The notes under the pieces were generated by a model that was not told where the DNA came from, did no database searches, and saw only the letters and a program-made list of their open reading frames with translations. Shown piece by piece: positions 1 to 32,000 of a stretch of 32,000 bases of DNA. The first letter of the stretch is position 1; each line of letters begins with the position of its first letter. The stretch spans positions 1,950,001-1,982,000 of the forward strand of contig NZ_CP042911.1 of NCBI RefSeq assembly GCF_008065095.1. The letters are read 5' to 3'. Origin of the DNA: Gemmata obscuriglobus (GTDB lineage: Bacteria > Planctomycetota > Planctomycetia > Gemmatales > Gemmataceae). Both the position numbers and the translations under genes were made by a program.

Positions 1-67
1 CTGCGTCAGCAGGCGGGTGGCGCACACAAGTGACGAACTGGAAACGACTGGATTTGGTGTCCAAAGC

Positions 68-304
68 TCATGCGCGGTCGCGCAAGGCGGTGTGCCCGGC
101 GTGCTTCGCGCAGTTCGCACAACAGTAGATGACGCCGCCCTGTTCGACGCCGTGTCCCACGACCCGGCACCCGCAGTGCGAGCACTCGGGCGCCAGGGCG
201 TGAATCGCGCACTCGAACGAGTCGAACGTGTGCTCGCTGCCGTCGGTTTCCGTCACGGTGAACGCCTTATCGTACTCGTTGCCACACACTTCGCACTTCT
301 TCAT
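68..304 (-). CDS. small Cys/His-rich putative metal-binding protein (78 aa)
   Basis: This is the ORF 68..322. The second Met (MKKCEVCGNEYDKAF...) is preceded by a GAGGGG Shine-Dalgarno-like motif. The CxxC, CAIH, CSHCGC and CCANC spacing is typical of zinc-binding mini-proteins. Third codon positions are GC-rich. Confidence 0.6.
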   Translation of the reverse strand: MKKCEVCGNEYDKAFTVTETDGSEHTFDSFECAIHALAPECSHCGCRVVGHGVEQGGVIYCCANCAKHAGHTALRDRA

Positions 305-410
305 TGGTGCCCCTCGGTTCATGTCCGCTCATGCGGTGATGGTGTTCCCCTCCGCGCCGCAGGTAGTGCAAATAGCACGCCCATCTGATCGTGACGCACC
401 TATGCCGGGG

Positions 411-441
411 CAAAAAAGAAAACGCGGCCGAATGGCCGCGC
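411..441 (-). terminator. rho-independent terminator downstream of the Tyr/Gly-rich peptide gene
   Basis: The minus strand reads GCGCGGCC-ATTC-GGCCGCG followed by TTTTCTTTTTT. A GC stem is followed directly by a U-tract, about 20 nt after the stop at 461. Confidence 0.6.
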
Positions 442-460
442 TTCTGCTCGCACACACCGA

Positions 461-784
461 CTACCAGCGCCGGAACCCGCGATACCCGCCGTACCCGCTC
501 CGCCAACCGGCCCCGTATGCGCCATACGACGGATACGCGCGGTAGCCGGACCAACCCCATGTGGAGTATGGGTTCGACCAGCCGTAGGAGTACGTGCGGT
601 AACCAGGGTAGTTGTACGCGTAGTTGTAGGAGTAAGACGGGTACGAATAGTACCCCGCCGGGTATACATACGGGCTGCTGTTGATCGACGGGTACACGAC
701 CACCTGGGCGCTGGCCTTCGCCGGTTGCCCGGCCGTAACTGCGAGTGCGGCGACGACCGCCGCGGAGAAGAGTGACGTGCGCAT
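461..784 (-). CDS. secreted low-complexity Tyr/Gly-rich peptide (107 aa)
   Basis: An internal Met gives MRTSLFSAAVVAALAVTAGQPAKASA, a signal-peptide-like N-terminus. The mature part consists of YPSYSYNYAYNYPGYRTYSYGW-type repeats. A terminator lies just downstream. Confidence 0.55.
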   Translation of the reverse strand: MRTSLFSAAVVAALAVTAGQPAKASAQVVVYPSINSSPYVYPAGYYSYPSYSYNYAYNYPGYRTYSYGWSNPYSTWGWSGYRAYPSYGAYGAGWRSGYGGYRGFRRW

Positions 785-949
785 CGGATGCCCCTTTCGT
801 AGTCGAGCACAGGCGAGGGCGGACATCCGAACTGTTGAGCAAGTTGCGCGCCCGTCCGGTTGCTGAAACCGCCCCGGGGCCATACGTTGCAAGCAGTCCG
901 CCCGGTGCGGTTCAGTGAGCGTGCGCCCACAACGGCTGTGAGGACACCA

Positions 950-2365
950 ATGTCAGCCCCCGAGTGCGTCGTGGTCGGGTCCGGGCCGAACGGGTTGGCC
1001 GCGGCGGTCGCGCTCGCCCGGCAGGGTCGCTCGGTACTCGTCGTGGAAGGCGCGGACACGATCGGCGGCGGCACGCGGTCGGCCGCGCTCACGCTGCCCG
1101 GGTTCGTTCACGACATCTGCTCTGCCGTTCACCCGATGGCGGTCGTGTCCCCGTTCCTTCAGTCGCTGCCCCTTCACGAACACGGGCTGGAGTGGGTTCA
1201 CCCGGAAACGCCGTTCGCGCACCCGCTCGACAACGGAAGAGCGGCGGCCCTGGAGCGGTCCGTGGACGCAACGGCCGAAGGGGTAGGTGAGGACGCCCGC
1301 GCGTACCGGAAGCTGATGCAACCGCTCGCGGCCGGCGCAGCCAACCTGTTCGGGGACATGCTCGGCCCGTTCCGCATCCCCCGGCACCCGATCCTGGGAA
1401 TGCGGTTCGGACTGCGGGCGCTGTACTCCGGCAAGCGGCTGGCGGAAGCGTGGTTCCGAACGGACGGCGCGAAGGCGATCGTGGCGGGGTTGGCGGCGCA
1501 TGCGGTGCTGCCGCTGGAGCAGTCCCCGGGCGGGGCGGTCGCGCTGATGCTCGGGCTCGCGGGCCACGCGGCCGGGTGGCCGTTCCCGAAGGGCGGCGCG
1601 CAGAAGATCGCCGACGCCCTGGCTTCCTATCTGCGTTCACTCGGCGGGCGGATCGAAACCGGGCGGCCGGTGAAGTCGGTAGACGAGTTCGCCGGCGCGA
1701 AAGCGATCCTACTCGATGTCACACCGAAGCAAATTCTCGCCCTGGCGGGCCACAAGCTGCCGGCGCGCTACCGGCGGGCGCTCGAACGGTTCCGGTACGG
1801 CCCCGGGGTGTTCAAGTTAGACTGGGCGTTATCGGCGCCGATCCCGTGGTTGGCCGCCGAGTGCCGCCGCACCGGTACGGTCCACGTCGGCGGGACGCTC
1901 GAAGAAGTTGCCGCCGCGGAGGCCGCCCCCTGGAAGGGGGAGCACGCGGAAAAGCCCTTCGTGCTGGTCGCACAGCCGACGCCGTTCGACCCGACGCGCG
2001 CCCCCGAAGGTAAGCACGTGGCGTGGGGCTACTGCCACGTCCCCCACGGCTCCACGGTGGACATGACCGACCGCATCGAGGCGCAGATCGAGCGGTACGC
2101 CCCCGGCTTCCGGGACGTGATCCTCGCGCGGCACACGATGAACACGGCCGCGATGGAAGCGCACAACCCGAACTACATCGGCGGCGACATCGCCGGCGGC
2201 GTGGTGGACTGGTGGCAGCTCTTCACGCGCCCGGTGGCGCGGCTCAACCCGTACACCACCCCCGTGAAAGGGCTGTACATCTGCTCGTCCTCGACCCCAC
2301 CGGGCGGCGGCGTTCACGGCATGTGCGGGTACTTCGCGGCGCAAGCGGCTCTTCGCCGATTCTGA
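950..2365 (+). CDS. NAD(P)/FAD-dependent oxidoreductase, phytoene desaturase (CrtI)-like family
   Basis: The N-terminus has a Rossmann dinucleotide motif (VVVGSGPNGLAAAVALARQGRSVLVVE). The length of 471 aa fits the family. The ATG at 950 follows a GAGGA motif. The upstream part of the tracked ORF (860) lacks a ribosome-binding site. Confidence 0.8.
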   Translation: MSAPECVVVGSGPNGLAAAVALARQGRSVLVVEGADTIGGGTRSAALTLPGFVHDICSAVHPMAVVSPFLQSLPLHEHGLEWVHPETPFAHPLDNGRAAALERSVDATAEGVGEDARAYRKLMQPLAAGAANLFGDMLGPFRIPRHPILGMRFGLRALYSGKRLAEAWFRTDGAKAIVAGLAAHAVLPLEQSPGGAVALMLGLAGHAAGWPFPKGGAQKIADALASYLRSLGGRIETGRPVKSVDEFAGAKAILLDVTPKQILALAGHKLPARYRRALERFRYGPGVFKLDWALSAPIPWLAAECRRTGTVHVGGTLEEVAAAEAAPWKGEHAEKPFVLVAQPTPFDPTRAPEGKHVAWGYCHVPHGSTVDMTDRIEAQIERYAPGFRDVILARHTMNTAAMEAHNPNYIGGDIAGGVVDWWQLFTRPVARLNPYTTPVKGLYICSSSTPPGGGVHGMCGYFAAQAALRRF

Positions 2366-2414
2366 ACCGGCGCGCCCCACCGTTCCGCACCACTCACCGA
2401 CCACGGGCGGCCCG

Positions 2415-3785
2415 ATGACCTCTCAACCCCGAACCTTCACCGACGTCGGCTGCACCGTGTGCGGGTGCGTGTGCGACGACCTCGCGGTCACCGTTGCCGG
2501 CGGCCGCGTGGTCGAAGCGAAGGGCGCGTGCCGGCTCGCGGACCCGTGGTTCCGCGCGCAAAACAGCGCGGCCCCGCCCGCGGCGCTGCTGGACGGTCGG
2601 CCGAGCGACCCGGGCGCCGCGTTCGCGCGCGCCGCCGAACTGCTCAAGGCCGCGCGGTACCCGCTGATCTATGGGTTGTCGCGCAGCACGACCGAGGGGC
2701 AGCGCGCCGCGGCGGCGCTCGCGGACCGGCTCGGCGCGACCATCGACACCACCGCCAGCACCGGGCACGCGCCGTCGATCATGGCGCTTCAGCAGGTGGG
2801 CGAATCGACGTGCACGCTCGGGGAGGTGAAGAACCGGGCGGACCTCGTCGTGTTCTGGGGCAGCGACCCGGCGGTGACGCACCCGCGCCACCTGGAGCGG
2901 TACGCGGCCGACCCGGTGGGCCGGTGGGTTCCGGGCGGGCGTTCGGGGCGCGTGGTGGTCGTTGTGGACGAGCAGGAGACGGAAACCGCGAAACTCGCGG
3001 ACTTGTTCGTGCAGATCCCCGCGGCGCAGAACTGGGAGGCGCTGTGGGAACTGCGGATGCGGATGCGTGAAGGCAACCCACCTCCCGGCCCCCTTCCTGA
3101 AGGGAGGGGGAGAGAGGACGCGCCTGAAATGGCTCGCGCGGCGAACGCGGTTGGCGGTTCCGACGAACTCCCCCGCACTGAAAGCAGGGGGCCGGGGGGC
3201 GGGGTGTCTTCACTCGCTCGCGCGATCGCGGCTGCGGAATGCGGCGTGTTCTTCTTCGGCGCCGGCGTCACGCGCGGTAGGCAGGCCCACCGGACCGTCG
3301 AAGCGCTGCTGCAACTGGTCACCGACCTGAACGACCGCGGCCGGTTCTACGCGCGACGGATGCGCCGCTTCGGCGACGTGGCGGGCGCGGACTCGGTGCT
3401 CGCGTGGCAGACCGGCTACCCGTTCGGGGTGAACCTGAGCCGCGGGTACCCGCGGTACAACCCCGGCGAGTTCACCGGCCCCGAAATGCTCGCCCGCGGC
3501 GAGCCCGATTTGTGCCTCTTGATTGGCAGCGAAACCGTTGCGGACTTCCCGCCCGAATCCCTGGAGCACCTCAAGCGCATCCCGGTGATCGTACTCGACC
3601 CGCCGGAAGCCGAGCCGCCGGTGCCGGCCGCGGTGCGGTTCACGACGGCGGTGTACGGCGTCCACCGCCCCGGAACCGCGTACCGGATGGACGAGGTGCC
3701 GGTCCCGCTCCGGGTGCTGCTCCCGACCGACTACCCGAGCGACGCCGAGGTGCTGAACGAACTGCTGGGCCGGGTCGCCGGTTAG
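2415..3785 (+). CDS. fhcB: formylmethanofuran dehydrogenase subunit B-like protein (FwdB/FhcB family)
   Basis: The N-terminal CTVCGCVCDDL...GACRLADPWF pattern matches the characteristic FwdB/FhcB motif (C-x-x-C-G-x-x-C-D-D ... A-C-R). It is a 456-aa ORF with strong GC3 bias. It carries an extra 44-codon low-complexity block, listed as a separate feature. Confidence 0.7.
   Translation: MTSQPRTFTDVGCTVCGCVCDDLAVTVAGGRVVEAKGACRLADPWFRAQNSAAPPAALLDGRPSDPGAAFARAAELLKAARYPLIYGLSRSTTEGQRAAAALADRLGATIDTTASTGHAPSIMALQQVGESTCTLGEVKNRADLVVFWGSDPAVTHPRHLERYAADPVGRWVPGGRSGRVVVVVDEQETETAKLADLFVQIPAAQNWEALWELRMRMREGNPPPGPLPEGRGREDAPEMARAANAVGGSDELPRTESRGPGGGVSSLARAIAAAECGVFFFGAGVTRGRQAHRTVEALLQLVTDLNDRGRFYARRMRRFGDVAGADSVLAWQTGYPFGVNLSRGYPRYNPGEFTGPEMLARGEPDLCLLIGSETVADFPPESLEHLKRIPVIVLDPPEAEPPVPAAVRFTTAVYGVHRPGTAYRMDEVPVPLRVLLPTDYPSDAEVLNELLGRVAG
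3075..3206. repeat. 132-bp inverted-repeat (MITE/REP-like) element inserted in frame in the fhcB-like CDS
   Basis: The arm at 3075-3112 (caacccacctcccggcccccttcctgaagggagggggag) is close to the reverse complement of the arm at 3168-3206 (ctcccccgcactgaaagcagggggccggggggcggggtg). Each arm is itself a small hairpin. The element translates to the Pro/Gly-rich NPPPGPLPEGRGRE...SRGPGGGV. Confidence 0.5.
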
Positions 3786-3801
3786 TCCGAACGACCGTGC
3801 G

Positions 3802-4200
3802 TTATTTCGCGGGCAGCTCGAACGTCACCCCGGGGAGCTTCACGTACACGTCGCCCGCGACCAGATCGGCTGCCTTCTTGTAACCGGGGCGCACCTTGAT
3901 CGTGTCCCCTTTCTTGAACTGATCGCCTTGCTTCAGCTTTACGTCTTGAAGGAAGATCCCGTTCGTGGGGTGGGCGAACAACTCGACCGCCACCGCCCCG
4001 TCCCCGATGTACACGCGCGGCGCCTCGACGGCCCCGTCTTTCGCCTTCAGCTCGACGGTGAATTGGGGGCTCCGCTCGACGTAGGACAGCGTCACGTCCT
4101 CGTTCGGGAGCGTCACCTGAACCACGCGCGCGTCGGTCACATCGGCGAGCGCCGAAACGCTGAGGACCGCAACCGCGGCTGCCGAAATCAAAAGACGCAT
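3802..4200 (-). CDS. small secreted hypothetical protein (132 aa)
   Basis: The N-terminus MRLLISAAAVAVLSVSALA looks like a signal peptide. The beta-rich composition looks coding. The gene is convergent with the fhcB-like gene. Confidence 0.65.
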   Translation of the reverse strand: MRLLISAAAVAVLSVSALADVTDARVVQVTLPNEDVTLSYVERSPQFTVELKAKDGAVEAPRVYIGDGAVAVELFAHPTNGIFLQDVKLKQGDQFKKGDTIKVRPGYKKAADLVAGDVYVKLPGVTFELPAK

Positions 4201-4300
4201 GGGCTCCTCCTCCGAAAGTGTTTACCTGCGATTCGGGCGCCGGACGCCGGTATTTTCGAGCGAGCGGCGCCGGCACTCCCACCCGGACAGCGGTTCTGGT

Positions 4301-5458
4301 ATGTTCACCACCAGCACCCACCCCGGAACGCCAACCATGCACCCAGCTTACCAGCTCTCCGACCAGGCCACGATCTTCAGCCCGGCGCTCGTGTTCTTCC
4401 CGGCGCTCATCAAGCAGAACATCAATCGCGTGGTCGAGATGGCCGGCGGCCCCGCCCGGCTGCGCCCGCACGTCAAAACGCACAAGACGGTCGAAATCGT
4501 CAAACTGCTCCTTGAGGCCGGCGTCACGAAGCACAAGTGCGCGACCATCGCCGAGGCGGAGATGCTGGCGCACGCGGGCGCGCCCGACGTGCTGATCGCG
4601 TACCCGCTGGTCGGACCGAACATTCAGCGGGCCTGCGAGCTGATTCGGAAGTACCCCGGCACCACCTTCTCGGCGCTCATCGACGACGCCACCGCCACCC
4701 GCGCGCTGTCCGCGACGATGGCCGCCGCGGGCCGGACGATCGGGGTGGTCCTCGACCTCGACGTGGGCCAGCACCGCACTGGGATCGCGGTCGGCCCCGG
4801 CGCGCTGGCGCTGTACGAACTCGCGGGCCAGCTCCCGGGGCTGCGCCTCGACGGCTTCCAGCTCTACGACGGCCACAACAGCCAGCCCGACCGCGCCGAG
4901 CGCGAGCAGGCGGTTCGCGCGTTCATCAAGCCGGTGCTCGACCTGCGCGCCGCCGCCGAAGCGAAAGGGCTACCGGTGCCGCGGCTGGTGTGCGGCGGCA
5001 CGCCGAGCTTCCCGGTGTACGCCGCGATGACCGACGTGCCGGGGATCGAGTGCTCGCCGGGGACGTTCGTGCTGCACGACGCCGGGTACGGCCCCAAGTA
5101 CGCGGACCTCGCCGGGATCACCCCCGCCGCGGTGCTGGTCACGCGCGTCATCAGCCGACCCACCCCGAACCGCGTCACGCTCGACCTCGGGAACAAGGCC
5201 GTGGCCGCGGACCCGCTGCTGGAGAAGCGGGTCACGCTGCTCGACTTCCCCGAGTACAAGACGGTGGGCCACAACGAGGAGCACCTCATCGTGGAAACCG
5301 CCGGCGCCGACGCCTACAAGCCGGGCGACGTGGTGTACGCGCTCCCGGGCCACATCTGCCCGACGGTCGCCCTGCACCACCACGTCCTCGTGGCCGAGGG
5401 CGGGAAGGTGGTGGGCAAGTGGGACGTGGCCTCGCGCGTGCGAACGCTGACGGTATAG
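4301..5458 (+). CDS. D-TA family PLP-dependent enzyme (D-threonine aldolase / D-serine dehydratase-like, alanine racemase N-terminal fold)
   Basis: It contains the conserved RPHVKTHKT PLP-lysine motif and family-typical FSPALVFFPALIKQNI and GHICPTVALH segments. The start could be the ATG at 4301 or 4337. The tracked start at 4199 would overlap the divergent gene. Confidence 0.8.
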   Translation: MFTTSTHPGTPTMHPAYQLSDQATIFSPALVFFPALIKQNINRVVEMAGGPARLRPHVKTHKTVEIVKLLLEAGVTKHKCATIAEAEMLAHAGAPDVLIAYPLVGPNIQRACELIRKYPGTTFSALIDDATATRALSATMAAAGRTIGVVLDLDVGQHRTGIAVGPGALALYELAGQLPGLRLDGFQLYDGHNSQPDRAEREQAVRAFIKPVLDLRAAAEAKGLPVPRLVCGGTPSFPVYAAMTDVPGIECSPGTFVLHDAGYGPKYADLAGITPAAVLVTRVISRPTPNRVTLDLGNKAVAADPLLEKRVTLLDFPEYKTVGHNEEHLIVETAGADAYKPGDVVYALPGHICPTVALHHHVLVAEGGKVVGKWDVASRVRTLTV

Positions 5459-5731
5459 TGCACTGGAATCAATATTGTGTAATATATTAAGATTGTTAAT
5501 TTGTCGCAGCGGGTCGTGATCTGACACGTTCCCTTGCCTAACTCACGAAGGTCGCATGTCCGGTTTCGCGCTCGTCGCCGCTGCCGGCGTGCCCGCCCTT
5601 CCGTGTGAGTACCACATTGACTTTGCCGGCTGCCCCCCGCGGCAAATCTGCGGTCGGGCGAAGAGAAGCGCGAACCTCCAGCGATGGGCGCGTGTCGGGA
5701 TGTGATGCCCGATACCCGATCGGAGTTCGCG

Positions 5732-6214
5732 ATGATCCGACCGACCACGACCGACGATGTTGCCGCGATCCTGGCCCTGGCCGTATCGTCCGGACTGTTC
5801 CCGCCCGACGCGACCGACGAAGTCGGGGCCGTCCTGGCCGCGAGCCTCGCGGGCGAGAACGGCCCCGACCACGTGTGGCTGACCGACGACGACGGAGGGC
5901 CGGTCGGGGTGGCGTACTACGCCCCCGAGCGGCTGACCGAAGGGACGTGGAACCTGTACATGCTCGCCGTTCACCCCGACCGCCAGAGGCAAGGGCGGGG
6001 GGCGGCCCTGGTGCGGCACGTCGAGCACGCGCTGGCCGCCCGCGGGGCGCGGCTGCTGCTGATCGAGACGTCCGGGCTGGGGAGCTTCGAACAGACGCGG
6101 GCGTTCTATCGAGCGATAGGGTATGATGAGGAGGCCCGCATTCGCGAGTTCTACAAGGCGGGCGACGACAAGGTGGTGTTCCGCAAACTGCTGGGGTCGC
6201 CAAGGCACACCTGA
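5732..6214 (+). CDS. GNAT family N-acetyltransferase
   Basis: It has the acetyl-CoA binding motif (LAVHPDRQRQGRGAALV) and a typical C-terminus (AFYRAIGYDEEARIREFY). The ATG at 5732 lies 7 nt after a GGAG. Confidence 0.8.
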   Translation: MIRPTTTDDVAAILALAVSSGLFPPDATDEVGAVLAASLAGENGPDHVWLTDDDGGPVGVAYYAPERLTEGTWNLYMLAVHPDRQRQGRGAALVRHVEHALAARGARLLLIETSGLGSFEQTRAFYRAIGYDEEARIREFYKAGDDKVVFRKLLGSPRHT

Positions 6215-6473
6215 CCCGGCTACGCGGTCTGCTGACATCGCTCCCTGCGGCGTGGTCGGGCCGGAGAGCTGGGTCAGTTTGTGTCCCTTGACATCGCACC
6301 GCGAGCCATTTGCACCCGTGGCCATTTCTCGCCCAGCGACGGCCACCGTTTGACCATTCCCCCGGCCCCCGTTTGCGCGTACCCTGGCGGTGAGCCGGGG
6401 TTCGCGTTGCGCCTGAGCGCGCGCCCGGGTTGCACCTCGCCGCGCTCCCGCATTGCTTCAACGGAGGGTCCGC

Positions 6474-7634
6474 ATGTCGCAGTTGAACCGCCGCGAATGG
6501 CTCAAGGCCGCCGCCGTCGCGCCCGTCGTGGCTACGGTCTCGGGGGGACTGGCCCTCTCGACCGCCGGCGCCGCCCCCGGCGCCGACGACCTCAAGGCCG
6601 TTGTTGACAAGGCACTCGGCTTTCTGAAGACGGCCCAGAAGGACGACGGGCACTTCTTCGGGCCGATGGGGCCGGTCCCCCAGGCCGAACCGGGACTGAC
6701 CGCGCTCATCGCCGCGGCGCTCGTGCGGGCCGGCGTCCCGGCCGACAACCCGGTGGTCGCGAAGGCCGTCGGGTTCCTCGAAAAGCACGTGCAGAAGGAC
6801 GGCGGGGTGTACATCCGGGGCATGTCGAACTACATGACGTGCCTCGCCATCGTCACATTCAAGGAGATGAACGCCGGGGGCAAGTACGACAAGGTGCTTG
6901 AAGCCGCCGGGAAGTACGTGAAGACCCTCCAGTTCGGCGACGGGCTCACCCCGGACGACCCGAACTTCGGCGGCGCCGGGTACGACAAGCCCGGCACCCG
7001 CGGCGGCCCGGACCTGTCGAACACGCACTTCATGGTCGAGGCGCTCCTGGCCGCCGGCGTGCCGAAGGACGACCCGGCCGTCAAGAACGCGGTGACCTAC
7101 ATCAGCCGGTGCCAGAACCTGGAGAGCGAGTTCAACAAGCAGGAGTTCGCGAAGAAAGCCGACGACGACACCCGCGGCGGGTTCGTGTACAACCCGAGCG
7201 CGTTCAAGGACCCGAAGAGCGACAAGCGCACCGACGCCGGCGGGCTGCGGAGCGAGGGCGGCATGACCTACGCCGGGCTGAAGAGCTTCCTGTACGCCGG
7301 CGTCGGTAAAGACGACAAGCGCGTGCAAGCCGCGGTCGCGTGGATCCGCAAGAACTACACGGTGTCGGCCAACCCTGGCATGAAAGAAAAGGACAGCGGG
7401 CTGTTCTACTATTACCACACGTTCGCGAAGGCGATGGACGCGCTGGGTGAGGACAAGTTCAAGGACGCCAAGGGGGCCGAGCACGACTGGCGGCAGGAGC
7501 TGTTCGACGAGCTGAAGGGTAAGCAGAAGGCGAACGGGAGCTGGGCCAACACGAACCGGGCGTTCCTCGAAACGGAACCGGCGCTGGCCACGGCGTTCGC
7601 AGTGCTGGCGCTCAGCTACTGCAAGAAGAAGTGA
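6474..7634 (+). CDS. Tat-signal prenyltransferase/squalene-oxidase-repeat (alpha-alpha toroid) protein
   Basis: MSQLNRREWLKAAAVAPV is a twin-arginine-type signal. Repeated GG..Y / QxxDGG-like units resemble terpenoid-cyclase/prenyltransferase repeats. A GGAGGG ribosome-binding site lies before the ATG at 6474. Confidence 0.65.
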   Translation: MSQLNRREWLKAAAVAPVVATVSGGLALSTAGAAPGADDLKAVVDKALGFLKTAQKDDGHFFGPMGPVPQAEPGLTALIAAALVRAGVPADNPVVAKAVGFLEKHVQKDGGVYIRGMSNYMTCLAIVTFKEMNAGGKYDKVLEAAGKYVKTLQFGDGLTPDDPNFGGAGYDKPGTRGGPDLSNTHFMVEALLAAGVPKDDPAVKNAVTYISRCQNLESEFNKQEFAKKADDDTRGGFVYNPSAFKDPKSDKRTDAGGLRSEGGMTYAGLKSFLYAGVGKDDKRVQAAVAWIRKNYTVSANPGMKEKDSGLFYYYHTFAKAMDALGEDKFKDAKGAEHDWRQELFDELKGKQKANGSWANTNRAFLETEPALATAFAVLALSYCKKK

Positions 7635-7682
7635 ACCTGCGGGGCTTCGAAGAACCGGCGGCAGAATGGACGGACGGCCGCA

Positions 7683-7895
7683 GCTTCGTTCCGGCCTACG
7701 CGGGCTTCATGTTTACGAAGAAGATTTTTGACAGGATGAACAGGATTCACCGGATGAAGACCAATTAATTCTAAATCCGGTGAATCCTGTTGATCCTGTC
7801 AGATCTTCTCCGCCCAGCCATCGAGTGTTGGTCCTACCTGTCGTCCCGGCAGCCGCAATGCCACCCCAAGCGGGGCTCATTCTGCTACCAGCTCT
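7683..7895 (+). repeat. dispersed ~220-bp repeat, copy 0, containing a 28-bp-arm palindrome (arms 7728-7755 / 7775-7801)
   Basis: The left flank ttacgaagaagattttTGACAGGATgaACAGGATtcACCGGAT, the loop, the mirrored right arm, and the right-flank block agcggggctcattctgc all match the copies at 17331-17810. Confidence 0.65.
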
Positions 7896-7899
7896 AACA

Positions 7900-8013
7900 C
7901 CTGGGACCGCGGGCGTCCCGCCCGCCCGGCTCCGCGTGAGCAGTTGGCTGGCGAATCAACGCCAACCGACACCACTCACGAAGCCGGGCGGGCGGGACGC
8001 CCGCGGTCCCAGG
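7900..8013. repeat. 114-bp GC-rich hairpin with perfect 32-bp arms
   Basis: 7900-7931 (cctgggaccgcgggcgtcccgcccgcccggct) is the exact reverse complement of 7982-8013. The 50-nt interior adds further pairing (cgtgag/ctcacg, gttggc/gccaac). Confidence 0.75.
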
Positions 8014-8048
8014 GACCGAACCAAAAGTTTCGTCCGCACCCGGAAGGG

Positions 8049-8246
8049 TCAGAAACCCATCGCCGGGCCGTCTTCCGCGGGGACGGTCGCGGCCCGCACC
8101 TTGCGGCCCCGGCGCGAACGCATCTCGTCACGCGGCTCGGCCGCAAGCACCGCCGACCGCCGCGCCGCGGCCTCCCGGGCCGCCTCGTCGGCCGTCAGGC
8201 AGGGGTCCAGCAACAGCAGCGTCAGCACGTCCAGTTCGTGGTTCAT
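8049..8246 (-). CDS. hypothetical small protein (65 aa)
   Basis: AAGGAAG lies 6 nt upstream of the ATG. Third codon positions are GC-rich. I recognise no family. Confidence 0.4.
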   Translation of the reverse strand: MNHELDVLTLLLLDPCLTADEAAREAAARRSAVLAAEPRDEMRSRRGRKVRAATVPAEDGPAMGF

Positions 8247-8383
8247 GGCGTCTTCCTTGTGTGTGGCCCGGCGCTTCCCGTGTGGTGTTAACCCGGAACG
8301 TCGGCCGGGGTCCCAGTTGCGCCTGCTCCTTTTACAATCACTTTCTGTACTTTATACACATTCGTACACTAGGCACGAATAAC

Positions 8384-8545
8384 TTACACCGCGATCGAGC
8401 CGGGCAAATCGACGCCGCCGAGGTCGAGCCACCAGTCGCCGTCGTCCGGACTTGCGTCGATGGTGTTGTCGATGAAGAAGCGGGGCGCCGAAACGTCTGC
8501 CTGGGTGGATTGAACCGGTTCGGAGAGGTTGATAAGTGGGGTCAT
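8384..8545 (-). CDS. possible small acidic protein (53 aa, below the ORF-track cutoff)
   Basis: My own translation is MTPLINLSEPVQSTQADVSAPRFFIDNTIDASPDDGDWWLDLGGVDLPGSIAV. GC3 is reasonable. The ribosome-binding site is weak. Confidence 0.25.
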   Translation of the reverse strand: MTPLINLSEPVQSTQADVSAPRFFIDNTIDASPDDGDWWLDLGGVDLPGSIAV

Positions 8546-8785
8546 CGGGAATCTCGCCCTGGGCGTCTTGCAAAAACTGCGAACCGTTCGCAGGGAGTTG
8601 CCGGTAGTAACGCAGCGATCGTGCCAGTCGGCGGGTGAAAAGCCGCAGAACGTGCGGTCGCCGGATCGTCGACCTTATTATCGAAACACCTTCCACATTT
8701 TCGCCTATGTGAGCTTGCTGCCCAGCTTACCCAGGCGAACCGGTCGGATGCCCGGGGCGTCCGTCGTTTTTCCGGAGAACCGCTG

Positions 8786-9412
8786 ATGTACACACCGCCG
8801 CACTTCGCCGAAGACGACCGAGACGCGCTTCACGACCTGATCGAGCGCTACAGTTTCGGGCTGCTCGTGTCGCGAGTTGCGGGCGAGCCGTTCGCCACCC
8901 ACCTGCCCTTTCTGCTCGACCGCACTGCGGGGCCGTACGGAACGCTCGTCGGACACGTGGCCCGAGCGAACCCGCACTGGCACGACCTGACCGCGGAACC
9001 GGTCCTGGTGGTGTTCAGCGGTCCGCACGCCTACATCTCGCCCGCGTGGTACGAGACCGAGTACGCCGTGCCGACGTGGAACTACGTCGCGGTCCACGCC
9101 ACCGGCCGCGCCGCGCTGGTCGAGGACCACACGGAACTGCTCGACATCGTGCGCCGGAGCGTGAGCTACTACGAAGCGGTGCGCCCGAACCCGTGGGCGC
9201 TGAACGAGTCCGGGCCGTTCGTGGAGCGGTTGCTCCCGCAAATCGTCGGCTTCCGGATCGAGATCGAGCGGCTCGAAGGGAAGAAGAAGTTGAGCCAGAA
9301 CCACCCGCGCGAGCGCCGCGAGAAGGTGATTCAGGCGCTGGAGTTGGACGGCAGCGCAGACGCGGTATCGGTCGCCGCGCTGATGCGCGACACGCTCTCG
9401 AAACCGGCCTGA
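8786..9412 (+). CDS. paiB: FMN-binding negative transcriptional regulator PaiB family protein
   Basis: The N-terminus MYTPPHFAEDDRDALHDLIERYSFGLLVS, the ...GHVARANPHW... segment and ...KLSQNHP... are hallmark PaiB motifs. The length is 208 aa. Confidence 0.85.
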   Translation: MYTPPHFAEDDRDALHDLIERYSFGLLVSRVAGEPFATHLPFLLDRTAGPYGTLVGHVARANPHWHDLTAEPVLVVFSGPHAYISPAWYETEYAVPTWNYVAVHATGRAALVEDHTELLDIVRRSVSYYEAVRPNPWALNESGPFVERLLPQIVGFRIEIERLEGKKKLSQNHPRERREKVIQALELDGSADAVSVAALMRDTLSKPA

Positions 9413-10374
9413 CACTCCAGAGCGGCGAACAGCCCGCTCACGCTCTCGATGCGCTTGACGCGGTCGAAGTGCGCGAAGCTCCCGAACTGCGACGCGAGCC
9501 GCAACCACTGCTTGAGCCGGCTCACGTTCTTGTCGGACCGGAGCATGTCGAAGCGGTGCGACCACTCGACCAGATTCCGCAGTTGCGCGGCCCAATCGAA
9601 CGGCTCGTCGGTCTCCTCAACGGGTGGCACCAGCCCGAGTTCGGCCGCAACACGGCGGGCGAGCCGCGGGTCGGCGAGCGCGCCGCGACCGAGCATGAAG
9701 TGTTTGCACCCGGTCACGTCGCGGCACCGTTTGAAATCCTCGACGGTCCAGATGTCGCCGTTCGCGACAACCGGGATGCCGAGCCGCTCGCGCACCCGCC
9801 CAATGGGCTCCCAGTGGATCGGCGGCGCGTACCCCGCGACCCGCGTTCGTCCGTGAATGGTGATCCACGCCGCCCCGCCCTCCGCGGCCATCGTGGCGTT
9901 CTCGTGGATGGCGTCGAGTGTGTCCCAGCCGAGCCGTAGCTTTGCCGAAACGGGAACGTGGGGCGGGAGCGCCGCGCGGATGGCCCCGACGATCTCACGA
10001 ATCCGCAAGGGGTGCCGCAGGAGGGCCGCGCCGCCGTCGTGCCGGTTCACGGTCGGGGCCGGGCACCCGAAGTTCACATCAACGGCGGTCGCCCCGAGTT
10101 CGTGAGCGCGGACCGCCGACTCTGCCATCCGCCCCGAATCCCCGCCGAGGAGTTGCACCTGAACCGGCAGCCCCGTGAGGGTGGCCGCACCGGTGCGGAG
10201 TTCGGGCACGTGGTCGTGGAACACGTGCCGCGGCGGAACCGCGTGGCTGACCCGCAGGAACTCGGTAACGGCGTAGGTGAACGCGCCGGTCGCCCCCTGA
10301 ACGGCCCGCATGGGCGCGTCAGTGACGCCTTCCATCGGCGCGAGCGCGAGCGCTGGTGTATCCGGGTGGAGCAT
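9331..10374 (-). CDS. tRNA-dihydrouridine synthase (Dus family, DusC-like)
   Basis: It contains LAPMEGVTDAPMR, VDVNFGCP (the catalytic Cys region), TIHGRTR and ANGDI motifs. The 3' end overlaps paiB convergently by 82 bp. Confidence 0.85.
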   Translation of the reverse strand: MLHPDTPALALAPMEGVTDAPMRAVQGATGAFTYAVTEFLRVSHAVPPRHVFHDHVPELRTGAATLTGLPVQVQLLGGDSGRMAESAVRAHELGATAVDVNFGCPAPTVNRHDGGAALLRHPLRIREIVGAIRAALPPHVPVSAKLRLGWDTLDAIHENATMAAEGGAAWITIHGRTRVAGYAPPIHWEPIGRVRERLGIPVVANGDIWTVEDFKRCRDVTGCKHFMLGRGALADPRLARRVAAELGLVPPVEETDEPFDWAAQLRNLVEWSHRFDMLRSDKNVSRLKQWLRLASQFGSFAHFDRVKRIESVSGLFAALECQAGFESVSRISAATDTASALPSNSSA

Positions 10375-10577
10375 GGGTGTAGTGTACCGCGCCCCGCGCC
10401 CTGCGAAGTGATTGCCCGGTCGGGCCGTGCGCCAGAAACCGGCCCCGCACCCTGGTCTCTTGGTGTTATGTTTTTAGAATTCGTAACACAGATGGGCGGG
10501 TAGACCTCACCTCTGATTAGCTTCCGTCCCCGACTCCAGCGGTTGCCGTCCCGGCGCACGGCCTGAGGACGAACACG

Positions 10578-10679
10578 ATGGGCTATTACCGCCCGGTGCC
10601 GCGGCGGCCGTTCAACCCCGTTCTCGCGCTCGTGGCCGCTGCCGTGCTGGTGGTAGTGGTCTTGCTCTCGCGCCCGTGA
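10578..10679 (+). CDS. possible 33-aa single-pass membrane peptide
   Basis: The translation is MGYYRPVPRRPFNPVLALVAAAVLVVVVLLSRP, preceded by a GAGGA motif. It is too short to be confident. Confidence 0.2.
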   Translation: MGYYRPVPRRPFNPVLALVAAAVLVVVVLLSRP

Positions 10680-10796
10680 CGGGTGATGTTCCGCGAACGG
10701 TTACAAGTGCGCGATTTGGTCTTTTGTGCTTGTGACATAGAAATTCCAGTCTGCGCCACAAGAAACAGACACAGTCTATCGATTATGTTGTTGAAA

Positions 10797-11040
10797 CTAC
10801 TCCTCGGACGCCGCGGCTCCAGTTACGCCGAGCTGGTAGGCGGATACGCGGCGCTCGAAGAAGTTGGTCAGCTCCTGCACGTCTTGCAGGTCCATGAAGC
10901 CGAACGGATTCTTGGTCCCGAACACGGGGGCGATGCCGAGCGACTCCAACCGCCGGTCCGCTGCGTACTCCGGGTAGCTGCGGAGGTCCCTACACGACAA
11001 CCCGGCCACGCCCAACCGCCACTCGCGGCGGCGAGCCGCG
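10797..11040 (-). pseudogene. nrdB: 5'-truncated duplicate of the nrdB 3' end (last ~75-80 codons)
   Basis: GVAGLSCRDLRSYPEYAADRRLESLGIAPVFGTKNPFGFMDLQDVQELTNFFERRVSAYQLGVTGA aligns with the C-terminus of the intact nrdB (16285-16530). By eye I count about 11 mismatches over about 168 nt in the core, including a 58-nt identical block. There is no upstream nrdB sequence and no start. Confidence 0.85.
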
Positions 11041-11136
11041 CGGACCAGCTACGGGCACCATGTGGAGCCCGACACACGGGCTTCACCACTGCGGACCACA
11101 CGCCCACCGCCGCCCGCGCTGCAGAACGCGAGGGCG

Positions 11137-11215
11137 GCCGAACAATGAACTCACCTGCACCGCCATCATCGGATGAGCGGTGCGTTCCAAGTCAGCCGGC
11201 GGCGCCCGGTTCGGC
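11137..11215 (-). repeat. attC-like repeat R1 (distal end of array; inner right arm partly deleted)
   Basis: It reads GCCGAAC-aatgaac-tcacctgcaccgcc...ggatgagcggtg...gccggcggcg-cccg-GTTCGGC. The stop of cassette A lies inside it. Confidence 0.65.
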
Positions 11216-11611
11216 GCCTGGGGCCACGCCGTCAGGCCGCGCCCGCCGACGCAACGGTCCCCGCCCCTTGAGACCGGCGACCGGTGCTCGCTCCGCCGGT
11301 TCGTCTACCTCGCCGGGCGGGAGCACCCGGAGGGACAGCACGTCGCCCGCCCGCAACTCCCCGCCGAGCCATTCCAACGTCTCGGACCGAGTCGTGTCAA
11401 GCGCCCCCAGTCCGTACTCGAACTCGCCCCCGGCCCACGACTCGGGAGTGAACCCCGGAGTGGCCAGCATCTCAGGAGTCAGCCGCGCCGGGTCGCGGCG
11501 CGCCCACGACAAGAAGAAATCCATCAGCCCGAGGTCGCTAACGGCCGCAGTCGTTACCACCCGCCCGTTCACCGACACCTCCAGCCGGTTGTTCTGCCCG
11601 CTCGACGACAT
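11192..11611 (-). CDS. cassette A hypothetical protein (139 aa)
   Basis: The ATG at 11611 follows a GGAGG with a 9-nt spacer and lies 32 nt from repeat R2. The product begins MSSSGQNNRLEVSVNGRVV.... The longer tracked ORF (to 11989) runs through R2 and cassette B. Confidence 0.55.
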   Translation of the reverse strand: MSSSGQNNRLEVSVNGRVVTTAAVSDLGLMDFFLSWARRDPARLTPEMLATPGFTPESWAGGEFEYGLGALDTTRSETLEWLGGELRAGDVLSLRVLPPGEVDEPAERAPVAGLKGRGPLRRRARPDGVAPGAEPGAAG

Positions 11612-11643
11612 CCGCTGCGGCCTCCATAACTCTCGAGTTCCTT

Positions 11644-11736
11644 GCCGGCCATAAAGCTCACCAGCCGCGCCACCCGCGTTCGGTGCTGGAAACAACCTCT
11701 GCGCCGCGGTCCGGTGCGGCGTCGGGTTGGGCCGGC
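11644..11736 (-). repeat. attC-like repeat R2 (degenerate)
   Basis: gccggccataaagctcaccagccgcgcc...ggtccggtgcggcgtcgggttgggccggc aligns with both arms of the consensus. The cores have mutated to GCCGGCC/GGCCGGC. Confidence 0.5.
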
Positions 11737-12263
11737 TACCTCTCGCTCTGGAGGGCGTAGTCCAGCCCCAGCCCCCGAAGCGCGGCTTCGTCGAGGGGTT
11801 GCTTGTCTGCCGCATCCAGGAGGCTCGGCCGCCACGACCCGCCCCCGAATACCCACGACCCGCCCCGGACGCGGGCGGCCGCACCCTCGTACCAGGCGAC
11901 CCGCCACCGGCCGGTGGCCCCGCCGAGCAGCACCCCGACCCGCACGGCGCTCGCCCAGCGCACCGACCCCCCGTGCGGGCCGGCTTCACCGCCCCAACGA
12001 TAGCTGGCGGTACACCTGTCGGGGTGCATCGTGAACGGGAACACCTTGGCGAGCGACCAGGGCATCAGCACCGGGCCGCCGGGCCGGTCGGCGACCAGGC
12101 ACACGAACGCCGTGTCGGCCGGTACGTCCCGCACCTCGACGGCAACCTCGTCGTAGGGGTATAAGTACAGACGGACGAAGTACCCGAGGGCCAAGACGGC
12201 AGTAACGCCGATGGCGCGACCGGCCTTCAACCGCCACCTCGAGCGCTCCCGCTTTGCGTCCAC
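11736..12263 (-). CDS. cassette B N-terminally membrane-anchored hypothetical protein (~175 aa)
   Basis: The GTG at 12263 lies 5-6 nt after a GAGGG. The N-terminus is basic, followed by the hydrophobic helix AIGVTAVLALGYFVRLYLY. The TAG stop abuts R2. Confidence 0.55.
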   Translation of the reverse strand: MDAKRERSRWRLKAGRAIGVTAVLALGYFVRLYLYPYDEVAVEVRDVPADTAFVCLVADRPGGPVLMPWSLAKVFPFTMHPDRCTASYRWGGEAGPHGGSVRWASAVRVGVLLGGATGRWRVAWYEGAAARVRGGSWVFGGGSWRPSLLDAADKQPLDEAALRGLGLDYALQSER

Positions 12264-12278
12264 AGGCGCCCTCGGGTG

Positions 12279-12368
12279 GCCGAAAACCAAGCTCACCAGC
12301 ACCGCCCCCTACAAGCGAGCGATGCGCCCCGATCCGCGGGCGGTGTCGGGTGCCGCGCCGGGTTCGGC
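12279..12368 (-). repeat. attC-like repeat R3
   Basis: It reads GCCGAAA-accaagc-tcaccagcaccgcc...gcgggcggtgtcgggtg-ccgcgccgg-GTTCGGC. Confidence 0.65.
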
Positions 12369-12377
12369 CTACTCGCG

Positions 12378-12812
12378 CTAAGTGTAACCGAACGGCCTGA
12401 GCATCTCCAGGAACGCATCCGACTTCTGCGGCGGACAGGCCAGAACCGCGGCGACGAACTCTTCGGGCGGCTGGTACTGATGGTCCTCGACGTAATGGAC
12501 GATCAACTCCGGCGCGACGTACACCACCGACATGGACGGGATCCAGAAGTTCCGCGCGCCGCCGGCGCGGTCGGCCCCCGGAGCGGGGTGCGAGCAAAGC
12601 TCACAGAAGTGCGGCCCCATCGCCAGTACCGGCTGCCAGGAGTCGTAGGCGTGCGCGCGAAGGGCGGCCGAGAAGCCCGGTGGCACGGGGCCGGTGGGGA
12701 ACGAGTGGTCCGGGTGAAGCCACCCGACCGCGCGAACGTGGTCGCCTCGATCCACTTGGCACGTCGTCCCGAGATCTGGGAAGAACATGGCGACAACCTC
12801 GCAGTTCGGCAC
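12378..12812 (-). CDS. cassette C hypothetical protein (144 aa) with an HFCELC motif
   Basis: The composition looks coding (…VYVAPELIVHYVEDHQYQPPEEFVAAVLACP…). The stop lies 9 nt from R3. The start is the ATG at 12812 or the Met 8 codons further in. Confidence 0.6.
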   Translation of the reverse strand: MPNCEVVAMFFPDLGTTCQVDRGDHVRAVGWLHPDHSFPTGPVPPGFSAALRAHAYDSWQPVLAMGPHFCELCSHPAPGADRAGGARNFWIPSMSVVYVAPELIVHYVEDHQYQPPEEFVAAVLACPPQKSDAFLEMLRPFGYT

Positions 12813-12831
12813 GGCAAGTGGCCTTCTGGTG

Positions 12832-12927
12832 GCCGAACGATGAACAAACCTGCCGGCGGGGCTGAGTGAGCTGTGAACCTGGAAAAGCTTACATGCCCCG
12901 CCGGTCTGGGGCGGCGCTTGGGGCGGC
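12832..12927 (-). repeat. attC-like repeat R3b (divergent)
   Basis: It starts with the conserved GCCGAAC-gatgaac. It has its own inner stem (cctgccggcgggg / ccccgccggtctgg). The right core has degenerated (cttggggcggc). Confidence 0.45.
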
Positions 12928-12936
12928 GTCTGCGGC

Positions 12937-13242
12937 TCACCCCGCCGGCCGTCGGCAGTGCGGGCAGCACAGGTCGGTGAAGTCGTCAGGGCTGATGCCG
13001 CCGCCCTCGTTCCCGGACTCCGGGATGACGACCACCACCGGCCCGTGAGCCGGGCAGGTGAGGGCGGCGAACGCCCCGCCCGGCTCGGCTTCCACCCCGG
13101 ACCACCCGCACCACGGGCACTCGGTCACTGGTGGCCCGCCCGCGGTGGCGACGAGTTGGAGCCAGTTGCACTCCGGGCACCGGAGCCGCGACACCGGGTG
13201 GGCGGTCACGGGTTGGTGCCGCCAACCAGACGCTTCCGCCAT
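12937..13242 (-). CDS. cassette D Cys-rich zinc-ribbon-like protein (101 aa)
   Basis: It has CPECNW, CPWCGW, CPAHG and CCPHCRR pairs. The ATG at 13242 is preceded by GTTCGGC-GGAGGG-cgcacgg, that is, the repeat core, then the Shine-Dalgarno motif, then the start. Confidence 0.6.
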   Translation of the reverse strand: MAEASGWRHQPVTAHPVSRLRCPECNWLQLVATAGGPPVTECPWCGWSGVEAEPGGAFAALTCPAHGPVVVVIPESGNEGGGISPDDFTDLCCPHCRRPAG

Positions 13243-13255
13243 CCGTGCGCCCTCC

Positions 13256-13346
13256 GCCGAACGATGAACTCACCTGCGCCGCCACCACCGGATGAGCGGT
13301 GCGTCCCGAATCCGCGGGCGGTTTCAGGTGCCGCGCCGAGTTCGGC
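13256..13346 (-). repeat. attC-like repeat R4
   Basis: It reads GCCGAAC-gatgaac-tcacctgcgccgcc-accaccggatgagcggtgcgt...gcgggcggtttcaggtg-ccgcgccga-GTTCGGC. Confidence 0.7.
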
Positions 13347-13485
13347 TCGTCTTTGAGCGGTTCTCACGCTGCATCAGGCGAGTAAGTGGTGCGATGGTCG
13401 GCAAGGACATCTGCCCTCGTGATGCCACCGAACACACGGGCGAACTCGCTAATCAAATCCCTTACAGAGACTAACTCCCCCTCGA

Positions 13486-13911
13486 TCAGGAATTTGAGGT
13501 CCGGCGGTGTGACCCAATCCCCGCAATCGAATTTTCAGCGTGAACTGGAACGGACTTGCCGCGAAGTTCCTGCTTGGCAAACGGCATCCGGAGGAAGCCT
13601 AACCGGTGTTTGAGTCCGTGCAGCTCCTGTACAACTCGCTGAGAAAAACACTGCTTTGCTTGGCACATGGTCCGGACGATTTCGTAGGCTCCGATTACCC
13701 ATAACCAGATTCGGCCGTAGCAGCAACTGATATCGATGCTCAGCACCGCCCCTTTCCCTGTCTCAACGTTCGGCGAAATGCCAGTGTCGAGCCGCGCAAG
13801 AATTTCCACACCCAGCTCTCGAATTATTCGACTTTGGCTATCGACATATATAGAGAAAATGACGAGTGGATTATTGTTGAGCATATCCTCAGCGATTGAG
13901 GTTGCTTCCAT
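13486..13911 (-). CDS. cassette E hypothetical protein; low-GC, probably frameshifted (reading continues to 13364 in another frame)
   Basis: A GAGGA motif precedes the ATG at 13911. This region is markedly lower in GC than its neighbours. A second frame, open from 13534 to 13367, encodes DWVTPPDLKFLIEGELVSVRDLISEFARVFGGITRADVLADHRTTYSPDAA and stops 18 nt from R4. Confidence 0.5.
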   Translation of the reverse strand: MEATSIAEDMLNNNPLVIFSIYVDSQSRIIRELGVEILARLDTGISPNVETGKGAVLSIDISCCYGRIWLWVIGAYEIVRTMCQAKQCFSQRVVQELHGLKHRLGFLRMPFAKQELRGKSVPVHAENSIAGIGSHRRTSNS

Positions 13912-13989
13912 TTCAGAGTCCTCGCAGTTGACTTGGTTGCCTTAAACTAAATGGAGCCTCCCAAACAAAGCAAGGTTCGCCTTTCTCTT

Positions 13990-14080
13990 GCCGAACAATG
14001 AACTCACCGGCACTGCCATCATCCGATAAGCGGTGCGTCCCAACTCAGCCGGCGGTGTCAGGCGCAGCGCCGGGTTCGGC
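13990..14080 (-). repeat. attC-like repeat R5
   Basis: It reads GCCGAAC-aatgaac-tcaccggcactgcc...gccggcggtgtcaggcg-cagcgccgg-GTTCGGC. Confidence 0.7.
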
Positions 14081-14134
14081 CATGCCCCCACATGTCGGTG
14101 ACATCACTCAGATGTCCCGCTACCTGGTTCGGGG

Positions 14135-14524
14135 TCACCCGCGTCCCTGCCGCAGACGCTCCAACTCCTCTCGCAACCGCCGGTTCTCCGCCTCCAGTGA
14201 AGTCATGGTGTCGGTGGCGGGTGCGGGCCGCTCTGCGTACCTCACGATCCGGTCCTCGGTGAAGTACACTCCGGTCCACATACTCGTCTTGCAGTGGGCC
14301 TCGTGCTCATTGCCGTCGCGGTCGAGGTAACGGACGCCGTAGATGCGGTCGCTCTTCTCGCCGAACCAGCCGGGGCCAAAAGGTGACCAACTCGAGTCCA
14401 GCACCTTGCCGCCCCGCTCTTCGACGTACTGCCTGATCCGGTCGTGGTCCATCCCCCCGGCCGCGAGCCGGATCATGATGCCGACCACGATCACGACAGG
14501 GATGAGTAGGAAGAAACCTTCCAC
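14135..14524 (-). CDS. cassette F small membrane-anchored protein with C-terminal coiled coil (129 aa)
   Basis: The GTG at 14524 lies 7 nt after AGGGGG, just past R6. It has a transmembrane helix (FFLLIPVVIVVGIMI), then DHDRIRQYVEERGGKV...CKTSMWTGVYFTED, then LEAENRRLREELERL. The longer tracked ORF runs through R6. Confidence 0.55.
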   Translation of the reverse strand: MEGFFLLIPVVIVVGIMIRLAAGGMDHDRIRQYVEERGGKVLDSSWSPFGPGWFGEKSDRIYGVRYLDRDGNEHEAHCKTSMWTGVYFTEDRIVRYAERPAPATDTMTSLEAENRRLREELERLRQGRG

Positions 14525-14541
14525 CGCTGCGCCCCCTAGTG

Positions 14542-14633
14542 GCTGAACATCAAACCCGCCGACACCGCCACCGCTCGGATGAGCGGTGTGTCCCAAGTCT
14601 GCCGGCGGTGTCAGGTGCCGCGACGGGTTCGGC
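14542..14633 (-). repeat. attC-like repeat R6
   Basis: It reads GCTGAAC-atcaaac-ccgccgacaccgcc...ggatgagcggtg...gccggcggtgtcaggtg-ccgcgacgg-GTTCGGC. Confidence 0.65.
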
Positions 14634-14645
14634 CGCCGGAGGATG

Positions 14646-15029
14646 CTACCCTCTTCGCTTGGCGACGGGACAGCCAAGCAGCGACGGCAACTCCCGCTCC
14701 AACGCGCTCACCAACGGCGACGCCTCTGCCGCCCAGAAGACTGACACGTCGGTAGTCGCGCCCGCCAGCGCTCCGGTGAGGAACGCCCACTCGCCGGCGT
14801 CCCTGATCTCGTGGACCTGAGTGACGTTAACACCGACCACAGTGCCGCGGGCCTCGCCCCACGACCACTCGCCGCACCAGTTCCGCTCACCGTCGTACTC
14901 GAACGCGGGCAGGCCAAGCGCCTCGCCCCGCCAGCCCGCGAGCAACTCACAGACCCGATCGAGGTCACACCCAGCCACGGCGAAGTGACGGGCGGATGTG
15001 TACCGGGGATCGCTCCCAATCGCTACCAC
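14646..15029 (-). CDS. cassette G hypothetical cytoplasmic protein (127 aa)
   Basis: The GTG at 15029 lies 9 nt after GGGGGAGGG, directly following the R7 core. The TAG stop lies 12 nt from R6. The tracked N-terminus (MTAVLVSSSFGGGG) is a translated repeat. Confidence 0.5.
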   Translation of the reverse strand: MVAIGSDPRYTSARHFAVAGCDLDRVCELLAGWRGEALGLPAFEYDGERNWCGEWSWGEARGTVVGVNVTQVHEIRDAGEWAFLTGALAGATTDVSVFWAAEASPLVSALERELPSLLGCPVAKRRG

Positions 15030-15047
15030 GCCGCGAAGCCCTCCCCC

Positions 15048-15138
15048 GCCGAACGATGAACTCACCAACACCGCCGTCACCGGATGAGAGAAGCGTCCCG
15101 AATCAGCCGGCGGTGTCAGGTGCCGCGCCGGGTTCGGC
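15048..15138 (-). repeat. attC-like repeat R7
   Basis: It reads GCCGAAC-gatgaac-tcaccaacaccgcc...gccggcggtgtcaggtg-ccgcgccgg-GTTCGGC. Confidence 0.7.
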
Positions 15139-15236
15139 TCTCCACGTTACCCCTTGCCCAGCACCAGGTCCACCACCCGGCACCCGCGGACGTGAGGCGC
15201 CGGGCCGCGGCAGTGTTTCTAGGAGGGGTGAACGGG

Positions 15237-15743
15237 CTACTTGGCCGGCGGGGTGTAGGGCTCGACCAGAGGGTAGGTACGCTTGTCGATCGTGACCGTG
15301 TCCCAGACGCGCAGCCACGGCGCGTCCGGCGTCACCCCGCCTCCGACCTTCAGCCCGGCGGTCGGATGGCGCAGCACGAACGTGCCGTAGCACAGGACCA
15401 GGCCCCCGCCCTGGACGGGCACCCAGTGGGACGGAGCGTGGACCAGCGCCCGCTCGGCGTCCAGGATCTGCACCACCCCGAACTCCCGCAGCGGGGTCGG
15501 CGCCTCCCCCTTGGCCTTCTCGTACCCGAGCGGGCCGGCGGTCCCCACCTTCATCTTCTCGGCGAACACGAACGGCACGGCCGTCACGTCCTCCAACCGC
15601 TTCAGCTCGGCCTCCTTGGCGGCGAGCTGCGCCCGCAGGTCGGCCACTTCCTTATGCAACTGCGCGGCCTTCTCCCTGCGGTCGGCACCGCCGGCCGTGG
15701 TGGCGAAACACACCAGCGACAGGGCACAGATCATTCGGAACAT
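15237..15743 (-). CDS. cassette H (promoter-proximal) secreted coiled-coil protein (168 aa)
   Basis: A strong AAGGAGG lies 5 nt before the ATG at 15743. The N-terminus MFRMICALSLVCFATTAGGA looks like a signal peptide, followed by a heptad-like segment (AQLHKEVADLRAQLAAKEAELKRLE). Confidence 0.7.
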   Translation of the reverse strand: MFRMICALSLVCFATTAGGADRREKAAQLHKEVADLRAQLAAKEAELKRLEDVTAVPFVFAEKMKVGTAGPLGYEKAKGEAPTPLREFGVVQILDAERALVHAPSHWVPVQGGGLVLCYGTFVLRHPTAGLKVGGGVTPDAPWLRVWDTVTIDKRTYPLVEPYTPPAK

Positions 15744-15764
15744 GTGAGCCTCCTTACAGTTGGT

Positions 15765-15776
15765 TGCGAACGATGA
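15765..15776 (-). repeat. isolated half-site TGCGAAC-GATGA at the first-cassette junction (attI/cassette-junction-like)
   Basis: It matches only the core and the first spacer bases of the repeat family. No palindromic partner follows. It lies 21 nt upstream of the cassette H start. Confidence 0.4.
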
Positions 15777-15858
15777 GCCCGTCGGACGGCTGGCCCGGCG
15801 GGTCTAAAACTCTACGCCAGGTCTCGCTTGGCGACAATTGCGAAGTGCCGCACGCCCG

Positions 15859-15897
15859 CCACAGAAGGCCGCGGCCATCGCCCTCGGCCTTCTGTGG
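15859..15897. other. hairpin with a perfect 13-bp stem, abutting a GCCGAACCAG core copy
   Basis: ccacagaaggccg (15859-15871) pairs with cggccttctgtgg (15885-15897). A GCCGAAC core begins at 15897. Confidence 0.6.
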
Positions 15898-15937
15898 CCG
15901 AACCAGTGTTTAGTGCTCGAAGCACCGTGCCCGCATT

Positions 15938-15979
15938 CTCAAGACTGGTAAGAGTCTGTAAGTTCTTACCAGTCTTGAG
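15938..15979. other. perfect 16-bp inverted repeat with a 10-nt loop
   Basis: ctcaagactggtaaga (15938-15953) pairs with tcttaccagtcttgag (15964-15979). Neither strand has a flanking U-tract, so it is not a classical terminator. Confidence 0.6.
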
Positions 15980-16124
15980 CACGAACCGCAAGAGGCTACC
16001 GGGGCAACAGCGCGTCGCGTGAAGGCTGTGTGAAGATTCCTTGCGTGCGGCCGCCGAACCAGCCTCCAGCGCGCCACACCCACTCCGCGCGATCGATCGT
16101 CAGTGCCGGTGCACCGTGCGACAG

Positions 16125-16185
16125 TAAATAATACAAGCGGAAGTGATGTCAATAGTGGCAATTGTCGCAGTCATTTATTATAGCA
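16125..16185 (-). promoter_or_regulatory. AT-rich island with sigma70-like promoter motifs pointing into the cassette array
   Basis: The minus strand carries TGCTATAAT, an extended -10 (16185-16177), and TTGACA-N16-TATTTA (16152-16125). It is the only AT-rich patch between the nrdB stop and cassette H. The Planctomycete promoter consensus is poorly known. Confidence 0.35.
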
Positions 16186-16284
16186 CGGCGGAACGAGATA
16201 CACATCGGGCAGAATCACCGGGGGTCGAGGGCCGTGGCGGCCAGACGGACCTCATCCATGCGTATCACACGCGCCGCCTTAATA

Positions 16285-17283
16285 TCAGAACTCTTCCTCG
16301 AACGCCACGGCGCCGGTTACGCCGAGCTGGTAGGCGGACACCCGGCGTTCGAAGAAGTTGGTCAGCTCCTGCACGTCTTGCAGGTCCATGAAGCCGAACG
16401 GATTCTTAGCCCCGAACACCGGGGCGATGCCGAGCGACTCCAGCCGCCGGTCCGCCACGTACTCCAGGTAGCTGCGCAGGTCCGCCAGCGACAAGCCCGC
16501 GACCCCCTGGCCCAGCACGTCGCGGGCGAATGCGGTCTCACACTCGACCGCCTCGCGCAGCATCGCCACGATCTGCGCTTCCAGTTCCGCGTCGAACAGG
16601 TCCGGCTCCTCGCGCCGCACCGTGTCGATCACCCGGAACGCGAACGCCATGTGCGCGCTCTCGTCCCGGAACACCCAGTTGGTGCCGGTCGCCAGCCCGT
16701 GCAACAGCCCCTTCGAGCGCAGGAAGTACACGTAAGCGAACGCCGCGAAGAAGAACAGCCCCTCGATGCACGCCGCGAAGCACACCAGGTTCAGCAGGAA
16801 CGCGCGGCGGTGCGCCCGGGTTTCCAGCCGGTCCAGCCCCTCGATGGAGTCGATCCACTTGAAGCAGAAATCGGCCTTCAGCTTGATGGACGGGATGTTG
16901 TCCACCGCGGCGAACGCGGCCTCGCGTGCGGCCATGTCCGGCAGGTAGTTGTCGAGCAGCGTGAGGTAAAACTGGACGTGCAGCGCCTCCTCGTAAAGCT
17001 GTCGCGACAGGTACATCCGCGCCTCCGGCGCGTTCACGTGCTTGTACAGGTTCAGCACCAGGTTGTTGCCGACGATCGAATCCCCGGTGGCGAAGAACGC
17101 GACCAGCCGGTGAATCAGGTGCCGCTCGGCGGGCGTCACCCGCCCCCGCAGGTCCGCGAGGTCGGTGGAGAAGTCCACCTCGTCCACGGTCCAGGTGTTC
17201 TTGATCGCGTCCTTGTACATCTCGAAGAACGGCGGGTAGCGCATCGGGCGCAGGGTCAGACTCATTCCGGGATCGAGGAGCAT
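16285..17283 (-). CDS. nrdB: class I ribonucleoside-diphosphate reductase beta subunit (R2)
   Basis: It has the ferritin-like di-iron motifs FFATGDSIV and EEALHVQFY, the latter being ExxH with Tyr at H+4 (the radical position). It also has the EGLFFFAAFA and DESAHMAF segments. A GGAGG lies 7 nt before the ATG at 17283. Confidence 0.9.
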   Translation of the reverse strand: MLLDPGMSLTLRPMRYPPFFEMYKDAIKNTWTVDEVDFSTDLADLRGRVTPAERHLIHRLVAFFATGDSIVGNNLVLNLYKHVNAPEARMYLSRQLYEEALHVQFYLTLLDNYLPDMAAREAAFAAVDNIPSIKLKADFCFKWIDSIEGLDRLETRAHRRAFLLNLVCFAACIEGLFFFAAFAYVYFLRSKGLLHGLATGTNWVFRDESAHMAFAFRVIDTVRREEPDLFDAELEAQIVAMLREAVECETAFARDVLGQGVAGLSLADLRSYLEYVADRRLESLGIAPVFGAKNPFGFMDLQDVQELTNFFERRVSAYQLGVTGAVAFEEEF

Positions 17284-17330
17284 AAAACGGCCTCCGTGCC
17301 GTCGGTGAACCGGGGATTCGCGCCCCGGGT

Positions 17331-17553
17331 GTGGTTGCGTTGACCGAGACTGTCGAACGATGGGCGGATGGATGTGGCTGCGTTTTGGTCCGTGCCGCCC
17401 TCGCGCTTACGAAGACAATTTTTGACAGGATCAACAGGATAGACAGGATGAAGGCAGACAAATTTTAAATCCTGCTGATCCTGTTAATCCTGTCAACAAC
17501 TCTTTAGTTTTCATCAAGCCTTGACGCCGAACACCCTTATCTCGGGCTGGCTG
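17331..17553 (+). repeat. ~223-bp repeat, tandem copy 1 (palindrome arms 17422-17449 / 17469-17496)
   Basis: It aligns along its whole length with 17554-17780. The palindrome core is TTGACAGGATcaACAGGATagACAGGAT ... ATCCTGctgATCCTGTtaATCCTGTCAA. Confidence 0.8.
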
Positions 17554-17810
17554 TGGTTGCGTTAACCGAGACTCTCGAACAGGGGCGGAATGGGCGGATG
17601 GTCGTGGCTGCGTTTTGGTCCGTGCCGCCCTCGTGCTTACGAAGGCAGTTTTTGACAGGATCAACAGGATAAACAGGATGAAGGCAGATGAATTCTAAAT
17701 CCTGTTTATCCTGTTGATCCTGTCAAAATATTCTTGGCTCCTTCAACGAGTTTTGGTGCCACGCCCTCATCTCGGGCCGCCGCGCCAACACGAGCGGGGC
17801 TCATTCCGCC
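17554..17810 (+). repeat. ~223-bp repeat, tandem copy 2 (perfect 28-bp arms 17652-17679 / 17699-17726) plus the shared right flank
   Basis: TTGACAGGATCAACAGGATAAACAGGAT is exactly reverse-complementary to ATCCTGTTTATCCTGTTGATCCTGTCAA. The right flank agcggggctcattccgcc is shared with copy 0 at 7868-7888. Confidence 0.8.
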
Positions 17811-17860
17811 ACGCGTTCTTATGACTTTCGACTTGCTGACTTGAGACTACCGAATGGCCC

Positions 17861-20254
17861 TCACTGGCACGCCTCGCACGCGCCGGGGTTTTCGAGCGAG
17901 CAGGAGACCGCCGACGTGTCGGCCGGCGCGGCGGTCGGCGTCACGGTCGTCTTCGCGATGGCGGTCGCCGGCCGCGAGCGCAGGTAGTACGTGGTCTTGA
18001 GCCCCTTCTTCCACGCGTGCATGTACATCGACGACATCTTGCCGATGGTCGGGCTCTCCAGGAACAGGTTCAGCGACTGGCTCTGGTCGATGAACGGCCC
18101 GCGCTCGGCTGCCATGTCGATGAGCCCCCGCTGCGGCACCTCCCACGCCGTCCGGTACACCGCACGCAGCCCCGCGGGCAGCTCCGAAAGTGACTGAACC
18201 GAGCCGTCGGCGAGCTTGATCTTCGTGCGGACCGCGTCGGTCCACAGCCCGAGCGCCTTGAGATCGTCCACCAGATAGCGGTTCACCTGAAGAAACTCGC
18301 CGGACAGCGTCTCCCGCTTGAACAGGTTCGACACCTGCGGCTCCACGCACTCGTAGGCGCCCACAATCGACGCGATGGTGGCCGTCGGCGCGATCGCGAC
18401 CAGCAGCGAGTTGCGGAGCCCGGTCGTGCGCACCCGCTCCCGCAGCGCCGCCCAGCGGGCCGGGTCGGTCGGCTCCACGCCCCACAGATCGAACTGAAGT
18501 ACACCGGCCGCGGCGCGGGTGCTCGCGAACGACGGGTGCGGCCCCCGCGCCGCCGCCAACTCGCAGGAGGTCGCCAGCGCGTGGTAGTAAATCTCCTCCT
18601 GAATGCGCCGGGACAGCTCGCGCGCGGCGGGGGCGTCGAACGGTAGCTTCAGTTTGAAGAACACGTCCTGAAGCCCCATCACCCCGAGCCCGACCGGACG
18701 CCACCGGGCGTTCGACGCCGCGGCCTCCGGGGTGGGGTAGAAGTTCACGTCCACGACGCGATCGAGGAACCGCACCGCCGTGCGGACCGTCTCGGCCAGC
18801 GCGGCGAAATCGAACCCGTCGCGCGTCACGTGCCGGGCCAGGTTCACCGAACCGAGGTTGCACACCGCGGTCTCACCGGCCGATGTCACCTCGACGATCT
18901 CGGTACACAGGTTGGAACTGTGGACGACCGCGCCCGGCTCGGCGGTCTGGTTGCACGCGCGGTTGCAGGCGTCCTTGAAGGTCATCCACCCGTTGCCGGT
19001 CTCGGCCAGCGTCTTCATCATCCGCGCGTACAGGTCGCGGGCCGGCACCGACTTCACGGCCAGGCCTTTTGCCTCGGCGTCGGTGTAGGCCGCGTCGAAG
19101 GCGGCGCCGAACAGGTCGGTCAGGTGCGGGACGGCTTTCGGGTCGAACAGCGACCACGGCTCGCCCGCCTCGACGCGCCGCATGAACAGGTCCGGCACCC
19201 AGTTGGCGAGGTTCAGGTTGTACGTGCGCCGGGCCGGGTCGCCGGTGTTGTCGCGCAGCTCCAGGAACTCTTCCACGTCCGCGTGCCACGTCTCCAGGTA
19301 CACGCAGCACGCGCCCTTGCGCTTCCCGCCCTGGTTCACCGCCGCCACCGACGAGTCGAGCGTCTTGAGCCACGGGACGATGCCGTTGCTGTGCCCGTTG
19401 GTGCCGCGGATCAGCGACCCGCGCGAGCGGATGCGGTGGTACGCCAGCCCGATCCCGCCGGCAAACTTCGACAACTTCGCAACGTCGGCATACCGGTCGT
19501 AAATGGCTTCGAGGGCATCGGCGGGAGAATCCAGCAGGTAGCACGAGGACATCTGCGGCCGCGCGGTGCCGGAGTTGAACAGCGTCGGGGTGCTGGGCAG
19601 GTAACGGTGCGCGGACATCAGCCGGTAGAGTTCGATCGCGTCCGCGGCGGACTCGGCCAGCCCGCACGCCACCCGCAGGAAGAAGAACGCCGGCGTCTCG
19701 ATGACGTGGCGCGTGTCGGGGTGCCGGAGCAGGTACCGGTCGTACACGGTGCGCAGCCCGAAGTACTCGAACAGGTCCGGCGCGGGCTCGGCGGCGGCGG
19801 CGTTGAGCTTGCGGGCGTTGGCGGCGACGAACGCCATCGTCCCTCCGGCGACCAGCCCGTGCCGGTACCCGGCCGCGATCGACTGCGAGAACGAATGAAC
19901 GTCCTGGTTCGCAACCTCCTTATCGACGTAGGTCGCGAGCAACCGGGCCGCGAGCCGCGAGTACTCCGGCTCCTCCGAAATGAGTCCGGCGGCGGTCTGG
20001 ATCGAGAGGCGGTCGAGTTCGGCGGTGGTGGCCCCGTCGTACAGCCCGCCGATGGTCTTCACCGCGACCCGCATCGGGTCCACGCCGGGGAGCCCGCCGC
20101 TGCACCGCTGCACCGCGCGGACGATCTTGTTCACGTTAACGTCTTCGAGCGCGCCGCTCCGCTTGCGGACCTGCATGAGCGACGGCGAATCGGGGAGCCG
20201 CGGGCGCCCCGCGGGCGGGGGAGTGATTGTGAGGTCGATGGCGGGGGTGGTCAC
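17861..20254 (-). CDS. nrdA: class I ribonucleoside-diphosphate reductase alpha subunit (R1)
   Basis: It contains LYDGATTAELD, PTLFNSGT, SSCYL, NLCTEI (the catalytic Cys/Asn/Glu region) and the C-terminal YYLRS...CxxC tail (CSLENPGACEACQ). The GTG at 20254 lies 6 nt after GGAG. The ATG at 20176 (MQVRKRSG) is an alternative start. The tracked start at 20446 would read through the riboswitch. Confidence 0.9.
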   Translation of the reverse strand: MTTPAIDLTITPPPAGRPRLPDSPSLMQVRKRSGALEDVNVNKIVRAVQRCSGGLPGVDPMRVAVKTIGGLYDGATTAELDRLSIQTAAGLISEEPEYSRLAARLLATYVDKEVANQDVHSFSQSIAAGYRHGLVAGGTMAFVAANARKLNAAAAEPAPDLFEYFGLRTVYDRYLLRHPDTRHVIETPAFFFLRVACGLAESAADAIELYRLMSAHRYLPSTPTLFNSGTARPQMSSCYLLDSPADALEAIYDRYADVAKLSKFAGGIGLAYHRIRSRGSLIRGTNGHSNGIVPWLKTLDSSVAAVNQGGKRKGACCVYLETWHADVEEFLELRDNTGDPARRTYNLNLANWVPDLFMRRVEAGEPWSLFDPKAVPHLTDLFGAAFDAAYTDAEAKGLAVKSVPARDLYARMMKTLAETGNGWMTFKDACNRACNQTAEPGAVVHSSNLCTEIVEVTSAGETAVCNLGSVNLARHVTRDGFDFAALAETVRTAVRFLDRVVDVNFYPTPEAAASNARWRPVGLGVMGLQDVFFKLKLPFDAPAARELSRRIQEEIYYHALATSCELAAARGPHPSFASTRAAAGVLQFDLWGVEPTDPARWAALRERVRTTGLRNSLLVAIAPTATIASIVGAYECVEPQVSNLFKRETLSGEFLQVNRYLVDDLKALGLWTDAVRTKIKLADGSVQSLSELPAGLRAVYRTAWEVPQRGLIDMAAERGPFIDQSQSLNLFLESPTIGKMSSMYMHAWKKGLKTTYYLRSRPATAIAKTTVTPTAAPADTSAVSCSLENPGACEACQ

Positions 20255-20255
20255 G

Positions 20256-20294
20256 GCTCTCTCCCGGTGAACGCGGTGCGCGCGGGGAAAGAGC
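20256..20294 (-). promoter_or_regulatory. possible Shine-Dalgarno-sequestering helix (riboswitch expression platform)
   Basis: The RNA segment GCUCUUUCCCC (20294-20284) can pair with GGGAGAGAGC (20265-20256). That target includes the nrdA ribosome-binding site. The loop is 18 nt. Confidence 0.35.
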
Positions 20295-20394
20295 ACAGGC
20301 GGATGGGTACGTGCGCGAGCGCACGTGTGCCGGCCGCCCGCCGCCTTCCCCTCGAAGGCACGGGTGTGTCCGCGCGGCGCAGGGTGTGCGCGGC

Positions 20395-20590
20395 GCGGGT
20401 CGGCGGCAGGTCTTCGGACTTCGGGCGGGTGCGGCGAACCGCACACCTACTGGCCGTCGCTTCCCGGCCCACCTGGGCCAGTGCGTGTGACGGCGGTCGT
20501 TCCCGTTACCGCTGCGTGGGGCAGTCCCGGATTTCCACCGGGTTCCCTTTTAGTCAGCCGCGCGAGGCGCGGCCGAACCGACGACAATCA
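20395..20590 (-). promoter_or_regulatory. cobalamin (AdoCbl/B12) riboswitch in the nrdA leader
   Basis: The minus strand reads AAAAGGGAACCCGGUGGAAAUCCGGGACUGCCCCACGCAGCGGUAACGGGAA...CACUGGCCCAGGUGGGCCGGGAAG...GAAGUCCGAAGACCUGCCGCC. This covers the conserved core (AGGGAA-CCGGUG-AAAUCCGG-ACUG-CCC...GUAA), the CACUGG...GGGAAG pairing elements and a B12 box (AGUCCGAAGACCUGCC). Confidence 0.8.
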
Positions 20591-21092
20591 CCATCATCGG
20601 CGTTCCGCGCTGCCGGCCGCAACCAAATCCGCGCGCCGGGGCAAACGGGGCGCCGCGGGTACGGGGCAGGCAAGCCATGCGCGTTACGCGGGTTGGAACC
20701 GGTTGCGGCGCTGTAACGGGGGTTACAGCGCCACGTCAGCGACCCGACTGGACATCCGCTACCCATTCGCTGGTCGTTCGGTGGCAGTTCGCTGGGGCAC
20801 AGCTACCACCGAATCCCACACCCCCAAGCACAGGAGCGGGGCACCGAGACGACAGAGTTCGAACGCGGTAATTGGGACTCAATGCGTTCAATTCAAACGA
20901 GTTGCGGCGAATTTTATGTGCAGGCGAGTTCGCTTTTCGGGCACGAATGCGGTGCCGACCGCTTGCCCGGAACCGGTCGCGGGGAGTGGAAAACTTCTGG
21001 AAGCTCTAAATGGGGGAAATGCGGTGGGGAAATGCCCGATGTGCCGAACGCGCGACCCGCGGCAACGCAGCGAACGGCACCGGTACAGCGGG

Positions 21093-22034
21093 TCAATTAT
21101 CCGGTGCGTCGTCCGGATCGTCGTCCGGGTCGTCGTCGAGTTCGATGAACCCCATCGACGTGTGCGGCGGGCGCGGGGCCTCGGGCCGCAGGTCCGGCAG
21201 GTCCTCGGTCGGCCCGCGCGCCGGGGCACCGGACGGGGACCGCAGCAGCAGCGCCGGCGCCGCCAGGGCCATCATGAACACGCCCGACCCCGCCACCACC
21301 CAGCCCACCAGGCGCTTCAACTTCGCCGGGGACAGCTTCCCGGTCTTCCGGGCGCCGAAGTAGCTGCCGAGGATGGTCGGCGGGCCGACGATCAGCAGGC
21401 TCAGCGGGTGCAACCCGCCGCCGGCGCCCCACGCGGTGATCGCGGCGGCCACCGCCGTCGCGCACCCGATCACCATGTTGCTCCCCACCGCTACGGCGGG
21501 GTCGATGCGCAGCCACCGGATCATCATCGGCAGCCGGATCGTCCCGAGCATCAGCCCCGTGATCGCGGCCACCGCACCCAGAATGAGGCCGATGACGATC
21601 TCCCACACGGCCAGCCACCGGCCCGGTTTCCCGGCCGGGGCCGCCGCCCCTTTCTCTTCCTTGCGGCCGGCGCGGACCAGTTCCCCGCCCGAGTAGACGA
21701 GCATGGCCCCGATCACGACGTGCGACCACACCGGGCTGACGGACACGAAGAACAGCACCCCGGTCACCGCCCCGATCATGGACGGCAGGCCCATCATCAG
21801 CAGCACCTTGCCCGACACGCGGCCGTCGCGGACGTGCTTCAGCGACCCGGCCAGCGCCCCGGCCCCGGACACGGCCAAGTTCGTGGACGCTCCGGCGATC
21901 GGGTTCCCCAGCACGTACACCAGAAGCGGCAGGCGCAGGTGGCCGAGGATCAGCCCCGCCGCGGCGCCCACGTAACTCAGCACGAACGAAATCACCCCGG
22001 TCCCGACCAGCAACAGTACGCGCTCGGTTTCCAC
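21093..22034 (-). CDS. TauE/SafE (DUF81) family sulfite/anion exporter-type membrane protein
   Basis: It is polytopic and hydrophobic, with the internal duplication typical of the family (LGxLRLPLL... / LGTIRLPMMI...). The C-terminal tail is acidic (DDDPDDDPDDAPDN). Confidence 0.75.
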   Translation of the reverse strand: METERVLLLVGTGVISFVLSYVGAAAGLILGHLRLPLLVYVLGNPIAGASTNLAVSGAGALAGSLKHVRDGRVSGKVLLMMGLPSMIGAVTGVLFFVSVSPVWSHVVIGAMLVYSGGELVRAGRKEEKGAAAPAGKPGRWLAVWEIVIGLILGAVAAITGLMLGTIRLPMMIRWLRIDPAVAVGSNMVIGCATAVAAAITAWGAGGGLHPLSLLIVGPPTILGSYFGARKTGKLSPAKLKRLVGWVVAGSGVFMMALAAPALLLRSPSGAPARGPTEDLPDLRPEAPRPPHTSMGFIELDDDPDDDPDDAPDN

Positions 22035-22298
22035 CCGCCCCTCCTGAACGGTCGCACGGCAGCCCGGTGCATTCTAGGGCGCGTGCCGCCGCCAAGTTGG
22101 CCTACCCAACGGCCGCGCGGTCGCGGTACAGTCCCTCCCGATTTGTTGGGGCGCGAACTCCCCCGCCGCCGTTACACCGGGGCGTGCCATCAGCCGTGTA
22201 CCGCCGGGCCAGGACCGGGCGCCGCGAACCGTTCGCGCACGGCCACGCGCCGGGCGACTTCGCACCCCTTATGCCGCGTACCAAAGGAGCGAACCCGC

Positions 22299-23648
22299 GT
22301 GTCTGACGCATCGCCCGAACCAGCACCAGCCCCCGCTCCTGCTCCCGAACCGCTTCCCGCCCCCGAACCGCTCCGATTGCCTCCGCCCCCGTGGTGGTTC
22401 CCGGGGCTGGCGCTGGGGCTCGTCGCGGCCCTGGTCATGGGTCTCATAAGCCTGGTCGACGCGCCCGACGAGCACCCGAGCGGCGCGTACCGGGCCACCG
22501 CCCGGGTGCTGCTGCGCCCGGCGCCCGGCGAGCCCGCCGTGTCCGACGCCGAGCGGCAGCGGGCCGCGTTCCTGTTCCGCGACCGCGCCCTGCTCACCCG
22601 CGCGCTCGAAGCGCCCGACGCCGCGGACGGGTCTGCGGTCCTCGAACTGGAGCGCCGGCTCACCGTCGAAGCGGCCGACAGCGGCATCGTAACCGTGGCG
22701 CTGTTCGGCGACGCCCCGGACGAACTCGCGGCGGTACTCGACCGGATCGTGGCGCGGTTCGTCGAGGAACTGGCCACCCGCGACCACAAGACTCGCAACG
22801 AGCGGGTGAGCCAGCTCGAGCAAGTCGAATCCGCGTTGCAGTCGGAAATGAAATTGCAAGAGAAGACGCTGAAGGTGGTCTCCCACGCCAGCGGCGGGGA
22901 CGCGGCGCTCCGCGACCAACTCGTTCGGGCCGAAACGGACCTCGCGCGGGGCACGCCCGAGCGGCTGCTGCTCGAGCGCCGCGCCGAGGCGCTCAAGGCG
23001 CGCCGGGCGGACGGCGGGGCGCCGGACCCGGTCGAAGCGCTGCGGCTCGTGGACGCGGACCCGCGCGTGGCCCCGCTGCTGACCCAGCGCGCCACCGCGG
23101 CGGTGGCGCTGGAGAAGGAGCGGGCCGCGACCGCGAGCGAGGCATCGCTCAGAGACCTGCAAGCCAAACTGAACCAGGCCACGGCCGCACTCACGGCCGC
23201 GCGCCTGCCGGTGCGTAAGGAGGTTGACGCGCTTCTGCGCGAGGCCGACACGCACCGGGCGGCGAGCGAACTGGCCGATGTCGAGTTGCGGCTGGCGGTC
23301 GCCCGGGCCGCGCAAGAGGGGTTGCGGCAGGAATGCGACGGATTGCGCAAAGCGATCGCCGCGGCCCACGTGACCGGGGCCGCGGCCGAGAGCGTGCGCC
23401 GGGAGCTGGCGCCGCTCCAGCAGCACCTCGACAAGATCGGGGCGCAGCTCGCCCAACTGCGGGCCGACGGCTCGGCCGAAACCCCTCGCGCCCGCCCGGC
23501 CGGGCCGGCGGTGGTGGACCCCGTCCGCCGGCCGTGGCGCTGGGGGCTGGCGTTCGGCGCGGCGGCCCGGGCGTTCGGCGCCGCGTTCGTGCTGGCGACC
23601 GCGTTCCAGCTCACCGGGCTGGTGTTCCACGCGCTCCGCCCGCGGTAA
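22299..23648 (+). CDS. bitopic membrane protein with a long coiled-coil ectodomain (Wzz/GumC-like topology; function uncertain)
   Basis: The GTG at 22299 lies 9 nt after AGGAG. It has an N-terminal Pro-rich tract (PEPAPAPAPAPEPLPAPEPL), a transmembrane helix (LALGLVAALVMGLISLV), about 330 aa rich in A/E/R/L heptads, and a C-terminal transmembrane helix (WGLAFGAAARAFGAAFVLATAF). The tracked ORF from 20325 is an artefactual extension. Confidence 0.6.
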   Translation: MSDASPEPAPAPAPAPEPLPAPEPLRLPPPPWWFPGLALGLVAALVMGLISLVDAPDEHPSGAYRATARVLLRPAPGEPAVSDAERQRAAFLFRDRALLTRALEAPDAADGSAVLELERRLTVEAADSGIVTVALFGDAPDELAAVLDRIVARFVEELATRDHKTRNERVSQLEQVESALQSEMKLQEKTLKVVSHASGGDAALRDQLVRAETDLARGTPERLLLERRAEALKARRADGGAPDPVEALRLVDADPRVAPLLTQRATAAVALEKERAATASEASLRDLQAKLNQATAALTAARLPVRKEVDALLREADTHRAASELADVELRLAVARAAQEGLRQECDGLRKAIAAAHVTGAAAESVRRELAPLQQHLDKIGAQLAQLRADGSAETPRARPAGPAVVDPVRRPWRWGLAFGAAARAFGAAFVLATAFQLTGLVFHALRPR

Positions 23649-23663
23649 CGTTCGCGGGCGCGA

Positions 23664-26588
23664 TCAGCCGACGAAGACGCCGAGGTTCAGCGGGTCGCTG
23701 AGCGCCACCTCGGACAGTAGCGCGAGCGTCACCCCGTTGAAGGTGCGGAGCCGCCCGGAGCCGCCCGGGCCGGCGCCCACGAGCAGGTCGGCGGCCCCGT
23801 CCCCGTTGACGTCCCGCGCGCCCACCCGGGCCGCACCGGCGAACCCCGGGAACGCCAGGAACGACCGGATCTCGGCCCCGGTCGCCCCGCTGAACACCCG
23901 CACGTGTCCGTTGGCGTCCGCCCCCACAACGAGGTCGTCGGTCCCGTCCTTATCGACGTCGCCGGACGCCACGTTCACGCCCCCGGTGAACCCGGGGAAC
24001 GCCAGGAACGACCGGATCTCGGCCCCGGTCGCCCCGCTGAACACCTTCACGTGCCCGTTCGCACCGGCCCCGGTGATGATGTCGTCGAACCCGTCGTTGT
24101 TGATGTCGCCGGAGGACACCCGCACTTCGCCCGGGAAGCCCGGGTACGCGAGGAACGAGCGCACCTCGGCCCCGGTCTTGCCGTCGAACACCTTCACGTG
24201 CCCGTTGATGGTCGCCCCCACAATGACATCATCGAACCCGTCGTTGTTGATGTCGCCGGCCGCGACGTACACGCCGCCGGTGAAGCCCGCGAACGGGAAG
24301 AACGAGCGCACCTCGGCCCCGGTGCTACCGTCGAGCACCTTCACGTGCCCGTTCACGCCCGCCCCGACGACGACGTCGTTCACCCCGTCGCCGTTCACGT
24401 CACCGGACGCGGTGGTCACCCGGCCCTGGAACCCGGCGAACGGGGTGACGGTCGTGGAGGTGCCGTCCGCCCGGGTGATGACGACCACCGGCCCGGCCGC
24501 CACCGAGCCGGCGCCCGCGGTGTCGTTATCATTGACGCTCAACGTGGCGGTCGTCAGCGCCCCCAGCACGGCCCCGCCGGTCGGGGCGGAGAGCGCAAGG
24601 GTGACGGTCTCCAACCCTTCCGCAAGCGTGTCGTCGGTGAACGGGATGGTCAGCGTGGCGGCCGTCGCACCGTCCGGGAAGGTGACCGTGTACGGCCCGC
24701 TGGCGAAGTCCGTGCCCGCGGTCGCGGTGCCGCCCGTCACGGTTACGGTCACGGTCACCTCGCCGCTAGAACCGCCGGAGCGGAACAGGGTGACAACGGC
24801 CGCTCCGCCCTCGGTGGCGCTGAAGGTCGTGAGCCCGAACGAGATGGTGCCGGCCGGGGCGGCCGCCAGCGTCAGCCCGGCCAGGGCGGTCGCACCCGCC
24901 CCGACGCTGCCCAGGCTGGTGGCCTCGCCCGTCACCAGGTTGATGGCGTAGAGCCGCGTGACCCCGTTCACGGTCAGCGCGGCGTAGCCGGTGCCCGAAG
25001 TGACGGCTGTGTTGGACGTGCCCACGCGAACGCCGGCCGGGATGTCGAACCCGTTCACGTCGGTGAAGTCGATGGGCGCGCCGCCGACCGTGATCGGGAT
25101 CCGTGCCGTCTGGGTGCCGTTGTTGGGCGGGTTCTGGATGAACAGGCTGTCGCTGGCGGCGTCGAGCGTGTACTGGGTCGTAACCCCGCCGCTGAGGGGC
25201 TGGCCGAACGAGTTGGTGTACGCCGTCGCCGAGACACCGGTCGAGCCGGCCGGCAGGCCGATAATGGCACCGTCAACCGTGGCCGCCGCCGGCGCGCCGG
25301 TGTTCGGGTTCACGCGGAAGTTGAGCCCGGAGCCGGTCGTCACCCGGAGCCGGTCCACGGTCGGGTTGAAGTCGAGCCCGTAGCCCGCCGTCGCCGGCGG
25401 CAAGTCGACGCCGGAGAAGGTGATCGAGCTCGGAGTGCCCACCGCCGTCAGTGCGCCGGTCTGCGGGTCGATCAGGTAGAGGGTGGCGGTGTCGGCCGTG
25501 GCGTTGACACCTAGCCCGTACAACTGCCCGGTGGCGGGCCGGAAATCGATCCCTACCAGCACCTCGTTCGCGGCCAGCGAGCCGGTGCTGATGGCCTGTG
25601 TGGTGACGGTACCGGGCGACGCTGTGTTGAACCGCAGCAGTGAGGCTCCGTCGTCGCTCAGGGCGATTGCGGGAAACCCGCCCTGGTCGCTCTGGATCGC
25701 CAGCCCTTGAACGGCGGTCGCGCCGGTGCCCACGTTGCCGATCAGCGTGGCTTGGCCGTTGACCAAGTCGATGCTGTACAGGCCGGTCGTGCTGCCGTCG
25801 TTTAGAACCGCGAAGGCAGACCCTGCGGTGACAGCCGCGTTACTCGACGGGGCGTTTACGCCGGCCGGGATGTCGAACCCGTTGACCGCGGTGAAGTCGA
25901 GCGTCGACCCGCCCAGGGTGATCGTCTGGACGCTCACCTGGGTGCCGGCGTTAGGCGGGTTCTGGATGAACAGGCTGTTGCTGGTCGCGTCCAGCGTGTA
26001 CAGGGTAGTGATGCTGCCGTTATTGGGCTGGTTGTTGGTGTACCCGGCGGCATCCACGCTGGTGGTGCCGGTATTGACGGGGCCGTCGGGGTTAATACCG
26101 TTGCCGGCGTTGTTGTCGGTATCTACGCCGGCGCCGGTGTTCGGGTCGGCCCGGAAGTTGAGCGACCCGGCCACCACGCGGACGCGGTCCGCCGCCGGGT
26201 TGAAGTCGAACCCGTAGCCAACTGTGGCCGGGTCCGGCAGGTCGACGACGGTCGTGCCGTCGGTGGTGAACGCGATGCTGCCGGCGGTGCCGACGGCAGT
26301 GGCGACCCCGGTGCGGGTGGAAATGGCGTACAGGGTTGCGGTGTCGGCGGCGGCGTTAACTCCGAGCCCGTAGAGCAGGCCGTTCTGCGGGCGGAAGTCG
26401 ATCCCCACCAGCGTCTCGCTCCCGGTGACCCCTGTGATGGCGGTCGTTTGCGTGACCGTCGGGGCGGCGGTGTCGAAGGAGAGCAGGCTGGTCCCGCTCA
26501 GCGCGAACGCAGTCGCAGGTGTTGTGCGGTCCTCGAGGGATTCACAGTTCAGCCGAACCACATTCGGTGTACGGAGAGTGTGACGCAT
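23664..26588 (-). CDS. large surface protein: LEDRxTPA N-terminal motif, 2x DUF4394, Calx-beta, FG-GAP/VCBS beta-propeller repeats (974 aa)
   Basis: DUF4394 signatures occur twice (SLLSFDTA...ITGV..GETLVGIDFRP..G.LYGLGVN...LY.I...TG.AT.VG). The Calx-beta signature is EVTVTVTVTGGTATAGTDF...TLTIPFTDDTLAEGLETVTLAL. The C-terminus has repeated GD[VI]N[NG]DG.DD..VGA FG-GAP units. Confidence 0.85.
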   Translation of the reverse strand: MRHTLRTPNVVRLNCESLEDRTTPATAFALSGTSLLSFDTAAPTVTQTTAITGVTGSETLVGIDFRPQNGLLYGLGVNAAADTATLYAISTRTGVATAVGTAGSIAFTTDGTTVVDLPDPATVGYGFDFNPAADRVRVVAGSLNFRADPNTGAGVDTDNNAGNGINPDGPVNTGTTSVDAAGYTNNQPNNGSITTLYTLDATSNSLFIQNPPNAGTQVSVQTITLGGSTLDFTAVNGFDIPAGVNAPSSNAAVTAGSAFAVLNDGSTTGLYSIDLVNGQATLIGNVGTGATAVQGLAIQSDQGGFPAIALSDDGASLLRFNTASPGTVTTQAISTGSLAANEVLVGIDFRPATGQLYGLGVNATADTATLYLIDPQTGALTAVGTPSSITFSGVDLPPATAGYGLDFNPTVDRLRVTTGSGLNFRVNPNTGAPAAATVDGAIIGLPAGSTGVSATAYTNSFGQPLSGGVTTQYTLDAASDSLFIQNPPNNGTQTARIPITVGGAPIDFTDVNGFDIPAGVRVGTSNTAVTSGTGYAALTVNGVTRLYAINLVTGEATSLGSVGAGATALAGLTLAAAPAGTISFGLTTFSATEGGAAVVTLFRSGGSSGEVTVTVTVTGGTATAGTDFASGPYTVTFPDGATAATLTIPFTDDTLAEGLETVTLALSAPTGGAVLGALTTATLSVNDNDTAGAGSVAAGPVVVITRADGTSTTVTPFAGFQGRVTTASGDVNGDGVNDVVVGAGVNGHVKVLDGSTGAEVRSFFPFAGFTGGVYVAAGDINNDGFDDVIVGATINGHVKVFDGKTGAEVRSFLAYPGFPGEVRVSSGDINNDGFDDIITGAGANGHVKVFSGATGAEIRSFLAFPGFTGGVNVASGDVDKDGTDDLVVGADANGHVRVFSGATGAEIRSFLAFPGFAGAARVGARDVNGDGAADLLVGAGPGGSGRLRTFNGVTLALLSEVALSDPLNLGVFVG

Positions 26589-26770
26589 AACGGCTCTCGG
26601 GGATAGTCGTGGTGCAACCGAACATCGCGCCGCGCAAATCTAGCGCGATGTTGGCTCTTGTATACAGAGAGGTTCGAGCGAACAGAAACCGAAAATGAAT
26701 AGATGGGTAAAATAGCGAGGATAGCCATCCCAACAATCGTCCCGGTCCAAGGAACAGAACGATACAACGG

Positions 26771-26803
26771 CCGCGGGCGGCGCAATCGTTGCGCCGCCCG
26801 CGG
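26771..26803 (-). terminator. stem-loop terminator candidate after the 734-aa DUF4394 gene
   Basis: It has a perfect 15-bp GC-rich stem (ccgcgggcggcgcaa / ttgcgccgcccgcgg) with a 3-nt loop, 17 nt past the stop. On the minus strand it is followed by the T-containing GTTGTATCGTTCTGTT. Confidence 0.5.
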
Positions 26804-26819
26804 TGGTGCCATTGGGTGA

Positions 26820-29024
26820 TCAGCCAATGAACGCCCCGCCGGGGAACTCGACTCCGAACGCGAGGAAGCTGTTGATCTCCTTGCCGCTGGAGCCGTCGAA
26901 CACCTTCGTTTGGTCGGTGAAATCGGCCGCGCTCACGAGCACGTCCGGGATGCCGTCCCGGTTCACGTCCCGGGTCGCGACGTTCACCCCGCCCCCGAAC
27001 ACCATCGGGAACGCGTAGGTGCTGCGCATCTCGTCGCCGTTCCGACCGTTGAACACCTTCACCTGCGCCCCGCCCCGCGCGGTGCCGGTGACGATGTCGT
27101 CCAGCCCGTCGCCGTCGATGTCCCCGGTCGCCACGGTGACCCCGTTCACGAACCCGCGGTACGCGACGAAATTGTACAGCGTGGCGCCACTCTTCAGGTC
27201 GATCGCCTTCACGTTGCTGATGCCGCCCCCGGACCCGGCCACGAGGTCCGCCTTGCCGTCGCCGTTCACGTCCCCGGCGGCCAGCGTCACGCCGGTCAGC
27301 GACCCCGCGAACGCGTAGAAGTTGAGCCCCTCCGTGCCGGTGGCGCCGTCGTACACCTTGACGTGCGTCGAGCCGGTCGCGGTGCCGACGAGGATCTCCG
27401 CCTTGCCGTCGCCGTTCACGTCCCCGGCCGCGATGTTGATCCCGAGGAAGTACCAGGACGGGTCGAAGGCGTTGAAGCTGTACAGTTCCGCCCCGGTCGC
27501 ACCGGAGAACACCTTCACGTGCGACAGGAACAGCCCGGGGGCGGTGATGACGTCCTGCACCCCGTCGCCGTCTACGTCCGCGGTGGCGACTTTCACGCCC
27601 GCGTTCATCGTCGGGCCGTAGGGCATGAACCCGCCCCGCGGGGTGCCGTCGGCGTTGAGCAGGTACACCAGTCCGGTCCCGACCCCGGAGCCGACCGCGA
27701 CGAAGGGCTCCGAACTCGACCCGACCGGCATCGGCGCCGGACCGCCGCTGTCTTTGACGGTCACCACGGCCGTGCCCTGTTCGCCGACGGCGCCCGCCGA
27801 CGGCGTCGAAAGCATGAGCGTGATGGTTTCGTCCGATTCCGCCACACCGTCGTCGGTGATCGGAATGTTCAGCGTGGCGGTGTCCGAGCCGGCCGCAAAC
27901 GTGACGACATACGATACGCCGACAACGGACAGCGCGTCTGCCGACGTTACGCCGGTGAAGTCAACGCCCTCGGTGGCGGTACCACCGGTAACGAGCACCG
28001 ACACGGTCAGCTCGGCGCTCAAATCGCCGGTGCGAGTGAGGGTGACTTCCGCAACCCGGCCCGCTTCGGTCGCGGTGAACTCCGCACTCGCGAACTCGAC
28101 CTCGGCCATCTGCACGATCGTGCTGCTCAGCACCAGACTCCGGGTGCCGGCCGGAGCGGCGCCGATCTCGGTCGCGGCTCCCGTGGCGAGATCGATCTCG
28201 TAAACCTGGGTGGTGCCGCCGACGACCAGTGCGGCCACGGCCTTACCGGTCGCCGGAGTCCCGGGTTCGGTGACGCTGATGTCGCCGGGGATGTCGAACC
28301 CCTTCACCGCGGTGAAGTCGAGCGGGGCACCGTCAAGGGTGACCGCGAGTTGGCCGCTCTGGGTGCCGCTGTTGCCGCTCCCCTGGATGAAGAGCGAGTT
28401 GCTGGCAACGTCGAGCGTGTACTGCGTGACCGGAGCACCGGGCGCGGCGGTCGTGTAAGCGGTGCCCGAAACGCCGGTGGAGCCGGAGGGCAGGCCGTTG
28501 ACGGCGCCGTCGGGGTTGGTGCCGGCAACGCTCCCCGCCAGCCCGTTGTTGCCATCAATCGCCGCGCCGGTTGCGGGGTCAACCCGGAACGTCAGCCCGG
28601 TTCCGGTGACGACGCGGAGCTGGTCCGCGGCCGGGTCGAAGCTCACGCCGTAGTTCGCGGACGCCGGCGCCGGCAGTTCGACCGGGTTGTCCGAGGCGTC
28701 CGAGAACGCGATCGTCCCGGCGGTCCCGACCGCTGTCGCGGCTCCGCTTTCGAGGGAAATGGTGTAGAGGGTGGCGGTGTCGGTGGCGGCGTTGACGCCG
28801 AGCCCGTACAGCAGGCCGTCCGCGGCCCGGAAGTCAATGCCCACCAGCGTCTCACCGGTGGCAACCCCGGTAACCGCAGTGGAGGTCACGCTATCCGCGT
28901 TGGTGGTGTCGAACGCCAGCAGGCTGGCCCCGCTGAGCGCGTACGCTGCCGCCGGTGTAGCCCGGTCTTCCAGGGTCTCGCAGCCGAGTCGAACGCCCGC
29001 GACGGCTCGTAGTGATGCGCTCAT
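26820..29024 (-). CDS. large surface protein: LEDRxTPA N-terminal motif, DUF4394, Calx-beta, FG-GAP repeats (734 aa); paralogue of 23664-26588
   Basis: The N-terminus VRLGCETLEDRATPAAAYALSGASLLAFDT parallels that of the neighbouring gene. The Calx-beta signature is ELTVSVLVTGGTATEGVDF...LNIPITDDGVAESDETITLML. It has GDVNGDGKAD / GDIDGDGLDD repeats. Confidence 0.85.
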   Translation of the reverse strand: MSASLRAVAGVRLGCETLEDRATPAAAYALSGASLLAFDTTNADSVTSTAVTGVATGETLVGIDFRAADGLLYGLGVNAATDTATLYTISLESGAATAVGTAGTIAFSDASDNPVELPAPASANYGVSFDPAADQLRVVTGTGLTFRVDPATGAAIDGNNGLAGSVAGTNPDGAVNGLPSGSTGVSGTAYTTAAPGAPVTQYTLDVASNSLFIQGSGNSGTQSGQLAVTLDGAPLDFTAVKGFDIPGDISVTEPGTPATGKAVAALVVGGTTQVYEIDLATGAATEIGAAPAGTRSLVLSSTIVQMAEVEFASAEFTATEAGRVAEVTLTRTGDLSAELTVSVLVTGGTATEGVDFTGVTSADALSVVGVSYVVTFAAGSDTATLNIPITDDGVAESDETITLMLSTPSAGAVGEQGTAVVTVKDSGGPAPMPVGSSSEPFVAVGSGVGTGLVYLLNADGTPRGGFMPYGPTMNAGVKVATADVDGDGVQDVITAPGLFLSHVKVFSGATGAELYSFNAFDPSWYFLGINIAAGDVNGDGKAEILVGTATGSTHVKVYDGATGTEGLNFYAFAGSLTGVTLAAGDVNGDGKADLVAGSGGGISNVKAIDLKSGATLYNFVAYRGFVNGVTVATGDIDGDGLDDIVTGTARGGAQVKVFNGRNGDEMRSTYAFPMVFGGGVNVATRDVNRDGIPDVLVSAADFTDQTKVFDGSSGKEINSFLAFGVEFPGGAFIG

Positions 29025-29402
29025 GACACCCTCTATGGGAACGGGAATTTGTCATGTGTAATCGGAAGAACCGTTCTAAATCCCCACACGAGTTCGGAGT
29101 TTTTTCGGAATTCGCTGAAGAACGTGAGACGCGGCGCAGAAGGGTAGAGAACCTGGGAGGGATCAAATTTACGCAGTTTACCGCAGAGCACCTCAGAAAC
29201 CACAAACCCGGTTCAACGATCACCTAAGCGGCACGCAGTAACTCTTTGCTTTCCAGCTTCTTCGTAACTTAATCGAGTGGCCCACGTTGCCCATAGTGAG
29301 ACCTTGCGCGACCCTGAGATGGGAACTGTACTGTGCGTCAAGGTGCGTGCTTGCGTAGCCGTTTGCCTACTTTGTGCCGCCATTTCTGCAACGGAATCCG
29401 TC

Positions 29403-30014
29403 ATGATTCGCTTGGTGCTCGGAAGCCGGAACAAGAAGAAGTTGAAGGAGATGGTTGCCCTGCTCGGCTACCTTCCCCTGGACCTGACCGACCTGACGCC
29501 GTACCCGGACGCGCCGGAGGTCGAAGAGACGGCCGACACGTTCGTCGGGAACGCGGCCCTCAAGGCGACACAACTCGCGCCGGTGCTGGGCGCATGGGTG
29601 ATCGGCGAGGACAGCGGGCTGTGCGTCCCCGCGCTGGGCGGCGCGCCTGGCGTGTACTCGGCGCGCTACGCGGGAACCCACGGCGACGACCAGGCCAACA
29701 ACGACAAGCTGCTACGCGAGATGGCGCACCTCGGTGGCGCGGACCGGGCGGCGTATTACGTGAGCACCGCGGTGCTCGCTGACCCTACTGGCAAAGTCAT
29801 TGCATCGGTCGAGGGCCGGTGCCACGGGGCCATTGTGGAGGAGCGCCGCGGGGCGGGCGGGTTCGGTTACGACCCGCTGTTCCTGGTGCCGGAGTACGGG
29901 AAGACGTTCGGGGAGTTGCCGCCGGAGGTGAAGCAGCAGATGAGCCACCGGGCGAAGGCGTTCGCGGAGCTACGCCCGGTGATGGAGCGGTTGGTCAAGG
30001 GCGAACTGTCGTAG
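29403..30014 (+). CDS. rdgB: RdgB/HAM1 family non-canonical purine NTP pyrophosphatase
   Basis: It contains MIRLVLGSRNKKKLKEM, EETADTFVGNAALKA, EDSGLCVPALGGAPGVYSARY, GFGYDPLF and MSHRAKA, which are the canonical family motifs. Confidence 0.85.
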   Translation: MIRLVLGSRNKKKLKEMVALLGYLPLDLTDLTPYPDAPEVEETADTFVGNAALKATQLAPVLGAWVIGEDSGLCVPALGGAPGVYSARYAGTHGDDQANNDKLLREMAHLGGADRAAYYVSTAVLADPTGKVIASVEGRCHGAIVEERRGAGGFGYDPLFLVPEYGKTFGELPPEVKQQMSHRAKAFAELRPVMERLVKGELS

Positions 30015-30035
30015 CGGCGCGGGGCACGTCGGCAG

Positions 30036-30587
30036 TCAGTCGTTCGGCCGCCGGCCCGCGGGCAGTTTCATTTCCCCGAGTTCGTTGAGCTTCTTGAGTT
30101 CGGCGCGGACGCGATCGTTTTCGGCGACCTTCCCGGTTGTGGGAATCGCGGCCTTCAGATCGCGCACGTCCTGTACAAGTGCGGCGTGGGTCTCAAGCAA
30201 CTTCCGCTCGCTCGGCGACCCCGGGGTGACGAGCCGGTTCCCGTCCGCGAGCGTCGGGAGTAGCGCGTCGCGAACCACGTTGTGGAACAGGCCGGTGAGT
30301 TCGGCCACCCGTTCGGCCTCTTGCCTGTCGGCGGCGTGCTGTGCGGCGCTCGCGAGCACCCTGGCGGCTTTGTGGCACTGTTGCGCCCGGTCTTCGGGCG
30401 TGTCCGCGCGGGATAACTGGACCCCGTGGTCCACGAGGTTGTCGATCAGCGTGCCGTTCGCTTTGAGGAGCCGGAGCTGGTCGGCGGGGCTCAGCGGCGC
30501 CGGAGCGGCCCCCGGGCCTTGCGCGCCGGCCCACGCCGCGAGAGCGACGAACACGGCGGTGATGTACGCCCAGCGGGCCATCGTCAT
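30036..30587 (-). CDS. secreted alpha-helical hypothetical protein, translationally coupled to the anti-sigma gene
   Basis: The N-terminus MTMARWAYITAVFVALAAWAGAQG looks like a signal peptide. Its start overlaps the upstream stop in an ATGA overlap at 30584-30587. AAGGGGAG lies upstream. Confidence 0.6.
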   Translation of the reverse strand: MTMARWAYITAVFVALAAWAGAQGPGAAPAPLSPADQLRLLKANGTLIDNLVDHGVQLSRADTPEDRAQQCHKAARVLASAAQHAADRQEAERVAELTGLFHNVVRDALLPTLADGNRLVTPGSPSERKLLETHAALVQDVRDLKAAIPTTGKVAENDRVRAELKKLNELGEMKLPAGRRPND

Positions 30588-31387
30588 CTCCCCTTGGCGA
30601 GCGACAGCTCCCGCGCGCCTTCGCGGGCCGTGTCCGCCATCCGCTTGAGTGTCGGTTGCGCGTCCTGCGGGGCCTCGGTTGCCAGCTTGTCCGCCTCGGC
30701 CGCGTCCGCCTCCAGGCGGCCTTTCAGGTTGTCGAGCAGGCGCCGCTTCTCGCCGGCGTCCATGTGAAGGGGCAGCTCCTTGACCTGCCGCACCATGCCG
30801 TCCTTCACCACTTTATCGTACCACCGGGCGAAGTCTTTCAGCTCCGCGGACGGGGCGATCCGGGCCATGCCGCGGGTCTCCCCGGCGAGGTCCTCGGCCA
30901 TCCCGCCGAGCACCTCGAGCCGCTTGGCGGGGCCGTCCGCGCGTGTCAGCGCCACGTCGCGGGCCACCATCTTCCGCAGGAGCGGGTGCTCGTGCGACTC
31001 CACGAACTCGTGCGGTACGGTTCGCGGCCGGGTGCCGTACCACACGAGCCCGACCGTGATCAGCACCGCGGCCGCCAGCCCGCCGATGGAGGACGGGTGC
31101 TCACGCGCGAGCCGCGCCAGCGGGGCCACAACGCTCGGGCGCGGCGCCGGCGCGACCATCGGCCGGATGACCGGGTCGGCGGCCATCAGCTCGCCGATGA
31201 GCGCCTCTTTCCGGTCGCGGGGGGCGGACGGCACGGGCAACCGCTTGAGCATCGACTCGAGCCGCGCGGCGCGCTGCGCCCAACCCTGGCACGCTTCGCA
31301 CGTGCTGACGTGCGCGAGCAGCGACGGCGGCAGGTGCCGCGGGTCTGCCAGGGCGATGATCTGGTTCTGAACGGCCTGACAGTTCAT
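30584..31387 (-). CDS. anti-sigma factor (zf-HC2 type) with a single transmembrane segment
   Basis: The N-terminus MNCQAVQNQIIALAD...HVSTCEACQGW shows the H-x3-C-x2-C putative zinc-finger anti-sigma motif. A transmembrane helix (IGGLAAAVLITVGLVWY) is present. It lies directly downstream of the ECF sigma gene. Confidence 0.7.
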   Translation of the reverse strand: MNCQAVQNQIIALADPRHLPPSLLAHVSTCEACQGWAQRAARLESMLKRLPVPSAPRDRKEALIGELMAADPVIRPMVAPAPRPSVVAPLARLAREHPSSIGGLAAAVLITVGLVWYGTRPRTVPHEFVESHEHPLLRKMVARDVALTRADGPAKRLEVLGGMAEDLAGETRGMARIAPSAELKDFARWYDKVVKDGMVRQVKELPLHMDAGEKRRLLDNLKGRLEADAAEADKLATEAPQDAQPTLKRMADTAREGARELSLAKGR

Positions 31388-31509
31388 CTCGACACCAAGG
31401 ACAGCACAGCCGCAAAAAAGCACACAAGGGCGACGGAATGAATGATGTTAATTAGTAACACTGTTCGTCGCCTGGCGTTCGACTTTTGTGCATTTCGCGG
31501 CCGCTACTT

Positions 31510-32000
31510 TTATTCTTTCGCCTCTTCCGGCACCGCGCCGGGTGGGAGCAACTCGGGGGAGAGTACCTTCATCAGCTTCTGGCGGGCCTTGAACACCCGC
31601 CACCGGGCCGTTTCCTCGGTCGTGTTGAGCACCTTCGCCACCTCGCGGAACGACAGCCCCTCCTCGACCCGGAGCAGCAGGGCGGCCCGGAAATCGGACG
31701 GCAGGTCCGCGACCGCTCGGCTCACCACCTCCAGCGCCTCGCGGTTCTCCGCGGCGCTCTCGGCCGAGTTCCCTTCCGACGCCGGCGCGGGCGTCTCGTC
31801 GGACAGTTGGTGCTTTGTGCGCCGCTCGGACCGCTTCTGGTTCACGAAGTTGTTGTGCCCGATGCGGAACACCCACGCCCGGAAGTTGCTGCCCGGCCGG
31901 AACGATTTCACCGCGGCCAGCGCCCGCAGGAACGTTTCCTGGGTCAGGTCCTCGGCGGTGTGCCGGTCGCGGGTCAGGTGGTACAGCCAGCGGTATAGCC
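31510..32000 (-). CDS. ECF-type RNA polymerase sigma-70 family factor (5' end beyond the window)
   Basis: Region 2 is DRHTAEDLTQETFLRALAAVKSFRPGSNFRAWVFRIGHNNFVN. Region 4 is LPSDFRAALLLRVEEGLSFREVAKVLNTTEETARWRVFKARQKL. The frame stays open to position 32000. Confidence 0.85.
   Translation of the reverse strand, partial: LYRWLYHLTRDRHTAEDLTQETFLRALAAVKSFRPGSNFRAWVFRIGHNNFVNQKRSERRTKHQLSDETPAPASEGNSAESAAENREALEVVSRAVADLPSDFRAALLLRVEEGLSFREVAKVLNTTEETARWRVFKARQKLMKVLSPELLPPGAVPEEAKE

Follow-up and report, generated by a model that had tools for sequence, protein, structure and literature searches.

A decayed duplicate of the nrdB 3' end borders a CALIN-like cassette array in Gemmata obscuriglobus

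In Escherichia coli K-12, icd and the pseudogene icdC flank the element e14 (PMC13626634, citing Hill et al., 1989). In this arrangement, as with phage 21, the intact gene on one side of the insert is completed by the 3' end that the element brought in, and a 5'-truncated C-terminal pseudogene in the same orientation is found on the other side, the two copies being similar, but not identical (PMC13626634). Clusters of attC sites lacking an integron integrase are defined as CALINs (Cury et al., 2016, PMC4889954); such integrase-less cassette arrays are common and their origin is not settled (PMC4889954). In Tn7-like elements of Acinetobacter, TniQ targets an attachment site in nrdB (PMC11014353). 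A locus of Gemmata obscuriglobus, contained in a 32-kb stretch of DNA that was analysed as a whole (the window), resembles each of these systems in part.

The intact nrdB gene, coding for the small subunit of class I ribonucleotide reductase (332 aa), is located on the minus strand at positions 16285-17283 (Pfam PF00268, E = 4.8e-77) and its product is 100% identical to G. obscuriglobus NrdB in two assemblies. It is accompanied by nrdA (a gene call of 771 aa; 17861-20176, minus strand) with a cobalamin riboswitch ahead of it (20388-20597). The conserved right-hand flank of the locus is formed by dus, a tRNA-dihydrouridine synthase gene (9331-10374, minus strand; Pfam PF01207) with 98-99% identity to its counterparts in Gemmata sp. 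JC717 and JC673. A hydrophobic small ORF of 33 aa (10578-10679, plus strand) is convergent with the cassette array situated between nrdB and dus, and its stop codon (window 10672) is the point where homology to JC717 and JC673 resumes.

The nrdB 3' end (~220 nt) is present twice in the same orientation. Copy B, at 16289-16513 (minus strand), comprises the functional last ~73 codons of the intact gene; it is identical to the nrdB end of JC673 and shares 94.7% identity with that of JC717. Copy A is an orphan, 5'-truncated fragment at 10795-11019 (minus strand; ORF 10797-11015), located 5.5 kb downstream of the intact gene and beyond the cassette array. A repeat search returned one direct repeat pair (10795-11013 and 16289-16507; 219 nt, 88% identity), in agreement with MAFFT and an ungapped register comparison, and tblastn with NrdB gave exactly two matches in the window, namely the whole gene and the orphan (residues 260-332, 89% amino acid identity, E = 4e-38). 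A duplication of this kind had been described in a first-pass annotation made from the sequence alone, and it is borne out by these comparisons. Similarity of the copies begins near 11019/16513, corresponding to nrdB codon ~260, and the alignment also upholds the earlier statement that it ends in the stop-codon region (10797/16291). The flanks 3' of the two copies are unrelated to each other: the 116 nt past the orphan stop (10681-10796, minus strand) do not resemble the spacer behind intact nrdB and are a candidate for the original nrdB 3' flank. On the other side, the orphan is separated from the R' core of the nearest attC-like site, the last of the array, by about 117-120 nt (11020-11136, minus strand) that match nothing. 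The first-pass annotation had considered that the fragment might belong to a decayed second nrdB paralogue; tblastn of the window with NrdB revealed no recognisable nrdB sequence before codon 260 beside the orphan.

The C-termini differ as had been reported, reading GAVAFEEEF in the intact gene and GAAASEE in the orphan, whose stop codon results from a GAG>TAG nonsense change two codons early. NCBI annotates the orphan ORF as a 70-aa "RNR subunit beta" (P0121), and it matches Pfam PF00268 only at profile positions 245-281. Register comparison identified an identical run of 59 nt (10855-10913 and 16349-16407, minus strand), where 58 nt had been counted by eye; 26 differences spread over 216 nt would rarely leave a run of this length (p about 0.004 by simulation). 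It includes the coding-strand heptamer GTTCGGC, found in both copies at the positions given previously (10899-10905 and 16393-16399). Two independent assemblies, the 2008 draft ABGO01000157 and the complete genome CP025958, show the same structure of orphan and array at 99.95% identity over 18.7 kb, which excludes an assembly artefact.

The array (11137-15138, minus strand) consists of eight attC-like sites of ~90 nt, each preceded by one short minus-strand ORF. The sites are located, in order from nrdB, at 15048-15138, 14542-14633, 13990-14080, 13256-13346, 12832-12927, 12279-12368, 11644-11732 and 11137-11224, and the corresponding ORFs at 15237-15743, 14646-15080, 14135-14524, 13486-13911, 12937-13242, 12378-12812 (DUF7919), 11736-12230 and 11192-11611. 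A covariance model (R1) detected the sites with E = 1e-21 to 8e-5, two matches lying outside its training set, and found none elsewhere in the window; the earlier count of eight cassettes between the copies is thereby matched. All eight sites are of the form GCCGAAC...GTTCGGC and their cores deviate from the RYYYAAC/GTTRRRY consensus at one paired position. Compensatory changes occur in 7 of 15 predicted pairs, and variants with divergent centres are still detected. The array thus shows the features by which attC sites are recognised, i.e., at least two imperfect palindromes, a variable centre, a conserved fold and one site per cassette. Every cassette ORF, the ORFs of the spacer and the larger ORFs in the 32-kb window were searched with Pfam and revealed no integrase or transposase domain, and among the ORFs scanned between nrdB and dus none carried a transposase or TniQ domain. 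An intI gene adjoining the array, sought as a tyrosine-recombinase domain, was not found among the ORFs scanned in the 32 kb; among these ORFs, the array accordingly lacks a nearby integron integrase, as CALINs do.

Between the nrdB stop codon and the array lies a spacer of 381 nt (15904-16284, minus strand), 84-87% conserved in JC717 and JC673. It contains the element TGCTATAAT (16177-16185, minus strand), which resembles an extended -10 box, and an invariant hairpin with a perfect 16-bp stem (15938-15979); a consensus promoter scan of the spacer yielded no full sigma-70 site, and Pfam detected no integrase remnant in its ORFs. The spacer ends at an attI-like junction (15897-15915, minus strand) between CACTAAACACTG and GTTCGGC, the latter at 15897-15903. 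In all three species the sequence is conserved up to this junction and diverges immediately past it, and the first cassette is a different one in each. JC717 and JC673 thus share the arrangement of nrdB, spacer and junction, but their cassettes differ at the proximal, internal and distal positions alike. Cassettes have therefore been exchanged since, and those now present are not the original cargo; the proposal that everything between the two copies arrived as one insertion is wrong for the cassettes, as the sister species differ at the same junction.

The locus can be compared with known systems. As in CALINs, eight attC-like sites on one strand are associated with one short ORF each, mostly of unknown function, and no intI was found within about 10 kb. 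Unlike a CALIN, however, the array starts at a junction conserved in three species with a variable first cassette, which resembles the behaviour of an attI site and not that of a stranded fragment, and it is bracketed by a gene-end duplication. Sedentary chromosomal integrons likewise possess a homogeneous attC family, species-level cassette turnover and co-oriented cassettes downstream of a fixed junction, but here the usual position of intI is taken by nrdB and the 381-nt spacer, with no integrase remnant. The Tn7-like elements are similar in that they use the conserved nrdB end as a landing pad, with accessory DNA just downstream (PMC11014353). The Gemmata locus differs in the 220 nt of gene that are duplicated and in that no tns genes were found among the scanned ORFs. 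Tn7-like insertion leaves a 5-bp duplication.

The orphan is missing from both JC717 and JC673. Their distal array ends are alike (97% identity) and unlike that of G. obscuriglobus, starting within an attC that is truncated (model positions 20-73) and continuing into about 1 kb of sequence without relation to it; because of this truncated start, secondary loss of the orphan in the two species is plausible. Since their arrays exist without the orphan, the nrdB-end bracket is not required for an array. The tree of the three species is star-like, so that with the orphan present in only one of them, parsimony hardly separates loss from a gain confined to G. obscuriglobus, the latter being only slightly less favoured. 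The locus is a recombination mosaic among the three species. No array is located next to nrdB in SH-PL17, the Gemmata genome LR593886, G18 and one MAG, and both array and orphan are lacking in more distant Gemmata. The genomic context of nrdAB differs on both sides between the G. obscuriglobus clade and other Gemmata; in the nearest outgroup, as judged by Dus, rhodanese and HDOD genes and not nrdB are situated upstream of dus. An empty site, which the first-pass annotation had suggested seeking in related genomes, was not encountered: the 116-nt flank is unmatched in the Gemmataceae nrdB and dus loci fetched and in 80 other nrdB loci, a set in which close relatives are thinly sampled. Elsewhere, nrdB-end direct repeats that end exactly at the stop codon and bracket small islands were observed in two MAGs, one of Acidimicrobiales (102 nt, 99%) and the other of Blastocatellia (79 nt, 80%).

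The substitution pattern of the two copies bears on the age and state of the orphan. Eight non-synonymous changes (one of them nonsense) and four synonymous ones were assigned to the orphan branch, compared to a ratio of 1:13 on the intact branches (Fisher p = 0.003), and the former ratio is near the neutral expectation of 75% non-synonymous changes. Besides the premature stop, L>P, V>A and F>S changes affect sites conserved in the nearest relatives shown. With its last two residues the orphan has lost a terminal F that all relatives examined retain, and the first F of the AF(E/G)EEF motif has become S. The orphan is a non-functional pseudogene relic. At three synonymous sites, a derived state is common to all three intact genes and the orphan retains the outgroup state; therefore, the split of the copies is older than the three species. 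Polarisation with relatives leaves at most 3-8 of 216 sites at which the copies can have differed when formed, i.e., they were about 96-99% identical, and decay on the orphan branch amounts to 5.6-7.9%, values for which the polarisation rests on small counts (12, 3 and 6 sites). As the copies were nearly identical at formation, their divergence reflects decay and not a foreign donor; for the nrdB-like segment proposed earlier, a diverged donor is not indicated, the 12% divergence being mostly neutral decay on the orphan branch, with only the 3-8 sites possibly dating from the event. The orphan also carries states specific to the G. obscuriglobus-group clade (ESLG and PFGF), so its source was the same lineage's own nrdB. 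None of its own changes falls within the central 94 nt, an unevenness not predicted by simple decay.

The most probable view, to which we give about an even chance, is that the orphan is the old nrdB end, displaced by the integration of DNA that carried a replacement end. In the common ancestor of G. obscuriglobus, JC717 and JC673, or near it, incoming DNA with its own nearly identical last ~73 nrdB codons, followed by the spacer with an attI-like cassette-recruitment site, would have joined the nrdB end, either through a single (Campbell-type) crossover of a circle or through a homologous crossover on the left and an illegitimate join on the right. Use of the incoming end would have kept the essential gene intact and stranded the old end with its own 3' flank downstream, as in icd-e14-icdC, to decay neutrally since. 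The original insert may have measured only about 0.5 kb, consisting of the spacer and the 120 nt past the last attC. Integron-type recombination at 15897-15903 and between attC sites, with an integrase supplied from outside the 32-kb window, would then have built and reshuffled the array, whose growth would have separated the two copies to 5.5 kb; in JC717 and JC673, the orphan was presumably lost when the distal array end was truncated and replaced. The sharp limits of the duplication, at codon ~260 and the stop codon, and the unrelated downstream sequences speak for integration. Against it stands that neither the 5.3 kb between the copies nor the scan of long ORFs across the window yielded a recombinase gene.

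Measured against icd and e14, the locus shows the bracketing direct repeat of a gene 3' end and the similarity ending at the gene end; the ORFs scanned in the insert included no recombinase gene, and the fetched loci included no relative with an empty site. The Campbell-type insertion of the first-pass annotation accordingly holds for the architecture of a replacement gene end and not for these two features. Moreover, e14 encodes its own integrase and excises, whereas no recombinase gene was present among the ORFs scanned in the 32 kb of the nrdB locus, the cargo is a cassette array and the event is old. Unlike in e14, the displaced end has decayed, so recombination between the copies would rebuild nrdB with a truncated, mutated C-terminus and array loss by this route would probably be counter-selected.

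Alternatively, the fragment could be a by-product of a larger rearrangement, in which nrdAB was relocated beside dus or a second nrdAB copy was replaced, leaving a 220-nt stub through segmental duplication or an illegitimate join; no circle and no targeting of nrdB would be involved and the array would have arrived independently. The different nrdAB context on both flanks and the rhodanese and HDOD genes in place of nrdB before the outgroup dus mean that such an event could have made the fragment, and the near identity of the copies at the event, which fits an intragenomic source, and the missing recombinase gene among the scanned ORFs agree with it. We nevertheless consider it unlikely, if a serious contender: both copies stop being similar at the stop codon and the intact frame is preserved, as in a targeted 3'-end replacement, which for a random breakpoint would be a coincidence. 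No nrdB sequence survives upstream of codon 260, and after a simple tandem duplication the spacer should recur behind the orphan, where it is absent.

It is rather improbable that the orphan, its flanks and the two distal cassettes (11192-12230) were imported into G. obscuriglobus alone from another Gemmata lineage once it had separated from JC673 and JC717, whether through horizontal transfer or recombination, a scenario silent on the first arrival of the array. The mosaic nature of the locus, the restriction of the orphan to G. obscuriglobus and the different distal end shared at 97% identity by the JC strains would be accounted for. That shared end, however, starts in a broken attC and is thus the derived state, no known process puts a gene 3' fragment behind a complete attC, and the orphan-branch decay fits an age at or before the species split.

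The first-pass annotation had further suggested GTTCGGC as a secondary recombination site, in which case the duplication would be the work of an integron integrase acting on an attC or attI and on the heptamer in the nrdB PFGF codons. This heptamer is identical to the R' core of attC, points the same way in both copies and forms part of the 59-nt run, and among the relatives examined the Gly codon creating it is found only in this clade and one other Gemmataceae lineage. The heptamer should then abut an attC; it is, however, not a boundary of the duplication, as the orphan continues upstream of it for about 110 nt, and about 120 nt of unrelated DNA separate the orphan from the last attC. With ~20 occurrences in ~26 kb outside the array (~1 per 1.3 kb), one heptamer per 1-kb gene is expected by chance, so that its presence does not speak for a secondary site, and a PFGF-bearing Gemmataceae lineage (P0012) has no array after nrdB, which renders this origin very improbable. 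Class I reductases are inhibited by C-terminal peptides of their small subunit, and the orphan has an open frame annotated as a protein by NCBI (P0121), with stand-alone NrdB C-terminal ORFs known from long contigs elsewhere (e.g., the 92-aa P0154 on at least nine contigs), but a functional small gene, for instance one whose peptide competes for NrdA binding and regulates the reductase, is hardly credible given the neutral substitution pattern, the loss of the conserved terminal F and the F to S change, and its absence from either sister species.

By itself, the duplication is a well-understood kind of scar. At the edge of a CALIN-like array, the displaced gene end provides a datable footprint, and three closely related genomes display one conserved array start with different cassettes. 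From the sequence, it is conceivable, if improbable, that the junction lying 381 nt past nrdB functions as a cassette-recruiting attI with its integrase encoded elsewhere, and that the repeat is the footprint of a transplanted, integrase-less integron platform, consisting of spacer, promoter-like box, hairpin and attI, placed in the end of an essential gene. Should this junction prove to be a genuine attI that is served in trans, integron platforms would be separable from their integrase and still recruit genes, and anchoring in the end of an essential gene would explain the stability of this one. If so, this locus may, together with the Acidimicrobiales and Blastocatellia repeats, point to undescribed recombinase-less islands landing at the conserved nrdB 3' end.

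The 3' end of nrdB is present twice in the window, in the same orientation and on the minus strand. Downstream of nrdA, the order comprises a 577-nt intergenic region, nrdB (17283 to 16285), a spacer of 381 nt (15904-16284), eight cassettes, about 120 nt, the orphan (a 5'-truncated nrdB fragment; 11019 to 10797) and a further 116 nt, and neither of the two stretches surrounding the orphan has a match in any fetched locus. Beyond them follow an ORF of 33 aa on the plus strand (10578-10679), which is convergent with the array, and dus (10374 to 9331, minus strand). The window corresponds to about 6.04-6.06 Mb of the complete G. obscuriglobus genome CP025958.1, and the exact NrdB protein was matched only in this genome and in the older draft ABGO01000157. 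A cobalamin riboswitch (20388-20597, minus strand; 95.9 bits, Rfam) precedes nrdA. The class I reductase would thus be repressed in the presence of B12, and a B12-dependent alternative reductase is therefore probably encoded elsewhere in the genome. The nrdA-nrdB intergenic region is unusually long and contains 1.8 copies of a 230-nt tandem repeat unit (17360-17777; 84% identity), whose copy number varies among G. obscuriglobus and the sister species Gemmata sp. JC717 and JC673. Each unit carries a 31-nt inverted repeat that gives rise to spurious microRNA matches in Rfam; apart from such palindrome matches and the riboswitch, Rfam returned nothing, including in the spacer and the array. Further upstream, two large paralogous proteins with DUF4394, Calx-beta and FG-GAP repeats are encoded side by side (23664-29024, minus strand).

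The duplication described in the first-pass annotation is real. It consists of one direct repeat of 219 nt with 88% identity (10795-11013 and 16289-16507); in a fixed-register comparison, similarity rises above background near 11019/16513 and returns to it at the stop codons. A tblastn search of the window with whole NrdB yielded only two matches, the gene itself and residues 260-332, and nothing of codons 1-259 is left beside the orphan, so that a decayed second nrdB gene, which would have offered another origin for the fragment, is not recognisable upstream of it. The draft and complete assemblies agree at 99.95% identity over 18.7 kb, which excludes an assembly artefact.

The orphan carries the protein states of the G. 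obscuriglobus group (RRLESLG, NPFGF), as opposed to RRLEALG and NPFDF in other Gemmataceae, and was thus derived from the nrdB of its own lineage. Changes were polarised by parsimony in a 222-nt alignment with JC717, JC673, four other Gemmata genes and Singulisphaera. Twelve changes fall on the orphan branch, four of them synonymous and eight non-synonymous (L>R, A>G, L>P, V>A, A>T, V>A, F>S and GAG>TAG). Three changes, all synonymous, are common to the three intact genes, while the orphan retains the outgroup state; six (five synonymous) are specific to G. obscuriglobus and JC673, whose 3' ends are identical in this segment, and five are ambiguous in polarisation. On the orphan branch, 67% of the changes are non-synonymous, near the 75% that random substitution of this sequence would give, unlike the intact branches, where 1 of 14 changes is non-synonymous (Fisher p = 0.003). 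This pattern identifies the orphan as a neutrally decaying relic. Judging from the polarised changes, it split from the functional lineage before the three species separated, and the copies had at most 3-8 differences in 216 sites when they formed. The present divergence of 12% reflects decay and not the signature of a diverged donor. The C-termini differ because the orphan has acquired V>A, F>S and, two codons ahead of the original stop, a nonsense mutation. The differences are spread unevenly: the longest identical run measures 59 nt (10855-10913 and 16349-16407; p about 0.004 in simulations for 26 differences in 216 nt), and none of the orphan's own changes lies in the central 94 nt, which could be due to a short gene-conversion tract, a maintained recombination core or chance. 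Searching with the orphan peptide gave P0123 as the top match other than itself, which proved to be no more than nrdB with a frameshift in a nanopore assembly. A 92-aa stand-alone NrdB C-terminal ORF (P0154) occurs on at least nine long contigs (L093-L096, 10001-10279); as no nrdB lies within 10 kb upstream, these cases are uninformative on mechanism. The protein database holds many further short NrdB C-terminal proteins on long contigs.

A covariance model built from 18 attC repeats of the three species, with two of the eight window sites outside the training set, placed all eight sites on the minus strand within 11137-15138 and none elsewhere in the window. The sites measure about 90 nt, start with GCCGAAC and end with GTTCGGC, so that their cores deviate from RYYYAAC/GTTRRRY at one paired position. 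They fold into imperfect hairpins with compensatory changes, and some variants have a quite different centre. One short ORF lies ahead of each site; one of these ORFs belongs to DUF7919, and the remaining ones matched no Pfam family. Scans of long ORFs across the window and of the short spacer ORFs detected no integrase or transposase domain, and no integrase remnants were found in the spacer or near the orphan. An attC cluster with no integrase in the ORFs scanned fits a CALIN in the terms of IntegronFinder (PMC4889954). This attC family was not found beyond the three Gemmata genomes, and a metagenome scan with a 19-mer of the attC consensus returned 13 matches, all by chance, with neither further attC similarity nor nrdB. 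A literature search retrieved no paper linking Gemmata to integrons or attC, and none describing this locus. Cassette 4 (13486-13911) has a G+C content of about 51%, against 65-72% for the surrounding genome region, and both sister species lack it, so that it looks like a recent foreign acquisition.

In JC717 (locus L083) and JC673 (locus L084), the same nrdB (NrdB 99% identical) is followed by the same 381-nt spacer at 84-87% identity. The junction CACTAAACACTG|GTTCGGC is kept in all three species (window 15897-15915, minus strand; L083 4747-4765; L084 11368-11386). Divergence starts directly after it, and the first cassette is different in each genome. The junction thus behaves, by sequence comparison, like an attI site, with no integrase gene adjoining the array; the integrase is presumably encoded outside the window. 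About 35 nt ahead of the junction, a hairpin (15938-15979) with a perfect 16-bp stem (CTCAAGACTGGTAAGA / TCTTACCAGTCTTGAG), a 10-nt loop and a folding energy of -24.6 kcal/mol shows no change among the three species, in contrast to differences of 13-25% in the surrounding sequence; the hairpin matched neither Rfam nor anything in the metagenome scan. About 100 nt past the nrdB stop, TGCTATAAT (16177-16185, minus strand) resembles an extended -10 box directed into the array. The box is conserved, reading TGCTATAGT in JC717, and could serve as a promoter for the cassettes; a scan with the sigma-70 consensus found no full promoter in 10400-16700.

The covariance model identified six attC sites in the JC717 array and nine in that of JC673. 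Only the 101-aa and the DUF7919 cassettes are common to all three species, and the JC strains additionally share a SnoaL-like and a 153-aa cassette. The array has consequently been reshuffled since the species separated, and its present cassettes are not the cargo of the proposed insertion, as which they had first been regarded. Both JC strains lack the orphan. Their homology with G. obscuriglobus picks up again at window position 10672, at the stop of the 33-aa ORF. This hydrophobic ORF (MGYYRPVPRRPFNPVLALVAAAVLVVVVLLSRP) is kept in both strains and marks the exact point where synteny resumes past the array; its region has no homology in the nearest outgroup locus. The last attC of both JC arrays is truncated (L083 8145-8198, covering model positions 20-73 only; L084 16066-16144, scoring equally low) and gives way to about 1 kb of unrelated sequence, which is AT-rich at its start, includes a 150-aa ORF in JC717 and is common to both strains. 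The distal end of the JC arrays therefore derives from a secondary rearrangement common to both strains, and a loss of the orphan from them is plausible. The three species are related in a star-like manner, with recombination among them, a divergence of 2-5% and pairings that are not consistent; parsimony by itself is insufficient to choose between loss and gain. In the more distant Gemmata SH-PL17, LR593886 and G18 and in one MAG, nrdAB resides in another neighbourhood, with a toxin-antitoxin pair and a peptidase after the gene, and neither array nor orphan is present. In the nearest outgroup by Dus (91% aa identity), the genes upstream of dus encode rhodanese and HDOD proteins. A true empty site, proposed earlier as a check on insertion, was looked for in the fetched loci of relatives, and none was found.

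Since the repeat starts inside the gene and ends at the stop codon, the frame is whole and the downstream flanks are unrelated, replacement of the 3' end is suggested: incoming DNA would have brought a replacement nrdB end that left the frame whole, and the old end would have remained as a scar. The classic example is provided by e14, with icd on one side and the icdC pseudogene on the other (PMC13626634). To this extent, the Campbell-type integration envisaged in the first-pass annotation is reasonable for the origin of the scar; its views on the source of the divergence, the cassettes as cargo and the role of the heptamer GTTCGGC did not hold. In an integron, what follows the core of the last attC corresponds to the former right side of the insertion site. 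The order before the array arose would therefore have been nrdB, spacer, junction, about 120 nt and orphan, and the original insert may have been only about 0.5 kb long. Two points weaken integration: the search for a recombinase was negative, and nrdAB as a whole stands in a clade-specific context. A larger rearrangement that produced the fragment is therefore still a serious rival. An integrase-mediated event at the heptamer in the PFGF codons of nrdB (16393-16399 and 10899-10905) fares worse, because an attC would be expected directly against the heptamer, whereas the orphan reaches about 110 nt upstream of it and unrelated DNA separates the orphan from the last attC. Moreover, the window contains 37 copies of GTTCGGC, of which about 20 lie outside the array region, with 13 expected for the whole window from shuffling, so that one copy in a 1-kb gene is unremarkable. 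The heptamer also fails as a marker of the array, since a Gemmataceae lineage (P0012) has PFGF and no array. A plain tandem duplication predicts a second spacer after the orphan, and none is there.

Repeated nrdB ends were also found in other genomes. Among the matches listed in a genome-collection scan for NrdB, 80 loci from other phyla were surveyed, Gemmata itself not among them, and two contained a second nrdB end in the same orientation, stopping exactly at the stop codon. In an Acidimicrobiales MAG (L039 10895-10996 and 13858-13959), the last 102 nt recur 2.9 kb downstream with 99% identity, and a membrane protein and a glyoxalase-like gene lie between the copies. In a Blastocatellia MAG (L069 about 4999-5077 and 6556-6634), the last 79 nt recur 1.4 kb downstream with 80% identity and enclose an ATPase and a VapBC-like pair. 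Neither island has an integrase between the copies; in L069, a putative IS110-type transposase follows the second copy. A phage-borne nrdB fragment that could act as attP was not found in a scan of viral contigs for nrdB C-terminal fragments, where all 73 matches lay in full-length genes, none of them fragment-only or duplicated. Acinetobacter Tn7-like elements target an nrdB attachment site (PMC11014353), and together with the two MAG repeats they suggest that the conserved nrdB end is a recurrent landing place. For the duplication in G. obscuriglobus, the best reading is an old scar of 3'-end replacement that borders a dynamic, integrase-less cassette array. Elements of each kind are known, and their combination is unusual.

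Follow-up and report, generated by a model that had tools for sequence, protein, structure and literature searches.

A probable CALIN-type integron cassette array in the nrdB-dus interval of Gemmata obscuriglobus

The chromosomal interval between nrdB and dus in Gemmata obscuriglobus very probably holds an integron cassette array of the CALIN type. The element belongs to a known kind, here with an attI-like site of its own, and was analysed within a window of 32,000 nucleotides (the whole stretch of DNA studied). CALINs have been defined as tandem clusters of two or more attC sites, spaced by less than 4 kb, that have neither intI nor an intI pseudogene within 10 kb; their host genome may lack intI altogether (PMC4889954). 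In the window, eight attC sites lie 424-734 bp apart, close to the approximately 420-735 bp of the original prediction, with no intI nearby; intI beside the array, as in a complete integron, was not found there. The reading of an integron-type cassette array, which the original prediction had put forward, is supported by the structure of the repeats, their distribution, the adjacency of integrases in relatives, and cassette variation. On the minus strand we read the order as the ribonucleotide reductase genes nrdA and nrdB, a leader of approximately 140 nt with ACTAAAC-ACTG-G/TTCGGC (the slash marking the predicted exchange point), a decayed remnant, and then the cassettes. These would comprise eight promoterless single-ORF cassettes, each closed by an attC of approximately 91 nt, followed by a truncated ninth and a decayed copy of the nrdB 3' end.

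The sites were located with R1, a family-specific covariance model built from the repeat itself and run over the whole window with filters off. R1 returned eight sites, all on the plus strand and all where copies had been predicted. Six of them score 74-108 bits, namely r1 (11137..11224; 74.1 bits, E 5e-16), r3 (12279..12368; 83.6 bits), r5 (13256..13346; 107.9 bits), r6 (13990..14080; 104.2 bits), r7 (14542..14633; 93.7 bits), and r8 (15048..15138; 105.1 bits). The other two, r2 (11644..11736; 36.9 bits, E 8e-7) and r4 (12832..12927; 19.2 bits, E 0.017), are degenerate, again as foreseen. Site r1, the attC of cassette c1 with its bottom strand on the plus strand, carries an internal deletion on the L'' side in the alignment. 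Site r4 is a divergent subtype with its own long stem and a degenerate R'' side, and its counterpart in G. algarum JC717 scores 32.6 bits. Besides opposite-strand echoes of 10-18 bits at the same eight sites, no further R1 site with E <0.05 was found in the rest of the window, and the repeat is absent from the other 27 kb outside the array. Half-repeat patterns gave five matches each, against 0.00 and 0.01 expected from shuffles. The predicted lone half-site (15765..15776, plus strand; GCGAAC-GATGAG, GCGAACGATGAG), which belongs to direct-repeat family D18, is present in the sequence and too short for a covariance-model score. Its likely identity is the R' end of an attC, now decayed, that separated cassette c8 from the attI-like core.

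In attC sites, the R box forms by pairing of the outer 7-nt cores RYYYAAC/GTTRRRY, whose AAC/GTT triplets are conserved, the L box is set off by an unpaired central spacer of usually approximately 5 nt, the terminal structure is variable, and structure is conserved above sequence over a total length of about 57-141 nt. The repeat family has this architecture, with compensatory stem changes and a bottom-strand asymmetry. Its R box comprises 7 bp (GCCGAAC/GTTCGGC) and is followed by an unpaired spacer, a bulged L box, and a variable apex; folds of window copies, r3 and r4 among them, gave the 7-bp outer pair, the unpaired spacer, and a bulged inner stem. The perfect inverted cores match the consensus at 6/7 positions on each side and the spacer is non-complementary, both as predicted. 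The 6/7 core match and a spacer longer than in textbook attC sites were counted against the integron reading, as was the differing consensus of the published Planctomycetes attC model described below. No attC family was found in Rfam.

Structure statistics were computed over 150 family members (149 distinct copies). Paired cells amounted to 91% in the 150 members versus 29-40% in slid controls. Two-sided changes were counted in 13 pairs, whereas shuffles averaged 6.7 and the observed value was reached in 0 of 500. Across the 149 distinct copies the R-box pairs were 98% paired, with essentially invariant AAC/GTT triplets. Helices 2 and 3 were 97% paired and had changed on both sides in 8 of their 12 pairs, and the apex helix, expected to be variable, was only 64% paired. 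Repeat length ranged from 74 to 113 nt with a mode of 91. The fold check for strand-specific extra bases was positive: the 3' arm was longer by 2 nt in 118 of the 150 copies, and by 1 nt in 14 more, the spacer and the L-box bulge accounting for one extra base each. The predicted inner paired box with a bulge thus held, but the bulge is better described as 1 versus 2 nt than as 3 versus 2 nt, with unpaired spacers of 8 versus 9 nt. A G.T pair occurred on the plus (window) strand in 141/149 copies. Under the attC strand-asymmetry rule (PMC5027507), the arm asymmetry corresponds to the attC bottom strand on the plus strand and therefore predicts cassettes on the minus strand; all eight ORFs agree.

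Another explanation would make the repeats generic extragenic palindromes (REP/BIME- or MITE-like) or serial terminators, unrelated to integron recombination. They are, after all, intergenic imperfect palindromes of approximately 91 nt with perfect 7-bp terminal inverted repeats in a GC-rich genome, and single-sequence fold z-scores of the window copies are modest (-0.3 to -2.7). We consider this explanation very improbable. The repeats are always in tandem, on one strand per locus and with one co-oriented small ORF per interval, their arm asymmetry is constant, and no T-run terminators were found. In 45 related loci R1 gave 236 matches, one strand per locus, and across approximately 290 kb from related loci of Gemmata and Planctomycetota only tandem arrays contained the family, which was absent from the non-array flanks as from the remainder of the window. 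The nrdB loci of Gemmata SH-PL17/IIL30 (42 kb) had no R1 match, and unrelated intI loci (370 kb) had only one, borderline. The scatter in either orientation that would have marked a REP-type element is thus not seen, either for the 8 copies in the window or for the 236 in relatives. Furthermore, the family lies beside integron integrases in relatives (in the case of L104, the attI-like motif only).

No integrase is in view, as had been predicted. A six-frame search of the window with a Gemmataceae IntI profile gave no intI nor remnant (best E 1.3), tblastn with IntI1 against the window gave nothing, and within the window the array is flanked by 11 kb on one side and 16 kb on the other without intI. 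In four relatives (L060, L029, L006, and L009), IntI homologues adjoin attCs of this repeat family, upstream and on the cassette strand; the four scored homologues reached 348-449 bits on NCBIfam TIGR02249 (cut-off 265). In a fifth, L104, the contig ends in the attI-like motif after intI, and only the motif, not an array, is seen. The layout in the integrase-bearing relatives is therefore 'inverted', with intI upstream of the cassettes on the same strand, and not divergent as in classical integrons. This genomic adjacency suggests that the repeats may be recombined by an integron integrase.

The gene nrdB (16285..17283, minus strand) precedes the array on the cassette strand, in the place where relatives have intI. 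Transcription of nrdAB is under a cobalamin riboswitch. Alignments delimit a conserved leader of approximately 140 nt (15897..16036, minus strand; fold z-score -3.3), which contains two TTCAC(A/G)C repeats, a 16-bp hairpin (arms 15938-15953 and 15964-15979), and then ACTAAAC (15908-15914), ACTG, and GTTCGGC (15897-15903). This last core heads the array and was missed in the first reading. For four array loci the leaders can be aligned as far as GTTCGGC, past which they diverge at once; homology to G. algarum stops at L098 position 11387, equivalent to window position 15897. Copies of the last approximately 20 nt of the leader also follow intI in L029, stand at the JC717 intI contig end, and occur at two additional sites in JC673. 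Because all loci diverge right after the core, the two-box ACTAAAC-ACTG-GTTCGGC, at a conserved-to-variable boundary, appears to be an attI-like site, with nrdB in the place of intI. The prediction that nrdB occupies the position of both intI and attI was accordingly half right: the intI slot does hold nrdB, but the attI position does not appear to be empty, the leader with its attI-like core lying there. At the distal end of the array lies nrdB' (10797..11013, minus strand), in which the final 219 bp of nrdB recur in decayed form, making direct repeat D3 with the nrdB 3' end at 88% identity.

Each of the eight intervals contains exactly one minus-strand ORF, in line with the prediction, and blastp among the eight indicated that they are mutually unrelated, also as predicted. 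Nearest the attI-like site is c8 (15237..15743; 168 aa; GC3 0.93), for which family searches gave no match, followed by c7 (14646..15029; 127 aa from a GTG after GGGGGAGGG), c6 (14135..14524; 129 aa), c5 (13486..13911; 141 aa), c4 (12937..13242; 101 aa), c3 (12378..12812; 144 aa), c2 (11736..12230; 164 aa as called in the public record), and c1 (11192..11611; 139 aa), whose stop lies within r1. As is common for cassettes, almost none can be annotated; c3 matches Pfam PF25535 (DUF7919; E 4.5e-32). Starts close to the upstream core were found in five cassettes (13-32 nt), but not in c2 (48 nt), c5 (78 nt), or c8, which starts 153 nt past the attI-like core. Stops do lie inside or near the next repeat, although at up to 139 nt rather than the proposed limit of approximately 100 nt. 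GC3 is 0.82-0.93 in seven ORFs, which is genome-typical, versus 0.57 in c5 (GC 0.52); the one cassette of clearly lower GC was thus correctly noticed, and its composition indicates a foreign origin. A truncated ninth cassette, c0' (11014..11136, minus strand), comprises the first approximately 123 nt of a multi-copy Gemmata cassette family (blastn, 73-83% identity to many cassettes in L039, L070, L052, L048, and L050) and is cut off by the abutting nrdB' fragment.

Between sister species, the cassettes of the nrdB-dus locus have turned over. In G. algarum JC673 and JC717, the orthologous nrdB-[array]-dus loci carry mostly different cassettes, so the cassette change that the original prediction proposed to look for in related strains is observed. 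Only the c4-c3 block is common to G. obscuriglobus and both G. algarum arrays (93-95% nucleotide identity; tblastn, 94% identity for c4), and the two G. algarum arrays also differ from each other. Against the integron reading, the edges of homology blocks shared between arrays are not clean at the R' core, the c4-c3 block starting approximately 10 nt before the preceding attC and ending in the r3 apex; this test is blurred because the attCs resemble each other. In Gemmata SH-PL17/IIL30, the nrdB site is empty.

How the array came to its site, and what serves it, could be explained in other ways. The 5.3-kb block (nrdB 3' end, leader, and array) might have arrived whole at the nrdB 3' end rather than cassette by cassette, through a Campbell-type single crossover of a circle with an nrdB 3' segment or through a site-specific island integrase. 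At either edge of the block stands a direct copy of the terminal 219 bp of nrdB, the distal one abutting a truncated cassette, and the site is empty in SH-PL17/IIL30. In addition, G. obscuriglobus and JC673 are identical along a 315-bp tract covering the nrdB 3' end, with flanking nrdB differing by approximately 3%. We nevertheless consider whole-block arrival unlikely, given that no recombinase gene or remnant lies within or beside the block and that the JC717 locus is without the nrdB' copy. Moreover, it would explain the arrival of the platform and not the later cassette differences, and so complements the cassette-array reading rather than replacing it.

Somewhat less doubtful, though still not favoured, is the possibility that the array is a detached part of an active integron, with an IntI elsewhere on the 9-Mb chromosome exchanging cassettes here in trans. 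G. algarum has one intI contig (L104) versus at least four array-heading attI-like sites (nrdB locus, L074, L059, and L020), so service in trans seems normal in the genus. Cassette content varies between species and between strains, and half of all CALINs lie in genomes encoding IntI (PMC4889954). On the other hand, among the best 120 matches for each of two Gemmataceae IntI queries, reaching down to 64-65% identity, there was no intact close G. obscuriglobus IntI and none on a contig of approximately 9 Mb, a search that a divergent or pseudogenised copy would escape. G. obscuriglobus NrdB itself is recorded on contigs of approximately 9 Mb, unlike the IntI matches listed. With no integrase found, this strain may carry the array as a frozen relic.

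For the CALIN-type array, the integron paradigm would imply that the plus strand of each attC folds into a recombinogenic bottom-strand hairpin. An integron integrase acting in trans would then excise cassettes by attC x attC recombination between AA and C of the R box, and excised cassettes could be re-inserted at the attI-like core. Cassette transcription would be read-through from nrdAB or the leader. More tentatively, Gemmata might possess several integrase-less satellite platforms, each with an attI-like site, a structured leader, and an array, docked just past a housekeeping operon and in its orientation (nrdAB; guaA-proC at L074). The cassettes would be expressed through host transcription and a single IntI would feed all platforms in trans, with the G. 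obscuriglobus platform persisting, and perhaps turning over, without a resident IntI.

Compared with known systems, the array resembles CALINs in its tandem attCs less than 4 kb apart and its promoterless single-ORF cassettes of mostly unknown function. It differs in that its head retains a conserved leader with an attI-like simple site, in that two species have arrays of different cassettes at one chromosomal position, and in its very homogeneous attCs, whereas CALIN attCs were reported to be the least similar to each other (PMC4889954). The 'inverted integrase' sedentary chromosomal integrons, a group named in PMC3575428, likewise have intI upstream on the cassette strand, as in the relatives, with taxon-homogeneous attCs and long arrays, but in the window the intI slot holds nrdB and no integrase is linked. 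Ghaly et al. 2021 built a Planctomycetes covariance model from 188 chromosomal attCs, with the consensus GCCUAAC-AAuGC-GUU(G)CAGC, also given as GCCUAAC-AAuGC-GUUGCAGC, and a 5-nt spacer (PMC8352920). The Gemmata family shares with that class the phylum, the order of R box, spacer, bulged L box, and variable loop, and the invariant AAC at positions 5-7, but reads GCCGAAC-CCGGCGCGG-CACCTG on the same strand and has a spacer of 8/9 nt. It is a subtype distinct from the published class. Insertion at genomic attG secondary sites (cited in PMC12614218) also places cassettes outside a complete integron and beside a housekeeping gene; here, however, the array begins at a conserved two-box site rather than a bare GTT, and this site recurs at several arrays and beside intI.

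The cassettes encode unannotated small proteins, and no part of the analysis indicates a new mechanism. The locus adds a well-resolved integrase-less cassette array outside Proteobacteria. It also yields an attC subtype specific to Gemmata, marked by its long unpaired spacer and, in relatives, by intI on the cassette strand; general attC models may under-detect this subtype. The locus is set apart from most CALINs because the same site can be compared across sister species, shows turnover there, and keeps an attI-like head. It therefore bears on whether CALINs are dead relics or platforms served in trans.

A covariance model (CM) trained on 11 copies of the repeat (5 from the window and 6 from Gemmata algarum) and run without filters over all 32 kb returned exactly the eight sites of the original prediction (11137-15138), all on the + strand. 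Six scored 74-108 bits, and the two that had been called degenerate scored 36.9 bits (E = 8e-7) and 19.2 bits (E = 0.017). On the opposite strand these sites reached only 10-18 bits, and no further site at E < 0.05 was found in the 32-kb window. Used as a pattern, either half of the repeat gave 5 matches against 0.00-0.01 expected. Rfam, at gathering and E-value thresholds, returned only a cobalamin riboswitch besides sub-threshold hairpin noise. CRISPR-like or plain tandem repeats were ruled out, as the intervals are 420-735 bp long with one ORF apiece.

On the + strand, the 5' half of the repeat consists of GCCGAAC, 8 unpaired nt, CACC, 1 nt and an 8-bp stem, followed by an apex that varies but contains a small conserved hairpin; in the 3' half, the stem returns and is followed by 2 nt, GGTG, 9 unpaired nt and GTTCGGC. 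When 150 family members were aligned to the CM, standard pairs made up 91% of pair cells, compared with 29-40% when partners were slid by 1-3 columns. Two-sided changes occurred in 13 of 24 pairs (shuffle mean 6.7, with the observed value reached by 0 of 500 shuffles). The outer R box showed no covariation, its sequence itself being conserved. The arm asymmetry noticed earlier proved to come from the 3' arm, whose spacer and bulge each contain an additional base; this arm exceeds the 5' arm by 2 nt in 118 of the 150 copies. Furthermore, in the window's + strand orientation, 141 of 149 copies have a G.T pair at one position of the stem. The recombinogenic bottom strand of attC has 5'-AAC in R', extrahelical bases on the opposite arm and an enrichment in G:T pairs (Nivina et al. 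2016, PMC5027507). Because the asymmetry and the G.T pairs fit this rule, we take the window's + strand to be the attC bottom strand; cassettes are therefore expected on the minus strand, which is where the cassette ORFs lie. The deviations from a textbook attC, whose central spacer is about 5 nt, are modest: each core agrees with the attC core consensus at 6/7 positions, as predicted, the spacer is 8/9 nt, and the consensus is not that known from Planctomycetes. Chromosomal attCs of Planctomycetes have already been modelled (PMC8352920), and comparison of the two consensus sequences sets the Gemmata attC apart from this published model as a separate subtype.

Every repeat interval holds one minus-strand ORF (c1-c8), and the eight encoded proteins are mutually unrelated, both as originally claimed. 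The distance from ORF start to upstream core is 13-32 nt in five cassettes, 48 nt in c2 and 78 nt in c5, and the start of c8 lies 153 nt from the core of an attI-like site described below. The stops fall within the next repeat or at most 139 nt away. The single low-GC cassette also held up, with a GC3 of 0.57 for c5 (13486-13911) and genome-typical values (0.82-0.93) for the other seven. DUF7919, in c3, was the sole family match among the eight proteins in Pfam, NCBIfam and PADLOC. Elsewhere in the window, 23664-26588 (-) and 26820-29024 (-) encode neighbouring large paralogous proteins with DUF4394, Calx-beta and FG-GAP repeats.

We then considered the distribution of the repeat. A 30-nt degenerate pattern, scanned against 185,579 species genomes, matched many loci in G. 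algarum, Gemmata sp. SMAG_U3706, Gemmata sp. IIL30, a Gemmataceae isolate and Planctomycetota MAGs, and gave isolated chance-like matches in other phyla; G. obscuriglobus was not among the genomes matched. The related loci contain 186 copies by profile HMM and 236 by CM, invariably in tandem and on one strand per locus. As a specificity control, 370 kb of unrelated integrase loci yielded a single borderline CM match. A cassette family of ~450 bp occurs in many copies in G. algarum and Gemmata sp. SMAG_U3706 arrays (L039, L070, L052, L048, L050, L061 and L076), including four tandem copies in L039.

Full-length IntI1 homologues adjoin the repeats in four related loci according to tblastn (L060, L029, L006 and L009, the last elsewhere called partial), and these integrases score 348-449 bits on NCBIfam TIGR02249 (integron integrase, cut-off 265). 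In G. algarum JC717, the contig stops 565 nt past the stop codon of IntI (P0073), with an attI-like motif only and no attC up to the contig end. In 5/5 integrase-bearing relatives, intI precedes the cassettes and shares their strand, which is the layout of the group named 'inverted integrase' in PMC3575428. L009, binned as an uncultured Alcaligenaceae, combines a partial integron integrase with Gemmata-type attCs (101 bits), which reflects either mis-binning of a planctomycete contig or an inter-phylum transfer. An IntI-based metagenome scan returned only integrases of other lineages, 49-65% identical and without the Gemmata attC type.

No intI or intI remnant was found anywhere in the 32-kb window. 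We searched a 5.8-billion-protein collection with Gemmataceae IntI and G. algarum IntI as queries; among the best 120 relatives of each, with identities down to 64-65%, none was on the ~9-Mb contigs where the NrdB of G. obscuriglobus is recorded. This suggests that the species probably has no intact, closely related IntI; it may hold a divergent IntI or an intI pseudogene. Arrays without an integrase are defined as CALINs (clusters of attC sites lacking an integron integrase), approximately half of which occur in genomes without intI, and 95% of which are far from any intI pseudogene (Cury et al. 2016, PMC4889954). Since CALINs lack intI by definition and often reside in intI-less genomes, the absence of intI leaves the identification of the array intact.

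Read along the minus strand, the locus comprises a cobalamin riboswitch (20388-20597, -; Rfam, 95.9 bits) upstream of the nrdAB operon, nrdA (-), nrdB (16285-17283, -), a non-coding stretch of ~380 bp and then the array. The distal array end carries nrdB' (10797-11013, -), in which 219 bp of the nrdB 3' end are repeated in decayed form at 88% identity, and dus, encoding tRNA-dihydrouridine synthase (9331-10374), comes last. The order nrdA-nrdB-array-dus of G. obscuriglobus recurs as nrdA-nrdB-array in G. algarum JC673 and JC717. In JC717, dus is also seen, together with identical distal flanks; the JC673 contig ends within the array. In Gemmata SH-PL17 and IIL30, different genes follow nrdB and attC is absent, with zero CM matches to the repeat at their nrdB loci. 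Homology between G. obscuriglobus and G. algarum comprises just three stretches, namely nrdB with 388 bp downstream, the cassette pair c4-c3 (12937-13242 and 12378-12812; 93-95% identity) and the dus side. The remaining cassettes differ from those of G. algarum, and JC673 and JC717 also differ from each other. The comparison of related strains proposed in the original prediction thus revealed a locus that is not identical across relatives, its content varying among three Gemmata strains, and these differences between sister species therefore indicate cassette turnover at one fixed chromosomal site. In breakpoint statistics relative to the R' core, the 5' ends of homology blocks cluster at -90 and at -20 to 0 and the 3' ends at -10 to -5; attC similarity blurs these ends, and the pattern speaks neither for nor against cassette boundaries at that core. 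Scanning 10500-17800 for sigma-70 promoters and intrinsic terminators gave nothing useful; with nrdB and the array not separated by any predicted terminator, read-through would put the cassettes under B12-dependent control. The nrdA-nrdB spacer, ~220 bp shorter in G. algarum, contains at 17360-17730 a direct repeat in two 137-nt copies of 91% identity. Within each copy, ACAGGAT heptamers form a 30-nt inverted repeat that is perfect or nearly so (TTTTGACAGGATCAACAGGATAAACAGGAT), and Rfam gives solely sub-threshold miRNA-like hairpin matches here.

Homology between species downstream of nrdB ends exactly at 15897, the last base of GTTCGGC on the minus strand. A leader of ~135-140 nt aligns among four loci (the nrdB loci of G. 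obscuriglobus, JC717 and JC673, and a second JC673 array by guaA/proC, L074), which diverge right after the GTTCGGC core. It has two TTCAC(A/G)C repeats and a 16-bp hairpin (fold z-score -3.3) whose pairing survives three double changes between nrdB-type and guaA-type leaders in the alignment, and it ends in ACTAAAC-ACTG-GTTCGGC, two inverted core-like 7-mers with 4 bp between them. The last ~20 nt recur at two further array-heading JC673 sites and after intI in L029. They also form the end of the intI contig of JC717 (...CGCACACTAAACACTG), a point at which the repeated core would break assembly. The exact 40-nt leader hairpin had no match in metagenome contigs. On the basis of position and conservation, we regard 15897-15914 as a putative attI-like site. 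The original prediction had nrdB occupying the place of both intI and attI; this holds for the intI slot, which nrdB fills in the orientation of intI in relatives, but not for attI, given the attI-like site at 15897-15914. Between the attI-like core and the first ORF is the lone half-site (15765-15776), which resembles the R' end left over from a decayed attC, and in the same remnant a 17-bp inverted repeat (15858-15898; GCCACAGAAGGCCGCGG / CCTCGGCCTTCTGTGGC) abuts the core. JC673 has further attI-like array heads (L074 2920-3066, L059 ~364 and L020 ~7106), one of them downstream of guaA and proC and co-oriented with them; no intI was found in these 8-kb loci.

At the distal end, the 123 nt past the first repeat (11014-11136) match the first part of the multi-copy ~450-bp cassette family of other Gemmata arrays, and therefore represent a ninth cassette truncated at the nrdB' junction. 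Fused to it, nrdB' copies the nrdB C-terminus over 72 codons, now decayed; it is 88-89% identical to the functional nrdB genes of both G. obscuriglobus and G. algarum and 80% to that of SH-PL17. It is seen only in G. obscuriglobus and is absent from JC717; by rough arithmetic, its divergence is close to that expected from neutral decay since the species split. A 315-bp tract (16225-16539, equal to 10745-11059 of the JC673 locus L098), spanning the last ~255 bp of functional nrdB and 60 bp downstream, is identical in G. obscuriglobus and JC673, compared with ~3% difference in nrdB outside it; JC717 differs by 5.5% within it. This identity hints at recent inter-species homologous recombination at the nrdB locus. 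Taken jointly, the distal-end features and the tract suggest, with low confidence, that the platform first reached the 3' end of nrdB as one block, duplicating that end on arrival, an equally tentative complement to the main explanation.

The original observation is confirmed, and its interpretation as an integron-type array with no integrase in view is supported, save that an attI-like site is now recognised. We identify the element as a chromosomal cassette array of the CALIN type, whose attCs form a Gemmata-specific subtype. What goes beyond the routine is the conserved, structured attI-like leader that heads several integrase-less arrays, the docking of arrays in the same orientation as, and immediately after, housekeeping operons, and a cassette content that has clearly turned over at a single fixed site between sister species.
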